This document shows positions 1 through 64,000 of a DNA stretch of 64,000 nucleotides, one piece after another. The position numbers and the translations under genes were made by a program. The stretch is from assembly GCA_963666365.2 (NCBI GenBank), contig CAXXNF010000001.1:544001-608000 (forward strand), in the 5' to 3' direction. The stretch is from Syntrophales bacterium (GTDB lineage: Bacteria; Desulfobacterota; Syntrophia; Syntrophales; UBA2210). Under the pieces are notes generated by a model that did no database searches, had not been told where the DNA came from, and saw only the letters and a program-made list of their open reading frames with translations. Position 1 is the stretch's first letter, and each line of letters starts with the position of its first letter.

Positions 1-4
1 CCCC

Positions 5-33
5 ACAATATAGAACATACGTTCTATTGTCAA
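5..33 (-). promoter_or_regulatory. sigma70 promoter pointing out of the window, with a GAAC-N4-GTTC (LexA-like) palindrome in the spacer
   Basis: Minus strand TTGACA (28-33), 17-bp spacer, TATTGT (5-10); TAGAACATACGTTCTA at 11-26. Confidence 0.6.
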
Positions 34-156
34 GGGGAAAATGAGAAACCTGCGTGAAAAAACTGGATACCGGCCTTCGCCGGTATGACGAAATTGCTGC
101 TGCTACAAGGTTCTGCAAGGGTCTCAATGAGAACTCCCAAGCCATAGATCGATTCA

Positions 157-1086
157 TTAAGAAATCGGCCGCATCTCCGCGGTTTCTCTCTTCGTCTGCT
201 GCAAATCGGATGTAATTTTTTTATCGTTCATCAGCACCACCGATGAACCCAGCAGGCGTTGCGCCGAAATGTCCTTGTTGCAGTAATGCCGTGCCGCCGT
301 TTCAGGGATAAAGAACCGGTATTCTATTTCGGTTATCGGACCGTTTCTGTCGCAGAGGCAGCTAGTGTAGCCGATCACCGTCACCTCATACCCGTAGAAA
401 CCGTCTTTTGCGTCGAAGTGGGCGATCAATCGCTCCAAAGCGGGGGTGACCACGGCATGGAACAATTTACCGGCAATCTGCGGTCCGTCGTAAAATAGGT
501 CATTGTATACCAGTCCCGACGCAAAGGCGACGCGGAGATAGTCTCTGTTTTCAAATGACACCAGGGCAATCGATCGTGTCGCCGCATATGTCTCCGGAAC
601 AGGGTTGTCACGCACTATCGTATCGACAAATTCAAGTATCTTTCTGCCGAACATCGAGCCGGCGAAGTAGGCGCCGAAGTTCGCATCAAGATAATCGGAA
701 GGCCGACTCAGGGTTACCTCGACATGCTTCGTGACCGTGCCGTCAGAGGCATCCTCGGAAGGAAAGGAAATGACTCCCGCTTTCTCGTAATATTCATCTT
801 TCGATATTCGAAAGCGCAATCGCACTGCATCAGTCGCTGAAGAGAACGATTCCTGAAACAGGCCGCGTCCATCCGTGGTGACGGTCGCCGCCTTTATCTG
901 AGTGCCGCCTTCGTTGACGGCATAGTCAACAGTCGCTTTATCGACAGGAATGCCGTCAACATCGACAATATTCATGATGCATCGGCATTGGAGGGGGGAA
1001 TGGTGATTCTGCACAATGCCGGGAGCGCATCCCCACAGCCACCACACAAGAAAAAAGGCGACGCAGAGCCCTTGTATTTTTTTCAT
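157..1086 (-). CDS. hypothetical lipoprotein
   Basis: Likely start MKKIQGL after GGAGG; hydrophobic stretch ending in lipobox-like LWGC. Confidence 0.6.
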   Translation of the reverse strand: MKKIQGLCVAFFLVWWLWGCAPGIVQNHHSPLQCRCIMNIVDVDGIPVDKATVDYAVNEGGTQIKAATVTTDGRGLFQESFSSATDAVRLRFRISKDEYYEKAGVISFPSEDASDGTVTKHVEVTLSRPSDYLDANFGAYFAGSMFGRKILEFVDTIVRDNPVPETYAATRSIALVSFENRDYLRVAFASGLVYNDLFYDGPQIAGKLFHAVVTPALERLIAHFDAKDGFYGYEVTVIGYTSCLCDRNGPITEIEYRFFIPETAARHYCNKDISAQRLLGSSVVLMNDKKITSDLQQTKRETAEMRPIS

Positions 1087-1302
1087 ACCGATGCCTCCGG
1101 AAATATTTTCCCTGAACTGTATCACAGGTCTCCCCTCCCGGCAAAATTCTTTGAAGAACCTGGCGTGACTTTTTCTCACACTGCCCTTCCTGCTCCTTTG
1201 CGTTCACCATGACACGTTTTTCCAGCCCGATTCTCAACGTTCCGCAGTTTCGGGACGGTATCCGATATTTATGCGGCGTCTAGCGCCGACGAATTTCAGG
1301 AT

Positions 1303-2883
1303 TCACTCCGCCGCTCTGTTATTCTTCGTCCAATACCACTCAAGGGTATCTCCTGCATGGCGTGTTTTTACAAGTCCCTGATCAATGAACCATGCCACTG
1401 CCGCATTTACTATGCCTTCTTCACAGCCTGTGGTCTCGCACAGCCTCTGCGCCAATATATCCGAGGCCCGCATGCCGTCAGAGGCGGCAATGACGCCTTC
1501 GCGCTCAATTAAATTTTTCGACAGTATTTCATGCACCAGCTTGAGCCGGTACTGCCCCGCGACACGAAGATTGTCTTCCTCGGAATTTGTACCGTCCCAA
1601 TACCCCCTTTCCATGGAGTCCCATTTTTTGTTTATCACCGTGTTGAAGCGTTCGATCATCTCAATCGCCCTCTCCGGACTCAGTTTCGATGTTCTTGTAA
1701 CCGGACTGTTCGCATCGTAACGGGACCAGTCAAAGGTCAGAATTTCAAGGTCATATTTTTCCCTTTTCTCCATCACGGTAGTGCCGGGAAAGGGGGCAAG
1801 GAAATGAAACCCATAATCGATGCCCAACCCTTCCGCGAAGGTCATGGTTTCTTCAAGCGTTTCCGGAGATTCGCCGGGTAGTCCCACTACAAAAGAGCCG
1901 TGGGGGTGTATTCCGGCTTCTTTGCATAAATGAACGGCCTGTCGGGCCTGGTCGAGCGTTGCCGCCTTCTTGATCCTTTTGAGCATATCCGCATTCCCGG
2001 TTTCAAGACCGAAGCTGATCCATTGGCATCCCGCTTTTTGCATCATCGCCAATGTTTCGCTGTCCACCGTATTGACGCGGGCAAAGGCGGTCCATATAAA
2101 GTGCAGCCCCCTTCTTTCTATTTCCCCGCAGACCTGACGAACCTTTTCTTTGTTTGCGGTGAAAAGATCGTCGGCGATATTGATCATTGTGAATCCATAC
2201 GACAAGATTTGTTCAATTTCTTCAACAATATAGGACGCACTGCGCTGCCGCGGCTTTTTTCCCACCATGCGTCTTCCCAGGCAGAAGATGCATGAGTAAG
2301 GGCAGCCGCGGCCGGTAATCATGCTCGGAGGGTAACCGAGTGCCCTGTAACGAGAAAGGGGAAGAAGATGTCGTGCGGGAAGGGGAAGTGAATCGAGATC
2401 TTCGATGAAGGGACGCGGTTCGGTCACCACCACCTGTCCGTTTTCCCGATAGGCAATGCCCCCTATGTTTCTCCAGAGAGAACGATTTTTAATCACCGGC
2501 ACAAGATCCGCAATAGTTGCTTCACCTTCTCCAATGACAATCATATCGATGGATGGGTACTGCTGCAGGGTGTTGGTCACATCGAAAGAAACGTGGGGAC
2601 CCCCCATAATGGTGATAATTTCAGGGTTATGTCCTTTTACGGCGGCAATGATGTCAGCGGCGCGCGGAAAGTTGAGCGTCACCGAATTTGCCCCCACAAC
2701 ATCGGGCTGCAACGTATCCAGCTGCACCTTCAAATGCTCGGGACTGTAGGGATTGATTACGTAGTCAATGATTTCGACCTCTGCACCGGCGGCCTCAAAA
2801 GCGGCTGCCACGTATGACAGGCCGAGCGGCACGGTGGGAATCTCCTCCAAGGGATAGGGGGACGCAATAAGCGCAACTTTCAT
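1303..2883 (-). CDS. cobalamin-binding radical SAM protein
   Basis: PLGLSYVAA, GGPHVS B12-binding region and GRGCPYSCIFC CxxxCxxC motif. Confidence 0.9.
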   Translation of the reverse strand: MKVALIASPYPLEEIPTVPLGLSYVAAAFEAAGAEVEIIDYVINPYSPEHLKVQLDTLQPDVVGANSVTLNFPRAADIIAAVKGHNPEIITIMGGPHVSFDVTNTLQQYPSIDMIVIGEGEATIADLVPVIKNRSLWRNIGGIAYRENGQVVVTEPRPFIEDLDSLPLPARHLLPLSRYRALGYPPSMITGRGCPYSCIFCLGRRMVGKKPRQRSASYIVEEIEQILSYGFTMINIADDLFTANKEKVRQVCGEIERRGLHFIWTAFARVNTVDSETLAMMQKAGCQWISFGLETGNADMLKRIKKAATLDQARQAVHLCKEAGIHPHGSFVVGLPGESPETLEETMTFAEGLGIDYGFHFLAPFPGTTVMEKREKYDLEILTFDWSRYDANSPVTRTSKLSPERAIEMIERFNTVINKKWDSMERGYWDGTNSEEDNLRVAGQYRLKLVHEILSKNLIEREGVIAASDGMRASDILAQRLCETTGCEEGIVNAAVAWFIDQGLVKTRHAGDTLEWYWTKNNRAAE

Positions 2884-3297
2884 GACGCACCTCATGGCGT
2901 GTTCGCCTCACGGTATGGGGTAGTTCCTCCAGGCGTCCCGTACCGCCTCATTGTATCGAACAGAGAAATCCCGATATCGTTAATGTCGTTGTGTGTCCCG
3001 CATCTGCATATACACTATCGGCGGAACTTGCTGATCTTGTATAAATCAAAGGCATCAATTCCGCAACTGAAACATTTCATGCGGAGATTTCAGAAAAGGA
3101 TTCCCTATTACACGCTTGAAATAGCCGTGATAATTATCTATAAGAAAGTGAGTCGAGTTCGGCCGTCGCCAAGGCGCCTCTTATCCGAGACCGTTCAAAG
3201 AACACTGAAATGATCCCAGGCACAATCAGCGCGAACGCTTTCGGCCCTCTACGGCATGAAACCACTACCACATCACAGGAATAAAGAGGATACACAC

Positions 3298-4731
3298 ATG
3301 GGTCATAAGGAAGGCTTGGATGTTATGTTTCACCCGCGCACAGTTGCGGTAATAGGAGCACCCCGTAAAAGACCAGTCGGATGGCCGGGGATTTTTGGAT
3401 CCATAAGGGATTACGGATATCAGGGAACACTCTATCCCATTAATCCCGGCGCCTCGGAAGTTGAAGGAATCAGGGCCTATCCCGACCTCGTTTCGGTTCC
3501 CGAACCTATCGATCTGGTAATTATTTCCGTTCCCGCACCTGCTGTTCCGGCTGCACTTCGGGACTGCGTCGCCTCGGGAAATAAAAACATACATATCTTT
3601 ACCGCCGGATTTAAGGAAACCGGTGAAGAAGAAGGACTGCAACTACAGGCCGAAATTGAGACAATCGCCCGCGAAGGCGGCTTGCGGGTGATAGGGCCCA
3701 ACTGCATGGGAATATTCAATCCCCGAGAGCGCCTCGTCACCTGGATAGGGGCGCCCGAGCAATCCGGACCGGTAGCCTTCGTAAGCCAGAGCGGGGGACA
3801 CTCGCAGGACTTTACCAATTTCTGCAGTCGCCTGGGCGTCTATTTCAGTAAGGTGATCAGCTATGGAAACGCCTTGACGCTCGACAGCACAGACTTCCTG
3901 GAGTATCTCGCAGACGATCCGGAAACGGAAATCATCACCATGTATCTTGAAGGCGTCAAAGATGGCCGTAAACTGCTTGAACAGGTAACCGAAATCAACA
4001 GGACCAAACCAGTCATCATATTAAAGGCGGGATTGACGGAGGCAGGAACCAAGGCGGTTTCATCTCACACGGGATCACTCGCCGGGGGAGAAAAGGTCTG
4101 GAATGCCTTTTTCAAAAAGAGCGGCGCCGTGAATGCCACCAGCCTGGAGGATATGGCTTTTCTCGCACTCGCCTTTCGGCGTCTTAAGGAAACGAAGGGG
4201 CTGCGCATGGCCGTAATCAGTCACGGAGGCGGTATCGCCGTTTCCGCAGCCGACGCGTGCAGCCGAGCGGGTCTGGAAATGCCGAGCTTCACCAAGGAGA
4301 CAGAACGGCAGCTCCGCGCTGTAATCCCCTCCGGGGGGAACATCATCAGAAACCCCATTGATGCCATGCCGATATTCCGGAACATGGAAGTGTTTCAGCA
4401 TATGCTGCATCTTGTTTCATCGGAGCCTCAGATCGACATGCTGGTCCTATCTCTGTCTCTTGATTGGCTCTATGGCGTTGACAAAGGAAAGCAGATCGAA
4501 CGGATAACCGATTTTCTTGCGGGTCCGGCACGGGATTTCATGAATGGAAAGCCCTATGTGGTAAGCTGGAGGTCTTACAGAAACGATCCCACCATAAGAA
4601 ACGAAGGGTTTCGGCTCGAACGCAGGCTCCTTAAATCAGGAGTGCCCGTGTACCGGGGCTTCGAGCAGGCATCAATGGCCCTGTCACGATGGGCGCGCTA
4701 TCATCTTTTTCAGCAACGTCACAAGTCCTGA
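3298..4731 (+). CDS. acyl-CoA synthetase (NDP-forming) alpha-like / CoA-binding protein
   Basis: P.TVAVIGA, GPNCMG, SQSGG and SSHTGSLAG phospho-His motif. Confidence 0.85.
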   Translation: MGHKEGLDVMFHPRTVAVIGAPRKRPVGWPGIFGSIRDYGYQGTLYPINPGASEVEGIRAYPDLVSVPEPIDLVIISVPAPAVPAALRDCVASGNKNIHIFTAGFKETGEEEGLQLQAEIETIAREGGLRVIGPNCMGIFNPRERLVTWIGAPEQSGPVAFVSQSGGHSQDFTNFCSRLGVYFSKVISYGNALTLDSTDFLEYLADDPETEIITMYLEGVKDGRKLLEQVTEINRTKPVIILKAGLTEAGTKAVSSHTGSLAGGEKVWNAFFKKSGAVNATSLEDMAFLALAFRRLKETKGLRMAVISHGGGIAVSAADACSRAGLEMPSFTKETERQLRAVIPSGGNIIRNPIDAMPIFRNMEVFQHMLHLVSSEPQIDMLVLSLSLDWLYGVDKGKQIERITDFLAGPARDFMNGKPYVVSWRSYRNDPTIRNEGFRLERRLLKSGVPVYRGFEQASMALSRWARYHLFQQRHKS

Positions 4732-4846
4732 GCATCGGAACAACGGCAACGTGCACACCCGCACCGGCAGGTCCGCACGTTGCCTTTCCTGAACCATCAT
4801 ATAATGAGCAATTTCGTTCGCAGAACACAGAACTACACAGCAGATA

Positions 4847-5077
4847 TCAAAGGGAAAGGGAAAGCACAATTCCTGCAAAGCAGATACTGGAGAGTCCCAT
4901 AACAATCCACATATAGGTTTCCAGATTTTTCTCCGCTTCGTGGAGCCACTCATCCCACAATTGAATAGATACTCTTCCTTTGTGAAGATATGCCATGGCA
5001 TCGATGGGAAGGTTCGGACTATGCATTGTTTCCGTTTTTTCAGGGTGTGATAGTTGCTTTTTCATCATCGCATTCAT
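4847..5077 (-). CDS. small hypothetical membrane protein
   Basis: 76-aa ORF with C-terminal hydrophobic helix; start uncertain. Confidence 0.4.
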   Translation of the reverse strand: MNAMMKKQLSHPEKTETMHSPNLPIDAMAYLHKGRVSIQLWDEWLHEAEKNLETYMWIVMGLSSICFAGIVLSLSL

Positions 5078-5622
5078 TCCATCATGAGGCGCACTGCCAC
5101 ATTAAGCACGCTGCTTTATTTTTATTATGACTCTTTTTGAAGCCTTAGCACTATTTCGTCGTCGCTTTCTTTACGGATTGAGGGCAGTACAACCGGAATA
5201 CCGTATTTCACGCATACCCCAGAAGGCCCTTATGCCACCGTGCCATCACTTCCGCTCTTGTCATCCATGCCTCTATTTCATGTAAAGAGGCGTTCTTTTT
5301 GTGTTGAAGTGGCCGGCAGCCTTACTTATACTATCGGTTCAATTCTGAAATTCTTTAACGCAAAAATAGTGCCACACAATCTAGCCCGGTCTTTTATGAG
5401 CAAACATTTGTATATATTTACTTATTTTACTTTTCAGCGCCCTTTCACTCCACATCTTCGAGGCGCCGCCCCGTCCGTCTATTGACATGGTATGCCGCCT
5501 TTCGATACAATGCAGCCTGTAAACGGACATCGATATCCATCGTCTGTTTTCACTGCCTGTTGATAGACGGACAAAAAACCGAAGGAACCACAGACTGCTT
5601 CGTGCTTACAGGAAGTTCTCCT

Positions 5623-8600
5623 ATGCTCATGGATGCACCCGGCCACATACTCGGCATCGACATCGGCTCTGTTGCCCTCGCTGCGGCAGAAATCGACGCA
5701 CATAAACAGGTTATAGGCTCCACCTATGTCTTTCATCATGGTGATATAAGGGGGGCACTGCACACCGCGCTTTCCTCATTCGACCTCTCGAAGATAGGGG
5801 CTATCGCCGCCACATCGTCGACACCGAAGTTTCTGCGAACTACCCGAATCTACGACAATCCTGTTGCCGTCATCGCTGCATGCCGGCATTTTTTTCCCCG
5901 TATCGGATCAATCCTGCTGGTGGGGGGCGAGCGTTTCGGCGTCATACATTTCGATGAGGAGGGAAATTATAAAAAATTCAGGACCAACAGCTCCTGTGCG
6001 GCAGGAACCGGAAGTTTTCTGGACCAGCAGGCGCGCCGGCTTAATCTTGAAGGCGCAGAGGAACTGGCCCGCATTGCCCTGAAACACGAAGGCGGAATTC
6101 CTAAAATCGCCTCGCGGTGCGCAGTCTTCGCCAAAACCGATCTGGTGCACGCCCAGCAGGAGGGCTATTCGCTTGCGGCCATCTGTGATGGTCTCTGCCG
6201 GGGATTGGCAAAAAATATCGTTGATACCCTGTTCGAAAAGGAAAGCTCCCTTTCACCCATTATATTCGCCGGAGGTGTGGCAAAGAACAGGGCCGTAGTA
6301 CACCATATTTCGTCGATACTGGGGGAAGAGATCATCACCGATGAGAAGGCGCCCCTCTTCGGCGCCCTGGGCGCCGCCTTTTCTCTGGTCGATGAACCTG
6401 CCCCCGCGGGTGCGTCGATGCAGCTTCGAACTATTGAGGACGTTCTAATACGAAAATCAGGTACAATCTCTTACGCACACCCTCCACTGGAGCTTACGCT
6501 TTCCTCGTACCCCGAATTCACCAGCGAAGAGAGTTATCACTATCAGGACGAAAATTCCCCGCGTGCCTGCCCCATAGAAGTGGACGTCTATGCCCGTACC
6601 GAACCGGGAACACACATGGAGGCATACCTGGGAGTGGATATCGGCTCCACAAGCACGAAGGCAATAGTGTATCTTACGAATGAAACCGTGCTGGCAGCCT
6701 TTTATACCAGGACTGCGGGACGACCGATTGACGCCGTCCAGGAGATCATGTCGGCCATTGCCGATATGATGGAACGAAGAAAGGTGCATCTCACCTTCCT
6801 TGGCGCCGGCACCACCGGTTCAGGCAGAAAATTCATAGGGAACATAATCGGCGCCGATCTCATCATCGACGAGATTACCGCCCATGCCCGCGCCGCCGTG
6901 CACATCAGACCCGATGCCGATACAATCATTGAAATCGGCGGACAGGATTCAAAGTTCACTACCCTCGGCGACGGCATGGTCACCTTCTCAACTATGAATA
7001 CGGTCTGTGCCGCCGGTACGGGCAGTTTTATCGAGGAGCAGGCACAAAAACTCAACTGTCCCCTTTCCGAGTATGCAGACAGGGCGGAACACCGGAAATC
7101 CCCCGTCGCAAGCGACCGATGTACCGTCTTCATGGAACGTGACCTGAATTATTATCTTGGCGAAGGATATTCGCGGGATGAAGTACTGGCGTCGGTTCTT
7201 CATTCGATCAGAGAAAATTATCTTACCAAGGTGGCCACAGAGGGAATGATTGGTGACTGCATTCTCTTTCAGGGCGCCACTGCAAAAAACCGGGCACTGG
7301 TCGCCGCATTTGAAGCCCGTCTGAAAAAGCCGATCCATGTGTCCCGCTACTGCCATGTGACCGGGGCCCTCGGCGTCGCACTGATGCTTCAGGAAGAACG
7401 CATCCGCACCACATCCTTTCGTGGAATGTCTCTCATTGGTACAACCATCCCCGTAAGATCCGAGGTATGTGACCTGTGTACCAATCACTGTAAGATCACC
7501 ATTGCCGAGATTGAGGGAGCCCATGTGGCCTACGGATTTCTCTGCGGAAGAGACTACGAAACCAAGCGGTATGTCGCCAGGAATCGTTCAGGATTCGATC
7601 TTATGAAAGCCCGCAAAAAAATAACCTCGGTGACGCCCCCCGATACCCTGAGGGACGACATCGTAATAGGCATTCCCGCGGCACTTTACCTCAAGGACGA
7701 TCTTCCTTTCTGGAAAAAATTTTTCGCAGAGCTTTCCATAAGAACCATTACCAGCGAAGAGTACCGTACCGCCGTGATCGACGGCAAGAGATTGGCGGGG
7801 GCCGAATTTTGCGCACCCCTGGAGGCAATGCACGGCCATGTTGATTACCTGCTGGGGAAGGCCGATTTCGTCTTTCTTCCCTTTTATATGGAACAGAAAA
7901 CGGACGATCGCGCCGTTCGCCGCCACTACTGTTACTATACACAGTTCGCCCCCACACTGGCGGCGGCCATGGCGGACCACAGGCGGGACCGACTGCTTAT
8001 GCCCCTCGTGCACTATCTCTACAGCGGGCTTCATACCAAAGGGGAACTTTACCGGACACTCAAGCCCCTGATGAAAGGACCGCCCAGCTACTTCGAGATA
8101 TCGTCGGCCTATGAAAAGGCCACTGTGTTCAAACAATCATGCCTTGAAAAATTCAGGAAACGTTACCGGGAAGAAACTGCCGGCAAGAATGAAATGCATG
8201 TGGTGTTTCTGGGAAGACCCTATACGATGCTGGACGAATCGATGAACAAAAGGATTCCTGCAGTTTTTGAATCACTGGGAATAAAAGCGTTCTATCAGGA
8301 TATGCTCTCCTCCGGTGATAATATCCTCTCGCCGATCGCACCGCTGCTTCGTGAATTTCACTGGCATTATGCGGCACAGATTCTTGAGGCCTCCCGCATT
8401 GTCGCCGCATCGAAGGACGCCTATCCGGTGTTTGTCACATCCTTTCGATGCTCCCCTGATTCCTTTGTCATTGAATATTTCAAAAAGATCATGGAATCTC
8501 ACGGAAAACCCTATCTGATCCTGCAACTCGACGAACATGATTCGAATGTGGGCTATGAAACACGAATTGAAGCTGCCGTCAGATCCTTCAGAAATCACCA

Positions 8601-9879
8601 TGCAAAAGCGAATATCGCAGGTCATATTCATTACCGCCCCGCACTCATCCCGTCGTCCATCACCAGACTTAACGGAAAAACACTGATCTTTCCCAATTGG
8701 GATGCCCTTTCACTCAAACTGCTCATGGTATGCCTTCGACAGAGGGGAATCGATGCCAGGCTTCTGGAAGAAAGCGAAGGTGCGATTCAGGAAAGCCTTC
8801 ATTTTAACACGGGCCAATGTATTCCGCTCAATATCATCGCCATGGAATTCATCGACTATGTAAGGCGCCACAATCTCGATCCCTGCAACACGGCGCTCTG
8901 GATGATGGACTCGGTCATCCCCTGCAATCTTCGCCTGTTTCGACATCATATCAAAAACCTCTGTGCCTCATACGGCAATGGGATGGAACAGGCGGCAGTC
9001 TATGCCGGAGGACTTTCAATGGCGGATCTGTCACTGAAAGTTCCCCTGGATGCATATTTTGCCTTCATGTTCGGGGGACTTTTGAGGAAAATGGGATGCA
9101 GGATCAGACCCTATGAAACGATAAAAGGCGCCACCGATAGGGTAATCGATGAGAGTATTGCCGTTTTTTCCGATGCCTTTCGTGGAAAATGTTCTAAAGA
9201 AGAAGCCGTTGCAGAAGTGGTGTCGCTATTCGAGGCCATAGAAACGAGCAATGGCAACAGACCCCGCCCCAAGGTTGCCATCTTCGGCGATCTTTATGCC
9301 CGCGACAATGAGGTGATGAATCAACACCTGATTCACTTCATAGAGGAACAGGGAGGGGAAGTCATCACCACTCCGTACAGTTCCTATGTCAAGATGATCA
9401 CCGGTCCCTATTTCAGAAAATGGTTCTTTGAAGGGCGCCTTCTCGAAGTCCTCTCTTCAGGGGGACTGATCACCCTCATCAAGAGGCTGGAAGACCGCTA
9501 TCTACAGTATTTCAATCGCATTCTGCCGCATGCGGAACCGGCCTACGACGAACCTTCCCAGCGCATTCTCTCGAAGTACCACATGAGAATAGAACACACG
9601 GGAGAATCGATGGATAACATCCTCAAAATATTCTACCTCCTCAGGCATTATCCCGACCTTTCGCTTTTCGTCCAGACAAGTCCCGCCTTCTGTTGTCCTT
9701 CTCTTGTGACGGAGGCAATGGCGAACCGGATCGAAGCAGAGACGGTCATCCCCATTGTGTCCATAACCTACGATGGAACGGGAGGCAACAAAAACAATGC
9801 AATCACCCCCTATTTGACCTTTCCCCGTCGCCTTCCCGCAAAGCGCGATGACCTGCGCAGGGCCAAGGCTGTGTCGTAA
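5623..9879 (+). CDS. CoA-substrate-specific enzyme activase fused to 2-hydroxyacyl-CoA dehydratase-related domains
   Basis: Two ASKHA ATPase repeats (GIDIGS/GVDIGSTSTK, CAAGTGSF, CAVF/CTVF); start uncertain. Confidence 0.85.
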   Translation: MLMDAPGHILGIDIGSVALAAAEIDAHKQVIGSTYVFHHGDIRGALHTALSSFDLSKIGAIAATSSTPKFLRTTRIYDNPVAVIAACRHFFPRIGSILLVGGERFGVIHFDEEGNYKKFRTNSSCAAGTGSFLDQQARRLNLEGAEELARIALKHEGGIPKIASRCAVFAKTDLVHAQQEGYSLAAICDGLCRGLAKNIVDTLFEKESSLSPIIFAGGVAKNRAVVHHISSILGEEIITDEKAPLFGALGAAFSLVDEPAPAGASMQLRTIEDVLIRKSGTISYAHPPLELTLSSYPEFTSEESYHYQDENSPRACPIEVDVYARTEPGTHMEAYLGVDIGSTSTKAIVYLTNETVLAAFYTRTAGRPIDAVQEIMSAIADMMERRKVHLTFLGAGTTGSGRKFIGNIIGADLIIDEITAHARAAVHIRPDADTIIEIGGQDSKFTTLGDGMVTFSTMNTVCAAGTGSFIEEQAQKLNCPLSEYADRAEHRKSPVASDRCTVFMERDLNYYLGEGYSRDEVLASVLHSIRENYLTKVATEGMIGDCILFQGATAKNRALVAAFEARLKKPIHVSRYCHVTGALGVALMLQEERIRTTSFRGMSLIGTTIPVRSEVCDLCTNHCKITIAEIEGAHVAYGFLCGRDYETKRYVARNRSGFDLMKARKKITSVTPPDTLRDDIVIGIPAALYLKDDLPFWKKFFAELSIRTITSEEYRTAVIDGKRLAGAEFCAPLEAMHGHVDYLLGKADFVFLPFYMEQKTDDRAVRRHYCYYTQFAPTLAAAMADHRRDRLLMPLVHYLYSGLHTKGELYRTLKPLMKGPPSYFEISSAYEKATVFKQSCLEKFRKRYREETAGKNEMHVVFLGRPYTMLDESMNKRIPAVFESLGIKAFYQDMLSSGDNILSPIAPLLREFHWHYAAQILEASRIVAASKDAYPVFVTSFRCSPDSFVIEYFKKIMESHGKPYLILQLDEHDSNVGYETRIEAAVRSFRNHHAKANIAGHIHYRPALIPSSITRLNGKTLIFPNWDALSLKLLMVCLRQRGIDARLLEESEGAIQESLHFNTGQCIPLNIIAMEFIDYVRRHNLDPCNTALWMMDSVIPCNLRLFRHHIKNLCASYGNGMEQAAVYAGGLSMADLSLKVPLDAYFAFMFGGLLRKMGCRIRPYETIKGATDRVIDESIAVFSDAFRGKCSKEEAVAEVVSLFEAIETSNGNRPRPKVAIFGDLYARDNEVMNQHLIHFIEEQGGEVITTPYSSYVKMITGPYFRKWFFEGRLLEVLSSGGLITLIKRLEDRYLQYFNRILPHAEPAYDEPSQRILSKYHMRIEHTGESMDNILKIFYLLRHYPDLSLFVQTSPAFCCPSLVTEAMANRIEAETVIPIVSITYDGTGGNKNNAITPYLTFPRRLPAKRDDLRRAKAVS

Positions 9880-9881
9880 CA

Positions 9882-9908
9882 GTTTGGTCTGTTTGGTCTG
9901 TTTGGTCT
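9882..9908. repeat. (GTTTGGTCT)x3 tandem repeat next to the prophage insertion site
   Basis: Three exact 9-bp copies read from the sequence. Confidence 0.9.
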
Positions 9909-9915
9909 GCCTGTC

Positions 9916-9988
9916 TGACCGACTAAATCTATTCTGCGACAAAATGAAATGTAATCGGCGACAAGGAAATGAAATCGGCGACAAAATA
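9916..9988 (+). repeat. prophage end (Mu attR-equivalent) with three tandem ~20-bp transposase-binding-like sites
   Basis: AAATCTATTCTGCGACAAAAT, GAAATGTAATCGGCGACAAGG, GAAATGAAATCGGCGACAAAA. Confidence 0.8.
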
Positions 9989-10085
9989 TATACGCTTAAT
10001 TCAGGGCGCAAAAATCCTGTCGGTTCAGAACTTGATGTTTGTAAAGGCTCGAACCAGCAGGGGAATGGTCTTTATGTGTTAATGT

Positions 10086-10865
10086 CTATGCCGTATTCGG
10101 CTTGTAATTCATAATCAGCAGTTCATTGGCAGCCTTTCTTTTGTCGCCGCCAGCCGCAGTGTAGGTCGTGGCCACCTCCTCGATGTGAAAATCTTTGTAC
10201 AAATCCCGGATTAATTCAGTGTCGTTGATAGACATAATAAATTGACCTTGAATGATGGCCAGGATATCTCGCAGCACTTTGAAGTCTTTGTGGCTAAATA
10301 TGCCGTCTCCATAGTAGTTTTCAAACCCATGATAAGGCGGATCGATATAAAAAAACGTGTGCGGCTTGTCGAACCTCTTGATTAGGTCAGCATACTGTCT
10401 GTTCTCAATGTAGACGCGTGAAAGACGCAAGTGGGCCGCCGAGAGATCCTCTTCAATCCTAAGCAAATTCAGGCTTGGCGGTCTTGTGGCGCTGATGTTG
10501 AGCGAGGGGCTCTTGATGCGGGCGGCATAGCCGGTTCGGAGAAGGTAATAAAACCTCACTGCCCGTTGGATATCTGTGAGCGATTCCGGGGTTTCCGCCT
10601 TAAAACGTTCGAACTCCTCCCTTGCTACAAGGATCCATTTAAGATATCGAATAAATTCTTCCAGGTGGTTCTTCACAACCCGGTAAAGCGTTACCAGGTC
10701 AGTGTTAATGTCGTTGATGATCTCCACCTTCGATTCTTCCTTCCTGAACAAAAGCCAAGCGGCACCCGCGAAAACTTCACAGTAACAGGTATGTTCCGGT
10801 ATTTTCTCAATTATCCTTTTTGTCAGTAATGATTTTCCACCCATGTACGATAAAAAGCTGTTCAT
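10086..10865 (-). CDS. D12-class N6-adenine DNA methyltransferase (in the mom position)
   Basis: YMGGKS, EVFAGAA, NDIN and IDPPY motifs. Confidence 0.92.
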   Translation of the reverse strand: MNSFLSYMGGKSLLTKRIIEKIPEHTCYCEVFAGAAWLLFRKEESKVEIINDINTDLVTLYRVVKNHLEEFIRYLKWILVAREEFERFKAETPESLTDIQRAVRFYYLLRTGYAARIKSPSLNISATRPPSLNLLRIEEDLSAAHLRLSRVYIENRQYADLIKRFDKPHTFFYIDPPYHGFENYYGDGIFSHKDFKVLRDILAIIQGQFIMSINDTELIRDLYKDFHIEEVATTYTAAGGDKRKAANELLIMNYKPNTA

Positions 10866-10882
10866 AATATCTCCCTCAGATC

Positions 10883-10911
10883 TTGTGCTTGAGGGACGAC
10901 TCTGCTACAAA
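10883..10911 (+). promoter_or_regulatory. candidate sigma70 promoter (extended -10) for the small RNA
   Basis: TTGTGC (10883-10888), 17 bp, TACAAA (10906-10911) preceded by TGc. Confidence 0.5.
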
Positions 10912-10930
10912 GCCCGGTTTATCTAGTACA

Positions 10931-11006
10931 GCGGATGGTAGCGGGTCATCCCGTCCTGTCTATACACAGGGTCTGGGGAGCGTCACCTCCCTGGAATACT
11001 GTCCGC
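10931..11006 (+). ncRNA. candidate structured small RNA (four-way junction) antisense to the methylase leader
   Basis: Closing stem 10931-10940/10997-11006 encloses three hairpins; G-U pairs favour the + strand; followed by a U-rich tract. Confidence 0.55.
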
Positions 11007-11137
11007 GTTTTTTTCTTTCTTTTTTTCTATTAGGTTGCTATATTCGGCTTCACTGGACCATCGGGACGTGCGGGTGGCGCTTATACCGATACAGCATCCT
11101 GTTATCCGATTCATGGCCTCCTCTTCTGCCGCCCGCA

Positions 11138-12502
11138 TTACCTCTTGTATGATTTTTCCCGCTTTTTCTTTATTTTCTTTACCGATACACCATCCGGCCT
11201 CGGGATGATCCGTTTTTTTGCGCGGACGGGCCCGCCCGCGGGCATGAATCTCCAGTCGACGCCGGTCGGCAGCCCGACGGTGATTTCTTTGTCCGGCCAG
11301 GCTGCCTCGGCTTCGTCGTCTATTTCGTATTCCTTGCGAATCACCTCGGCCAGGTCGCGGGCATTACCGGTGCGCTGCGTCATTTCGCGCAAGGTTTTCT
11401 CGTCCGGGTTGACGACGATCAGTTCGTAGCGGTCTGTGTTGTACGCCCCGAAGGGGTGCGGCACGGCTTCCGGGTCGCCGCCGTTGCCGAAACAGGGGTG
11501 ATCCGGGGCCTGGTATACGGCGGCCAGCGCGCCGGTTTCACGGTCTCTCAGGGCGAATATCCAGTATACCTCGCCCGATGAGGTGACGTAGGTCTGCTGT
11601 GCGTAGGACGCAAGGGTCATGTCGGACCCGGACGAAGTTTCGCAGTCCTGCCGCAGGTAGATGCGCGTCAGATAGGTGGATCCGATGTCCTCGGCCTCTA
11701 CATGGCGCGCCGTCATGGTTTTCGACACCCAGACCGGGGAGCTTCCGCCCGCCGCCTGTTTGAATTGCGGTTGAAAGCCGTAGGCGCCGCCGGGCAGTGT
11801 CAGATGGGCGCTCTCGCTGCGGGTATCGGTCCCATTCCAGGGGCCGTCGGATATGGACACGCTGCCGGAGCTGGTCTTGAGCGCGCCCTGCGTGATGGCG
11901 TCGTCGATGTCGATGCCGTCAAAATAGGCGCTTCCGGCTACGTCGGTGTCGGTATAGCCGCCGATGAGGATGATTTTGAGGTACCGCGCCGTAGCGGGGA
12001 CGGTGAGCCGTGAGGTGTAGCCCGTGGCCGTGGTGGGGTTCGACGTGCTTGTGTAGAGGTCCTCGCTCGATATTTCCACTTTCGCCGCCGTGTAGTAGGT
12101 GATCCGGACAATGTTTTTCATGCCCGCGGCGGAGGCCCAGGTGATGTAGCGCAGCACATAATCAAGGTTCGGCGATATCTCCAGGTAGCCGCTTGTAAGG
12201 CTGCCGCCGCCGTTTCCCGCGCCGCCCGGATGGGTGAATTTATAGGCCTGTGCGCCGTGCGCCGGGCTTGTGGTTTCTATTGCGCCGGCGCCGCCTGAAT
12301 AAAGCGACTGCGTCCAGTTGTCGGGCACGCCGTCGCTGTCGCTGTCGATCTCGAAGGACCCGTTGGGGACGCCCGCCCCGGCGGATTGTGACATGACCAG
12401 GCTGTAGAGGTAATCGAAATTATCCTTTATTTTTCTAAAGAGAGATTGTTTCCCCGGTTTGCCCGCCGTGGTTTCCGTTGTGGTCAATGCGTTGTATGAC
12501 AT
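11138..12502 (-). CDS. tail fibre / receptor-binding protein with a carbohydrate-binding-like domain
   Basis: Last gene of the tail operon; PNGSFE..DGVPDNW CBM-like start; Gly/Ser/Thr-rich. Confidence 0.6.
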   Translation of the reverse strand: MSYNALTTTETTAGKPGKQSLFRKIKDNFDYLYSLVMSQSAGAGVPNGSFEIDSDSDGVPDNWTQSLYSGGAGAIETTSPAHGAQAYKFTHPGGAGNGGGSLTSGYLEISPNLDYVLRYITWASAAGMKNIVRITYYTAAKVEISSEDLYTSTSNPTTATGYTSRLTVPATARYLKIILIGGYTDTDVAGSAYFDGIDIDDAITQGALKTSSGSVSISDGPWNGTDTRSESAHLTLPGGAYGFQPQFKQAAGGSSPVWVSKTMTARHVEAEDIGSTYLTRIYLRQDCETSSGSDMTLASYAQQTYVTSSGEVYWIFALRDRETGALAAVYQAPDHPCFGNGGDPEAVPHPFGAYNTDRYELIVVNPDEKTLREMTQRTGNARDLAEVIRKEYEIDDEAEAAWPDKEITVGLPTGVDWRFMPAGGPVRAKKRIIPRPDGVSVKKIKKKREKSYKR

Positions 12503-12511
12503 GGTATGCTC

Positions 12512-14284
12512 CTAATAAATATCGTATCCATCGGTTTCATCCGGCATGTCGCCGGAGTCTGCGGTAATGTAGCCGTATTCCCTGTCGTCTTCGTCGGCGT
12601 CGTCGTAGTCCGGGGCGTCGTCCGGGGCGATGATGAATATTTTTCGCTTCGGCAGTTCCATGAGGGACAGGGTGATGACGCCCTTTTGTTCCTCCCTTTT
12701 CACGACTTGATACCGGCCCAGGGTGACGGGGTTGCCTTCTCTGTCCTCCAGCTCGTCGGTGGTCAGGCGCACATAGCCGCCGGTCCTTATTTCGCTGTCT
12801 TTGATTTCCACGGCTACTTTGACGATGGGGTGGGCTTCCCGCTGGTTTATGACGCGCCGTGCCGCCAGATCGCCGATAAAGCCGGTCATTTCCTCTTCTG
12901 AATGCTCGCCTGTTCTCATCCACCGGCAATAGAGGATCTTTTCCGCTTCCTCGCCGTAGGCGTTCTCTCCTTCGCTTTCCGCGTCGACGGCAATGTCAAT
13001 GCGCTTGTAGTTCGTTTCGTCGTCCACGTCCTCGATGACGCTTCGCCGGTCCCAGTAGACGACGACGCGGGAGATCCTGCTGTCCGGGTTGAGATCCGCC
13101 GCCCCGGAGGCGTGGACGTTATTCGCCTCGTCGGTCAGCGCGGTATATGCCCGATCGCCGCGGTTGGGGGTGTTCCGGGCGATGGTGATTTTGAGATCCT
13201 CTGCTACCCAGGTCTTGCAGTCCAGTAGGTCGATCAATTCAAAATAGAGCTCGGAGAGCTTCGTCGGTTCGCTGATCATCGCCGATATATCGATTTCGCC
13301 GCCGGGCCAGTCCTTTGCGTCGTCGAAGGCGTCCGTATCGATATACTCGGTGTCGATCTCTGCATCGGCCTGGAGCATTTCCGTGTTTAGGATGTCGAGA
13401 GGATTGTCCCAGTCGTAATACCTGCATGGCTGGACTTTGTCGTTTTCGTCGTGGCTGTCCGCCTCGGTGCCAAACGCGCCCCGCGTGAGACTGGACAGGA
13501 CGCCCGTGGTGTCGTTTTTCGCGCCGTAATACATGATCTCGTCGCCGATACGGACATAGCCGGTCTCGTCGAGATCGGACGCGTCAGAGACGGTGAGGGC
13601 GGTGTCGTCGGCGTCTATGGCGGCTACCAGCTTTAAATCGACTTTTGCCGGGACGTAGATTTTTGACAGGTCTTTCAGGAGGTCCACGGCCTCGACGGAG
13701 ACTTTTCCCTTCCCCAGGGTGATCGTGTCGATTTTCATGTAATAGCGCTGCTGAAAATTGCCCTCGGCCATGCCGAGAAAGCCCTCGTATATTTCCAGGG
13801 GACGGCCTTTGTAGTGCGGATTGCGGGCCAGGAGCTTTTTCCAGAATGTTCCCTGGACGCCGGACCGCTCATCAACGTAGGGATCGACGCCGATGTCCCC
13901 GTCCTCTTCGTCGGCAAATTCGACGGTGACGCGGGCGTTGACGGTCAGGCTGTCCTTGATCTCCGTGGCCAAGGGCTTGATGGCAAGCACGTAGGGGCGC
14001 TCGCCCTCGCTGAAGGGCAGTGGAGTGTTAGTGGAGGTGAATTTGTACTCCTTGGTACCGCGGGAGTAGTGGTCTTTGTCCTTGCAGGTGCGGTAGGTGT
14101 TGTAGCAGGGCGCGCCTGTGGCGGCGCAGGGGGCCTCGCCGAAGGTGTGCCCGCAGTAATCGAGCGTCAGCACGACAAGGGACACCGGCGTCCGGGACAG
14201 GCTGTCCCGGTAGTAGTCATATTCGATGACTCCCCAGGGGATTGCGCCCCAGGGGAAGTCGCCCCAGGCCGATGTGGTCATCAA
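12512..14284 (-). CDS. tail tip / hub protein
   Basis: 590 aa, downstream of the TMP and Dit-like genes; Cys-rich N-terminus (CGHTFG..C..C.NTY.TC). Confidence 0.55.
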   Translation of the reverse strand: MMTTSAWGDFPWGAIPWGVIEYDYYRDSLSRTPVSLVVLTLDYCGHTFGEAPCAATGAPCYNTYRTCKDKDHYSRGTKEYKFTSTNTPLPFSEGERPYVLAIKPLATEIKDSLTVNARVTVEFADEEDGDIGVDPYVDERSGVQGTFWKKLLARNPHYKGRPLEIYEGFLGMAEGNFQQRYYMKIDTITLGKGKVSVEAVDLLKDLSKIYVPAKVDLKLVAAIDADDTALTVSDASDLDETGYVRIGDEIMYYGAKNDTTGVLSSLTRGAFGTEADSHDENDKVQPCRYYDWDNPLDILNTEMLQADAEIDTEYIDTDAFDDAKDWPGGEIDISAMISEPTKLSELYFELIDLLDCKTWVAEDLKITIARNTPNRGDRAYTALTDEANNVHASGAADLNPDSRISRVVVYWDRRSVIEDVDDETNYKRIDIAVDAESEGENAYGEEAEKILYCRWMRTGEHSEEEMTGFIGDLAARRVINQREAHPIVKVAVEIKDSEIRTGGYVRLTTDELEDREGNPVTLGRYQVVKREEQKGVITLSLMELPKRKIFIIAPDDAPDYDDADEDDREYGYITADSGDMPDETDGYDIY

Positions 14285-15045
14285 TAGCCTCGTGACGCAA
14301 GGAATTCAGACGTTATAAGATACTCTCCATACCCGTACCCGTAATTTTCTGTCGGCGTCGTGACATAGTCGGATTCGGCGAAAGAACCGGTACATGATTT
14401 ATTACTCAAAGTTCCATTTATCTCTGTCTTTTGCATGGACACAACCGCCAGGTTTATTGCTTTGAAATGATATACGCCCCTGGTCAACATGCACTGGCGG
14501 AATATTATGCTGCCGCTCTGGTCCGCAGTCGTGTGATATACGTCATTGATAAAAGCCGTTGCCGAGTAATAGATATGACACTTGTTGAATATGGCGTCCT
14601 GCGCTCCGGAAAGCCGTATCACTCCCTTGCCGTCCCAGGAATAATTGTAAAACAGTTTTATATTTTCAAAGATTCCCGACGCGCCGTTGGCAAGCCACAA
14701 CAACGCGCCGAGGCTTGATTCAGTTGTGAGCGATAGTACCGTATCTTCAGGAGATTCGCCCATGCCTCGCACAAAGATTTTCTTGCTGCCTAAAGAAACG
14801 GAATTGTTGGTCAGGTCGTGATTCCCGTAAACAAGAATCATGTCGCTGTCACCTGCCGCGTCCCATGCGGATTTGAAGTTTTCATAATCTTTTCCCGATC
14901 CTGCGGTGATGATGTTGCCGCTCCACCCGTCAGGGCCGGGCGCGCTTCCCATTCCGTTCTCAACGCCCAGGATCTTGGCGATTTTCCCGGTTTCCACCCC
15001 GCATATCTTTGCAGGCGTTATGCCCAGTATCTTAACTATGCTCAT
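14281..15045 (-). CDS. putative adhesin / receptor-binding protein
   Basis: N-terminal KI(L/C)G(I/V) repeats; AT-rich C-terminal region resembling a beta-helix. Confidence 0.5.
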   Translation of the reverse strand: MSIVKILGITPAKICGVETGKIAKILGVENGMGSAPGPDGWSGNIITAGSGKDYENFKSAWDAAGDSDMILVYGNHDLTNNSVSLGSKKIFVRGMGESPEDTVLSLTTESSLGALLWLANGASGIFENIKLFYNYSWDGKGVIRLSGAQDAIFNKCHIYYSATAFINDVYHTTADQSGSIIFRQCMLTRGVYHFKAINLAVVSMQKTEINGTLSNKSCTGSFAESDYVTTPTENYGYGYGEYLITSEFLASRGY

Positions 15046-15974
15046 TCTTCCGCCTCCGATTCGTACCAGTCCTGCGAAGGGTTGAAGTGGAAAATATCCG
15101 CCGTGTGCGCGTGCCCGGCCACGCGCACAAAGTTTCCGCCTGAAGGTGCTGTTTCAGTCAGGCCGCCAGCGGTGGCCGCGTCGAGAAACAGGGGCGCCCC
15201 TGTGGTCCAGTTCCAGTCGTCGTCCCGTATATAGGCCCCCGGCATGGCGAAATTGCCGGTACCGTCTGCATCGATGGACGACGACGCGACAACTCTCAGC
15301 ATGCCCTTTGTCGTGGCCTCCGCCGAGGCGTCGGTCTTCCACCATTTGCCGTCGCTTTTAAGATACACAAGCTGCCCGAAGGACAGCGCCTCGCCCGCCG
15401 TGCCGGGGTGTATCCGTCCCTCAACGGTATGGTCCGTGTCCGGCGTGGGGTCTGCCGTATTGCGCGTGGCTCCCGCGACCAGCGCCTTCATCTCTGCCGC
15501 CGTGACCTCGTTTGCGCCGCCTTCGTCCAGCTTCGTATCGGCGTTCTGTGTGTGCCGCTTCGATACCGCATCAGCAGCGAGTGTGTCATAGACCCATCCG
15601 TCCGTGTCTCCCGCATAGACCAGCGTAACAACCTGCCAGTTTGTACTCAGCACAAGATTGCTCTCGGCGCCGTTGATTTTTTTCCCGTTGCGCGCAAGCG
15701 TCAGGTTATTTGCGGCAAAGCTGCCGGCATAGTCGCGCACCTGGATCACTGTCCCGGCAGCGGGCAGCGCGGGCAGCGTCAATGCAAGCGCCTCACCCGA
15801 CGTGTCTGCCAGGACGCAGGTGAAGGGGCTCAGTGTCGCGGCGGAGGATACGACCTGATATCCCAAAGCCGCGTCGAGCGCGTCGAAGTTGCCGTTGATC
15901 TCGTCCCACCAGTCCTCACCGGCTTCGCCGTATGCCGGTTTGTAGAGCCCCAGCTTTGATGTCTCTGTGCCCAT
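15042..15974 (-). CDS. tail fibre-associated structural protein
   Basis: KLGLYKP N-terminus, LTLPA..AGT.I.V.D..G.F..NNLT..NG.KING fibre motif, C-terminal AGEAL domain. Confidence 0.6.
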   Translation of the reverse strand: MGTETSKLGLYKPAYGEAGEDWWDEINGNFDALDAALGYQVVSSAATLSPFTCVLADTSGEALALTLPALPAAGTVIQVRDYAGSFAANNLTLARNGKKINGAESNLVLSTNWQVVTLVYAGDTDGWVYDTLAADAVSKRHTQNADTKLDEGGANEVTAAEMKALVAGATRNTADPTPDTDHTVEGRIHPGTAGEALSFGQLVYLKSDGKWWKTDASAEATTKGMLRVVASSSIDADGTGNFAMPGAYIRDDDWNWTTGAPLFLDAATAGGLTETAPSGGNFVRVAGHAHTADIFHFNPSQDWYESEAEE

Positions 15975-15975
15975 G

Positions 15976-16746
15976 TTATTGCTCCTTTGCCGCGCGCATG
16001 CTCAGTGTCAGCGACCGGCGGACCGGGTCGTAGGGCATGCTGAGGCGGTAGCCGTCGGCGATCTGCACAAAATAGACCTCCGACGGGTGGTTGGTGATGT
16101 CCCAGGCCCAGAAGAAGGGCCTGCCTGCATGGATGTGGCCGTCCCAGGCGGGGCGGAAGTACGTCTCGACCCAGGCGGGCGAGAGGCGCTGAAATTTTGC
16201 GGTGATTGCGATTTCGACGTAGTCCAGGAGGACGCCCAGGAGATGGCCCTGCTGGCTGTATTTAGACGAGGAGAGGGGCGATTCCGGGGCCGGATCGAAT
16301 TCGCCGGAGGGCCATTTCTCCATCGTGAGCCGCACGCCCAGCATGAGGACGGCTGTTTTCGCCGCTGTGGCGGCGGTGACGATCTTGACGCGCCAGTAGC
16401 GGGCGGAGGCGCTGGTGAAGGTTTTCAGGATCGCCCGGTCGCTCGACGGCTCGAAGGCGGCCAGGCGCCCTGTCCAATCGCTGCCGTTGTCGGACGACTC
16501 GACGGAGACGGATGCGGCGGCTGTCCCTAAATTGTGCCCCCGGATGCCCAGGCAGTCGGCTGATTTCGCCTCGCCGCAGTCCACGGTGTAGTATTTTGTC
16601 CCCGCGGCGGCGAACTGGTGCCAGGTGTAGGTGCGCAGGTCCCGGATATTGGCCGCGTAATAGCCTGATGCCGTGTCCGTAGCGGTGGGCGTGCCGTCTT
16701 CGAAACGGTTTTCATACAGTATGATCGGCTTCGCGTTCCAGGCCAT
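15976..16746 (-). CDS. distal tail (Dit-like) protein
   Basis: Immediately after the TMP; discoidin-like ARYWRV motif. Confidence 0.5.
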   Translation of the reverse strand: MAWNAKPIILYENRFEDGTPTATDTASGYYAANIRDLRTYTWHQFAAAGTKYYTVDCGEAKSADCLGIRGHNLGTAAASVSVESSDNGSDWTGRLAAFEPSSDRAILKTFTSASARYWRVKIVTAATAAKTAVLMLGVRLTMEKWPSGEFDPAPESPLSSSKYSQQGHLLGVLLDYVEIAITAKFQRLSPAWVETYFRPAWDGHIHAGRPFFWAWDITNHPSEVYFVQIADGYRLSMPYDPVRRSLTLSMRAAKEQ

Positions 16747-18575
16747 TAGTGGACTCCGTCCTTGTAGGCTTTTTTTAAATATGGAACCAGGGTCCGGGCG
16801 AATTCGCTGTGGTCAACTACGTCGCCGAAGACCTGCACGGTCAGCTGGATGGGGCTAACGGCCTCTTTCTCCTGCGTCGGGACGGTCTCGGATGCGGGCT
16901 GATAGGGGCCGTAGCCGACGCCGGTGACCGAGGGGCTCGACGCGGATCCGGCTGATCCGGTAGCGAGCTGGCCGATGGCGGTGGCGGCGATGGCGGCCAT
17001 GTTGATGTAGGTGAGGATCATCATGCGAGCATAGGCGGCTTCCGCCAATGCCGGGCCGACGACGGGGATTCCGGCCACGGCGGAGGCGGCGGCGATGGCC
17101 GCTTGGTTCCCTTGTATCCAGGTCATTGCTGCTGCGACGGCCTTGCTGACTAAAAACATGGCGGTATTCTGCTCTTTGGAAAACGAGGCGATGGCACCGA
17201 GGACATTCATGGCGGTCTGGGCATAATTCATTGCCATGCTGAGCTTGGCCTGGTTGAGGATCCGCTCCCGGTCGGCATCCTCGCGGGCCAGTTGCTCTTT
17301 ATAGTCGGCGCGCATGCGGTCGGCCATGTATTCGGCCTCGTTGATGTCGTTGAAAAATTGGGTGCGCATGTCGTATTCGGCCTGCAGGCGTTCCGCCGTC
17401 TGCTGCATCCGCAGGTCTTCCCGCTCCTGCAGCCCTTGATTGTAGATGTCGGCGGCTTCGTTGAGGTCCGCAAAGAACTGCTGCCGCTGGGCCAGTTCTA
17501 CGGCCAGGGCCTTCGCTTTTTCGTCGGCCAGGGCCTGGACCTTGGCGTCGTCGGTTCCGCCGGCGTTTTCGGGGGGTCCTGCGCCGGCGGCCAATTTGTC
17601 GAGATAGCTGGAGGTGCGATCTCCGGACATAAGCATGGTCATATTGGTGCTGGCAAAATCCAGGGCGGCGGTTTTGGCGTCGCGGAAGCCTTTTTCTATA
17701 GTGTTCAGGTGGTCGATAAGCGGCGCCATGACATTGCCCATGCCGGGTATTTTTGCCACCGTCTCCGCGAGCATGCGATAGCCCTTGACGATTGTTTCCA
17801 AAACGATGTAGAAGCCGGCGCCCACCATGCCAAAGGCCATCTGCACCGCTTCGAGCGCCTTCAGGAGGCCGTAGCCGACCATTTCCTTTATATCTCCCCA
17901 CCAGTTGGCGATTTGCTTGAGCTGGCCGCCGTATGTTTCGATTTCTGCTTGCGCCGATCCTCCGAAGCGATCGTTGATCAGTCTGAGCACGGCGGCGAAT
18001 TTTTCTCCCTTGTCTTTCCCTTCGTCGAGCACGATCCCGTAGCGGGACAGCGTTCCCGTTTCGCCGACAAAGGCCTTGCCCACCAGCTCAGATGCCGTGC
18101 GCAGGTCGATCTGCTTGGCAGCGGCCAGGTCCATCGATGCCTTGGTAGCCTGCTGCAGGGCCTCGGTTTCCATGCCGTAGGTTTGGAGGTTGGCCATCGT
18201 GGCGATGGTGACTTCGTCGCCGTAGGTCGTCACTTTCTGGAGCTGCGCGGCGTAATCCTTCAATGCCTGGAAATTTTCGCGGGTGTAGGTCCCGGCGTTT
18301 TTCATGGCCACGCCCAGTTGCATTTCCGCTTTTTCCTGCACCATGTATAGGCTGGTGCATTCTTTGATCATCACCATCGCGCCGGCCAGCGCCGCGGTGA
18401 CGGCCAGCCAGTTTTTCCGCACGCCTTCCCACTGTGATTTCATGCGAGAGGTGGTGGTTTTGCTCTGTTTTTCGACATCCTTCATGCCGCTTTCGGTCTT
18501 GTCGGCGAAATTCTTCACCACGACGCTGCCTTTGTCGTCTACCGAAAGTTCAATCTGGATTTTGCGTTCCGCCAT
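16746..18575 (-). CDS. tape measure protein
   Basis: Ala-rich helical 609-aa protein with hydrophobic segments, after the tail chaperones. Confidence 0.85.
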   Translation of the reverse strand: MAERKIQIELSVDDKGSVVVKNFADKTESGMKDVEKQSKTTTSRMKSQWEGVRKNWLAVTAALAGAMVMIKECTSLYMVQEKAEMQLGVAMKNAGTYTRENFQALKDYAAQLQKVTTYGDEVTIATMANLQTYGMETEALQQATKASMDLAAAKQIDLRTASELVGKAFVGETGTLSRYGIVLDEGKDKGEKFAAVLRLINDRFGGSAQAEIETYGGQLKQIANWWGDIKEMVGYGLLKALEAVQMAFGMVGAGFYIVLETIVKGYRMLAETVAKIPGMGNVMAPLIDHLNTIEKGFRDAKTAALDFASTNMTMLMSGDRTSSYLDKLAAGAGPPENAGGTDDAKVQALADEKAKALAVELAQRQQFFADLNEAADIYNQGLQEREDLRMQQTAERLQAEYDMRTQFFNDINEAEYMADRMRADYKEQLAREDADRERILNQAKLSMAMNYAQTAMNVLGAIASFSKEQNTAMFLVSKAVAAAMTWIQGNQAAIAAASAVAGIPVVGPALAEAAYARMMILTYINMAAIAATAIGQLATGSAGSASSPSVTGVGYGPYQPASETVPTQEKEAVSPIQLTVQVFGDVVDHSEFARTLVPYLKKAYKDGVH

Positions 18576-18870
18576 TGCGCTTTCCCCTGGCCTTTTCTAC
18601 TGCGATTTTTTCCCGCTCTACTTTTATGACGCCGATCAGGCGCCATTCCTCGTCGGTAAGCTCATGCCGGCCGACGGGGCAGCCCGCCTCGATGAGGGCC
18701 AGGAAGTCGATCAGTTTGAAGATGATCGGTTCCTGTATTTCCTGATTCCACGGGCAGATGGGGCATATTTCCTCTTCTACGTATTCTGCCGGGTTTTCGT
18801 CCCAGGCGTCGCAGTCGTCGCAGGCGGGGACGCCGGCCCGCTCATCGAGGAGCCTGACGTCCTGCCTCAG
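18550..18870 (-). CDS. tail assembly chaperone gpT-like extension reached by -1 frameshift
   Basis: 106 open codons in the -1 frame after A AAA AAC with no start of their own (LRQDVRLLDERAGVPACDDC...NPD). Confidence 0.75.
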   Translation of the reverse strand: MRQDVRLLDERAGVPACDDCDAWDENPAEYVEEEICPICPWNQEIQEPIIFKLIDFLALIEAGCPVGRHELTDEEWRLIGVIKVEREKIAVEKARGKRNGGTQNPD

Positions 18871-19190
18871 TTTTTTATATCGATCTCCACCTGCTCGAAC
18901 GTCTGGAAAATTATGTCGTTTTTCCAGTTTGCCGGGATGCTGCCTTTTTTATCGACCGTAATGGGTGTGCCGTCGCGGTCGTCCAGGTTCTCCACCTCCG
19001 TGAGCAGCAGATCGAAAAAGTTAATGCGGGCCGCCAGAGAGCGGTCTTTCATTCGGTTTTTTCGGTCCACCGAGTAGCGCTCGGCCATGAATTCGTTTAA
19101 TTCCTTGTTCGTGGGTTCCCGGAGGGTGAATTTTACCTCCTCGTTGCCCAGTTTTATGATTGCCGTCGTTCCTTCGCTTAATCTGGCCAT
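18867..19190 (-). CDS. tail assembly chaperone (gpG-like)
   Basis: Between tail tube and TMP; ends in slippery A AAA AAC TGA. Confidence 0.8.
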   Translation of the reverse strand: MARLSEGTTAIIKLGNEEVKFTLREPTNKELNEFMAERYSVDRKNRMKDRSLAARINFFDLLLTEVENLDDRDGTPITVDKKGSIPANWKNDIIFQTFEQVEIDIKN

Positions 19191-19205
19191 TTCATATCCT
19201 CTCTA

Positions 19206-20300
19206 TCAGGCCGCCGCCGCCAGGTAGGCCGCCTGGGCGTTATAGACGGCGATCATCGCCGCCGAATTGGTTCCGTCGTCGAGCACGTTGCACTCGAATT
19301 CCTGCGTCAGTGTGTCGCCCACGCCGCCTTTAGGCAGCGGGGCCTTTACGATTTTGAACCGCGGCACGATCAGCGTGACGCCGTAATACATGGCGCCGCC
19401 CGCGGCAATCAGCGAGCCTTTGAGATTAAATTCGATGGCGAGCGGATTCTGGTTGATGAAATAATCCAGCTCCGTCGAACTGTAGAAGAGCAGGGAGAAT
19501 TTCAACTCCGCCGCGCGCCGGCCGTAGTCGTAATCCTGGAAGACGCCGCCGCCGCCGAAGCCGGGCTGCCCCGCGCCGTTGTTGTTCCAGCCGAATTCCA
19601 TCGATTTGAGGCGGGCCTTGATGGCGTCGGGCGTGTCGCTGGAGATGTTCTCGGCGCCCTGTACGAGCGCCGCACCGGCCGCAATGGAGATGTTGTCGCC
19701 CGATTCCATCCACACGGAGCATTTGTTCAATTTTAGCCAGCTTTCGGTTATCGCTGCGGCAAACGCCGTGGAGGACGTTGCCCGCGTTCCTGATCCGACC
19801 AGCGCCGCCTCCAGGGAGACCACCCCGCCCTCCTGCCCGGCGATTTTGAACGAATTGCCCTTGACGCCTTTGTAGGCGTACTGGATCCCGCCGAGCTTCT
19901 GTTCTAATTGGATCGACGGGATGGCCGTGCCGACGGCGACCGGGGTTATGACGTGCTTATAGGCGGTAAGCTCGCCGTCCTGGGTGCTCGTAATGCCGCC
20001 CATACACAACCCAGCGATTCCGGCGACCGAGTTCGGCTTGGCCCTTGCCTCTTTGTAGGCAAAGGTCGCGCCCTGCTCGACGATCTCCTGATCGTAGCCG
20101 TGTTCCTTGCCGGTCACGTCGTCTTTGTCGTTGACGACCGCGTCCGCCCATTCCGTTTCGCAGGAAAACCCCGTCATCGAACAGGCGTTTGACGAATTCA
20201 TGGTCACGCCGGAATCGTATGCCGCGGCTTCGCCGACGGGCGACTCTTTTTGAAACAGGCTCATCATGAGCTGATGATTCCAACCTTTTTTTGTCTGCAT
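19206..20300 (-). CDS. major tail tube protein
   Basis: Position before chaperone and TMP; beta-rich 364 aa; no sheath gene nearby. Confidence 0.7.
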   Translation of the reverse strand: MQTKKGWNHQLMMSLFQKESPVGEAAAYDSGVTMNSSNACSMTGFSCETEWADAVVNDKDDVTGKEHGYDQEIVEQGATFAYKEARAKPNSVAGIAGLCMGGITSTQDGELTAYKHVITPVAVGTAIPSIQLEQKLGGIQYAYKGVKGNSFKIAGQEGGVVSLEAALVGSGTRATSSTAFAAAITESWLKLNKCSVWMESGDNISIAAGAALVQGAENISSDTPDAIKARLKSMEFGWNNNGAGQPGFGGGGVFQDYDYGRRAAELKFSLLFYSSTELDYFINQNPLAIEFNLKGSLIAAGGAMYYGVTLIVPRFKIVKAPLPKGGVGDTLTQEFECNVLDDGTNSAAMIAVYNAQAAYLAAAA

Positions 20301-20374
20301 AGGATTTACCTCCGCGATCTCTTCCTATTGTTTTTTCTTTTCCGTCTCGTTCGGCGCCATATATCCCAGGCGCA

Positions 20375-20923
20375 TTATGCAACACACCCCCAAGGAATAG
20401 AACCCCAAGCGAATTCGCCCCATTCCGCGCCTATATCGGACCGTTCCTCCTCTATGTCTAATGTTTCGACTGCGCAGAGCCTGCCCTCGGCAAAATGGCA
20501 AAGGACGGACCCGAATTTGCGAATGTCGATCGTCTCGATCTGCGGACCCCGCATACCTTGCATCGGTCCCCAGTCCGGGTTGATCGTGTCGCAGCTTTCG
20601 TTGAGATCGTCGCGCAGATTGAAGGCGCTGCACAGATCCTCGACATGGTCGTCAAAGGCGATGCCCGTTGCCTCGGCGTCCTCGAGTCCGCACAGGCGGC
20701 GAAAACGGAACACATGGGCGATCTCCGATTCTCCTGCAGCCAGAAACCGCTCTATGCGCTGGATCCTGAAAAACATAAAACCGTTGATTCTTCCGTCAAC
20801 CTTGAACAGCTCCAGAAACTTGGAATATTCGGCGCTGAACCGTTCGTAATCGTGGATCCGACCAACTCCCGGAACGCCTGATGCGATCACTCGAATCTGT
20901 TGCCGAATCGCCTCGAGACTCAT
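20375..20923 (-). CDS. tail terminator / neck protein
   Basis: Position; GVPGVG.IHDYER N-terminus; C-terminal WGxxxWGxxxWG. Confidence 0.5.
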   Translation of the reverse strand: MSLEAIRQQIRVIASGVPGVGRIHDYERFSAEYSKFLELFKVDGRINGFMFFRIQRIERFLAAGESEIAHVFRFRRLCGLEDAEATGIAFDDHVEDLCSAFNLRDDLNESCDTINPDWGPMQGMRGPQIETIDIRKFGSVLCHFAEGRLCAVETLDIEEERSDIGAEWGEFAWGSIPWGCVA

Positions 20924-21411
20924 TGCACCCTCCGCGCCGTTTCATCGGCAATGTCCGAAAGGATGGAGAGCACCCGCGCCATATTGTCGCCGATTGTGTT
21001 TTTGAACATATGCGCCCCCTCCGTTCCGCGGCGCGATATTGCGCGCGCCACCAGGAACGCCACGCTGTCCGCTTCCTTGCCGTCTATTTGCATCGTATGC
21101 ACGACCCAATGCCTGATTGCATCCACCGGCGGGAAATGCGGCTTTGTGCCGGATTCAACCGGTTCTCCGTGGACCGCCGGTGTTCCGAGGATTCCCGTGG
21201 TTGCCCCTTCGACCGATACGACCTGCCCGTAAATGGTATCCCGCAGGTGAATGGGGCCGGCCCCCTCGGGGGTTGCCTCTTTAATCAGCCGCTCAAGAAG
21301 CTGCACCGCTTCGGTAACCTTCGATTCGCGCGCCGCCCGCGATTCTGCCGGGTAGCGCTCCGAAAGCTCCTTGATGCCGGAAAGATCATATTTTATGACC
21401 GTTTCAAACAT
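20920..21411 (-). CDS. neck / virion morphogenesis protein (HK97 gp10-like)
   Basis: TP..G.LR, VE.GT.PH.PP, I.R.GT...MF motifs. Confidence 0.65.
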   Translation of the reverse strand: MFETVIKYDLSGIKELSERYPAESRAARESKVTEAVQLLERLIKEATPEGAGPIHLRDTIYGQVVSVEGATTGILGTPAVHGEPVESGTKPHFPPVDAIRHWVVHTMQIDGKEADSVAFLVARAISRRGTEGAHMFKNTIGDNMARVLSILSDIADETARRVQ

Positions 21412-22103
21412 CAGCGATATTTCCTCGGATGCGTCATATGGTCTTCGCCCCATGACGGCGTCGAATCCTGGTCGCCGGTTACCGACGCCGCTTTCGTTTG
21501 GCCATCCTTGATGCCCATATGATCGGCATACAACTTCCTGTACCGGGCGGCTCTCGCCGCAAAATCTCGGGATTTGCTCGTATGGTCCACGCTGTCAGCC
21601 TGGATAGTCGAATCCTGATTGCTGGCATAATAAGTGGCCAGCATCTCGCAAAAAACGGAGGCAGCCAGCGCCTGCACCGCCTCTTCGTCGAACCCGGCCA
21701 CCGTGCAGGTGGAATCTGTGCAAGCATGCATGGCCGTGTAGGTCACGCGGATCGATTCCGAAGCCGTGGGCCTGTCTTCCAGGAACCTGATTACCTGGCC
21801 GGAAGGTTTCCGATATATGCGCCATTCGCTGTCATGCAGCATATCGGGCGTCTCGTCGTCGTCATTTACCGGGTATTCGATCGATTTGACGGAGGAAAAT
21901 TCATCGTCCCACGCTTCCAGCCCTGATACCGGATAATCGAATCCGCCGTCGCCGTCCACGTCCTCAACGACAATGCGCGGTTTGTGTTTGGAATGCTCTT
22001 TCACGGCCCTGCCGATCGCCAGAATCTTATCGGCCTCGCCAAGCGGAAACTCTCCATGCACAAACCGCCCGATCGCCGCTATGTAGTCGTCTCGTGTACT
22101 CAT
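21411..22103 (-). CDS. head-tail adaptor protein
   Basis: Position and size. Confidence 0.5.
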   Translation of the reverse strand: MSTRDDYIAAIGRFVHGEFPLGEADKILAIGRAVKEHSKHKPRIVVEDVDGDGGFDYPVSGLEAWDDEFSSVKSIEYPVNDDDETPDMLHDSEWRIYRKPSGQVIRFLEDRPTASESIRVTYTAMHACTDSTCTVAGFDEEAVQALAASVFCEMLATYYASNQDSTIQADSVDHTSKSRDFAARAARYRKLYADHMGIKDGQTKAASVTGDQDSTPSWGEDHMTHPRKYR

Positions 22104-22113
22104 GATCGCTCCG

Positions 22114-22569
22114 CTAATTCTTAAAAATCCCTAGGGACGACAGCGTAAACGACGTGCCGCCGACGACATATTTCAACCGAATATACTTGCCGAAATTAGT
22201 GATTGCCTGCCGATATTGCCCGGTAGCGGTGATCTGGCTTATGGACGTATGATCGTACCATGTCGAATCGTCGCCGCTGACCTGGATCGTGATATCCAGT
22301 GTGGATGTGCCGGCCTCAGCGATAACGCCTACCAGGATCTGCCCTTCGTAATACGCAGACACTTCAAAACTCGACGAATAACCGGTGGCCGCAGTATACG
22401 TCCCGGACGACAGCATGGTGACGATCCTCGTTGTCCGGTCCGAAGCCCCTGCCGGGACGGCGCTGAACAGCATAATGGCGAACATAACCGCCACAACGGC
22501 CGGAATAAGCCCTGTAAGCCAACATTCTTTCAGGCTACATCTACCTGCGTGTTCTTGCGATTGCCTCAT
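22114..22569 (-). CDS. beta-rich putative virion protein with a signal-peptide-like N-terminus
   Basis: AGGAGG RBS; hydrophobic stretch ending VPAGA; IQVSGD...WYD and KYIRLKY motifs. Confidence 0.6.
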   Translation of the reverse strand: MRQSQEHAGRCSLKECWLTGLIPAVVAVMFAIMLFSAVPAGASDRTTRIVTMLSSGTYTAATGYSSSFEVSAYYEGQILVGVIAEAGTSTLDITIQVSGDDSTWYDHTSISQITATGQYRQAITNFGKYIRLKYVVGGTSFTLSSLGIFKN

Positions 22570-22626
22570 TTTTGCCCTCCTGGTGCGTTTTTCCCGCCCC
22601 TCGATATCCAATGCTCGAGAGTCCGG

Positions 22627-22657
22627 AAAAACGGGGCGGGGCGAACCCCGCCCGTTT
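22627..22657 (-). terminator. intrinsic terminator
   Basis: AAACGGGCGGGG-TTCG-CCCCGCCCCGTTTTT on the minus strand. Confidence 0.6.
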
Positions 22658-22660
22658 GCA

Positions 22661-24214
22661 TTATGGTTTTTCGTATATTTCAACTACGTCGGTGCCGTTG
22701 TCGGCATAAATCGCGGTTTTAGCGTTGGCGATCGTACCGCCGCTCTGCCCCGTAACCTTGAATGTCAAAATCTGGCCGGACGTATTGTTGATAAAAAAGA
22801 TCTTGCCCGCTGTCGCTGCGGGAAGAATCGCGTTGCATCCCCCATCCGCATTCGTCACGATGATATATGTTGCCTGGGCCTCAGATGCCGACAGCGTCCA
22901 GTCCGCATGCCCGCCGCTGTAATCGTGCGATGCCGTGCTGCACACGTCTACTGTGCCGGACGCATCGGGCAACGTGATTGTCCGGTCTGCGGTCGGATCG
23001 GTGGAAGATACGGTCGTTTCGTAAGCGTCGGCCGTCGCGCCCTCGAAGACAAGACCGTTCGATGTGCCCGTCACTGCATTTGCCGCGTCGGCCCCGTTGG
23101 TTGCCAGGCTCGACAGCATCACCGTGCCGCCCGCGTCGGGAAGCACCACCGACCGGTCCGCAGTCGGATCAGTGGAAGATACGGTTGTTTCGTAAGCGTC
23201 GGCCGTCGCGCCCTCGAAGACCAGGCCATTCGATGCGCCCGTCACTGCATTTGCCGCGTCGGCCCCGTTGGTTGCCAGGCTCGACAGCATCACCGTGCCG
23301 CCCGCGTCGGGAAGCACCACCGACCGGTCCGCAGTCGGATCAGTGGAAGATACGGTCGTTTCGTAATCGTTTGCCGTTGCGCCCTCGAAGACCAGGCCGT
23401 TCGATGCGCCTGTTACCGCATTTGCCGCGTCGGCCCCGTTGGTTGCCAGGCTCGACAGCATCACCGTGCCGCCCGCGTCGGGGACCGTCACGGTCCTGTC
23501 TGCGGTCGGGTCGGTGAACGCGACAGTAGTTTCGTAAGCGTTGGCCGTTGCACCCTCCGCTACGAGGCTGTTGGCCGCGCCCCATATGCCCGTTGCGGCG
23601 TCGGGAATGGCGGCGGAGAGAATCGGCACGCCCGATGCATCGGGCAGCGTGATAGTGTTGTCCGCAGTCGGGTCGGTAACGGCAATCGTCGTTTCATAGG
23701 CGTCTGCCGACGCGCCCTCCATGATAATCGGCGATGCGCCGGAGAGCACGCCCAGGGCCGTCAGTGTTGAGCTGTCGAAGTAGTTGCCGCAGTTGACGTA
23801 ATAGTCGGTAGTCGATATGGCGATGCCCACCTGCTGGTCCCAGGATGGCGCGGATTGCGTAATCGCGCCTGCCGTTTCGGACAGATAGCCCGGCTGCCCT
23901 TCGGTCAGCGACGACCATCCGGAAAACACGCCCTGTATGACAATCTCCACGTTGGCGCCCGATGCCGCGTCCTTCCCGGCAACGCCCACGGCGGGCCGGA
24001 GGTCGGAATCGTTTGCATCGGCTGCATACGCGTATCCGTCGGCGTCTTTTATGGCCACCGCCTCTCCGGCGCTTATGGCCTCGCCTGCAACGGCGGATAT
24101 TCGCGTCCATTTAAGCTTTGCATAATAGGCCGCCTGCGCAGGCATCGCGATTAGCGCGATCAGCATCAAGGCGGCGACAATCAGCGCAATATTGAAAATT
24201 CTGATTCTTTTCAT
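22661..24214 (-). CDS. head decoration / head-fibre protein with signal peptide and 57-aa repeats
   Basis: Directly after the capsid gene; AGEAISAG domain; repeated EGA.A..YETT....DPTAD. Confidence 0.65.
   Translation of the reverse strand: MKRIRIFNIALIVAALMLIALIAMPAQAAYYAKLKWTRISAVAGEAISAGEAVAIKDADGYAYAADANDSDLRPAVGVAGKDAASGANVEIVIQGVFSGWSSLTEGQPGYLSETAGAITQSAPSWDQQVGIAISTTDYYVNCGNYFDSSTLTALGVLSGASPIIMEGASADAYETTIAVTDPTADNTITLPDASGVPILSAAIPDAATGIWGAANSLVAEGATANAYETTVAFTDPTADRTVTVPDAGGTVMLSSLATNGADAANAVTGASNGLVFEGATANDYETTVSSTDPTADRSVVLPDAGGTVMLSSLATNGADAANAVTGASNGLVFEGATADAYETTVSSTDPTADRSVVLPDAGGTVMLSSLATNGADAANAVTGTSNGLVFEGATADAYETTVSSTDPTADRTITLPDASGTVDVCSTASHDYSGGHADWTLSASEAQATYIIVTNADGGCNAILPAATAGKIFFINNTSGQILTFKVTGQSGGTIANAKTAIYADNGTDVVEIYEKP
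22950..23720. repeat. 171-bp tandem coding repeats (about 5 units, three near-identical)
   Basis: GTGGAAGATA recurs at 23001, 23172 and 23343. Confidence 0.9.
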
Positions 24215-24311
24215 GTCATGTCCTCCATCTGAGGTTTTTAAAGTGAGGGCCGCAGCCTCGCGGCCCTCAATGTTCTTGACGATAGAAACGATCCTAACGC
24301 TTTTAACGCCG

Positions 24312-26705
24312 CTAATCGGCTACAACAGCCTTGTACGCGCCCACGTAATCGAGCGGGCTGCCGCCGTATTCATGGCGCACTTTGTGCTTGATCTGATCGG
24401 CCACGAGCATGAACTGCCCGGTAGGCACATCGGCCACGAAATATTCCGGTTCCTCGTTGCCGAAAAGATAGCCCATCTCGATAATTTCGGCGATGTCGGC
24501 AGGAACGGTCAGGATCCAGTCGGTGGCGTCGCCGTTCAACAGGGGATTCGCCCGCGGAACGAGCCTGTTTGCACAGGGGTTTCTCGTTTTGGCCGTGAGA
24601 TCGTTGGAGCTGTAATAGTACGGCTCATTTGCGATGTCCTCTGCAGTAGACAGCAGATCCGCCGGTACCCACAGATTGACTTTTGTGTCTCCACCGCCAA
24701 GGATGCCGATATATTCTCCCGAATCCTTTTCCGTCATCTTCATGAGGGCGAGATAGGCGGTCCATGCATTTGCATAGCCCAGCGCGCCCGATCCCAGGTT
24801 CCCGTGGGCTTCGGTGAATATTGCCGTTCCATCGGTGCAGGTCGAATTGTCGATCAGGAATGTCCAGCAGAACCGTGCATGCGTCCGGCGCGTTGAAATG
24901 CCAAGTGCGTCAAGTATGCGGGTTGCCACGCTGATATCGTCGTTAATCAAAAATTTCCTCGAGAACGTGAGCAGATTTCCCTTCTGGAGGACCACGTAGG
25001 AGGCTTCTTCGTCCGTGATGGCCGCAATTTCATGATAATCTCCCGATTCCGGATCGACATCCTCAATATCGGGGAATCCGCCGACTTTGACCGCTTCCTG
25101 CGTTTTAAAATTCTTCGCAGATTTTTTTACGGAAACGATCATGTTTTCGTAATATTCGATCTTGTTATACGCCGCGATCAGCCGCCGCGCCATCGTATTG
25201 CCCAGGGCGTAAGTGAAGGTCGTGCTGTCGATCTCCATCATGGCGCGCTTCGGATGAAAGCGGCCCGTGACCTCGGCGTCGCCGCCGAAAAACACGTAGG
25301 CTTCCATTATGCTCTTGAACGCGGGAATTTTGTCGAACTCAGCGAAATCCTGAACGCTTCGCATATCCATAAACTTTGGTTCATGGTCCAGGCGTTCCAT
25401 TCGGGCGAACTGCTGCATCTGCTCGCCACGGAATCCGAAGAGCCGGTCCAGCCCCATCTGCGCCTTTTGCAGCGAATCGATGCCGACTCGGATCGACGGT
25501 CCTGCGGCGACGCCGTTTCCCTCGGCGGGTGCCGACATCTGCGCGATGTAATCCTTCTCCGCGCCGATGGCCGTATCGAGTTCGGCGGGCTCGAATATCC
25601 TGCCGTCAAACTGTTCCCGGACGCGCTTTTTAGCGAACGCCGGCAGGTCCGATTCGGCGAGTTTGTCTGAAAGCAGCGTGCCGCACCGGAACAGTCTGAA
25701 ATCGTCCTTTGTGGCGAAATTTCCGTTGTCGCCGCCTCCGGCCGAATCTGCCGCTTTCGGCTCCATTGCCATTCTGGCCAGCCCCTGTATATCCTGATCG
25801 GTAAGGGTCGTTGCGTCCCTCCCTTGCAGGAGGTCCGGCCGCTTCTCCCTGATAAGACTGATCATATAGTCTCTCATCTGGTCCTCCTCAAATGTGTGGG
25901 CCGGCGCTGAGGCCACCGCCCGGTTGAATTTTCCACCCGCAGCCGCACGGGTGACTATGTCCACGCTGTCGGCACTGAAAAATTTCACTATCTTCAGGAC
26001 CGTTTTGCCGTCGATCACTTCCTGAGTGGCGCGCACAGGGCAATCGAATGAAAGCCCATAGACGCGTTCGCCGTTTTCCATCGCCGCCAGCAGGTTTTTG
26101 CCAAGCCATTTCGCGGAATCCACGAAATGCAGAATGCCTTTGAGACCCTCGCCCGTCACAGCGCGCACCTTGTCGATCCAACCGACCTTGTTGCGCACGA
26201 GCAGTTGTTTGATATCAAAAAGCGGCTCCGGAAGATGCCCCGCCCGTCCGGGAAGTTCGAAGAGGTTTACATCTACGCCCTCGAAAATGCCTTCCTCTGC
26301 AACGGCGCGAATAATGTCGTCCGTGATGTACCACCCCGTCAACGTATGTCCAGGATTGCAAATCGTCACATCCCACTCGGTGCCCTCGACGTTTTTCGCC
26401 ATGCCGATGCGGCAGTCCATAACCAGGCCGCTGTCCGTCGCTTCCTGGCGGGAATTGACATCGACATATTTCTGCTCAACTTCCACGATTTCGCTTCCGA
26501 GCTGTATCGCATCGTCGATAATCGCATAGCCGACACGGTACATCTTCCCTGTGTTGTCGTCGGTGTAGATCAGATATGTGTCATATAGTTCCCTGATCCA
26601 CAGCTGATCGCCCTTGTCTTTCAACGCCGCCCAGACCATTTCCCTGATCCGGTCGAGGCTGATTTCCTGGCTGCTGCGCATATCTATCGTCGGTTTTGTT
26701 TTCAT
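24312..26705 (-). CDS. prohead protease-scaffold-major capsid fusion protein
   Basis: SVDIVT..AAGG protease-like motif; capsid motifs G....SRKFLINDD and DGTAIF..AHGNL. Confidence 0.8.
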   Translation of the reverse strand: MKTKPTIDMRSSQEISLDRIREMVWAALKDKGDQLWIRELYDTYLIYTDDNTGKMYRVGYAIIDDAIQLGSEIVEVEQKYVDVNSRQEATDSGLVMDCRIGMAKNVEGTEWDVTICNPGHTLTGWYITDDIIRAVAEEGIFEGVDVNLFELPGRAGHLPEPLFDIKQLLVRNKVGWIDKVRAVTGEGLKGILHFVDSAKWLGKNLLAAMENGERVYGLSFDCPVRATQEVIDGKTVLKIVKFFSADSVDIVTRAAAGGKFNRAVASAPAHTFEEDQMRDYMISLIREKRPDLLQGRDATTLTDQDIQGLARMAMEPKAADSAGGGDNGNFATKDDFRLFRCGTLLSDKLAESDLPAFAKKRVREQFDGRIFEPAELDTAIGAEKDYIAQMSAPAEGNGVAAGPSIRVGIDSLQKAQMGLDRLFGFRGEQMQQFARMERLDHEPKFMDMRSVQDFAEFDKIPAFKSIMEAYVFFGGDAEVTGRFHPKRAMMEIDSTTFTYALGNTMARRLIAAYNKIEYYENMIVSVKKSAKNFKTQEAVKVGGFPDIEDVDPESGDYHEIAAITDEEASYVVLQKGNLLTFSRKFLINDDISVATRILDALGISTRRTHARFCWTFLIDNSTCTDGTAIFTEAHGNLGSGALGYANAWTAYLALMKMTEKDSGEYIGILGGGDTKVNLWVPADLLSTAEDIANEPYYYSSNDLTAKTRNPCANRLVPRANPLLNGDATDWILTVPADIAEIIEMGYLFGNEEPEYFVADVPTGQFMLVADQIKHKVRHEYGGSPLDYVGAYKAVVAD

Positions 26706-26720
26706 CGGTCGCCGCCTCCC

Positions 26721-27014
26721 TTATTTCTTCGGGCCGGGTGTAAGCTTCTTCGACTTCGGATTCGGATTGATGCCGGTGATCTGGATCTGATTCAGAGGCG
26801 TTACCTCGTCGCCGGCTGCATAAAAAACCTTTTTTCCACCCCTGGTAACGATGACCGCCACGGTTGTTTTGCGCCTCGGATCTTGCCGCACGCCGGAGGC
26901 AAAGACGTATTTCTCGTCGATGCCGTAGGCGTCGCATGCCATTGCTATAAGCTCCTTCTTCTTGTCCGGTTTTTTTGCCGTCTCGTCGACGGCCGGGTCT
27001 TTTTTCTCCGCCAT
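26721..27014 (-). CDS. hypothetical phage protein
   Basis: 97-aa basic ORF with AGGAGG RBS. Confidence 0.6.
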   Translation of the reverse strand: MAEKKDPAVDETAKKPDKKKELIAMACDAYGIDEKYVFASGVRQDPRRKTTVAVIVTRGGKKVFYAAGDEVTPLNQIQITGINPNPKSKKLTPGPKK

Positions 27015-27036
27015 TTTTCTGGCCTCCTTTTTGAAA

Positions 27037-27885
27037 TTACGCCGCGAGATCTTCCGCCGCCCGTTCCCAGTGCTCATGATAGGGCACGGAATAGCACCCG
27101 CAATTAATAGTGTTTTCCGCCGATCCAGCCGGATCGCGGGGATACATTAACTTTTCTCCGCCCACGTCGAACGGCTGGTCCACGTCCCTGATCTGCCCGT
27201 CCGCAGCCAGATGCGACATTCGCGGAACCTTCGCAAAATCGCTGTGCACCCATTGCTTTTTCAACCCCGGAACCGCCTTTGCCGCCTGCTCGCGCCTGGC
27301 CTGGTTCGCTGCCTCAAGCACACGGCCGCATTCGTTGCGCGTAATCGTCTCGGCCCGTGCGGCAATCGATTTGAAAATGCTCTTGTCTTTCAGGTTTTTC
27401 CCCACCGCCTGCATCACTTCGAAGGGCGATTTCCGGCCGAGCAGCCCGCGTGTAAGTTCGGCTGTGATCTTCTTGTTGGCATCCGCCGCAAGCCCCGTCA
27501 CGAGATCGGTGCCGTATCCCTGGAGAATACCGAGCATGGTTGTATCGATTTGCGGCATGGCAACGGCGATGTTCGCGCTCACGGCAGCAGAAACCGGCTC
27601 GTCTACCAGCAAAATGCCCTGGTCCCAGAAATCGAGTTGACGGTCGTTGAGATCCATATTGTACAGCTGCGCATATGACTGCATTGCCCGTTCCACGGCG
27701 CTTTTGAGCTGAGGCAGCCGATACATCTCCCATTCGGTCGATGCCACCGTGGCGGCGATCTCTTTACGCGCCGCCTCCAGAATCCTGATGGAATTTTTTA
27801 CCGCCTCGTTTTCCATCTTGGTCGCCTGTGCGATCAGCTGTTCCACTTTTTTCCTGAATGCCCGCTCCCGCTGAGATTTCGTCAT
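27037..27885 (-). CDS. head morphogenesis protein (Mu gpF / SPP1 gp7 family)
   Basis: RAETITRNE, R.SH..ADGQ, YP.DP....ENTINCGC. Confidence 0.85.
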   Translation of the reverse strand: MTKSQRERAFRKKVEQLIAQATKMENEAVKNSIRILEAARKEIAATVASTEWEMYRLPQLKSAVERAMQSYAQLYNMDLNDRQLDFWDQGILLVDEPVSAAVSANIAVAMPQIDTTMLGILQGYGTDLVTGLAADANKKITAELTRGLLGRKSPFEVMQAVGKNLKDKSIFKSIAARAETITRNECGRVLEAANQARREQAAKAVPGLKKQWVHSDFAKVPRMSHLAADGQIRDVDQPFDVGGEKLMYPRDPAGSAENTINCGCYSVPYHEHWERAAEDLAA

Positions 27886-27887
27886 AA

Positions 27888-29312
27888 CTACCCCAGCAAT
27901 TTATCGTAATCGGTGCCGCCGTCATCCGGCGCACTCTTCGCCGCGTCGATCATTTCCTGTGCGTCGATCTCGTACCCCAGATAGGTTGCCGCATAGGCGA
28001 AGAGCTTCGTTGCCTCGTCTGCGGTGATGAACCGCTCCGATACCGCGATCGAAAGCGCCGTGGTTATCTGCGGCAATCCGTTCATGATCTTTGTGAAATC
28101 CTTTTTGGAAATCTCCGGCATATTGACAGAAAAACCCGCCTCGGCCTGCTTCTCCGACAGGCGGCCGTGAATGACCGCCTGATCCACGACGAACTGAATC
28201 ACGTCGTTCAATAAATCCGTATATTCCCGCTGCCGGTCGTCGAGATCCTTATACGGCACCGCCCCGAAGAGTTCCGCCTCGGTTTGATATGCCTTTCCGC
28301 CCTCGCCGTACCACGACGCCGGACGGCCCGCCGAACCCATGATGAACGATTTCGCCATCTCGAAACCCTGGGTCATGTCGGCCGCTTTCAGGTCCGGCGC
28401 CACTGCTTTCCATTCAACCTGCTCGTTATGCGCACGCATCGCTCCCGGCTGCGGCGCCTGGTTGTCTCGAAGCCATTTGCGGATCTCTTCCTCGTCCATG
28501 CCTTTCAGCAAAACATCCCAGATAAAATTCAGCAAAAACTCGGCACGTTCCAGATAGTTGAATCCGTAACGCTCCATAGAATCTATCCAGTCGAACAATG
28601 TCAGATAGTCGGATCTGCCCCTGGGCGAATTGGGCGGATTGTTGATCGCCATGAAAAATGCATTTCCTACCAAGCGCCCAAACTCCTTCTTTCGCGGGTC
28701 GGCCTCCTCTCGAATGATGGTGTATTTCTCGCCGGGACGTCCCATTCGGCCCTTGAGTTCCACCATCCACACCTGTTCGACATTTCGCGGGTTGACATAT
28801 ACTTCTTTTATCTGAGCCGGATCGATGTAGCGCATCCGAATGAATCCGTTAACCGGGTTGACATCGACAGGCCACAGCTGCTCGCCGAGCACCGAAAGCC
28901 ACAGGCATTTTCGCGGAAACCGCAGGGCCATTTTGTTTTCCCGGTGTTTTAAAAAACGGTCGATAACGCCCTGGACCTCCGGATCGTCCGACTGGACGGT
29001 AAAGGGCTCGCCGAATATAAAGGTCTTGTCTATCGTGGCCATGCGCTTCAGCATGGGCGAGGCGTCCCACATATAATAGGCAACCTCGAACATGCGGTCC
29101 TGCGTGATCGGAGTCAGGTCGCGTCGCGTCACCGGTTCGGCGCCGGTCTTGCGGTAACCTTCATTGTTCGGATCGTAAGACGCCGTAATCGGTACGGCCA
29201 TCTTCGCCCGCCTTACTTCCCCGGCCACCTCGACGGCCACCATTTCGCGGATTTCCTCGTCGGATCTCAGCCCAGGAGCCAGCACGCGCGCTATTTTTTC
29301 CCGAAAACTCAT
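27888..29312 (-). CDS. portal protein
   Basis: Between terminase and gpF; TGATG coupling to the terminase stop. Confidence 0.75.
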   Translation of the reverse strand: MSFREKIARVLAPGLRSDEEIREMVAVEVAGEVRRAKMAVPITASYDPNNEGYRKTGAEPVTRRDLTPITQDRMFEVAYYMWDASPMLKRMATIDKTFIFGEPFTVQSDDPEVQGVIDRFLKHRENKMALRFPRKCLWLSVLGEQLWPVDVNPVNGFIRMRYIDPAQIKEVYVNPRNVEQVWMVELKGRMGRPGEKYTIIREEADPRKKEFGRLVGNAFFMAINNPPNSPRGRSDYLTLFDWIDSMERYGFNYLERAEFLLNFIWDVLLKGMDEEEIRKWLRDNQAPQPGAMRAHNEQVEWKAVAPDLKAADMTQGFEMAKSFIMGSAGRPASWYGEGGKAYQTEAELFGAVPYKDLDDRQREYTDLLNDVIQFVVDQAVIHGRLSEKQAEAGFSVNMPEISKKDFTKIMNGLPQITTALSIAVSERFITADEATKLFAYAATYLGYEIDAQEMIDAAKSAPDDGGTDYDKLLG

Positions 29313-30850
29313 CAATGAAACATCCTCTCCCTGTCGTTTCCGAACCGCCCGAAAAATCCGTCTCGGCCCCTGTTCCCGCGCCCTCCGTTGCCTCCCCACA
29401 CCGTAGGCTTAGGCTCCGGATCTGCACCGACGCAAAGCACAACGCCCTGTGTGGAGGATGCATGCACCGCAAGCCCCTTCGCCCAGAAATGATCAGCATG
29501 CCCCGTTTGTTCCGTGCGTTCGGCATCAAACCGGAAATGCTTAGTAGTTGTGGCGTATTTCTTTACCGAATGCAGTGAATTGCGTATTGTGTTCGATGCG
29601 GGGATCACACTGCCGCGATCCTCGAAATTCCTTTTCAGTCCGACTGCAAGCGCCTCCTTATTCCCAGTGCTGAAATCGATTCCTTCTACCTTCGAGCCGA
29701 AAAGCGTCTGTGCGTTTTCCGCCAACTGCTCGCCGATTCCCGTTTTATCCATGCAGGCGCGCCGCATCCGTTTCAACGTCAGCAAGGTGTGGAGCACTTG
29801 CTCCTGCACAAAGAACGGCTGTTTTTTCAGTTCGATCACGGCAAGCGAATATAGGACGTTTTGTATTTTCTGATCCAGCCAGATAACGGAAAAATCGCGA
29901 TGGCGCCCTATATCCATTCCTGCAAATAGGTCGCCTGAAAACTCCACATTTGCGAGTGCATGCAGGGGCAGAGGTGGGGAAATCTTGGTGCGTTTGAATT
30001 CATAAAAGTTAATTTCAGCCGCCTTAATCAGTATTTCCGCCCATACCGGCGTCATGACCAGTTTCACATCCTCGACAGAGGAAATCAGCTCATGCGTCAA
30101 AAACGCCGATACCTCATCGGAGGGAATGCATTCGTATTCCTCGGCCCATGCATCGTCGTCGTTCAGGGCGAGACGCAGATCCTCGGGATCGCAAGGATTC
30201 CCCTCGTCGTCTCTCAGATCCAGTCCCATTTCAACGGCCTGATAGATGTTGACGAAGTGTTTCGACCAGCCGCCTTTTTCGCCCAGGAATTCGTGATCGC
30301 GTCCGTTGAATCGCTGCAGCGTGGGCGCACCGAAAAAGAGCTCGTAAAATTTATTTGTCTTCCCCTTGAAAGTAGATATGATCCTGATTTTATAGCCGCG
30401 GGTAACCGTGGGAAAGAGAGCTTTCCAGATTTCACGGCTGTCGCGATGCAAGGCGAATTCGTCAAGAAGGATGTTTGCCGACCATCCGCGGGCCGTGTCG
30501 GGATTGGCCGGTAGGCCTACGATGCGGGATCCGTTGGGAAAGATTATCTCCAACATCCGGTATTTCGTATCCTTGTCGACCCAGTAATCTTCTTCCAGCT
30601 CCTCGACGGCCCGGCCGATGGCCCTCGCGTGCATGGCGGCCTTGCCCATGAGTTCTTTCGATTGTCGCTCTCCCGCAGAAAGAAAAACCCACATAGTCTT
30701 TTGTTCCACGCAGTCAAAGACGGCCTCGAGGGCCGTGCCGAAGGACTTCCCTCCCTGACGGGTGATCACGCCTATTTTGAATCGGCTTTTGTCCGTTACC
30801 CAGGTCCCTTGATAGTCGGTCAGGGGTATGAGGGGGCTAGAAGATGCCAT
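29312..30850 (-). CDS. terminase large subunit (Mu gp28-like)
   Basis: RQGGKS Walker A, LLDEFA Walker B, GMDIGR, DKTGIG, GHADHFWA. Confidence 0.92.
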   Translation of the reverse strand: MASSSPLIPLTDYQGTWVTDKSRFKIGVITRQGGKSFGTALEAVFDCVEQKTMWVFLSAGERQSKELMGKAAMHARAIGRAVEELEEDYWVDKDTKYRMLEIIFPNGSRIVGLPANPDTARGWSANILLDEFALHRDSREIWKALFPTVTRGYKIRIISTFKGKTNKFYELFFGAPTLQRFNGRDHEFLGEKGGWSKHFVNIYQAVEMGLDLRDDEGNPCDPEDLRLALNDDDAWAEEYECIPSDEVSAFLTHELISSVEDVKLVMTPVWAEILIKAAEINFYEFKRTKISPPLPLHALANVEFSGDLFAGMDIGRHRDFSVIWLDQKIQNVLYSLAVIELKKQPFFVQEQVLHTLLTLKRMRRACMDKTGIGEQLAENAQTLFGSKVEGIDFSTGNKEALAVGLKRNFEDRGSVIPASNTIRNSLHSVKKYATTTKHFRFDAERTEQTGHADHFWAKGLAVHASSTQGVVLCVGADPEPKPTVWGGNGGRGNRGRDGFFGRFGNDRERMFH

Positions 30851-31364
30851 AGATCTCCTCTTTGATGATTCGCATCGTTTCGGGGTCTAGCGAGTTCTTG
30901 GCCGTTTTCTTTTCTATCGTTGCCAACGCCTTTTCGGCTTTCTTACGCGCCTCCGCCTGCCACTTTTTCTGCTGTACCGAGGCCCGGCTCAAGCGGGCCA
31001 CCATGACCCCCATCTTGGGGAATATTTTTGAAAATTCCTCAGGGTCCTCATCTTGCAGCCGTATCAGCACGTCGAATGCCCGTTCCTGTACAAGCCGTAT
31101 CAAGGCGTCATTCATTGCGCCCTCTTCGTCGCCGACAACGCTCGCGATCGCCTTCGCCTGTTCCGTGGCCACCTTGATCTGGGCCAGGCGTTCTTCAAAT
31201 TGCTGGCCGTACCGGTGAACCGCCGATCTCGATATTTCGTAGCCCTGTTCGGCCAGCCACTCCGCAAGCCCCTGATAATCGGAAAAACAGCTTGTCACCA
31301 GGCGTTGGTTCAATTCTTCCCTTATCTCTTCGGGAAGCTGTGTTACGGCTGATCTCTGCGGCAT
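30837..31364 (-). CDS. terminase small subunit (Mu gp27/DUF3486-like)
   Basis: S.V.QLP, ISRSAVHRY, ends EEIYGI. Confidence 0.8.
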   Translation of the reverse strand: MPQRSAVTQLPEEIREELNQRLVTSCFSDYQGLAEWLAEQGYEISRSAVHRYGQQFEERLAQIKVATEQAKAIASVVGDEEGAMNDALIRLVQERAFDVLIRLQDEDPEEFSKIFPKMGVMVARLSRASVQQKKWQAEARKKAEKALATIEKKTAKNSLDPETMRIIKEEIYGIF

Positions 31365-31365
31365 C

Positions 31366-31680
31366 TCACCACCACTTCTTCGGGCGCGCGATTCCGGGAT
31401 GGCAGTCGATCGTGTATTCTGCCATGTCCATTCCCGCGCGGGTCAGTTTCATGTGCCACTGCGGGGTTCCGCGTCCCTCGATCTTCACCAGGTCGCGCTC
31501 CTCCAGATAATCGTATTCCCGGCGCAGTTCGATCTGCGTCGCGTCGATCGGTATCGCCTGTATCGTCGTCAGCATGATCGACTCGCTGGCCCCGATGGGA
31601 CGGGCCGCGTTGAGCGCAACCAGGATGTGCCAGCGGATGGTTTCCCGCCGCGCCTTTTCCACATCAATTCCGTTGTTCAT
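31366..31680 (-). CDS. Mu gp26-like winged-helix protein
   Basis: RE.IRW.IL, YLEERDLV, LTRAG.D, PGIARP. Confidence 0.7.
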   Translation of the reverse strand: MNNGIDVEKARRETIRWHILVALNAARPIGASESIMLTTIQAIPIDATQIELRREYDYLEERDLVKIEGRGTPQWHMKLTRAGMDMAEYTIDCHPGIARPKKWW

Positions 31681-31984
31681 CGTTCGACCTCCAGCGGTCC
31701 TTTATTAACTCCATCATGTCAGCCAGCTTGTCCATTTTCGCGTAGATCACGGTTTCAAACCGGATGTGATCCTCGCGTCTGATATAGTTCAAAGGGAGAT
31801 CGGCTTTGATCTTCAGGATGTCCTTTTCGATCTCCCGCGTGTTCGCTTCCTGCGCCTGAAATTTGTTGTCATAATTTTTAAAGCACCGGTTGAGGGTGAA
31901 CCGCACCGTGGCGATTATGATCAGGCTCCACGCCGCGATCAGTCCGAGCAAAAAGAGCATCTGAAACCAGGGAACCTCGCTCAT
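31664..31984 (-). CDS. membrane-anchored coiled-coil phage protein
   Basis: N-terminal TM helix and LPLNYIRRED motif. Confidence 0.65.
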   Translation of the reverse strand: MSEVPWFQMLFLLGLIAAWSLIIIATVRFTLNRCFKNYDNKFQAQEANTREIEKDILKIKADLPLNYIRREDHIRFETVIYAKMDKLADMMELIKDRWRSNDEQRN

Positions 31985-32250
31985 CCATCGACCTCCCGTT
32001 TCGCCTCGCAGCGCGTGCATCGCGTTGCGCCGGGCATCGCAGCCAGACGCGCCGCCGGTATGGGTTTTCCGCAGTCCGGGCATATCCGCCCCTCGCCCGC
32101 CCCATCCGGTCCCGCTCCTGGATCGGATGCGGGCCGGATGGCGACGGGCTTCTTCGGGGAGGGTTCCTTTATCTTCCGGAAATGCGCCGCGAGCGCCGCA
32201 TTTCTGAAACATTCCGCATAAGCCTGCGCGCAGTCGGTCTCGTCCATCAT
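31981..32250 (-). CDS. TraR/DksA-family C4 zinc-finger protein
   Basis: DETDCA (DxxDxA) and CPDCG.PIP.ARL.A.PGA.RC..C. Confidence 0.85.
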   Translation of the reverse strand: MMDETDCAQAYAECFRNAALAAHFRKIKEPSPKKPVAIRPASDPGAGPDGAGEGRICPDCGKPIPAARLAAMPGATRCTRCEAKREVDG

Positions 32251-32438
32251 TTCTTCCGCCGTTTCGCCAGACGTTTCAAGGAACCGATCGAATCGCCCAG
32301 GGCTTTGAGGATCTTGCTCTCCGGAAACATCGCCCGGAGAACCGCATAGGCGAGCCCCAAGGTGACAAGGTTGTGCTTCGCAAAGGCCAGAAGCGCCTCG
32401 TCGATGGATACGGTCGAGATGAATTCGAGCATGGTCAC
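32247..32438 (-). CDS. small holin-like membrane protein
   Basis: 63 aa, hydrophobic core, basic C-tail, in the lysis cassette. Confidence 0.5.
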   Translation of the reverse strand: MTMLEFISTVSIDEALLAFAKHNLVTLGLAYAVLRAMFPESKILKALGDSIGSLKRLAKRRKK

Positions 32439-33019
32439 ACCAATTTCCCGCCGAACCGATAGCAGTTCGTGAATTTTTTAATGTCGCCGGGCCATGCGGC
32501 TTTGCGCTCGATCGCGTCCCAGTCGGCATATACCTTCAGATAAATATCTCGTTTCAAGTCCTCGCATATGCGAGCCATGTCGCATCCGGTCCGAAGCGCC
32601 ATGAAGGCGAACTCGCTGCAAAAAAAGGCGTCGGCGTCTTCCGAGACCCGCCCCAGGGCGTTTTTAAACAATCCCGCGTAATCGTAGGATTTCCCGAGCT
32701 GTGAAAAGGCCCAGGTCCCCAGGTAGCGCCGCGCCGGGTCGAGATCATCGCAGAGCGGGTACCAGTAAATCTCGCCGTCATAGGATTCGAGCACATTGGA
32801 TAAAAGCTGCACCTGAATGCCGCCGCGATCCGCGCCGATGATGAACCGCCGTTTTTCCTCGCCCTCGTAATCGAGCAGCCGAATCACCGTTTCCACATGC
32901 GAAAATTCCGTGAACAACCGGATAGCCCCGCTCACGATCCCGGACCCCGCGAACACGATCAGATCGCCCGTGTGAAATTGCGATTTCAGCGATTCGTATG
33001 TAGTGGTGTCATTTTTCAT
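32435..33019 (-). CDS. permuted papain-like amidase (YiiX/YebB-like NlpC/P60)
   Basis: GDLIVF, FSHV, SYDY, FCSEF motifs. Confidence 0.75.
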   Translation of the reverse strand: MKNDTTTYESLKSQFHTGDLIVFAGSGIVSGAIRLFTEFSHVETVIRLLDYEGEEKRRFIIGADRGGIQVQLLSNVLESYDGEIYWYPLCDDLDPARRYLGTWAFSQLGKSYDYAGLFKNALGRVSEDADAFFCSEFAFMALRTGCDMARICEDLKRDIYLKVYADWDAIERKAAWPGDIKKFTNCYRFGGKLV

Positions 33020-33121
33020 TTCGTTTATCGCGGGGACTGGGCGGTCAGCGCCGCCCCGTCCCCTTCTCCTATAGGTTCCTTGCCGGCGTCTCAGTTCGGT
33101 ACGGCAAGAACCGCCTCGTTA

Positions 33122-33574
33122 TCAAATAAAGAACCTGTGATTCCCGATGATCTGCACCTCGGTCAACGATGACGCCCAATATGGCTCTGTGGCAAGCGTC
33201 GCGTAATGCGTGGCCAGGACGTTGGGCTCAATGACGCCCCGGATGAGCCCCACGGCCAGCAAATGACATCGAAAAAGCGTTTCGTTCCCTTCCAGGGCGC
33301 CGTTATAATCCGCCGCGATGGCGCCCAATTTCGCATAATTGGGATCGGAAGGAAGATAACAGGAAAACTGAAAGGGCTTGAGGCACACCTCGGAGACGGT
33401 CGCCCCGTACCACCCGCCGCACCGGAACCGTTCGAGGATCACCGAGCCCACGGCCCGCTTGCCATAGAGCGACTCCCCCCGCGCCTCGCCGTAAATCGTC
33501 AACGCCATGATCTGGATATCCTCCAGATGCCCGAATTTCTCGGCCAGAAGTTTTTTGAGTTCCGATGGTTTCAT
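33122..33574 (-). CDS. cell wall hydrolase (SleB/Hydrolase_2-like) endolysin
   Basis: TIYGEARGE, QFSC, THY, IGNHRF. Confidence 0.88.
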   Translation of the reverse strand: MKPSELKKLLAEKFGHLEDIQIMALTIYGEARGESLYGKRAVGSVILERFRCGGWYGATVSEVCLKPFQFSCYLPSDPNYAKLGAIAADYNGALEGNETLFRCHLLAVGLIRGVIEPNVLATHYATLATEPYWASSLTEVQIIGNHRFFI

Positions 33575-33593
33575 GGTCCTCCCCCTAGAAACG

Positions 33594-33638
33594 AAAAAAG
33601 CCCGGCGCCGGGGAGAATGCTCTCCCCGGAAACCGGGC
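33594..33638 (-). terminator. intrinsic terminator / attenuator in the late leader
   Basis: GCCCGG-TTT-CCGGGGAGA-GCAT-TCTCCCCGG-CG-CCGGGC-TTTTTT on the minus strand. Confidence 0.75.
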
Positions 33639-33701
33639 GCTCAGGCCGCTCTATTCAATTATTGGTCGCTCAGGACGCTATATATTGTGCATTAGCGTTT
33701 A

Positions 33702-33729
33702 ATTAAAACCATATATAGTATTTTGTCAA
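33702..33729 (-). promoter_or_regulatory. candidate late-operon promoter
   Basis: TTGACA (33724-33729), 16 bp, TTTAAT (33702-33707) in an AT-rich gap. Confidence 0.55.
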
Positions 33730-33917
33730 GTTTTTTTGTGCACTTCAACCCGGTTTTTACATCGCGGGCAGGGGTCCTTTATAAAAACGGCTTCTCCGTC
33801 TACAAGCCACTCTCCCAGCACTTTGCCGCAAATTGGACACTTGATCGCCTCACTTTGGTAAGCCGTCGGCTTTACCGTTTTCAGCTCGTTTGCGGCTATG
33901 GATATTCCCCTTGCCAT
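33726..33917 (-). CDS. Mu Com-like zinc-finger protein
   Basis: IKCPICGKVL...CPRCKN pattern as in Mu Com (IRCKNCNKLL...CPRCKR); TGATG coupling. Confidence 0.65.
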   Translation of the reverse strand: MARGISIAANELKTVKPTAYQSEAIKCPICGKVLGEWLVDGEAVFIKDPCPRCKNRVEVHKKT

Positions 33918-34066
33918 CAGAACCCCTGCGCCATGCGCCAGGCGTAGCCCAGGCCGACGGCGACCAGGAGCGGTATGCCGTATTTCACGAGAACTCGCGT
34001 GGCTCGGTCCAGCATATCCATGATTTGATCCGGCCATTTTTCCGCATCGTCTTTCGTGAATTTCAT
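33917..34066 (-). CDS. small membrane protein (49 aa, not in the ORF track)
   Basis: MKFTKDDAEKWPDQ...YGIPLLVAVGLGYAWRMAQGF, coupled to both neighbours. Confidence 0.55.
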   Translation of the reverse strand: MKFTKDDAEKWPDQIMDMLDRATRVLVKYGIPLLVAVGLGYAWRMAQGF

Positions 34067-34566
34067 TTGATCACCCCCAATAGTTCCTTCACCCGCGCCC
34101 GGTTAATCTCGATATCCGTCTCCGTCAGGCGATCCACCTGGCGGAGCCCATCCTCACGCTCTTTCAACATCTTCTCTTCCGTTTTTGATTTTTCCTGATA
34201 TTCAGTTTCTGCGATATTCATCATTACGGATTTCAGGTAGTTATGATTTGTCAACTTGCTTGTAAAATTGCGTCGGACTACCGCATCGAGCGCCTGGGCA
34301 ATGCCCTTTCTGCTGATCTCATACCGCTTTTTTGCGTAGGTAAACGCCTCCGAATCATAGAGCCGCTTCATTTCAGTTAAAATGAGCAGTAGGCGTTTTT
34401 TGCGTTTGCTCATCGGCGTGATATCGAATAATTCCGCATAGGCCCAGACGTACGCCGAGTGCGCCCCGAAGGCGTTTGACAGCTTCACAATCGCCGTCAT
34501 ATCTGAATCTGCAATCAATTCATCCATATCCAGCTTCCTCGCACAATAAGGGCAGGTAAGTATCAT
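34063..34566 (-). CDS. hypothetical Mu-like early protein
   Basis: M.L.CP.C start and L.NHNYL motif; coupled to neighbours. Confidence 0.65.
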   Translation of the reverse strand: MILTCPYCARKLDMDELIADSDMTAIVKLSNAFGAHSAYVWAYAELFDITPMSKRKKRLLLILTEMKRLYDSEAFTYAKKRYEISRKGIAQALDAVVRRNFTSKLTNHNYLKSVMMNIAETEYQEKSKTEEKMLKEREDGLRQVDRLTETDIEINRARVKELLGVIK

Positions 34567-34943
34567 GATATTTTTACCAGTGTGATTTCTTTGTTGTTGG
34601 CGATCAGGTGGCGTTTCATGGCGGTGAAGGATGTCCATATATTCCAATAGCGCGCCAACTTTGCATCTGGATGCATATCGACGGATTTTATTTTTTTCAG
34701 TGTCGCGGCGGCGGATACGACCTGATATCCCTCCGTCTTTCTGCAAAACCCCCGCCGTTCCTCGCAGTCCTTCACAGCCCACTCGCCACGGAATATGCCG
34801 TTGACATAAAAGAAGATGCCATTTCTAAACCGGGAAATACGGGCCAGCCGCAGCGTCAAGTTATAGCCGTCGCAGTCCAGCTCGACCGTTTTATAAAAAC
34901 TGTCTAGCGCTTCATCGACCTGGTTCCATTCTTCATTCGTCAT
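34563..34943 (-). CDS. hypothetical phage protein
   Basis: 126-aa ORF (MTNEEW...L.CDGY...YVNG). Confidence 0.6.
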   Translation of the reverse strand: MTNEEWNQVDEALDSFYKTVELDCDGYNLTLRLARISRFRNGIFFYVNGIFRGEWAVKDCEERRGFCRKTEGYQVVSAAATLKKIKSVDMHPDAKLARYWNIWTSFTAMKRHLIANNKEITLVKIS

Positions 34944-34983
34944 TGCCCGCCCTCGCAGCAGTCGATCAAAAACCGGAGTGCCG

Positions 34984-35436
34984 TCACGCCGACCTCTTGG
35001 TAATCTCATAGCTGTACACGTCCTTCGGCTTTCGCTCGGCGCCGATAAGAATGAGTCGTTCATCGGGCCACCGCTCCACCGCCTCGCGGTCGATCGACTT
35101 TGCAACCTTGACCGCCTCCTCAAGTCCCTGTTCTTCGGCCAATGCCAGGGCGTTTTTTGGGATTCTCACCCGGTCTTCGCGGCCGTGAACAAGCATCCCG
35201 TGATCCAGTTCGACTCGCTCCCTCCCGTCGAAGATGGCGCCCTTGCGCGCTTTCATGATGGCCTGAAGCTCTTTTTCACAGGCCTTCTGTTCGCTCAGGA
35301 GGGGCTCGATGCCGGCAAAATGGGCCTCGCGCACCGCGTTCATCGCCGCATCCAGGGCGCGTTCCTTTTCCGCCATGTCGCGTTCGATCTGCGCCAAAAT
35401 CCACAGCAGCTGATCCGCCCGTGCTCTATCCTTCAT
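34984..35436 (-). CDS. gam: Gam-family host-nuclease inhibitor
   Basis: Coiled-coil N-terminus, F...RVEL.HG, IDREAV..W..E.L..IG. Confidence 0.7.
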   Translation of the reverse strand: MKDRARADQLLWILAQIERDMAEKERALDAAMNAVREAHFAGIEPLLSEQKACEKELQAIMKARKGAIFDGRERVELDHGMLVHGREDRVRIPKNALALAEEQGLEEAVKVAKSIDREAVERWPDERLILIGAERKPKDVYSYEITKRSA

Positions 35437-35833
35437 GGCCCGTCCCCAGTCGCATCTGCATCTGGCCCAGATAATCGGGCAGGCTGATTTTTTTCATTCT
35501 CGCGTTGAGAACCAATATCTTCAGCGCCTTGTGCTCGCGGCGGTGGAGATAATTATTGATTTCTTCCGTGGTCTGACCCAGGTAATAGCCGCCGCCTTCC
35601 GCCGTCGACGTCGAGCAGATCGGCGCACCTTCGCGTCGAAGCTCGGTAATGTACGTGCGCAGTCTTCTGGTGTCGTTGATACGGTGCTTCCAGGGTCGCT
35701 GGAACACGATCTCATACAGCTCCGCCATACCGATGGCGCGATGTCCGCCGATATGGCGCTGGATCTCGGCAAAGAGCCGGTTTTTTCGTTCCAGCCGTTC
35801 GATTTCTTGCTGATATTGATTCATGGTGGTCAT
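35426..35833 (-). CDS. winged-helix DNA-binding protein
   Basis: R.LR..ITELRREG.PICS....GGYY. Confidence 0.65.
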   Translation of the reverse strand: MTTMNQYQQEIERLERKNRLFAEIQRHIGGHRAIGMAELYEIVFQRPWKHRINDTRRLRTYITELRREGAPICSTSTAEGGGYYLGQTTEEINNYLHRREHKALKILVLNARMKKISLPDYLGQMQMRLGTGHEG

Positions 35834-35843
35834 ATGTCCCTCC

Positions 35844-36035
35844 TTAATAAAGCCCTTCTTTCCTTGCCTCCCGGCGCACGGATCGCCAGGGCGCACCCGT
35901 AATGGCGTGTACCCGGTCCAGCTGGCGGATCGAAAGTACTCCCGTTACTGGCATTTCTTCCGCCTCCTCCAAAAGCAGCCGCTTGATCCTTGCCGCCGTG
36001 CCTTTATGGGTATGGTTGATTTTCATGCTCGTCAT
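35844..36035 (-). CDS. hypothetical phage protein
   Basis: 63-aa ORF coupled by ATGA to the GemA-like gene. Confidence 0.5.
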   Translation of the reverse strand: MTSMKINHTHKGTAARIKRLLLEEAEEMPVTGVLSIRQLDRVHAITGAPWRSVRREARKEGLY

Positions 36036-36460
36036 TCCTTTTCGATAAATGTTCCCAGTACCTTCAGAATCTTTAGGAGCTTGCCCAAGTCCTTGAGCCA
36101 GGGAAGCGCATCGACGCCGCCGATGGATTTCACCAGCCCGGCGAGCCGTTCCTCGCCTCGATCGAGACAACCCGCCAGTTCGATCGCCCGGTCCTGAAGG
36201 GCGGTGATCCGGCGTTCTTCATTCGTTTTCCTTCGCGGTCTGTATGATTTCCATCCGCAATACTTCATGTGCCTGATAAGGAGTTCAAGCTTCGGAATGG
36301 TGAGTTCCCCGGCGCTTTTCGCGCCGAGACCGGAAAGCACCGCCTCGTATTGGTCTTCGGTCATGCCGAGTTCTTTTTTTGCGATATGCACCTTCGCCAG
36401 CAGTCCTTTGCGCTGCATGAGGGATTTTTCCGTCCATTTTCGCGAGGGGTGTGCGCTCAC
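36032..36460 (-). CDS. gemA: GemA/gp16-family regulatory protein
   Basis: AKVHIAKKELGM.ED.Y..VL...G.KSA..LT; GTG start inferred. Confidence 0.75.
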   Translation of the reverse strand: MSAHPSRKWTEKSLMQRKGLLAKVHIAKKELGMTEDQYEAVLSGLGAKSAGELTIPKLELLIRHMKYCGWKSYRPRRKTNEERRITALQDRAIELAGCLDRGEERLAGLVKSIGGVDALPWLKDLGKLLKILKVLGTFIEKE

Positions 36461-36960
36461 TTGATGACCTCCAGCCTGAATCGGTCGTTGTTGACCACAC
36501 GGTACAGCGCTTCCTTGCTTCCGCATCCGTCCTCCAGTGTGCGAAAACCTACCCGTGTAATGTATCCCTGTGACAGCAGCTTTTTTGTTACCTTGTCCGT
36601 GTAGCTTCGCGTGGCGCCGGTCATCTTTTTGACGTCGGATGCGGAAAAGGGTTCGTGAAAGCTGATCAGGCGCATTGCCTTGCAGATCTTCTGTTTCTGG
36701 GCCGCCTCCGGCCCGGATTTCTGTTGTTCCCAGGAGCTGTTGTACTGATATTTTTGTCGCCTTTTTTGTTTCATTGAGGTCTTTTCAATTTCGCCTCGGC
36801 TTCTAAAAATGGCGAATGAATCGAAAACTTTTTGCCGTTCTTCCGGTGTCCGGGCGCCCAGGGCCGTGCACACATCCGCCATTGTAAAAGCTGTCCGCCG
36901 GGCACGTGCCCAGGCCCGTATGCGGGACGCCAGCCCCGTGTTAGTTGCCTTCGACGACAT
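36457..36960 (-). CDS. HTH-containing hypothetical protein
   Basis: Basic, two wHTH-like halves, directly after the MuB-like gene. Confidence 0.55.
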   Translation of the reverse strand: MSSKATNTGLASRIRAWARARRTAFTMADVCTALGARTPEERQKVFDSFAIFRSRGEIEKTSMKQKRRQKYQYNSSWEQQKSGPEAAQKQKICKAMRLISFHEPFSASDVKKMTGATRSYTDKVTKKLLSQGYITRVGFRTLEDGCGSKEALYRVVNNDRFRLEVIK

Positions 36961-37630
36961 CGTTCACCAGCTCCAGAGTAATTTCCGATATGTCCGACGC
37001 CTTGACGGCCCGTTCGATTGCGATTGCCGCAGTCAGGATGTTTCGCCAGTCGCCGTTGGAACGCCGGAGTAGTGCCGCCGCCGGTTCCGGTGAAAGCGCG
37101 GTTCCCAGTGATTGCCTGAAGAAAAAGACCACGTCGGCCTGGGTAACGGGATTGAATTCCAGGCGTCGTCTGATCCGGCTTGAAATTCTTCGGCGGGACG
37201 CCACCTTGCCTTTGAGTTCATCCTCGCCTATCAAAAGGACGGGGCAGTCGTAACGCTCATTGAGGTTGCGCAGCATCTCTAGTATCTGCATGGCCAGAAG
37301 ATCCGCTTCGTCGATGATAATCAGCCGTCGCATCCGCGCCATCTCTTCGCTTATGATGGAAAGGCAGGCGTCGCTTCGGGTCGGCCTCATCCCGGCAAGC
37401 TCGAAGGTTATCTCCCTCAACACCATTGTGGGCGTCCGTGTGTTCAATGGCGGGATATACGCCGCGCTTTCGTTCGCTGCGTATTTCTGGGCCGCAAAAG
37501 TTTTTCCTCGGCCCGCCTTGCCGGTGACCATCGCCAGCGACGGCCCTATCCGCCCTCCCGGACCGACCAGTTCGTCGCAGATCGCGCTGAACTGCGTTAC
37601 GTTTTCGGTCTGTACGAATTCGTTTTTCAT
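36941..37630 (-). CDS. MuB-like AAA transposition ATPase
   Basis: GKAGRGKT Walker A, IIDEAD Walker B; adjacent to the transposase. Confidence 0.9.
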   Translation of the reverse strand: MKNEFVQTENVTQFSAICDELVGPGGRIGPSLAMVTGKAGRGKTFAAQKYAANESAAYIPPLNTRTPTMVLREITFELAGMRPTRSDACLSIISEEMARMRRLIIIDEADLLAMQILEMLRNLNERYDCPVLLIGEDELKGKVASRRRISSRIRRRLEFNPVTQADVVFFFRQSLGTALSPEPAAALLRRSNGDWRNILTAAIAIERAVKASDISEITLELVNDVVEGN

Positions 37631-37660
37631 TCGCTACCTCCTTCTTATATAGGGGAGGGA

Positions 37661-39889
37661 CTACATCCCTCCGCACTCCCTTACGGTATTCCAGTATTCG
37701 CGCTGCTCATTGCTCATAGCGGCTTCATAGGCAGACAGCCACTTATCGTCGGATTCGTTCAAGGTTCCTCCGGCGATTTCGTAATCCAGACACCACTTAA
37801 ACCGGGCGAATTCGTCTATGAAGTAGTTCGGGCGTTTGGGCAGCGGGCGTTTGGTCTTCGGCGGCAGATTCCCCAGGGCCTCCAGTTTCCGAACCTCCTT
37901 TTCCAGTTCCTCCGGCGTTCGCGTCCGGAAGAGATCCTTCTCCGCCTCGGTGCGTTCGTGCTTCTCCAGGGCATACCGGGCGGCGTCCTTCTCGATCTGG
38001 GGAACTTCCGAGTAGTGACGGAAGTCGGGGATGCCCGCCGTGATCTTTTTGAATTCCTCGGCGAAACGTTTCCTTCGCGACCGCTTTTCCATTATTTTCA
38101 AGGCCGCCAGGTCCCGGTCCTTCATGGATGAGTAGACTACGGGCATGGCCGTGCAGAGGTACTGACCCTTCGAGAAGACTAAAAGACCCTCCGGCGCCAT
38201 CGGGTTATAGCGGACGTCCACCTTTTCCCGATGAAGAGGGATAAGGGCGTCATGCTCGTACCAGTCCCACAGGAACGGAACCCGCCCCAGTTTGACCGTG
38301 CGCTTTTTTCGTTCCAGGAATATGAGATCCAGGGCCGACTCGCTGATTTCCTTCGGCCGCCAGCCATCTTCGTAGCAGGACCGCAGGCAGTCGTAAGGCG
38401 TGACGGCCTTCGGCTTCGGCTTCCAGGACCACTCCTTGTGGACTCCCTTATGGGGTTTTTGCCGGTTGTACCAGTCCAGGGCGCGGTAAAGCATGACGGT
38501 GAACTCGGAAAAGAGGAGAAGCTTCCCCTGGGCCGCCAGGAGCTTCAGTTCCTCCTGGTCCACGTCGTTTTCGTGAATGTCGCCGCCCAGGTCTTTCACA
38601 TAACCCGGAATCCGAAAGCGGCTCCGCAGGATCCCCTCAATGACGTCGAAGGTCCCCTCGATCATCTTCGCTTTCGCGTTCTTGACAATGGCTTTTTTGT
38701 GGGTACCCGGCATGATCATGACGGGATTTACATCTTCCGGTTCCACATCGAGGATGTCTGCGGGAATGTCGGTAGTGGTCTCCCAGGAGAGCCCCAGTGC
38801 CCGCATATCCGAAAGAATCCCCATAAGATACTTGCTTATTTCGGGCTTGCCGTTATCGGTGTAGATGCTTCCAAAGGCACCGTAAATCGAACAGCCTATC
38901 CGAAGGGCCAGGCCGATAAGCCAGGCGTCGTATTTTTTGTCCACGGCGCCGCCGTAGATGATGCGTGTCCGCAGATCCTGCCAGAAGTAGCCTTCCGGTC
39001 GGAATATCTCGCCCGTTTCGTCATCGACCACCCAGAAGTCGAAGCGGTGCTGGTCACCCACGAGAAGCTCGAAGGGGCAAAGATCCGCATAAGTCCGAAG
39101 AACCGGAGGCAAAAGGTTGTCGAGCGCCCGCATGCCCCCTTTCTGAAGGGCGCGAAGCTGGGGCGTCGCCTTTTTATCCAGCCACCAGAGGGCCGATTCG
39201 TAACCGCCGATAGTCCAGCCCCGCCGGTGGGCCTCGATGACAAGGGCGTCATAGTAAAGGTTTTTCAGGTCAATTTTTCTGTGGGCACGCTTCAGGCAGA
39301 GGCCGACCCAGAAGTCGACGGCCTCGGGCGTCCATTTACGCGAGGTGCCCCGCGTCGATTTCGTGTGGACGATCCCGTAGATTCCCTTCTTTTCGTACTT
39401 TTTCATCCATCGATACACGGATTGAAAGGTAACGCCGTAGCGAAGCGCCACCGATTCGACCCAGGACCGCTTTTTCCAGCCCTTCGGTACTGCCTGGGCT
39501 TCCCGTATGATTTCCAGAATGCGCCTGACTCGCGGGTCCCGAAGATCCTTTTCCGAAACGGCCGTTTCCGCTGTCCATGAATCGAAGGGCTTTTTCGACA
39601 CGGCCAGAGCATCGGTAAATGATTGCGTGGGAATATTCCGCGCGGCAGCCGCAATGGCCGCCTCGGGGGCCAGGGAGGGCAAGAGAGCCGGAGAGATCCC
39701 TTTTGTTTCCACATAGGTCTTTTGAATGTCGCCGGGCAGTGAGAGCAGCGGGTATAGCCGATGCGTCCCTCCCTTTCCGCTGCCGTTTTTGCATGTCCAG
39801 GATTCCTTGCCTGCGCGCTTGGTAACGGCCTGTTTCGTCACATTGAGAAGGCCCGCGATATCGTTTACTGTAAGGAGAATGTCGCTCAT
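37661..39889 (-). CDS. MuA-like DDE transposase
   Basis: N-terminal Mu HTH (W....G.GG...LY.L.SLP), GDQH, YTDNG, AK.IEG.F catalytic motifs. Confidence 0.92.
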   Translation of the reverse strand: MSDILLTVNDIAGLLNVTKQAVTKRAGKESWTCKNGSGKGGTHRLYPLLSLPGDIQKTYVETKGISPALLPSLAPEAAIAAAARNIPTQSFTDALAVSKKPFDSWTAETAVSEKDLRDPRVRRILEIIREAQAVPKGWKKRSWVESVALRYGVTFQSVYRWMKKYEKKGIYGIVHTKSTRGTSRKWTPEAVDFWVGLCLKRAHRKIDLKNLYYDALVIEAHRRGWTIGGYESALWWLDKKATPQLRALQKGGMRALDNLLPPVLRTYADLCPFELLVGDQHRFDFWVVDDETGEIFRPEGYFWQDLRTRIIYGGAVDKKYDAWLIGLALRIGCSIYGAFGSIYTDNGKPEISKYLMGILSDMRALGLSWETTTDIPADILDVEPEDVNPVMIMPGTHKKAIVKNAKAKMIEGTFDVIEGILRSRFRIPGYVKDLGGDIHENDVDQEELKLLAAQGKLLLFSEFTVMLYRALDWYNRQKPHKGVHKEWSWKPKPKAVTPYDCLRSCYEDGWRPKEISESALDLIFLERKKRTVKLGRVPFLWDWYEHDALIPLHREKVDVRYNPMAPEGLLVFSKGQYLCTAMPVVYSSMKDRDLAALKIMEKRSRRKRFAEEFKKITAGIPDFRHYSEVPQIEKDAARYALEKHERTEAEKDLFRTRTPEELEKEVRKLEALGNLPPKTKRPLPKRPNYFIDEFARFKWCLDYEIAGGTLNESDDKWLSAYEAAMSNEQREYWNTVRECGGM

Positions 39890-40365
39890 TGCACATCCTC
39901 CAGCATGGTTATCATTGCCGATTTCTGGGTAATTCGTTTTCTGATCTCCTTTATCTGCTCTTCGTCGCGGCGGATATCGGCACGGAGCGCGTCGGGACCT
40001 TCCACCACAAAGACGTTTGCCATCTGTCCCAGCATCGCCAGTGGCTCCATTTGCCCGGTGGCCTCACAAAAAGCGGGAAGAAAGATCGCCGGGAAACGGT
40101 GCCCTTCTTTAGACTCCGCCGTCCAGGAATCGAGCATGCTTTTTGTGATGTCGCAGCCGGTAAGTTCGCTCATGCGGGCCGCTACCTGGTATCGAGAGGG
40201 GGGACACGTTTTAAGGGCGGCGCTGACCGATTCACGGAAACGGCGATCGACGTCGAGGCTTCCCGGAGACGCCTCAGCGCCCCCCTGTTCGCTCAGAATC
40301 TCAAAAATTGACAGCTGATCTGGATTGTCTAATCTTTTTTTCAACTTAGGCATTGCACTCACCAA
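39886..40365 (-). CDS. phage regulatory protein (CII-like)
   Basis: SRYQVAARMSELTG..ITK.MLDSWTAESK..HRFP. Confidence 0.65.
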   Translation of the reverse strand: MVSAMPKLKKRLDNPDQLSIFEILSEQGGAEASPGSLDVDRRFRESVSAALKTCPPSRYQVAARMSELTGCDITKSMLDSWTAESKEGHRFPAIFLPAFCEATGQMEPLAMLGQMANVFVVEGPDALRADIRRDEEQIKEIRKRITQKSAMITMLEDVQ

Positions 40366-40462
40366 AAGAATGGGTTAAAAAACAAAATAGGCGTTCATAA
40401 TCAGATAATTTCTTTGCCTCGCAACCTGTTTATATAAAAATGCAAATCAACAAGGATGTGGC

Positions 40463-40876
40463 ATGTCGCTTTATAAATACGCCTCAGCATGTAACGAATT
40501 GCAGCGGGAACTGATCGCGATCGCTGCAGCTCAAGATGTAACTGCAATAAGAATGATGTGCGCCGACGTTGAAGGGTGGCAGGAATGGTTTTTAGAAAAC
40601 GAAGCTCTGATTCGGAAATATTTAAAAGCAACTCCTTCGCAGCGGAAAAACAGAAAGTCGTGGCAGGAGAAAGATTTAAGGCTGAAGTTGATTTTGGGAA
40701 GCATTCAGTATTTGACGTGCGCCCATCGACTGCTTGAAGGCATTGACAGAAACGACCTGTATCCTGGAGCGTCATATCGCGATATGGCGGAAGCTGCCGC
40801 GAAGACGTATTTGGAAGTGGTTGCTCCGTTCCCTTGGAGCATTTGGCCCTTTGAAAAACCGAGCCCTTTTGAATGA
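40463..40876 (+). CDS. hypothetical protein, antisense to the early operon (moron-like)
   Basis: 137-aa helical ORF with RBS-like AAGGA; the overlapping minus-strand ORF looks less protein-like. Confidence 0.5.
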   Translation: MSLYKYASACNELQRELIAIAAAQDVTAIRMMCADVEGWQEWFLENEALIRKYLKATPSQRKNRKSWQEKDLRLKLILGSIQYLTCAHRLLEGIDRNDLYPGASYRDMAEAAAKTYLEVVAPFPWSIWPFEKPSPFE

Positions 40877-40917
40877 TATTTGACATTGAATCTCTCCTTA
40901 TATAAGAGGATGAATTT

Positions 40918-41205
40918 TCAGGCCGCCTCTATGGGCATTGCCATCGGACGCCCGGTTTTTTTTGCGCCGCCGCCGTAGAGATAGACCGACGGCCAGACGA
41001 CGCGGACATCCTTTTTTATATATTGCGCAATGGCCCGCCTGATGCGGTCGGATGTTGCACCGTCGATCACGCGGGAAACGGCAGACGGCCCGACACCCAG
41101 CTCTCTGGCAATCGCCGCCTGCGCGCCGTGGCCGCCGAAGGATCGAAAAAGCGCCTCGCGGATTTCAAGAGGCGTCATGTCGCGTGCTTTTATGTGCTCT
41201 TTCAT
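40918..41205 (-). CDS. ner: Ner/Cro-like HTH regulator
   Basis: QAAIARELGV..SAVSRVI...IA..I......VWPS.Y. Confidence 0.75.
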   Translation of the reverse strand: MKEHIKARDMTPLEIREALFRSFGGHGAQAAIARELGVGPSAVSRVIDGATSDRIRRAIAQYIKKDVRVVWPSVYLYGGGAKKTGRPMAMPIEAA

Positions 41206-41228
41206 GGGTTGCCTTTCGGAGTGTTGAA

Positions 41229-41531
41229 ATGGAAAACGCCGATAAGAAAACGTTGTTTAAATGCATCTATTGCAATTCCTGCTTTTTGCTTGACTTCGAA
41301 CCACCCGAAAAGTGGATGGTTCGAAGATATGCCATTAAGAGCAGGTTTAAATTTGTCTGCGAAAAGTGCGGCGCTTTTATTTACCCGGAAGAACTTTGTG
41401 AAGACCGTGCGCCCGACGAAGATATTTTTTACATGTTTTCCAAATGCATTAACGCGTTCAGATGTTCTCTTCATGATCAGTACGATCCTTCTTGTGAAGC
41501 CGGTCTTTTGATGCCGAAATGCTTTTATTAG
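41229..41531 (+). CDS. Cys-rich hypothetical protein (frame continues past TAG to 41654)
   Basis: GGAG RBS; two CxxC pairs; conflicts with minus-strand ORFs. Confidence 0.4.
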   Translation: MENADKKTLFKCIYCNSCFLLDFEPPEKWMVRRYAIKSRFKFVCEKCGAFIYPEELCEDRAPDEDIFYMFSKCINAFRCSLHDQYDPSCEAGLLMPKCFY

Positions 41532-41772
41532 CTTCACATGGCGATAGAGGAGATGAATTGCCGGATAGAAAAACTTGAAACTCGTCTTTCAGATTTAGTT
41601 TTAGGTGAACAAGCGAAAAAGGCTGACAGGGAACCTGATACAAAGTTGAATTGACAGAGACGCGGCTTTGGCTGTCTGCTCGCCGCATAACAGGGAATGC
41701 AACGTGGACCCCTTGCAACCGAGACTCTATTTTTTTAAAAGTACTCTCAATCATGTTGCTTTGGTGGGTCAT
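41458..41772 (-). CDS. hypothetical first ORF of the early transcript
   Basis: Strong AGGAGG RBS just downstream of the predicted early promoter; no recognisable motif. Confidence 0.35.
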   Translation of the reverse strand: MTHQSNMIESTFKKIESRLQGVHVAFPVMRRADSQSRVSVNSTLYQVPCQPFSLVHLKLNLKDEFQVFLSGNSSPLSPCEANKSISASKDRLHKKDRTDHEENI

Positions 41773-41815
41773 GCAATACCCTCCTTTTTTTGAATGTCTA
41801 AATTGAGTGAATTTG

Positions 41816-41985
41816 TTGACATACTAAACCCATAATTTAGTTTATGCAAGATAAAATTTAGGTTGTCGGTTAAATATTAACATTTTCTGTGTATGTAATG
41901 CCCAACACATTGAAATGATATGTGTTATTCGCACTCGACAACCGGTTGTCGGTTAGGTTGTCGGTTTAAATCTCAAGTGACAACC
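41816..41985. promoter_or_regulatory. divergent lysis/lysogeny promoters and operator/enhancer repeats
   Basis: Minus TTGCAT (41844-41849), 17 bp, TAGTAT (41821-41826); plus TTGACA at 41816; GGTTGTCGGTT x3; palindrome CGACAACCGGTTGTCG. Confidence 0.65.
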
Positions 41986-42004
41986 AGAACAAACGGGTGA
42001 TTTT

Positions 42005-42712
42005 ATGGATTTTGAAGAAAGAGTCGCTTGGATTATTAACCTCATAAAGGATAGAGAGGGACTAAATAATATCCAGATTGGTCAAATGTTGGGTGTCAAC
42101 AAGAATACAATTCTAGCTTATAGTAAAGGAAGGGGCGATCTGAAGGGCGTTGCTCTTGCGGGAATTGTAAAAAATTTTGGCATAAGCGGGGAATGGTTGA
42201 TAGCAGGTAAGGGAGAACCCTTTCCTGGCGCCCGCGTAAAATATCCCGAAGTATGCGGCTCAGAGCCAGAGCAAATCGAACTCGACGCAGACGTATACAG
42301 TTATATTCCAAAATACAATGCGAGGCTTTCCGGCGGTTCCGGTTCCTTTGAAACGTCGAAAGAAATCGAAAACTATTGCGCCTTCAGAACCGAGTGGCTG
42401 AAAAGAAAGTGGAATATTAAGAGCCTCGCCCTCTTCGAAGTGACCGGCGACTCGATGGCGCCGCTGATCCAGCACCAGGACGTCGTCCTTGTGGATATGA
42501 GCAGAAACAACCTCGAAGACATAATCGACGGCAAAATATATGCATTTTCTGAAGATCATGTGGTAAGAATAAAACGGCTCGTCCGGAAGGGAACCGAACT
42601 ATGGGCCATCTCCGACAACAAGATAGAAGCCCCCGACAGCCGCATCGAACTTGAAGAAGGAACCTTCAACCTCATCGGCAAAGTAGTCTGGATCGGCCAT
42701 GAGGTGAGATGA
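42005..42712 (+). CDS. CI-like repressor (HTH plus S24 peptidase)
   Basis: N-terminal HTH, EWLI.G.G, V.GDSM.P catalytic Ser, IKRL catalytic Lys. Confidence 0.9.
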   Translation: MDFEERVAWIINLIKDREGLNNIQIGQMLGVNKNTILAYSKGRGDLKGVALAGIVKNFGISGEWLIAGKGEPFPGARVKYPEVCGSEPEQIELDADVYSYIPKYNARLSGGSGSFETSKEIENYCAFRTEWLKRKWNIKSLALFEVTGDSMAPLIQHQDVVLVDMSRNNLEDIIDGKIYAFSEDHVVRIKRLVRKGTELWAISDNKIEAPDSRIELEEGTFNLIGKVVWIGHEVR

Positions 42713-42736
42713 ACAGTTTGCCTTGGAGTATGACCT

Positions 42737-43600
42737 ATGGAACGAATGCGCTTTTCAGATCGAGTAGGAGCTACAGAACCAATAAGTATACTTCAATTAG
42801 ATGATATAAATTATGAATTAAGGAATTCTCTCTGGAATTATTTGCTCAAGCTCCTCTACCCCGGATCGAAATACACCGAACATATCAAGGCAAATCGCAT
42901 GATTTGTGAATATTTTTTTAGATTACCTGTAGATGAATTGCCAGTGCATCTTCATCGACAGCCAGAGTGGCTTCGCGACTTCTTTTTTTCTCGCTTTGAT
43001 AGTGGACTTTTCCAATGGTATGATATTTACAATTTAATTGAATTCATTACAGAGCATATTGATTCTATTAAAGGACAGTTTTATCAAAGAAGATTTATAG
43101 CTGATATAAATAGAATTCTTGAAAGAGAAATGTCGGGATATCGGTTTATAAACGGTGTACTTGCTCCAATTTCGAGCAAAGAAGAAATCGAAAGCATTAA
43201 CACCTCTATTTTATTGGCTAAAGATAGTCAACTTTATGGTACAAAGAAACATTTCGAAACAGCTCTTGATTTAATTGCCAAAAAGCCAGATCCCGATTAT
43301 CGGAATTCAATCAAAGAATCGATAAGTGCCATCGAATCTTTAGCGAAACAACTCACAGGAGAAAATGGAGGAGGCTTAGATAAGGCTTTTACTAAATTGG
43401 ATTCAAAGGTTCATTTTCATGGAGCCTTCAAGGCTGGTCTCTTGAGTTTGTATGGCTATACAAGTGACGAAGATGGGATTCGACACGCTATTCTCGAGGA
43501 ATCGGATATCGGATTTGATGAAGCCAAATTTATGTTAGTGATTTGCTCCGGTTTGGTAAATTTTATAATCCAAAAGGCAAATAAACACAGGTTATTGTAA
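42737..43600 (+). CDS. AbiJ-related protein (AbiJ-NTD4-like), putative defence
   Basis: FS.R.G, LRNSLWN, W..IY.LIEF, YRF..G, DYRNSIKESISA.E, LYGYTSD..GIRH. Confidence 0.7.
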   Translation: MERMRFSDRVGATEPISILQLDDINYELRNSLWNYLLKLLYPGSKYTEHIKANRMICEYFFRLPVDELPVHLHRQPEWLRDFFFSRFDSGLFQWYDIYNLIEFITEHIDSIKGQFYQRRFIADINRILEREMSGYRFINGVLAPISSKEEIESINTSILLAKDSQLYGTKKHFETALDLIAKKPDPDYRNSIKESISAIESLAKQLTGENGGGLDKAFTKLDSKVHFHGAFKAGLLSLYGYTSDEDGIRHAILEESDIGFDEAKFMLVICSGLVNFIIQKANKHRLL

Positions 43601-43827
43601 CAAAAGGATATATTGAAGGGGAAAACAACAAAGTCACATCCATTTTATATGGGCGGAGACCCATAATGTGCTTTTATCTGGAAACCATATAAACAGTGGT
43701 CGCGTGACAGGAGGTGCTGTTTGCGTCCAAGAGTACACACTTCTATAGCTGACATACGGGCTTTTCCGTAAAGATTTTGATATGTGTAAATTCTCAATGC
43801 TGACAACAGACCAAAAGGAAGTTTGAT

Positions 43828-45063
43828 TTGAATACGCAAGTCATCAACCGAGAAGCATCAGACAAAACAAAAGGATTTCGGCTCCAAAAATTACGAGCCA
43901 TAAAGCTGATGCTCGAAACTTTGGAACATGAAGACAGAGCAATTTTTTATACGGCTATTGAGAATGTCGAAGACGTTTCACATATTAAGGTTTCGGGTAA
44001 GGATGCGGGAACGTATTATGAAGAGGACAAGAATTATAATGGAGAACATAGATTCACCATATTTAGTCCGGAAGTAAAAAATACCTTAGTCAGCTTCTTT
44101 GATATCTATATTGGTTCATGGAAGGCAAGCGACGAGATCAGGCTCGGTTTTTATACGACAGCAAAGATTGGAAACGAAAAAAAGAAATTCACAATAGATG
44201 GAACTGAAGTTGATGCACCTGAAAAACCCATTTTGGAATTTCTGTCATCTAGTAGTATGCTTTCTGATGATGTCGTAAAAATGGTTAAATCAGTTGTCTT
44301 GGAGGAATATCGGAAGCAGTACTCAGGAAAAGGATCGAAAGGACATCTAACGACCTTGACTGAAATGAACTTTATTGAGTTTCGTAAGTTTCTCAACAAA
44401 ATCATTTGGTTCTTTGAAAACGAGGATGAAAAGAAACTAAAGGAAACGATTATCCATTTGATAAAAGAATCAAAACTGCATAATTTTCGGATCGCGAACA
44501 AAGAAGAGGCAATATTCTCTCTCCTAATGGAGGAGCTGGACGAGCGACAAGGTGAGGCGTCCCTGGCTCAACGCGTCGTTAATGCATCGGATGTGAAATT
44601 GATATTCAAGCAAGCGGAGTCGGAGGAAAGAGATTTTGTGATGGACCCAACGTGGGAAGAATTAATAAAAATAGAAAAGGAAATAACAGACAAGAGGAAT
44701 CTGCCGGAAAAGGTCACGTCAGTCTGCCCCCAATATAGTGAGAAAAAGTTGAAATACCTCGCGCGACTTGCGTGCCGATCTAAGACAGAACAAATGCATA
44801 GTAACCGTAGTTTTTTATCTCTCAAATATCGAGTATACGAAGCCTGCAGTAAATACTTCTTTCAAGATGAGCGACCAGTAACTACCGAAGCCGAGATTGA
44901 TAAAGCAATTGATGAACTGAATAAGATATCTAAAGGGCATATTGATGAGCTAAAAAAAGACTATACGTACACAGTGTCCAACCCCCAGGCCCTCGACGGA
45001 ATCATAATGGATTTGTTCGATAGCTGCTTCATGTCTTTTGATGAGGTGGCTAATGAAAAATAA
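43828..45063 (+). CDS. Lamassu/ABC-3C effector: Cap4-like PD-(D/E)xK nuclease plus C-terminal domain (LmuA-like)
   Basis: REA....KGF..Q, E..EDV, EEDK; C-terminal II.DL...C motif; TTG start. Confidence 0.65.
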   Translation: MNTQVINREASDKTKGFRLQKLRAIKLMLETLEHEDRAIFYTAIENVEDVSHIKVSGKDAGTYYEEDKNYNGEHRFTIFSPEVKNTLVSFFDIYIGSWKASDEIRLGFYTTAKIGNEKKKFTIDGTEVDAPEKPILEFLSSSSMLSDDVVKMVKSVVLEEYRKQYSGKGSKGHLTTLTEMNFIEFRKFLNKIIWFFENEDEKKLKETIIHLIKESKLHNFRIANKEEAIFSLLMEELDERQGEASLAQRVVNASDVKLIFKQAESEERDFVMDPTWEELIKIEKEITDKRNLPEKVTSVCPQYSEKKLKYLARLACRSKTEQMHSNRSFLSLKYRVYEACSKYFFQDERPVTTEAEIDKAIDELNKISKGHIDELKKDYTYTVSNPQALDGIIMDLFDSCFMSFDEVANEK

Positions 45064-45580
45064 GGATGTTAAGAAAAGTCTGATGTATCTGTCGGGCGAA
45101 GATTTTTACGTATTTTGCTATGCGGTTTTAATCGTTTTAGATTACTTGAACTGTAAGGATGGTCGATATTTTAAGGATTATAGGAAGCTTGCGTTCCTTA
45201 TAGAGTTTATTAAGGATGAGAAACTCAATTATATTATCTCGAATACTCATGATAAGTCTTTGAATCCGATTGATAAGGAGTATCTCTTTAGTAGTTATTC
45301 CGCTGGTCTGGGCAGAAGGAGTGAGATATTGAAGTTGCTTTTCACCTTAGAGAAAAAGAACTACATTGTTCTCGATAAGAGTAACACACTAAGCTTGGTA
45401 GATGTATCACTCAACAAAGAAGCTATTCCAAAGGCGTTTTTCGACAAGGAAATTTTTTCGCGGGAGTACCATAACATCGAAGTCTTTACTAAGGTTATAC
45501 AAAGACTATCGAAGTTAAAACTCGATACAATGCTGAAGCATATATATGCACAGAACGGAATACCAACATGGGGAATCTAA
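45053..45580 (+). CDS. ABC-3C middle component (LmuC-like)
   Basis: Small gene overlapping both the effector and the ATPase; GAGGTG RBS. Confidence 0.6.
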   Translation: MKNKDVKKSLMYLSGEDFYVFCYAVLIVLDYLNCKDGRYFKDYRKLAFLIEFIKDEKLNYIISNTHDKSLNPIDKEYLFSSYSAGLGRRSEILKLLFTLEKKNYIVLDKSNTLSLVDVSLNKEAIPKAFFDKEIFSREYHNIEVFTKVIQRLSKLKLDTMLKHIYAQNGIPTWGI

Positions 45581-47538
45581 GGATTAAGAAGGTCATCTAT
45601 TCCGGGCAGAAATATTTTTTCGAATCGGAAATATTCGATAAAAATATTGTTCTGATCGAAGGTGATAATGGAACCGGTAAGAGTACACTTTGTAATCTTA
45701 TCTATTTCGGCCTTGGGGGGAGAGTAAACGAGTTTAGACTCGACAGCGATAAGAAGCATAAAGAAATTACTTCAGATACTGATAATTACATAGAGCTGTA
45801 TGTCGGTATAAATGGCGATAATTTTTTGCTCAGAAGGTATTTGTCTGAAAATGACATAACTGTTACCCCGTTTGTCGAAAGCGTTGTGGATGAAGGAGAC
45901 GAAAAGTCAGTTCAATATTCAGCTCAAGAAAAAGCAGAAGAAACAAAGGTCTACACAATATTTAGGCGGGAAGAAGAGCCGTTCACGTTTTCCGATTGGA
46001 TTTTGGGGAAGCTTGGCATCACCGTTGTTGAATTGTATCAGGGATACACGACATTCAAGGTCAATTTTTCTGACCTAATGCGACTCTTATATCACGATCA
46101 ACAACCGGACCCAGAGTTCATATACAAAAAGCTGGATACAAAGTCGAATTTTGTGTCTGACTCAGAGACCTTGAGGAAGGCTATATTTGAGTTGTTGGTG
46201 GGTAAAGCATTCTCAGAGTTTTATGACGCAATTGCAGAGGCAAAGAAGGCGGAAAAAGACAAGGCTGTGGCTAAAAGTTTAGTCGATGAATATACGGCGC
46301 TGGCAGACAAGATTCGTGGTCGTGAAGAATTCAGAAATAAAAGTTTTTTGCAAGAGGAAGCAAGGAAGAACGAAAGCCAATTAGAAAAGCTCCAAGCAGC
46401 GAGAACGGCGTTTAAGCGGAATCGCGATACTTCCATAACGCTTGATCCAGAGATCGATGCATATAAAAACAAGATCATCGAGAGAGAGATTGAGCTAAGC
46501 GATAAACAAGAGGCTCTGTTTGGTCTTTACGATGAACGATACAAACTTATTGCTATTAAGGACGGTACGGTTAGAGAAGTCGGGCAGCTGCAAAAAGTTA
46601 TTCATACTCATGATCATCTGAATCTTTTTGCATCCGATACATGCCCCTATTGTTTGACTAAAGTGAATAGATTGAAGGGTCATTGCGTTTGTGGTGCTCC
46701 AATCGAAGAAGAACAATATGAAAGATTCTTCTACACGTCACAGGAATACAATGAAATACTGAAGGCGAAAACGAAATCTCTCGCGACTATCGAGTTGGCA
46801 CTAAGTAGTTGTAATGAAGATATCCATGAAATCGTGGAAGGGAAGAAATCTCTGACCAAGGTGTTGACAGAACTGAAAAGAAAACTTCGCACACGACTAG
46901 AGGCAATCGATCAACCGATTGATTTAGAGACGATTAATGATATTGACGACAAAATTCTCGGCATCAGAGAGGAAGTTGCGCATTTGTACCAGACAATTGA
47001 AATCGAAACGAAGATAGAAAATCTGCAAAAAGATTATGATGCTAAGCGCCAGTTGGTTACAGACCTTGAGCTAAAGAAAAATGAGTTCGAGGCAAAAGCA
47101 AAAAGAGATATTGCAAAGAAAGTTAATAAATTTAGTGAGATTTATAACGACTTAATGGTTGGAACCCTGCCAGATTGTCGATCTGCCCGGATAAGCCTGG
47201 AAGACTATATGCCGTTAATAAATGATGGTGAATATAGAGAGGCAAGTGCTAGGGTGTCAATAAGACTTATGTATTATCTGTCGCTTATGAAACTCTCCTT
47301 GTTTCAAGAAGATGCCACATTCCCAAGGTTCTTGTTGGTGGATACGCCAGAGACAGCAGGGATCGAGATGGACAACCTTATCAACTGTATCAGTAAGTTC
47401 GAAGAGTTGGAGTCGCTGGGGCAGGATTATCAGGTTATATTAGCTACAGGTCTCAAAAAGTATCCACCGTCCCTGGAAAACAATCGGGTTTTATATATGC
47501 CAACCCAATCAGATGCGCTTCTACAGCCGAGACAATAG
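45568..47538 (+). CDS. SMC/Rad50-like ABC ATPase (LmuB-like)
   Basis: GDNGTGKS Walker A, YHDQ Q-loop, coiled coils with central CPYC...CVCG, LLVDTP Walker B. Confidence 0.8.
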   Translation: MGNLRIKKVIYSGQKYFFESEIFDKNIVLIEGDNGTGKSTLCNLIYFGLGGRVNEFRLDSDKKHKEITSDTDNYIELYVGINGDNFLLRRYLSENDITVTPFVESVVDEGDEKSVQYSAQEKAEETKVYTIFRREEEPFTFSDWILGKLGITVVELYQGYTTFKVNFSDLMRLLYHDQQPDPEFIYKKLDTKSNFVSDSETLRKAIFELLVGKAFSEFYDAIAEAKKAEKDKAVAKSLVDEYTALADKIRGREEFRNKSFLQEEARKNESQLEKLQAARTAFKRNRDTSITLDPEIDAYKNKIIEREIELSDKQEALFGLYDERYKLIAIKDGTVREVGQLQKVIHTHDHLNLFASDTCPYCLTKVNRLKGHCVCGAPIEEEQYERFFYTSQEYNEILKAKTKSLATIELALSSCNEDIHEIVEGKKSLTKVLTELKRKLRTRLEAIDQPIDLETINDIDDKILGIREEVAHLYQTIEIETKIENLQKDYDAKRQLVTDLELKKNEFEAKAKRDIAKKVNKFSEIYNDLMVGTLPDCRSARISLEDYMPLINDGEYREASARVSIRLMYYLSLMKLSLFQEDATFPRFLLVDTPETAGIEMDNLINCISKFEELESLGQDYQVILATGLKKYPPSLENNRVLYMPTQSDALLQPRQ

Positions 47539-47777
47539 TTGCTAGTGTATTTTTACATTTTACCCGAAATGACTGCTTTAGACCAATTATATACGGTAGA
47601 AAGTAAACGCGAGAGCCAAGCTGATCGTTCCAGTGAATCGCCTTAGATGCCCGCTGAGTTCAATATTTTCTTCCTTTCGATCCGATAATCAAATCATCGT
47701 TTTTGAAATTACACCATAACTGAACTGAACTGTTACAGGTGAAGCAGTTCTATAGATCTTAACACCTGTGATCAACT

Positions 47778-47936
47778 TATTTTGTCGCCGATTTCATTTC
47801 TCTACTGACATAACTCCAATGAAATATCGATGTGACAATCTATCCCGCCAAATCCCGAATAGTTTATAATAATCCCGTGTAGTTAGCCCCCAAATATCTG
47901 CAAATACCCTTGTCTCATCTTATATTTAATCTCTCA
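47778..47936 (-). repeat. prophage end (Mu attL-equivalent)
   Basis: 47778-47800 is an exact 23-bp inverted copy of 9966-9988; terminal 47910-47936 matches 9916-9942 at 19 of 27 positions when inverted. Confidence 0.85.
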
Positions 47937-48067
47937 CTGTCTGCCTGCTTGCTCCTTCCTCACACGCTCTGCTCTTGACAAATAAAAAATCGTGCTTATC
48001 TAATACTTAAATACAACATTAATCAATAATAACATTGTGTTAAATGTCAGGAAAGGAGGACATTCTT

Positions 48068-48511
48068 ATGTGGTTGACAGGGTTGCGAGGTGTTGACTGG
48101 ATGCCGGACATGTGGCGCGATCTTGATCGCGTACAGCAGGAGATGGATCGCCTGTTTACGGGAAGAAGCATCAATTATCTGCAAAGCTTTCCGGCAATCA
48201 ATATGTGGATGAGCGAGAACGATGTGGTTCTCTCTTCTGAAATTCCCGGTGTCGATCCGGACAATATCGAAATATCGATCGAAGGCGACGTACTCGATCT
48301 GAGTGGTTCAAGGGTTGCCGAAGATCTGAAAGAAGGGGGAAAATATCACCGACAGGAACGCCCTCACGGAACGTTCAGGAGAAAGATCCGACTGCCCTTC
48401 AGAGCGCAGGAAGACAAAATCGAAGCAAAGTATGAAAAGGGTATTTTGACCATCAAAATTCCCCAGGCAGAAGCCGATAAGCCCAGGAAGATTTCAGTGA
48501 AAGGTGAATAG
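48068..48511 (+). CDS. Hsp20/alpha-crystallin small heat-shock protein
   Basis: PA.N.W, EIPG, ER..G.F.R.I.LP, A.Y.KGIL.I..P. Confidence 0.92.
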   Translation: MWLTGLRGVDWMPDMWRDLDRVQQEMDRLFTGRSINYLQSFPAINMWMSENDVVLSSEIPGVDPDNIEISIEGDVLDLSGSRVAEDLKEGGKYHRQERPHGTFRRKIRLPFRAQEDKIEAKYEKGILTIKIPQAEADKPRKISVKGE

Positions 48512-48529
48512 TGGGAGGAGGTGAACGTC

Positions 48530-48934
48530 ATGGCAGAGCGAGGAAAGGAACTGGAAATAAAAAAGGAGCAGGCATCCCTCGATACGGAAAGCATGAGGAA
48601 TCGCCCGATCTTTATTCCACAGGTGGACATTGTGGAAAACAAGGATTCGATTCTGCTGATTGCGGATATGCCCGGCGTTGACGAACAGGGAATCGACATC
48701 AATCTTGAAAGGGATGTACTGACGATTAACGGAACCGTGGAAACACCGTTCCGAAGGGATTACCGCGTCATTCATGCTGAGTATCACGTCGGAGACTACC
48801 GGCGGTCTTTCACGCTTACCGACGTGATTGATCACACCAAGATCGAAGCAACCGTGAAAAGCGGCGTACTGCGCCTGTTCCTGCCCAAGGCCGAAAAGGC
48901 TAAACCGAAAAAGATCGCCCTTAAGGTGCAATAA
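48530..48934 (+). CDS. Hsp20/alpha-crystallin small heat-shock protein
   Basis: P.VDI.E, ADMPGV, Y.RSF.L, GVL.L.LPK. Confidence 0.92.
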   Translation: MAERGKELEIKKEQASLDTESMRNRPIFIPQVDIVENKDSILLIADMPGVDEQGIDINLERDVLTINGTVETPFRRDYRVIHAEYHVGDYRRSFTLTDVIDHTKIEATVKSGVLRLFLPKAEKAKPKKIALKVQ

Positions 48935-49095
48935 GTAATTTCTGCTGCCTGCGGTCATTGACACCCTTATAGCACCAATGATCGCAGGCACAGTTCACAT
49001 GGTTAGACACTGACAATCGAATTTCGTCCCTTACGCCCTCCAAACCCATCAGCGAATGGGACCTTTACATGATTCCCCAGTGAAATGACGGCCAC

Positions 49096-49458
49096 TTATT
49101 CCAGAGCTTTCAGATTTTCCCTGGCAATCTGAACAAGTGGCTTCCCCTGCGATTCGCCGATGTTGCTGCGACCGGCCCTCTCCGTCGGGTTGAGGGCAAT
49201 GACTTTCTCATACATCTCTTTCGCCTTTTCGGGCCGATTCGTATTCTGGTAGACAACCCCCTGATTCAGAAGCGCGTATGGATTGTCCGGGTTTTCCGCC
49301 AGGGCCTGATCAAAGAACGTTTCAGCCTGGCTGTATTCGCCCTTGGTCAATGCCTCAAACCCCTGGTTGGTAAGCTGTGCATCCTTGGTAATCGCGACTG
49401 TACAACCAACGACAAGCACAACAAAAGCCACCATTAGGAACATGTGGATTCTTCTCAT
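49096..49458 (-). CDS. TPR-repeat lipoprotein
   Basis: Lipobox VVGC and TPR helices. Confidence 0.75.
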   Translation of the reverse strand: MRRIHMFLMVAFVVLVVGCTVAITKDAQLTNQGFEALTKGEYSQAETFFDQALAENPDNPYALLNQGVVYQNTNRPEKAKEMYEKVIALNPTERAGRSNIGESQGKPLVQIARENLKALE

Positions 49459-49741
49459 CGCTATTCCTCCTTAATATCATATGGTTACGTGATATTGACT
49501 TGTTGACATCCACCTTGCGACGACATTACAAAATATCTCTATTATCCGTATTTCATCCTCCTCTCTCAACGGGACCTTCCTGTACGCAACCCGGTAATCT
49601 GCCAACGACAATTCGGGATACAATGGCGCACGTAAATTTAGTAAGGACTTCAACCGGCTGAAGAAGGATCTCAGAAGGGATCAAAATGAGTACAGCGGCA
49701 CCGGGGGCGAGTCCCCTTAACAATTCCCATCAGAATGAATT

Positions 49742-49783
49742 AGTGTTTGGAATGAGTGTCTGGAATGAGTGTCTGGAATGAGT
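49742..49783. repeat. 13-bp tandem repeat x3 (AGTGT(C/T)TGGAATG)
   Basis: Read directly from the intergenic sequence. Confidence 0.8.
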
Positions 49784-49828
49784 ATAATTATTTCATGCAG
49801 GCATGTCAATTCAAAAACTTCCTTACCG

Positions 49829-50164
49829 CTAGTCTTTCAATACCCGCGAGGGATCCGATCGGAGGTTTTCGAGCTTTGATTTGAAGGCGTCGTTCGGTTC
49901 TACTCCCGCTTTTTTGAGCATCTGCTCAGCACGGAGACCGATATTTCTTGTGTCCTTGTAGAAGGTTTCGTTTCTTTCGGCGCCGGGGGAATAGGACGAA
50001 AGACGGTCGGCATCGGACAGGCGAACGCTCACCTGCGATATGATCCGCTTCATATCGCTCGATCCGCAGGAATCGCACACCAGTCCAGGAGGATCTTCAA
50101 ATCCCCTGACCAGCACACTCACTATCGCCCCGCAGGCTCTGCATTCATATTCGTAAATCGGCAT
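49829..50164 (-). CDS. FmdB-family zinc-ribbon protein
   Basis: MPIYEYECRACG...CDSCGS. Confidence 0.85.
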   Translation of the reverse strand: MPIYEYECRACGAIVSVLVRGFEDPPGLVCDSCGSSDMKRIISQVSVRLSDADRLSSYSPGAERNETFYKDTRNIGLRAEQMLKKAGVEPNDAFKSKLENLRSDPSRVLKD

Positions 50165-50226
50165 GATCAATCTGTATCACTTCTCCCGAATAATCGCAAC
50201 CATCTTCGCAGGACCATGGACAGAAG

Positions 50227-51021
50227 CTACAGTTCATACTTTCCTGCAGCAGGTCTTACCGGAATACCTTCGGCCGCCAGAAACGATTTAATTTCTCCCA
50301 CCCGGTATTCATCGTAGTGTACCATGGACGCAATGAGGGCCGCATCGGCATCGGCTTTTACAAAGACATCCCGAAGATGTTCCGGTTTTCCGGCGCCGCC
50401 CGAGGCAATCACCGGGATGGAAACACCGCGCGATATGAGCGCCGTCAGCACAAGCTCGTATCCATCGGTGGTACCATCGGCATCGATCGAATTCAGGCAG
50501 ATCTCCCCGGCCCCCATATCTTCGGCCCGCTTCGCCCACTCAAGGGCATCCATCCCCATGGGAGTCCGTCCGCCATTGATCACGACCTCATACCCCGAGG
50601 GGAGATCCGGGCCCACCTCCACTCTTTTTGCGTCCATACCCAGTACGATACACTGGCTCCCGAAGGCCCGGGCGCCCAGAGTGATCAAATCGGGATTGAG
50701 CACGGCTGCCGAGTTGATGCTGATCTTTTCGGCGCCCGCCTGCAGTACGGCGCTCATGTCGTCGAGGGTCCGTAGACCGCCGCCCACGGAAAAGGGGATA
50801 AAGATGTTCCGCGCCACGGCATCGACCACCTCTATCATGATATTACGTTTCTCATAGGAAGCGGTGATATCGTAAAAGACCAGCTCATCCACGCCGTCTT
50901 CATAATATTTCCTGGCCATATTGACGGGATCGCCGATATCGACATTGCCTTCAAATCTGATCCCTTTTGTGGTTTTTCCCGCCCTGACATCGAGACAGAC
51001 AATAATGCGTTTACTAAGCAT
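50227..51021 (-). CDS. hisF: imidazole glycerol phosphate synthase cyclase subunit
   Basis: [41 protein letters not shown]. Confidence 0.95.
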
Positions 51022-51023
51022 GA

Positions 51024-51638
51024 CTAGAGCATCCCATTCCATTCGGAAAAATTTTTCAGCATACGCAGTCCGGAAGGACCGCTTTTCTCGGGGTGGAATT
51101 GTGTAACCACCACATTGCCCTTTCCGGCAATCGAGGTAAACTCTATTCCATACACAGTTGCGGCAATTCTGTCGTCTGGAAGGGAAGGGTCGGGATAGAA
51201 GGAATGGACGAAATAGAACTGCGCCCTGCGGTCGACTCCCTGCAGCAGCGGATGAGATCGCACAACCGATATGTCGTTCCATCCCATGTGGGGTATTTTA
51301 AGATTAGAATCGGGGAAGCGTCGCGCCCTTCCGGCGATAATGCCCAGGCAGGGGGTATCGCCGTCCTCCTCGCTTTGTTCAAGCACGATCTGGGCGCCCA
51401 GGCAGATCCCCAGAAAGGGCGTCTTTTCTCTGACAGCCTCATGGATTACGGCATCAAGCCCCCGGGATCGAATTGTCTCCATGGCCGAGGCCGCGGCGCC
51501 CACGCCCGGGAAAATAACCCGATCGGCCGAAAGAATATCCTCCGGCGTAGAGGTGATCCGACAGACTACCCCGAGATGCTGGAGGGCCCGTTCGACGGAC
51601 TTCAAATTTCCCGCTCCGTAATCGATGATGGCAATCAT
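51024..51638 (-). CDS. hisH: imidazole glycerol phosphate synthase glutaminase subunit
   Basis: [32 protein letters not shown]. Confidence 0.95.
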
Positions 51639-51674
51639 GGCCCTGTGTCCTTCCTTTCTTGCATCTTGAACCGT

Positions 51675-54600
51675 TCAGTGTCCCTTGCCGGCAGAAAGGC
51701 CTGTGCCGTCTGTTCCCACGATCTTGCGGGCAATCACGTCGGCACTTTCTCCCAAGAGCGTGGCAACCGCGCAGTCGCTGACAAACGCATCCTGCCAGGC
51801 CACATTGTACTCCGTCACAAAATCTTTGATTCTATTGAATTTATCGCCGATGATGTCTCTCTTTTCATCGACGGTCAGATGCTCATTGAAGTGCACATGG
51901 ATTAAGAGCACCCTTTCGATCACTCCCCCTTCACCGATGAGAGGCGCCATGACAAATGACGCTCCATCAGACTTCCCCAGTCCTGCATACATTTCACCGG
52001 TGCTGACTATCGCCCTCTTGGTTCCCATGAGGTCGCCGCTTTTTTCGATCCTCGAAGTCATGGTCAGAGAGATACCGCCCCGTTTCATGATGGTTATAGT
52101 TGAGGACTCCTGAGGCTTCCCCTCGAAATCAAGGTTTTCAATCGCATAGAGTGTGTAGCCCCTGATGCCCGTCACTGCTTTCTGAATCCTTCCGAGGGCA
52201 ATCCCGTTTCTTCCCGTAAGATTTTCAAGAGAAATCCCCATCGTGCGCATAAAATCGAAGATGATTCCCTCGGGAATTTCCTCTTTCCTGCTGGTACCGA
52301 CGGTGACCGTCTTTGCCTGATGCCGTATGGCATCGATGGGACGGACCAGTTCGTCGATGGCCCGACCGAGCGTAATATCGAGCATGTCAAGAGGAGATGA
52401 TGAAACTCGTTTTTCCTTGAAATCGTTACGGAATTCCTCCAGAGGCAGCTTTCCCGTCACGTACTTTAAAAGCAGTGCAATATCGGCGGCGATGTCGGCG
52501 CTGAGCGACGCGAAAAAACCGTTGTTTTTCCTCCCGTGAAAGAGTGAAGAAAAGTCTTCGATGGTACGGTGGAAATCAGGATCGTCAGTCTTTTCAAAAA
52601 GACTGTACCCCTTTGCCTCCATATCCTGCACCTGGCGGACCAGCGCACTTCTGAATTCACGCAGGATAGTCGCCTCCTCATTGATGCTGCAGGCGGCGTA
52701 ATACCCCCAAAGATGCCCCGCAAGCGTATTGAGTATGACCGTTGCGGGATAGTCGGAAGAGGGAACGGGAATAACCGCATCGGCAATACCGTCAAATCGT
52801 TTCTCCCCTTCTTCCGTCACCACCACCACCGACGACGCGTGGGCCTTGAAAATGGCCACATCCTTCACGATGTCGCCCATTACCGGTTCGGGATTACCCG
52901 CCGCAAGCACCAGGATAAGGGGTTCTGATGACAGATCGATGTGTTTTTTGTCTTCCACAATATCCGACGATATTGTCTTGTAACAGAGCTCGCTGAGCTT
53001 GATGCGGACCTCGTCGGAGGCCACTTTGTTCGGTCCGCTGCCCACCACGGCCCAATACCGCTTCCTTTTCACCGATTCCCAGGCCGCGTTTCTGATTGTT
53101 TCTCTTTGCGCGATCACCCGGTTCATCAACTCGGGACAACGCTCCAGACCCGCGAGCTTACGGGTGGCAAATTCATCCGTGACCGTACCGAGAGAGCGGG
53201 CAAAATAGAGCGCCAGCACATACCCGGCAACCACCTGGGAATAGAAGGCCTTTGTCGATGCCACCGACATTTCAATGTCGCGCCCGTCGCTGGTATAAAA
53301 CACCCCGCTCACCATATGCGTGATATCGGACTGTCGGCGGTTTACGATGGCTATAAGGTGGGCGCCTCTTCTCCGGGCCATGGCAACCGCTCTGTTCGTA
53401 TCGGTAGTGGTCCCCGACTGGGTAACGGCGATGACAAGCGTATCGCGAAGATCCCTTTCCAGCAGGAAACCGCTCAGTTCAGAGGCCCGCATCGCTTCAA
53501 CGCGAAGGAATCCTTCCTTCAGGTAGAGCGCCAGTGCCTCCGCAATGGCGGCGCCGGCAACAGCCGCCGTTCCCTGCCCGATCACGTACACATTTTTTAT
53601 TGTTCCCTCTTTCAGGGCATTTTTGAGCGCAGGGGTAATGATGTCATTGCCCAGGTTAAAGGAAACCGCCGACATGCCTTTGATACCCTGTTCAAATCGA
53701 TATTTTCCCCTCAGCGTTTTTTTCATGGACAGGGGCGCTTCCAGAATTTCCTTTAACAGATAATGAGGATGGTTATTGCGATCGATATCTCTCGTCGTAA
53801 TCTCGGCCTTCTGCAGAAGACGTTCATCAATCGAAAGGTGAAACCCATCATAATAACAGGCTTCGATACCTTCGGTGCGGGCTGCCCGATTATTCAGGAT
53901 GAAAATCTGACCTTTGGTAGAGGGATCGCCCGGAATTCGTTCGGTTTCTCCATCAATCTTGATAAATTCGGAGGTCAACTCCACCAGTCCGTACACCTCG
54001 GAAGAATAGATGAACTGGTCGTCGCAGAGCCCCACGTAGAGCGACTGGCCGCTTCCTCGAAGAGCCAGAAACACCCTTCCCGGCTCCAGCGTGCTCTGCA
54101 TAGCGATCGCATGGGAACCCTCAAAATCATTGACGGCATGACGAAAGGCCTCATCGAGACGCATCCCCCGAAGGAGATACCGCTCGATCTGCAGGGGGAT
54201 AATCTTGGTATCCGTGCTCACCGCACGGTCGATTTTCCCCCTCCCTTCGTCCTCAAAGGCCTTTCGCAGCGCACTATAGTTGTCGATATCGCCGTTGAGC
54301 GCCACATCGACAGTCCAGTTTCCCGATCCATAACAGGGATAGTTCCTGCAATGGGCGGACTCGCCTGCCGCAGGGGAAACTATGTGATTATTCAGGGGAT
54401 GGCAATTTTCGATAGTGATGGATCCGACGGAGGCCCATCGCGTATGGGCCATGAACATCTCCGGCCCGGAGGCCCTGGGAAGCAGGTGGTTCAATACTGC
54501 ATCCGACGATAGCGCCTTTCTGAGACACCGGGTGTTTTCACCAAGCTCGCCGGTAATGGAGGCCGTTTTATAGGTAAAGGTGATCAGGGGAGGGCGGGTG

Positions 54601-55430
54601 TGCGATGCGTCCAGTGCGAAACGAATGGAACCGTCTACAAGGTCTCCCGGCGCCGACCGTCCTTCGAATTCCTTCAAAAGACGTCCTTTCCTCAGTGCGT
54701 CAACGTATTCGTTCCAGTCATCAAAGGTATCAAATCCAAGCAGAATCTCTATCCCCGCCGAATCTCTTCCCCGCACCTCGATTCTGTCGAGCGTGTTCAG
54801 CAGCAGGTCTATTTTCCGGTACCTTCCCAGCTCTCCCTCACCTGCCCGACTGCTGCGGTTTTTCTTTCTCAGGTTTTTTACACGCGAAAAGGCGGACAGG
54901 ATGTCACGGTCCAGCGCCCACACCAGATCTTTAAGCGCAATGAATCTGCCGTTGATCCCTTCTATTTGATCCGTCGAAAAACGCTCTGCGCTCTCATCGA
55001 TCATCTTCTCCTCGCATGCAGCGAATTCTCTCAGGCTCCTGCACATATCCTCCAGTAATATCAATGATTCGGCGTCCTGTGAGAGCTTTTCAAATGTAGC
55101 GGTGCATTTGAGCTGTCGCAGCAATCGGGCAACAGTCTCCTGGACGTCCGCACCGCCCAGATAACCGTCCAGAGTGACGGATCCGTTGAGCACCTCCCCA
55201 AGCCCGCTTACAGTAATGGAAATGGCGGCAGTCGAAAGATCGGCGGCAATCGACCGGGGTTCCCGTCGCCTTTCCTGCGCAACGGTCAGAATACCGGCAA
55301 GACCACAGAACAGCGTAGCGGCCATAAGCGGAAACACCACGACGGATCGGGGAGGGACATTACGGGGATCGCGCCCCACAAAGACCTTCCTGTTTCCCCA
55401 GTCAGCCAGTAGGTGAAAACTTTTTTTCAT
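51675..55430 (-). CDS. large GlmS-like protein (class II glutamine amidotransferase plus SIS domains)
   Basis: CGLAG, RGRDSAG, HTRWAS, NGDIDN, TDT, QSGTT.DT, VASTKAF; start uncertain. Confidence 0.8.
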   Translation of the reverse strand: MKKSFHLLADWGNRKVFVGRDPRNVPPRSVVVFPLMAATLFCGLAGILTVAQERRREPRSIAADLSTAAISITVSGLGEVLNGSVTLDGYLGGADVQETVARLLRQLKCTATFEKLSQDAESLILLEDMCRSLREFAACEEKMIDESAERFSTDQIEGINGRFIALKDLVWALDRDILSAFSRVKNLRKKNRSSRAGEGELGRYRKIDLLLNTLDRIEVRGRDSAGIEILLGFDTFDDWNEYVDALRKGRLLKEFEGRSAPGDLVDGSIRFALDASHTRPPLITFTYKTASITGELGENTRCLRKALSSDAVLNHLLPRASGPEMFMAHTRWASVGSITIENCHPLNNHIVSPAAGESAHCRNYPCYGSGNWTVDVALNGDIDNYSALRKAFEDEGRGKIDRAVSTDTKIIPLQIERYLLRGMRLDEAFRHAVNDFEGSHAIAMQSTLEPGRVFLALRGSGQSLYVGLCDDQFIYSSEVYGLVELTSEFIKIDGETERIPGDPSTKGQIFILNNRAARTEGIEACYYDGFHLSIDERLLQKAEITTRDIDRNNHPHYLLKEILEAPLSMKKTLRGKYRFEQGIKGMSAVSFNLGNDIITPALKNALKEGTIKNVYVIGQGTAAVAGAAIAEALALYLKEGFLRVEAMRASELSGFLLERDLRDTLVIAVTQSGTTTDTNRAVAMARRRGAHLIAIVNRRQSDITHMVSGVFYTSDGRDIEMSVASTKAFYSQVVAGYVLALYFARSLGTVTDEFATRKLAGLERCPELMNRVIAQRETIRNAAWESVKRKRYWAVVGSGPNKVASDEVRIKLSELCYKTISSDIVEDKKHIDLSSEPLILVLAAGNPEPVMGDIVKDVAIFKAHASSVVVVTEEGEKRFDGIADAVIPVPSSDYPATVILNTLAGHLWGYYAACSINEEATILREFRSALVRQVQDMEAKGYSLFEKTDDPDFHRTIEDFSSLFHGRKNNGFFASLSADIAADIALLLKYVTGKLPLEEFRNDFKEKRVSSSPLDMLDITLGRAIDELVRPIDAIRHQAKTVTVGTSRKEEIPEGIIFDFMRTMGISLENLTGRNGIALGRIQKAVTGIRGYTLYAIENLDFEGKPQESSTITIMKRGGISLTMTSRIEKSGDLMGTKRAIVSTGEMYAGLGKSDGASFVMAPLIGEGGVIERVLLIHVHFNEHLTVDEKRDIIGDKFNRIKDFVTEYNVAWQDAFVSDCAVATLLGESADVIARKIVGTDGTGLSAGKGH

Positions 55431-55704
55431 ACAGCGCACACTACGAGCAATCATAGCCCCAACACGCAACTTTTTCACTTTTCTCTCGCATGATGCAATA
55501 ACGCAGAGATAACTTCCTTTATATTCTCTTTTACACTCCATGCCGAGGATTCTCCGCACTAGATTGCATCTCTTTCTTTCTGAATGTTTTCCTCCCGCAG
55601 GGACGCTGAGACGCCGAGGAAATCATTTTAGAATTCTTCTCTCAATCTCCGCGTCTCTGCACCTCGGCGCGATCTATATATGCTTTTTCTCTTCAAACAT
55701 ATGA

Positions 55705-59603
<3,899 letters not shown>

Positions 59604-59604
59604 A

Positions 59605-61128
59605 TTACGCACCGGCATGTTTGATGCCAAGAATTCTCAATTCTTCCTCGTTAAGACCCACTCCTCGGAGTCGCCCTCTATTTCCTCTCAACGCCTCTAT
59701 TGCGCTGATTCCCATTGATCCCATCAATTCCTTTATCTCTTCGGCCCAGGCATGCAGCAGATTTTTCAGCGCCGCCGACGCCCTTGTCACATCGATGCGT
59801 TCTGCAAGCCCCGGCCTGTTGGTGGTGATCCCATAGGGACATTTTCCGGTAAAACAGCGCTGGCACATATTGCATCCAAGTGCGATCAGCACGGGAGTCG
59901 CCACATAGACGGCATCGGCACCGAGACAGATTGCCTTGAGCACATCTGAGGACGATTGAATGCCGCCTGACGCTACAAGACTCACCGTATCGCGTATCCC
60001 TTCATCTTTGAGCCGCGCGTCGGCAGCCGAAACGGCGAGTTCCACGGGAATACCCGTATTCTGGCGGATCTGAAGCGGCGTTGCGCCGGTACCGCCGCGA
60101 AATCCGTCAATGGCGATAATATCGGCGCCCGCCCGGGCCACACCACTTACGATCGGCGCCACATTATGAACAGCCGAAATCTTGACCGATACGGGAACCC
60201 GGTATTCAGTCGTTTCTTTTATCGCATAGATAAGCTGGCGCAGATCCTCAATGGAATAAATATCGTGATGCGGCGCCGGCGACAGTGCATCGCTTCCCAT
60301 GGGAATCATGCGCGTCTTCGAGACGGCTTCGGATACTTTTTCGCCCGGCAGATGGCCGCCGATTCCCGGTTTTGCGCCCTGCCCGATCTTGATCTCCACC
60401 GCGGCAGCGGATTTCAGATAATCCTCACTGACGCCGAACCTGCCCGAAGCGACCTGGACAATGGTGTTGGCGCCGTAGCTTCGCAACTTTTCGTGAAACC
60501 CTCCTTCTCCGGTATTCCAGAAGGTGCCTGCCGCTTTCGTGGCAATGGCCTCCGCCTCATGAACGCGCAGATTGAGCGCACCGAAACTCATTGCGCCAAA
60601 CATGATGGGCACATCAAGCTGAAGCTGGGGGCCCACTTCATCGCCATAATGGTTGGCCTTTCTTCCCAAATACCGGCGGATCTCCATCGGCTCCCGCAGG
60701 GGGTCTATGGAAGGATTGGTCACCTGGCAGGCGTCAAACATGATATGGTCGAAGTAACGCCGCTGAGGTCCCGTCGCGCCGCTTCCCACGAGCAACACGC
60801 CCCCTTCCGTTTTGGCCTGCCGCCAGATGTTGCCCACGTGCTCCGCCGTCCAGTATCTGTGAGACGTATACATGGGATTGTGCACAATGTGAATGGCCTT
60901 CTGGGGACACATTTTCGCGCATCGCTGGCAGGCATTGCAGGAAGACAAATTCGCCCAGGGACGGTAGTGCACGGCGCCGTCCTTTCCCTTTATCGGTTTC
61001 AGCGCTATTTCCCCGAATGAGCATTCCTTTGTACATTCCCTGCACCCGTTCTCATAATCGCATCGCTCGAGATCAAACTCGGGATGAAATTCCGGTATCA
61101 CATTCCAGTTGCTCTCCATCTCGCTCAT
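59605..61128 (-). CDS. glutamate synthase FMN-binding subunit (archaeal-type GltB2) with N-terminal ferredoxin
   Basis: MSFGAL, NTGEGG, QVASGRFGV, EIKIGQGAKPG.GGHLP, SPAPHHDIYSIEDL, C..C..C..GKCP.G. Confidence 0.9.
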   Translation of the reverse strand: MSEMESNWNVIPEFHPEFDLERCDYENGCRECTKECSFGEIALKPIKGKDGAVHYRPWANLSSCNACQRCAKMCPQKAIHIVHNPMYTSHRYWTAEHVGNIWRQAKTEGGVLLVGSGATGPQRRYFDHIMFDACQVTNPSIDPLREPMEIRRYLGRKANHYGDEVGPQLQLDVPIMFGAMSFGALNLRVHEAEAIATKAAGTFWNTGEGGFHEKLRSYGANTIVQVASGRFGVSEDYLKSAAAVEIKIGQGAKPGIGGHLPGEKVSEAVSKTRMIPMGSDALSPAPHHDIYSIEDLRQLIYAIKETTEYRVPVSVKISAVHNVAPIVSGVARAGADIIAIDGFRGGTGATPLQIRQNTGIPVELAVSAADARLKDEGIRDTVSLVASGGIQSSSDVLKAICLGADAVYVATPVLIALGCNMCQRCFTGKCPYGITTNRPGLAERIDVTRASAALKNLLHAWAEEIKELMGSMGISAIEALRGNRGRLRGVGLNEEELRILGIKHAGA

Positions 61129-62192
61129 GAGGCCACCTTCCGATTTCCCTCTTCCGAGAGGTGAAGAATCACCGGTTCCCCTCCCCGGGGCGACCAGATT
61201 CTGTCCACATCGGGCGATAAAAGCCGAATGCTGCACTCTTCCGAAGATGCGTAGTAGGTGGCGCCTGACTGCGCACAAACGACGGGACGAAGTTTATTTC
61301 GGTCGTTGAGCACAATTGCCCCGGCTTTATGGGTTAATACGATTCCGAATGGGCCGTTTACGATAGCCGACCCGTAAATCTGGCGCAGATACCTCCTTTT
61401 TTCGTCTCCTGTCCTGTCGATTTCTTCCCAGAGCGGAGGCGCCATGACGCAGCAGGCATCCTCTTCAGTCAATCCGTCCCGCCGGGTCAGTTTGTCGTAT
61501 ATGTACGAAATCACCTCCGTGTCGGTCTGAAGAAGGCAGTAGTATCCGTACATTTCCAGCCAGCGTACATTCGTGCCATAACTGGTGATTTCGCCGTTGT
61601 GCACCACGGCCTTGTCCAGAATGGTAAAGGGATGGGCGCCTCCCCACCATCCAGGAGTATTGGTCGGGAACCGGTTGTGCGCGGTCCACATATACCCCTT
61701 GTAATCCTCGATTCTAAAGTAATCGCCTATATCTTCGGGATATCCCATGCCTTTGAAGACGCCGATATTTTTGCCCGACGACACCACAAAGGCATCCTGC
61801 ATGCCGTTGATATGCATGACGACTTCGGCAATGAAATCTTCCTCCGTCTGCTCCGGCGCCATATACTCCTCGATGGGCTTGAGAAAATAGCGCTTCATAA
61901 AGGGTCCCCGGGGTATTCTTTTGTTGGGGTAGACGGGAATTTGTTCTGACTGGTAAATATTCGTCTTCGTCCGCAGGTACTCCTCAACTTTTGAAATCGC
62001 CGGACTGTTGTGATCCCCCTCGTACATTACATGAAAGGCGTACTTATCTCTGTTCTCCGGATAGGCGCCGTAGACGGCGAAGCCGCCGCCAAGTCCGTTC
62101 CCCCGGTCTTTTTGTATTCGGATCGCTTCTTTTATGTAGCTCCCGTCTATCAATGTTCTGTCAGTGTTTATAATACCGACAATTCCGCACAT
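61125..62192 (-). CDS. glutamate synthase amidotransferase subunit (GltB1-like)
   Basis: MCGI N-terminus, H.RFPTNT, AHPF, HNGEI, TDTE. Confidence 0.88.
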   Translation of the reverse strand: MCGIVGIINTDRTLIDGSYIKEAIRIQKDRGNGLGGGFAVYGAYPENRDKYAFHVMYEGDHNSPAISKVEEYLRTKTNIYQSEQIPVYPNKRIPRGPFMKRYFLKPIEEYMAPEQTEEDFIAEVVMHINGMQDAFVVSSGKNIGVFKGMGYPEDIGDYFRIEDYKGYMWTAHNRFPTNTPGWWGGAHPFTILDKAVVHNGEITSYGTNVRWLEMYGYYCLLQTDTEVISYIYDKLTRRDGLTEEDACCVMAPPLWEEIDRTGDEKRRYLRQIYGSAIVNGPFGIVLTHKAGAIVLNDRNKLRPVVCAQSGATYYASSEECSIRLLSPDVDRIWSPRGGEPVILHLSEEGNRKVAS

Positions 62193-62223
62193 GATATGCA
62201 CCTCTTTTTATTACATTCGCCCG

Positions 62224-62931
62224 CTAATTAGGACTTTTCCTTCTTGCGCGCCCATCGGAACTGCAAATATCGATAAGCCACAGGAAGTTTCCATAGATCG
62301 CCCGAGAGTGAACGGCAAGATCGGCCGCCATCAGCTCGAAATAATTAAGACTTCGTTCCCGTTCTCCCGTAAGTTCAGTCCACGTGCGCATCATAACGGG
62401 TGTGACGTCGACATGAAAGGAAAGTCCGTAGGCATTGGCATACCTGAAGGCCTGAACGGGACATTCCTCAGATCCGGCCAGAAGCAGGGCACCGTGAGGC
62501 GCCTCCAGAGTTTCACCATGGACCTGAAAAAAATTCATCGCCGGGGGAAGACCATAGAAAAGTATGTCTCTCCTTCCTTCTTGTGTAAGGACAACCCGCG
62601 TCCACCCCGTACGGCGCACCTCATTCTTGTACCACGGTGCATAACAGGCCTGAGCAAGTATGCGTGCGCCCAAGGCTATTCCAAGAACGGGCCGGTTTGT
62701 GTCCAGGGCGTGGCGCAGCAGTTCCACTTCCCTTTCCATAAAGTCTTGATCACTCGCTGTTTCCGGATTACCCACCGTCACCATTGCGTCAAACTCGGAG
62801 AGGTCTCTCGGCATGGACCTTTCCGAAAAGGGGGTGACGGTCTCCAGTTCAATGCCCTTAAACCTCATAAAATCTGAAGCTAAGGACGATGCATCTGATT
62901 CACTGTGGGCAACGAAAAGAATCCTTTTCAT
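62224..62931 (-). CDS. class I glutamine amidotransferase-like protein lacking the catalytic Cys
   Basis: PVLGIALGA in place of GICLG; SFHVD in place of QFHPE. Confidence 0.7.
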   Translation of the reverse strand: MKRILFVAHSESDASSLASDFMRFKGIELETVTPFSERSMPRDLSEFDAMVTVGNPETASDQDFMEREVELLRHALDTNRPVLGIALGARILAQACYAPWYKNEVRRTGWTRVVLTQEGRRDILFYGLPPAMNFFQVHGETLEAPHGALLLAGSEECPVQAFRYANAYGLSFHVDVTPVMMRTWTELTGERERSLNYFELMAADLAVHSRAIYGNFLWLIDICSSDGRARRKSPN

Positions 62932-63031
62932 CTCTTCTAATAGTATCTGTAGATACTTCTCCGTCTCATAGTCGCTGGCGCGGCTTCGACATCACTGCGC
63001 TCTCTCATTGTGTCATCGACAAAAAATGAAA

Positions 63032-63048
63032 AGCAACAACAGTGCCAG
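63032..63048 (-). promoter_or_regulatory. sigma54 (-24/-12) promoter of the glutamate synthase operon
   Basis: Minus strand CTGGCAC-TGTTG-TTGCT matches TGGCAC-N5-TTGC. Confidence 0.8.
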
Positions 63049-63184
63049 TCACCTACCTGCAACAGTAAAGATTATTAACCTGCCAAGAATAAAGAATTAT
63101 ATGAGTGCGACGATCGTGACATGCATCCGCATTCACGCAACAGGAACCTACACTATGGTAGGATTGTGAGAATGAAACCTACCG

Positions 63185-64000
63185 CTAGGTACGAAATCTT
63201 TTGAAATCTATGCCGTGTTTTTTTACGCGCAGGCCGATAATCCTCTCACTGGTTTTGAGAATCTTCGCCGCTTCGGCCATGTTGCCCCGGGTTGTTTTCA
63301 GTGCGTCCATGATCAGATCCCGCTCAAGGTTGTCCAGTTCCCCCTGCAGGGTGCCGAAGGGGATTGTCCCCGAATATGATGAAGTTTGTAGAGATGGCGG
63401 AAGGTGATAGCCGTATACGACCCCCTCGTTGCTGACCACTACGGCCCGTTCTATCGTGTTTTCCAGTTCCCTCACATTGCCGGGCCAGTGATAGCTCATA
63501 AGCATGTCCAGCGCGTGGGTGCAGATTCTCTGAATCCTCTTATTGTTCGCCCTCGCGTATCGCTCGATAAAGTAGTCCGCAAGCAGAGGAATATCGGTCT
63601 TGCGCTCCCGCAGAGGAGGAACATAGATGGGAAAGACGTTCAACCGATAATAGAGATCCTCCCTGAATTTTTCCTCCCTTATCAGATCTTCAAGGTTCCG
63701 GTTTGTTGCGGCGATGACGCGGACATCCACCCTGGTCGTCGTGACGGCGCCCACACGCTCGAATTCGCGTTCCTGCAAAACCCGAAGAAGGCGTATCTGT
63801 ACCATCGGAGGCAGGTCGCCCACTTCATCGAGAAAGATGGTGCCCCCCGACGCCAGTTCGAAGCGACCCTTCCGCTCCGCAATGGCCCCGGTAAAGGCCC
63901 CCTTCTCATGGCCGAAGAGTTCGCTTTCCAGCACCGTCTCGGGAAGCGCCGCGCAATTCACCTTTACAAGGGGTTTATTCGCCCTGGTGCTGTTATAGTG
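63185..64000 (-). CDS. sigma54-dependent enhancer-binding protein (NifA/NtrC family), 5'-truncated by the window
   Basis: [41 protein letters not shown]-terminal Fis HTH. Confidence 0.92.

What the first reader, a model, noticed from the sequence alone, without database searches (positions are those of the whole stretch)
10883..11030. tRNA-sized four-way-junction RNA with its own promoter, antisense to the methylase leader
Seen: closing stem GCGGATGGTA/TACTGTCCGC (10931-10940/10997-11006) encloses three hairpins: CGGG-TCAT-CCCG, CCTGT-CTATAC-ACAGG and CTGGGGAG-CGTCAC-CTCCCTGG. Several G-U pairs work only on the + strand. A TTGTGC-17-TACAAA promoter lies upstream and a long U-tract downstream. 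It lacks a T-loop consensus and CCA, so it is not a tRNA. It occupies the position where Mu has com and Pmom. Inference: a lysogeny-expressed antisense or regulatory RNA, architecturally reminiscent of P1 C4 and P4 CI cloverleaf RNAs, that silences the methylase or acts in trans.
Basis: partly seen in the sequence, partly recalled or inferred. Interest (0 to 1): 0.75.

Follow-up and report, generated by a model that had tools for sequence, protein, structure and literature searches.

The report
Conserved prophage sRNA beside methylase gene
A Mu-like prophage carries an uncatalogued, strongly conserved small RNA gene that folds into a four-armed junction and lies back-to-back with the phage's DNA methylase gene, most likely to control how that enzyme is made.

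Summary
Window 10931-11006 (+) folds into a four-way junction (-40.8 kcal/mol, z -4.6). The same element occurs in 76 distinct versions from uncultivated phages and prophages.

- **Structure:** 97.5% of pair cells are standard pairs, and 13 of 29 pairs show compensatory changes.
- **Strand:** 438 G·U cells against 5 A·C cells, and consensus energy -36.2 against -6.0 kcal/mol. The RNA is therefore read opposite to the methylase.
- **Gene signals:** a conserved TTGATT-17-TGnTAtA promoter box lies 14-22 nt upstream. A U-rich tail follows the closing stem.
- **Known families:** nothing in Rfam matches, including C4 and D12-methyl.

This is a real, new sRNA family. It sits in the gap between late genes and a DNA-modification gene. 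That gene is a D12 methylase in 68 of 75 relatives and another methylase family in others.

In many relatives, hairpin 3 of the sRNA copies the ribosome-binding region of the methylase. The mRNA-sense mirror of the sRNA can therefore lock that site (cognate -20.1 against non-cognate -16.4 kcal/mol; 0 of 20,000 permutations as good).

My best reading is a cis-antisense gate on methylase expression. Whether it turns the gene up or down is unresolved, and no expression data exist.

The parts
10883..10888 (+). -35-like box TTGTGC of the sRNA promoter. It lies in the loop of the methylase anti-SD/SD hairpin.
   Evidence: Sequence. The family consensus is TTGATT, with T73 T62 G59 A46 T49 T57 of 75.
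10903..10911 (+). Extended -10-like box TGC-TACAAA, 17 nt after the -35 box.
   Evidence: TGC-TA is present in 71 of 75 relatives, followed by T/C and A in 68 and 65 of 75. The last two positions are not conserved.
10918..10930 (+). Inferred 5' leader of the sRNA. The start site is inferred at about 10918, give or take 2, and has not been measured.
   Evidence: Inference from the -10 position. The distance from the -10 box to the stem is 14-22 nt in 61 of 75 relatives.
10931..11006 (+). Four-way junction. The closing stem is 10931-10940/10997-11006, with hairpin 1 at 10941-10954, hairpin 2 at 10955-10970 and hairpin 3 at 10972-10995.
   Evidence: Single-sequence fold. RNAalifold and pair counts on 76 sequences. 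Covariance model R1 scores 86.4 bits here.
11007..11030 (+). U-rich tail, which with the closing stem forms an intrinsic-terminator-like 3' end.
   Evidence: In 61 of 75 relatives at least 5 of the 9 nt after the stem are T, against a background T of 26%.
10972..10995 (-). Mirror of hairpin 3 in the methylase-sense transcript, a candidate upstream anti-RBS segment. The match is weak in this window.
   Evidence: Cognate versus non-cognate duplex test. The window's own duplex is -14.7 kcal/mol and ranks 24 of 42.
10866..10905 (-). Methylase leader. A local hairpin pairs 10890-10896 (anti-SD) with 10872-10878 (SD UGAGGGA), and the start codon is at 10865-10863.
   Evidence: In the window the SD pairs with this local partner in both modelled states.
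10086..10865 (-). [quoted passage not shown]
   Evidence: PF02086, E 5e-34. phrog_56.
11138..12502 (-). Upstream late gene of 454 aa with no family match, on the same strand as the methylase. It follows a tail-fibre-like gene at 12512-14284.

Best explanation
SHOWN BY COMPARISON (about 0.9 confidence): 10883-11030 (+) is a self-contained gene for an sRNA of roughly 95-110 nt. It has a sigma-70-type promoter with an extended -10, a short leader, a compact four-way junction and a U-rich terminator-like tail. It is read opposite to the D12 methylase gene.

INFERRED MECHANISM (the confidence figure below applies to this part): the methylase has no room for a promoter of its own. It is reached by read-through from the late (tail) operon on the - strand, so the late transcript carries the mirror image of the sRNA just upstream of the methylase leader. 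The sRNA acts in cis-antisense on that intercistronic stretch.

In many relatives the mirror of hairpin 3 is complementary to the methylase Shine-Dalgarno sequence and spacer. It can therefore lock the ribosome-binding site from a distance, on top of a weaker local anti-SD hairpin. The sRNA carries the same sequence as the ribosome-binding region, so it competes with that region for the lock. Pairing of the sRNA, and probably RNase III cutting of the long duplex, would remove the strong lock and uncouple the methylase cistron from the structural genes.

The sRNA promoter also faces incoming late transcription and overlaps the methylase leader DNA, so it should damp read-through.

Net effect: methylase output is set separately from that of the neighbouring late genes. 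I favour relief or processing over pure silencing, at about 55:45.
For: Structure and strand:
- On 76 distinct homologues, 97.5% of pair cells are standard pairs, against 90.6% in shuffles (0 of 500 reach it). There are 13 pairs and 141 cells with changes on both sides.
- There are 438 G·U against 5 A·C cells. Sixteen positions alternate between Watson-Crick and G·U, and none alternate with A·C.
- RNAalifold gives -36.19 kcal/mol on this strand against -5.97 on the methylase strand.

Gene signals:
- Promoter box TTGATT-17-TGC-TAtA.
- U-rich tail in 61 of 75 relatives.

Intra-operon position:
- An open frame on the methylase strand ends just upstream of the element in 65 of 76 loci.
- The scan finds no - strand terminator in 9800-12000.

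Link to DNA-modification genes:
- A D12 methylase starts 56-110 nt past the element in 66 of the 68 relatives (of 75) that have one downstream.
- L110 has a DAM-like-phage1+GNAT gene instead, and L131 has a near-identical ORF (not itself scanned). L105 has an N6_N4 methylase.
- A divergent subgroup lies next to an N6_N4 methylase in 7 of 8 loci.

Link to the ribosome-binding region:
- The longest shared word between the sRNA and its own methylase start region averages 7.3 nt, against 5.7 for non-cognate pairs. There are clade-specific words of 10-12 nt.
- The mirror-to-start-region duplex is -20.05 kcal/mol for cognate pairs against -16.35 for non-cognate pairs (0 of 20,000 permutations as good). 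There is no such advantage for the sRNA-sense strand, for 80 nt further upstream, or for 80 nt inside the ORF.
- In folds of the methylase-sense RNA, the SD pairs with the mirror element in 30 of 42 representatives. It moves to the weaker local partner in 33 of 42 when the element is masked.
Against: - There is no expression evidence of any kind. The start site, the 3' end and the read-through transcript are all inferred.
- In the window itself the complementarity is weak. The duplex is -14.7 kcal/mol and ranks 24 of 42, there is no loop-to-spacer identity, and the SD pairs locally in both modelled states.
- Identity beyond the SD reaches 3 nt or more in only 15 of 58 distinct combinations.
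- Masking the element raises the mean probability that the SD is unpaired only from 0.106 to 0.183.
- Extended inverted repeats could also arise neutrally, by template switching between two SD-like repeats.
- The last position of the -10 box is not conserved as T. The window's promoter fails the generic scan.
- The RNA has no conserved single-stranded stretch and its helices are highly conserved, which fits a protein-binding RNA as well.
- In subgroup 1b the methylase lies on the other side of the sRNA and the downstream gene is terS-like.
- The sequences are related, so the permutation counts overstate independence. Most homologues were retrieved with a 19-nt word from the element, which inflates the apparent conservation of hairpin 1 and the closing stem.
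Confidence: 0.38

Rival explanations
1. Pure silencer. The sRNA and its face-to-face promoter keep the methylase off in the lysogen. They would do so by transcriptional interference and by antisense pairing followed by degradation of any read-through transcript. Late transcription simply overwhelms this block, and the similarity to the ribosome-binding region is a by-product of an independent cis lock.
For: - The same structural, strand, promoter and position evidence applies.
- The promoter overlaps the methylase leader.
- Two SD-sequestering pairings suggest that expression is meant to be kept low.
Against: - This reading does not explain why the anti-RBS segment lies inside the very stretch that the sRNA covers. 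That co-location occurs in 34 of 42 representatives.
- Pairing of the sRNA would free the ribosome-binding site rather than block it.
- No expression data exist.
Confidence: 0.25
2. A trans-acting or protein-binding structured RNA whose job is not control of the neighbouring gene. Examples are a partner or inhibitor of DNA methyltransferases, a decoy against a host defence, or a regulator of host or phage targets elsewhere. Under this reading it is merely linked to the anti-restriction (methylase) locus.
For: - The four-way junction is compact, with almost no unpaired junction bases.
- A tandem U·G/G·U in the closing stem is nearly invariant, in 71 and 72 of 76 sequences.
- The loops vary in sequence. 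In divergent members hairpin 1 becomes GCGC-UUCG-GCGC, so no conserved seed exists.
- The element lies beside four different methylase families and on either side of them.
Against: - The sRNA sequence co-varies with the neighbour's start region.
- The promoter consistently overlaps the neighbour's start region, in the main group, in the subgroup and in class 2.
- No candidate protein partner was identified.
Confidence: 0.2
3. A terminator or insulator only. The junction plus U tract would stop + strand transcription that enters the prophage end from the host gene at 5482-9879, and no separate sRNA would be made.
For: - A GC-rich closing stem is followed by a U tract.
- The host gene on the + strand points into the prophage end.
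Against: - A conserved promoter box lies 14-22 nt upstream in 61 of 75 relatives.
- A three-hairpin junction with covariation in every arm is far more than a terminator needs.
- The same element occurs inside operons far from prophage ends in subgroup 1b.
Confidence: 0.06
4. A cis-regulatory leader or riboswitch on the methylase strand, for example a D12-methyl-like or SAM-sensing element.
For: - It lies upstream of a SAM-dependent methylase.
- SAM-I riboswitches are four-way junctions (recalled, not tested beyond Rfam).
Against: - On the methylase strand only 77.8% of cells pair, and the G·U to A·C ratio is 5 to 438.
- The consensus energy on that strand is -5.97 kcal/mol.
- No Rfam family matches on either strand.
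- D12-methyl (RF02950) gives no match even at E up to 1 in five related phage records.
Confidence: 0.02

Closest known systems
Cis-encoded antisense sRNAs inside operons: GadY (gadX-gadW) and SraG (rpsO-pnp)
   Same: Each is a small RNA gene on the opposite strand of an intercistronic gap with its own promoter. Each acts on the polycistronic transcript. For SraG the abstract was seen in the listing. GadY is recalled, and only term hits were seen.
   Different: There is no sequence or structural relation. This RNA is a closed four-way junction. It is phage-borne, tied to DNA-modification genes, and in many relatives copies the downstream ribosome-binding region.
Phage Mu Com protein and the com-mom operon, including com plus substitute methylases in FluMu and Pnm1
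   Same: The genomic place is the same: directly before the DNA-modification gene at the right end of a Mu-like phage. The task is the same: translational gating of a gene whose ribosome-binding site is structurally sequestered. The regulatory module also combines with non-homologous modification genes (PMC6483171 abstract in the listing; PMC3299994 passages).
   Different: Com is a zinc-finger protein. Here no Com-like ORF is present, and an RNA gene on the opposite strand occupies the place.
P1/P7 C4 and P4 CI antisense RNAs (Rfam RF01695)
   Same: They are phage-encoded, tRNA-sized, multi-hairpin regulatory RNAs (recalled).
   Different: There is no match to RF01695 in the window or the genome. 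No evidence exists for processing from a longer transcript or for loop-to-target sites. The gene context also differs.
P22 sar and lambda OOP antisense RNAs (recalled)
   Same: They are short phage antisense RNAs, made from promoters that face a phage operon and ending at an intrinsic terminator.
   Different: Sar covers the ribosome-binding site of ant, and OOP covers a 3' coding end. This RNA covers neither, and it has a four-way junction.
D12-methyl RNA motif (Rfam RF02950)
   Same: It is a structured RNA candidate found next to D12 methylase genes in environmental sequence (recalled; the family's presence in the library is shown).
   Different: It has 64 model positions and gives no match here or in five related phage records at E up to 1. 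The supplement that describes it could not be read.

Membership tests
C4 antisense RNA (RF01695) | Scores at or above the Rfam gathering score of 45 bits against the family covariance model. | tested here: not met
   There is no match at gathering score in the window. None is listed at E up to 10 in 10700-11300. None is found in the whole genome at E up to 0.001; in that search the control genomes also gave nothing.
D12-methyl motif (RF02950) | Scores at or above 57 bits against the family model. | tested here: not met
   There is no match in the window, in the genome, or in five phage records holding class 1 or class 2 elements at E up to 1.
tRNA or tRNA-like | A cloverleaf with D, anticodon and T arms that tRNA finders recognise. 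| tested here: not met
   ARAGORN finds 0 genes in the window. Rfam tRNA does not match here, although it matched real tRNAs in three related loci.
Self-cleaving four-way-junction ribozymes and SAM-I-type riboswitches | A match to the Rfam models, plus internal loops or junction bases that carry the active or binding site. | tested here: not met
   No such family is listed at E up to 10. The junction has 0-2 unpaired bases and its helices lack internal loops.
Cis-encoded antisense sRNA (functional class) | Own promoter and terminator on the strand opposite to a transcribed region. | tested here: met
   This was tested by comparison only. The promoter box is conserved in 71-73 of 75 relatives at its core positions. 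A U tail is present in 61 of 75. Structure is selected on this strand only.
Cis-encoded antisense sRNA (functional class) | Both the sRNA and the overlapping sense transcript exist in the cell. | not testable with these tools
   No RNA run holds the stretch. The sense transcript is inferred from same-strand flanking genes in 65 of 76 loci and from the absence of a predicted - strand terminator.
Anti-antisense (RBS-unlocking) sRNA, as in DsrA-rpoS (recalled) | The sRNA pairs with the segment that otherwise sequesters the ribosome-binding site. | tested here: inconclusive
   The cognate mirror-to-start-region duplex is stronger than non-cognate ones, at -20.05 against -16.35 kcal/mol (0 of 20,000 permutations). 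However, it is weak in the window, and masking the element opens the SD only from 0.106 to 0.183.

The most novel reading that the evidence does not exclude
A portable RNA module travels with non-homologous phage DNA-modification genes and works as an RNA counterpart of the Mu Com protein. Hairpin 3 of the sRNA is a sequence mimic of the neighbour's ribosome-binding region. Three RNA segments would then compete: the ribosome-binding site, a cis anti-RBS in the late polycistronic mRNA, and the sRNA. The sRNA would decide whether the modification enzyme is translated.
Probability: 0.3. Interest if true: 0.8.

Novelty: new variant of a known kind. Interest (0 to 1): 0.62.

Why it matters
Phage DNA methylases and related modification enzymes are the phage's main shield against host restriction. 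How their expression is timed is known in detail only for Mu, through the Com protein.

This work finds a well-supported, uncatalogued RNA family with 76 distinct versions. It occurs in 13 of 151 sampled genomes of one bacterial order. It occupies the Com position and recurs beside at least four methylase families. A second, differently folded RNA has the same layout.

If the RBS-mimic mechanism holds, it would be a new way to set the output of one cistron inside a highly transcribed operon, and a compact, transferable regulatory part. Even if only the silencer reading is right, Rfam and phage annotation pipelines lack this family.

Tried and rejected
**Rfam**
- At gathering score on the whole window there were 0 matches.
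- At E up to 10 on 10700-11300 there were four chance-level matches, none on the + strand junction.
- On 20 related loci only 3 tRNAs were found.
- Two accession numbers guessed from memory were wrong families: RF03074 is Rhodo-rpoB and RF02953 is DUF1874.

**Expression**
- No RNA holder is listed for window 10000-13000. The three runs that hold it are not on record as RNA.

**Literature**
- 'D12-methyl' occurs in 0 papers of the library.
- The supplement of PMC5737381, which should describe that motif, cannot be read, and its main text does not mention it.
- Three further term searches found nothing describing such an RNA.

**Other look-ups**
- Three look-ups of earlier findings returned nothing.
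- GenBank phages give no blastn match to 10880-11035.

**Ideas tested and dropped**
- The conserved box TRTAGCAGRG as a general late-promoter motif: 9 matches in the window against 6.4 expected, with no pattern.
- A Com-like ORF in the gap: no Pfam match for the 51-aa or 89-aa frames.
- The local anti-SD hairpin as a covarying structure. RNAalifold keeps only 3 pairs. The SD is at least three-quarters paired in 40 of 62 short leaders. The cognate advantage is weak, with 83 of 5000 permutations as good.
- Mimicry of the ribosome-binding region in the class 2 RNA. Shared words are 6-8 nt, against a control maximum of 6-8, so this is not distinguishable from chance.
- A methylase promoter with TACCAT as its -10 inside the junction (one search lists TAGACA-16-TACCAT). 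The -35 falls in a variable arm, and TACCAT becomes TACTCC in divergent members.

**Chance matches**
- Seven exact matches of the 19-nt word lack the rest of the element. My own estimate, not a tool result, is that about nine such matches are expected by chance in 596 billion bases.

Full report
**1. Context**

The window holds a Mu-like transposable prophage on the - strand, from about 10.1 to 41 kb.
- A MuA-type transposase lies at 37661-39889 and a MuB-like ATPase at 36941-37630.
- A tail-fibre-like gene lies at 12512-14284.
- The last gene is a D12-class N6-adenine DNA methyltransferase at 10086-10865.

The finding lies in the 272-nt gap between that methylase and the preceding late gene (11138-12502). 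Both genes are on the - strand.

In viral contigs that encode related methylases, the contig ends within 2.3 kb beyond the methylase in 37 of 42 loci. This count is my reading of the table. The methylase is therefore the end gene, in the place where Mu has com-mom.

Passages of PMC3299994 state that other Mu-like prophages keep com there but replace mom with unrelated methyltransferases.

**2. The observation**

- The + strand folds into exactly the described four-way junction. Its energy is -40.8 kcal/mol against a shuffle mean of -26.2 (z -4.62; 0 of 200 shuffles as good).
- The - strand folds less well, at -31.6 kcal/mol and z -3.34.
- There is no tRNA.
- The generic promoter scan does not call the + strand TTGTGC-17-TACAAA site, and it finds no - strand terminator between 9800 and 12000.

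**3. Relatives**

A search with the methylase protein gave 42 viral loci. Blastn of the gap showed that only the junction part is conserved.

A 19-nt word from the element then found 69 viral and 28 genomic stretches. The genomic records are mostly titled Syntrophus, Smithella, Syntrophorhabdus or 'Deltaproteobacteria' MAGs.
- Dereplication left 83 distinct cores.
- I dropped 7 that lack the rest of the element (L070, L115, L120, L123, L126, L129, L135). By my own estimate that number is what chance would give.
- This leaves 76 distinct elements, including the window's.

Retrieval by this word inflates the apparent invariance of hairpin 1 and the closing stem.
- The four class-1 elements that lack the exact word, found through the methylase-anchored loci (L008, L017, L025, L033), show compensatory changes there too, as does the more divergent L031.
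- Divergent members found with the covariance model do the same. For example, hairpin 1 becomes GCGC-UUCG-GCGC.

Model R1 matches 13 of 151 sampled genomes of the window's order, one of them five times. It matches 2 of 151 genomes sampled across the phylum. Both counts include the window's genome, which has one full copy. No GenBank phage record matches.

**4. It is a structured RNA, and the strand is the + strand**

RNAalifold on the 76 sequences returns the same four-way junction, with 29 pairs.

| Measure | Observed | Control |
|---|---|---|
| Cells forming standard pairs | 97.5% | 90.6 ± 0.3% in column shuffles (0 of 500 reach it) |
| Cells paired when partners are slid | – | 42-53% |
| Pairs with changes on both sides | 13 | 7.7 in shuffles |
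| Cells with changes on both sides | 141 | 38.4 in shuffles |

The strand test is clear-cut.
- Of 2204 cells, 1709 are Watson-Crick, 438 are G·U and 5 are A·C.
- Sixteen pair positions alternate between Watson-Crick and G·U. None alternates with A·C.
- Read on the methylase strand, only 77.8% of cells would pair.
- With each strand folded on its own, the consensus energy is -36.19 against -5.97 kcal/mol. The mean single-sequence energy is -45.2 against -30.6 kcal/mol.

This rules out a leader or riboswitch on the methylase strand. It also argues against a double-stranded DNA signal.

**5. It looks like a complete gene**

*Promoter.* Upstream on the + strand there is a conserved box TTGATT, then 17 nt, then TGC-TAtA.
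- The -35 positions are conserved in 73, 62, 59, 46, 49 and 57 of 75 relatives.
- TGC-TA is present in 71 of 75.
- One sequence, L067, lacks the box.
- The box ends 14-22 nt before the closing stem in 61 of 75 relatives, 9 nt before it in 1, and 33-49 nt before it in 13. From the sequences listed, several of these 13 appear to hold an extra hairpin in the linker; this was read by eye and not counted or folded.
- The last two -10 positions are not conserved, so the promoter may need its extended -10 or a factor.

*3' end.* Directly after the closing stem, at least 5 of 9 nt are T in 61 of 75 relatives, against 26% T further on. Together with the GC-rich stem base this resembles an intrinsic terminator.

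Expression itself could not be checked.

**6. Not a known family**

- Rfam 15 gives nothing for the window or for 20 related loci apart from three tRNAs.
- C4 (RF01695) and D12-methyl (RF02950, 64 positions) are in the library and do not match.
- Four full-text searches found no description.
- The supplement of the paper that introduced D12-methyl could not be read.

**7. What it is linked to**

In the methylase orientation, an open frame on the same strand ends just before the element in 65 of 76 loci. In 42 of these 65 it ends within about 17 nt (distances are approximate). The element is therefore intercistronic.

Downstream genes in the 75 relatives:
- A D12 methylase follows in 68, and in 66 of those 68 its start lies 56-110 nt past the element.
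- Two loci have too little DNA to tell.
- L110 has a DAM-like-phage1 + GNAT-phage-like protein. L131 has a near-identical 435-aa ORF, which was not itself scanned.
- L105 has an 85-aa CxxC ORF followed by an N6_N4 methylase.
- L083 and L052 have genes without family matches.

A divergent subgroup, 1b (L150-L157), lies between two genes.
- An N6_N4 methylase gene is convergent with the sRNA 3' end. It is present in 7 of 8 loci, and the eighth lacks DNA on that side.
- A terS-like gene has its start region covered by the sRNA -35 box.

One further hit, L149, lies beside a host aspartyl-tRNA synthetase gene.

The recurring neighbour is thus a DNA-modification gene from at least four families. The recurring layout is an sRNA promoter that overlaps the start region of the gene lying downstream in the mRNA sense.

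**8. Link to translation initiation**

Hairpin 3 of the sRNA is itself an SD/anti-SD hairpin (GGGGAG-loop-CUCCC). In many relatives its 5' arm and loop repeat, in the same sense, the methylase SD and spacer. The shared words are specific to each clade:

| Locus | Shared word |
|---|---|
| L010 | UGGGGAGGUCGC |
| L092 | GGGAGGUUGGU |
| L048 | GGGAGGUUCGA |
| L012 | GGAGGGCUAAC |
| L110, L131 | GGGAGGUG(C), although their gene is different |

The ninth base for L110 and L131 is read by eye.

It follows that the mirror of the sRNA in the methylase-sense transcript is complementary to the start region. Forty-two representatives were chosen so that their start regions are less than 80% alike.

| Test | Cognate | Non-cognate | Permutations as good |
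|---|---|---|---|
| Mirror element vs start region | -20.05 kcal/mol | -16.35 kcal/mol | 0 of 20,000 |
| sRNA-sense strand vs start region | -16.59 | -16.33 | not run |
| 80 nt further upstream | -12.59 | -13.38 | 4919 of 5000 |
| 80 nt inside the ORF | -14.20 | -14.15 | 2209 of 5000 |
| Local leader | -13.26 | -12.50 | 83 of 5000 |

The paired site is the mirror of hairpin 3 in 34 of 42 representatives.

Folding the methylase-sense RNA gives the following.
- The SD pairs with the mirror element in 30 of 42 representatives, with the local leader in 7, and is unpaired in 4.
- With the element masked, as if covered by the sRNA, the SD moves to the weaker local partner in 33 of 42.
- Its mean probability of being unpaired rises only from 0.106 to 0.183.

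The limits of this evidence are as follows.
- Identity beyond GGAG reaches 3 nt or more in only 15 of 58 distinct combinations, against 153 of 3306 non-cognate pairs.
- The window itself is a weak case. Its duplex is -14.7 kcal/mol and ranks 24 of 42. There is no loop-to-spacer identity. Its SD is held by the local 7-bp hairpin, 10872-10878 with 10890-10896.
- The sequences are related.
- Template-switch mutation between SD-like inverted repeats could create such matches without selection.

**9. Mechanism**

*Shown by comparison:* an RNA gene on the + strand, its fold, its intra-operon position, its association with modification genes, and a statistical tie to the neighbour's start region.

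*Inferred:* the methylase is translated from late read-through transcripts that contain the mirror of the sRNA. The sRNA pairs with that mirror. This removes a long-range lock on the ribosome-binding site, or leads to cleavage of the duplex. The facing promoter also interferes with read-through.

I cannot fix the sign of regulation. The reason is that the lock lies exactly in the stretch the sRNA covers.

A protein-binding or trans role remains a serious rival, because the RNA has no conserved single-stranded seed and its helices are very conserved.

**10. Comparison with what is known**

- It works most like cis-encoded intra-operon antisense sRNAs (GadY and SraG; partly recalled).
- It fills the role that the Com protein has in Mu (PMC6483171 abstract; PMC3299994 passages).
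- It is not a member of C4/CI, D12-methyl, tRNA or any Rfam ribozyme or riboswitch family.

**11. Verdict**

This is a real and new sRNA family: a new variant of a known kind. The structural and strand evidence is strong, the functional link to DNA-modification genes is plausible but unproven, and there are no expression data. Interest 0.62.

Noticed in passing
L009, L011, L022, L024, L026, L032, L034-L044, about 2330-2490 (- strand of each locus): A second, differently folded RNA of about 110 nt sits in the same place and on the same anti-methylase strand, before more distant D12 methylases (40-48% identity). It has a TTGATT-17-TGn-TAGGCT box and a U tail. Fifteen of the 17 loci were aligned. 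The consensus energy is -34.2 against -2.56 kcal/mol on the other strand, with 80 G·U against 11 A·C cells of 420. No Rfam match was found.
   Followed up: partly
L150-L157 (for example L150:1495-1620): Subgroup 1b of the junction RNA lies between a 475-aa N6_N4 methylase gene and a terS-like gene (phrog_57). The start region of the terS-like gene reads AUGUAAAUG, a start-stop-start arrangement, and is covered by the sRNA's TTTACA box. One genome (G081) holds five copies.
   Followed up: partly
L110:1573-2877 (also L131): The gene behind the sRNA module in L110 is a fusion of DAM-like-phage1 (PF22555) and a phage GNAT-like domain (PF22559). This is a candidate DNA hypermodification enzyme in the mom position. 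L131 carries a near-identical ORF that was not scanned.
   Followed up: no
L105:1168-1422 (-): An 85-aa ORF with two CxxC pairs lies between the sRNA module and an N6_N4 methylase. It may be a Com-like zinc-finger regulator. Pfam gives only sub-threshold hits (E 0.05 and 0.06).
   Followed up: partly
window 11071-11129: A 59-nt stretch of the gap beyond the sRNA tail matches another place in the same genome (G000:C1:496326-496384) at 86% identity. Model R1 finds no junction RNA there.
   Followed up: no
window 10001-11000 and 41001-48000: The methylase cassette has 47% G+C, against 53-65% in the prophage body, which suggests a separately acquired module. A low-GC island (37-45% G+C) lies just beyond the prophage's left end.
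   Followed up: no
L005:3538-3607, L028:3505-3591, L036:3610-3682: tRNA genes lie a few hundred bases beyond the methylase in three related viral contigs, on the opposite strand.
   Followed up: no
window 10878-10883: A GATC site (AGATCT) abuts the sRNA -35 box in the window. It is not conserved in the family consensus (CAGATTGATT), so a methylation-sensitive promoter is not a general feature.
   Followed up: partly

Follow-up and report, generated by a model that had tools for sequence, protein, structure and literature searches.

A Conserved Zinc-Ribbon Gene, Two-Box Leader, and Terminator before the Late Genes of Mu-Like Phages without Mor and C: A Candidate Antitermination Switch

The Early/Late Junction of a Mu-Like Prophage

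The window analyzed here, a stretch of 64,000 nucleotides from a Syntrophales bacterium, contains a Mu-like prophage of about 31 kb, which extends roughly from position 11,000 to 42,700, has a G+C content of 55–60%, and carries its genes on the minus strand. From the repressor to the far end, the features on which the analysis turns are the following.

42005-42709, plus strand: S24/LexA-type repressor
40921-41205, minus strand: Ner-like HTH protein
37664-39889, minus strand: MuA transposase
36944-37630, minus strand: MuB-like AAA protein
36035-36421, minus strand: GemA
34987-35436, minus strand: Gam
33726..33917 including TGA (ORF 33729-33917), minus strand: 63-aa zinc-ribbon (Com-like) gene, candidate antiterminator
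33724..33729, minus strand: TTGACA, a -35-like hexamer overlapping the zinc-ribbon stop (TGA at 33726-33728 inside it)
33702..33707, minus strand: -10-like TTTAAT at a spacer of 16 (5/6 match, position 2 lacking the A)
33664..33679, minus strand: box 1 (AGCGTCCTGAGCGACC), a variant of the 16-nt consensus AGCGGCCWGAGCGCCC
33635..33650, minus strand: box 2, identical to the consensus, its 3' end forming the base of the terminator 5' arm
33594..33638, minus strand: intrinsic terminator, with a 7-bp lower stem, a 9-bp upper stem, a GCAU loop, and U6
33578..33585, minus strand: endolysin RBS GGGGGAGG, directly 3' of the terminator
33122..33574, minus strand: endolysin, first gene of the late unit (Hydrolase_2 match, E 1.1e-12; ATG at 33574)
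10086..33121, minus strand: remaining co-oriented late region (Pfam/PHROGs scans)
10089-10865, minus strand: D12 adenine methyltransferase at the far prophage end

Several small ORFs of no assigned function lie between the Gam side and the late region. The latter encodes a C92 peptidase, a DksA/TraR zinc finger, a gp27-like protein, the terminase, an ORF of portal size, Mu F, the capsid, the tail tube, and tail genes, followed by the D12 methyltransferase, the RBS of which is covered by a hairpin; the late operon of 22 kb has at least one more terminator-like hairpin.

In phage Mu, GemA is followed by Mor, three small genes, and C, and then by lys. In the prophage, the gene immediately 5' of the endolysin is the 63-aa zinc-ribbon ORF, which occupies the place that C has in Mu. 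This ORF, with the motif CxxC...CPRCK and a stop codon inside TTGACA, had been pointed out in an earlier reading made from the sequence alone (hereafter, the sequence-only reading) and is indeed present at 33729-33917. That reading also placed it far from the methylase, which is correct insofar as the only methyltransferase lies about 23 kb away, and the prophage end that we examined has no zinc-ribbon ORF beside it. A search for the Mor family (PF08765), of which C is a member, gave nothing at E <= 1 either in the 4.0-Mb genome, itself 94% complete, or in five viral records of related phages, two of them with an estimated completeness of at least 90%. The earlier impression that the phage has no Mor/C-type activator is thus borne out, and Pfam and PHROGs scans of the prophage ORFs found no other candidate for a late activator. 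How, then, could transposable phages without Mor and C activate their late genes? The cassette formed by the zinc-ribbon gene, the boxes, and the terminator constitutes a concrete and compact candidate answer.

The Zinc-Ribbon Protein and Its Relation to Com

The sequence-only reading had taken the 63-aa protein for a homolog of Com. When checked against the Com-family profile, Pfam PF10122 (Zn_ribbon_Com), the ORF scored 13 bits (E 0.073), below the cut-off of 22.9; in a six-frame search of the genome with the same profile it scored 9.3 bits, and no ORF in the genome passed the cut-off. PF10122 is also absent among the 25 families most often matched by 16 members of the zinc-ribbon family. 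Comparison with NCBIfam gave generic zinc-ribbon matches only, all under their cut-offs, and a word-index protein search returned only the query itself.

An exhaustive HMMER search with the protein retrieved 20 proteins at E <= 1e-3, of which we kept 15 small homologs (43-94 aa), leaving out five long matches (287-2747 aa) for their repeated knuckles. The alignment of the family follows the pattern CPxCGKxxGEW..V.G......K..CPRCKK.V.I.K, and its four cysteines are invariant in 35 sequences. Compared by hhalign with Mu Com, the family gives 88.5% (35 columns) and 86.9% (38 columns), covering both CxxC knuckles, whereas other phage zinc fingers taken as controls give 4.3% (P2 Ogr) and 1.1% (P2 DksA-like protein). 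Of seven homologs whose source names were checked, one is called "phage FluMu protein Com". The AlphaFold model of the protein, with a mean pLDDT of 65, is a four-stranded zinc ribbon preceded by 22 disordered N-terminal residues; a fold search with this model of modest confidence found generic zinc ribbons only and nothing at E <= 0.001 in the PDB, and a profile search of PDB sequences matched only C2H2 and bL33 knuckles. Hence, one part of the earlier claim stands, in that the whole ribbon aligns with Mu Com far above the controls, and another does not, as the Pfam threshold for Com is missed. Judged by its sequence, the zinc-ribbon protein is a remote, sub-threshold relative of Com rather than a certified member, and its likeness to Com is remote but specific.

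The Leader and Its Terminator

The two direct repeats of 13 nt, noticed before at 33667-33679 and 33638-33650, lie exactly there and are the sole two matches to AGCGNCCTGAGCG, with at most one mismatch, in the 64-kb window; 0.25 matches would be expected in the window by chance, and two or more occurred in 3 of 100 shuffles. With an identity of 85%, the repeat can be followed over 20 nt, and the unit conserved across relatives is the 16-nt box. The second repeat runs, as had been described, into the 5' arm of a strong terminator placed before the endolysin and the morphogenesis genes. The 7-bp lower stem of this terminator pairs 33638-33632 with 33606-33600, its upper stem consists of a perfect 9 bp (CCGGGGAGA/TCTCCCCGG), and T6 follows at 33599-33594. 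The leader of 166 nt folds with -52.1 kcal/mol (z = -2.43). A simple terminator scan did not report the hairpin, in our reading because its stem is interrupted.

From the T-run to the endolysin ATG there are about 20 nt, which include the RBS, and this leaves no room for a promoter. A promoter dependent on an activator and placed 3' of the boxes was likewise weighed and discarded, since only a variable G+C-rich hairpin and a U-run are found there. On the other side of the boxes, the TTGACA and TTTAAT hexamers would direct transcription from a start near 33695.

Recurrence of the Cassette in Uncultured Phages

The cassette was sought in relatives through both its protein and its DNA. A profile-guided scan of IMG/VR for the zinc-ribbon protein gave nine loci, one of which (L014) was a chance knuckle within an ORF of about 400 aa and was excluded. 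Boxes and terminator are present in seven of the eight remaining loci. In L011 and L012 the zinc-ribbon gene stops within TTGACA; a good -10 and two boxes follow, the end of box 2 is built into the terminator, and an endolysin comes next. L008 and L010 have boxes and terminator with inter-box spacers of 77 and 66 nt. The eighth locus, L013, has the zinc-ribbon gene directly before an amidase, without a leader.

A first, loose DNA pattern matched at least 120 stretches, and among the matches listed almost all were chance ones in G+C-rich coding DNA. The two-box pattern adopted thereafter matched 7 stretches in viral, 13 in genome, and 36 in metagenome contigs, which after removal of duplicates amounted to 47 distinct loci, counting the window and L012. 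These loci were sorted by the presence of an A+T-rich leader and of a terminator after box 2, before any protein was examined. Twenty-four qualify as leaders; the other 23, to which all 13 genome-contig matches belong, fall in G+C-rich coding DNA and consist of tandem or collagen-like repeats. With the family HMM, 22 of the 24 leaders prove to have a zinc-ribbon ORF upstream of them on the same strand, as against none of the 23 chance matches (0/23). The expectation that gene, boxes, and terminator co-occur in related prophages is therefore confirmed from both directions, by the leaders found through DNA and by the loci found through the protein.

The distance from the zinc-ribbon gene to box 1 ranges from 36 to 1213 nt, being at most 74 nt in 15 loci; elsewhere, other genes intervene. 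In L184 the contig ends 86 nt 5' of box 1, the tail of a zinc-ribbon ORF still being visible, and L158 has a leader with no zinc-ribbon ORF within 2.4 kb. No protein family other than the zinc ribbon (22 loci) is shared by nearly all 24, the next families reaching 10, 7, and 7. The presence of GemA-like proteins (10 loci) and of two Mu-early families (7 loci each) indicates that the loci belong to transposable phages.

The leader is now represented by 26 loci, and the observation is confirmed as real and conserved; by sequence criteria, the cassette recurs in about 25 other uncultured phages. Comparison with Rfam 15 gave nothing at gathering score in the window and nothing at E <= 10 in 33500-33800. 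Among 50,697 deposited phage genomes there is no match to the zinc-ribbon protein or to the leader. In 100 genomes of relatives the zinc ribbon was not found, save for two weak matches that fall within longer ORFs (about 290 aa), and a single-protein scan of genome contigs with the neighboring 168-aa protein gave no match. A covariance model of the leader run on 150 genomes of the same order produced eight weak matches, only one of which (L245) looked related: it encodes a zinc ribbon of 65 aa, which hhalign aligns with the family at 89%, followed by a promoter-like site and a near-identical terminator, with leader elements that differ and with genes for a membrane protein and an SLT transglycosylase downstream. 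L245 is probably a distant cousin of the cassette. Titles and abstract openings, subscription journals lying outside the scope of the search, yielded no description of a Com-like late-gene antiterminator. The cassette is thus real, conserved, and undescribed in the sources searched, namely Rfam, the 50,697 phage genomes, and the literature.

This recurrence bears on two other ways of understanding the cassette. According to the first, the terminator would be an unregulated, leaky barrier that ends the early operon and damps late transcription, while the zinc ribbon acts elsewhere, for instance as a Com-like translational activator of a lysis gene or of the distant methyltransferase. The known role of Com is translational (Nowacka et al. 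2019; PMC6483171), the D12 methyltransferase at the prophage end does have its RBS under a hairpin, and L013 keeps the gene in the absence of any leader. Yet two conserved boxes tied to the terminator and the association of gene and leader in 22/24 loci would then go unexplained. Neither the rest of the window nor the rest of the genome has a further box (covariance-model scores of 73 bits at this locus and 17.6 bits at the runner-up), and a hairpin of -30 kcal/mol with its U-run would starve all virion genes; we consider the leaky barrier quite improbable. The second alternative inverts the sign of the regulation, for the association of gene and leader is compatible with a zinc-ribbon protein that strengthens termination, stabilizing the terminator or bridging the boxes as a late-gene repressor until some other factor relieves it, and sequence alone does not give the sign. 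However, the terminators are already very stable, the gene lies at the end of the early operon, where Mu has a positive late regulator (C before lys), and no other activator candidate was found, all of which renders such a repressor highly improbable.

Conserved Architecture of the Leaders

The 16-nt box AGCGGCCWGAGCGCCC is nearly invariant over 52 copies in the 26 leaders, an invariance that was partly forced by the search pattern, although the same box is found also in the seven protein-found loci; a relaxed box pattern matched 48 stretches and revealed no new true variants. Box 2 is fused to the bottom of the terminator 5' arm in all 26 leaders, and this is the sole spatial relation that is fixed. 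The conservation of the boxes across related loci, another point on which the sequence-only reading depended, is thereby verified. The spacing between the boxes varies from 29 to 77 nt. TTGAC occurs within 90 nt 5' of box 1 in 23 of the 26 leaders, at a distance from box 1 of 39-61 nt, and in 13 of them it contains the stop TGA of the zinc-ribbon gene; three leaders have no TTGAC of their own. The -10 elements are weak in many of the 26 leaders, and an A/T-rich, -10-like stretch often lies 3' of box 1. In the leaders with TTGAC, the predicted transcript would carry box 1 at about +3 to +26. Neither the box spacing nor the promoter distance is constant, which suits an RNA element more than a DNA site held in phase.

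The upper stems of the terminators are unrelated in sequence between leaders. In a 22-sequence leader alignment, by contrast with slid controls (30-58%), the lower stem is 97.2% paired; three of its pairs show compensatory change, and the covariation score was reached by none of 500 shuffles (0/500). Folding energies lie between -29 and -38 kcal/mol in the 21 leaders with the hairpin captured whole, whereas in three leaders an early T-run cut the captured hairpin short. A G+C-rich hairpin, an adjoining U-run, and stem covariation, as expected of an intrinsic terminator, are all present. In the leaders inspected, the first late gene begins close behind the U-run, its RBS and start codon lying within about 15-30 nt.

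The last observation weighs against the idea that the leader functions by itself, as a small RNA of about 100 nt that works in trans or sequesters the zinc-ribbon protein as a decoy, with the late genes expressed by other means. A strong promoter-like site and a strong terminator would suit such an RNA, and the two repeated motifs recall protein-sponge RNAs; nevertheless, the proximity of the late gene leaves no promoter space, 3/26 leaders are missing their own TTGAC, and no Rfam family is matched. A small RNA is accordingly very unlikely to be what the leader encodes.

More attention is due to a mechanism at the level of DNA, in which the zinc ribbon would bind the boxes as duplex, or as a non-template-strand hairpin in a paused complex, and then ride RNA polymerase in a terminator-resistant form, like Q or AlpA. 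The gene order matches that of the lambda Q cassette (regulator, promoter, terminator, lysis genes), the boxes, which the predicted transcript would carry at about +3 to +60, could be the place of a loading site, with the A/T-rich stretch after box 1 resembling a -10, and sixteen near-invariant nucleotides look operator-like; moreover, the hairpin in RNA and one in the non-template strand are identical in sequence. Loading of this kind is at odds with the variable box spacing and promoter distance, given that only the relation between box 2 and the terminator arm is fixed, and with the finding that Com, the nearest biochemically known relative, binds RNA (Nowacka et al. 2019; PMC6483171). Pfam scans of the early-region ORFs also contained no antiterminator-Q family. 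On balance we regard DNA-level loading, in either form, as rather unlikely.

The Boxes and the RNA Target of Mu Com

The published work on Com (Nowacka et al. 2019; PMC6483171) reports a preference for a short hairpin with a six-residue loop and an adjoining translation-inhibition structure. The pair closing the loop of the SELEX winners is invariably C-G, and GA in the loop of the target is protected; the SELEX core is GAG(N)2CC, the part actually bound being CC(N)2-3GAG in the loop (PMC6483171). We located the Mu Com target at L005:874-892, a 19-mer that folds as a 4-bp stem with the loop CUGCGA. Folded in isolation, either box forms a stem of 3 bp (GGC/GCC) with a C-G closing pair and the hexaloop CWGAGC, and contains GAGCGCC, that is, GAG-N2-CC; the spacing from CC to GAG is 1 nt in the box versus 2-3 nt in the functional SELEX motif of Com. 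By sequence and predicted fold, the boxes resemble the Com RNA target as published (PMC6483171).

In stability these mini-hairpins do not exceed shuffled sequences (z about 0), and neither does the Mu site. Their stem is almost invariant, the one covarying pair being seen in 2 of 22 sequences and perhaps arising from one event: box 1 departs from the consensus at positions 5 and 14 in the window and in L135, where both partners of one hairpin pair are changed, the middle G-C becoming U-A, so that the predicted 3-bp/hexaloop hairpin keeps a U-A pair. A pairing between the GGCC segments of the two boxes, proposed by RNAalifold, was rejected because a U-C mismatch breaks it in these two leaders. 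Sixteen conserved nucleotides exceed what a 40-aa domain is likely to read; an additional partner, such as RNA polymerase or a host factor, or else DNA recognition, may be involved in box recognition.

A Candidate Two-Site Antitermination Switch

The best reading of this evidence is that the cassette is a late-gene antitermination switch, in which the protein binds the boxes in nascent RNA, prevents the terminator from forming, and replaces the Mor/C cascade. From what sequence comparison and folding can tell, we assign to it a probability of roughly 0.55. The RNA-level switch proposed by the sequence-only reading is supported to the extent that its computationally checkable predictions came out as foreseen. 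The steps that we infer are the binding of the protein, an RNA rather than a DNA target, read-through, and the two-box logic.

The switch would belong to a clade of transposable, Mu-like phages in which Mor and C are missing. There, a sigma-70-type promoter overlapping the end of the zinc-ribbon gene, or else read-through from the early operon, would produce a leader of about 100 nt, the transcription of which would stop at the strong intrinsic terminator right before the lysis and virion genes. Meanwhile the Com-like protein, of roughly 50-65 aa, would be made from the early operon and accumulate, until it binds the two 16-nt boxes in nascent RNA, each presenting a weak 3-bp hairpin whose hexaloop is closed by C-G and has GA in the loop, as in the Mu Com target. 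The 3' half of each box (GAGCGCCC) is complementary to the terminator 3' arm; box 2 would serve as the normal base of the 5' arm and box 1 as a spare. With both boxes masked, the upper hairpin alone would form, apart from the U-tract, and RNA polymerase would enter the late operon.

Constrained folding is, in thermodynamic terms, consistent with this scheme. When box 2 is blocked, the U-proximal helix re-forms with the 3' half of box 1 in all 26 leaders (26/26), and this re-pairing of the terminator 3' arm would explain why the sequence of the arm is kept in the remote box 1. When both boxes are blocked, at least 4 unpaired nucleotides precede the U-run in 16/26 leaders and the fold loses 10-28 kcal/mol, while some pairing next to the U-run persists in the other 10/26. 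The model thus predicts a switch that needs two occupied sites.

A wider formulation is that Com-type zinc ribbons are an unrecognized family of antiterminators, in which a protein of about 50 aa replaces the Mor-to-C relay and a "two-key" terminator acts as a sharp timer; to this we give slightly less than an even chance. In a bolder version still, the protein-RNA complex would stay on RNA polymerase and be processive over the 22-kb late operon, in the manner of N-nut. If the switch is true, the role of the Com zinc finger would widen from the translation of mom to the control of a late operon via transcription termination, the known parts of phage antitermination would be joined by a very small pair, consisting of a protein of about 50 aa and an RNA box of 16 nt, and the cassette would define a conserved, undescribed leader RNA, represented by the 26 leaders.

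Comparison with Known Systems

With Mor and C of Mu the cassette shares the position of its gene, C lying directly upstream of lys, and with Ogr of P2 it shares the use of a small zinc-finger protein, there a late regulator. It differs from both in that the protein has no homology to the Mor family and aligns with Ogr at the 4.3% mentioned above, and in that the place where the -10 of an activated promoter should be is taken by variable G+C-rich terminator stems.

Another parallel, in logic, is the Q/PR'/tR' cassette of lambda, with its counterparts in Q21, Q82, and AlpA of Pseudomonas, in which a regulator gene is followed by a promoter, a terminated leader, and the lysis and virion genes; synthesis of the leader is constitutive, and its terminator is passed only if the regulator is there. 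The order of genes and elements is the same here, and so is the proposed read-through of the leader. In contrast, the zinc-ribbon protein has no similarity to Q families in Pfam and PHROGs and is 3-4 times smaller, and the conserved element overlaps the terminator rather than a promoter or pause site.

In its proposed mechanics the cassette recalls two other systems. In the BglG/SacY/LicT-RAT principle, the small RNA hairpin bound by the protein shares nucleotides with the 5' arm of a terminator; in that of lambda N-boxB, a phage protein recognizes a small hairpin in nascent RNA. Both traits, the hairpin in nascent RNA and the overlap with the terminator 5' arm, would be united in our boxes. 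The protein is, however, a zinc ribbon instead of a CAT domain (RAT) or an arginine-rich peptide (N), and there are two identical boxes, one remote from the terminator, with no boxA-like element recognized in the leader.

The last comparison is with Com and mom of Mu. Both proteins are small CCCC zinc ribbons with CPRCK as second knuckle, and in both cases a hairpin with a six-residue loop, closed by C-G and with GA in the loop, lies directly 5' of an inhibitory stem that has to open (for Mu, as described in PMC6483171). The inhibitory stem in Mu is a translation-inhibition structure and the cargo is mom, whereas here the stem is an intrinsic terminator and the cargo the whole late operon. The present cassette further differs in having two identical sites and a gene at the early/late junction, 23 kb from the methyltransferase, with a protein that is sub-threshold in Pfam and carries an N-terminal extension rather than a C-terminal tail. 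Most likely, with odds leaning modestly in favor, Mu-like phages without Mor and C follow a lambda-Q-like logic carried out by Com-style binding of hairpins in nascent RNA.

Variants of the Cassette and Its Leader

A locus recovered by the covariance-model search of 150 genomes of the same order is probably a distant cousin of the window cassette (L245:1500-1800, minus strand; contig G160:C8). Downstream of its zinc ribbon of 65 aa (hhalign, 89% to the zinc-ribbon family), this locus has a promoter-like site and then a terminator that is nearly identical; the genes that come next encode a 114-aa membrane protein and an SLT transglycosylase. Its leader elements are different and form no direct repeat. 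In the viral contig L013 (2232-2460), an amidase-type endolysin comes directly after the zinc-ribbon homologue, and both boxes and terminator are absent, which indicates that the gene is able to exist without the leader.

Some leaders of related loci (L138, L177, L172) carry, upstream of box 1, a -35 hexamer that forms one arm of a promoter-spanning inverted repeat, for example TGACGCCT...AGGCGTCA. This repeat could possibly be an operator or an RNA hairpin; the window leader has no inverted repeat of this kind.

Genomic Surroundings of the Cassette

One gene upstream of the cassette was found again in that position in 7 of the 24 related loci:

34066-34569, minus strand: 168-aa protein of PHROG 2161 with N-terminal CPYC

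A single 49-aa ORF separates it from the zinc-ribbon gene in the window. Two related viral contigs possess a second small Cys-rich ORF (CEECGK...CLGCW; L008:930-1070 and L010:1464-1640), unrelated to the zinc-ribbon gene and lying about 2 kb upstream of it.

Within the late region, a strong terminator-like hairpin (22634-22653, minus strand; 8 G-C pairs, then CGTTTTT) lies immediately 3' of the 517-aa cement-domain gene. If functional, it would require read-through there also for the tail genes, and hence bears on the processivity of the proposed switch.

At the repressor end, the prophage is adjoined by a gene with an AbiJ-N-terminal domain (42737-43597), after which comes an island of low G+C (37-41%; 43000-48000), possibly a defence island at the prophage flank.

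Methyltransferase Hairpin at the Prophage End

10089-10865, minus strand: D12 adenine methyltransferase gene, at the prophage end

Neither a zinc-ribbon ORF nor a box lies beside this gene. Its RBS (GAGGGAG) is enclosed by a hairpin, CCCTCA...TGAGGG (10863-10900, minus strand), reminiscent of the structure that inhibits translation of Mu mom.
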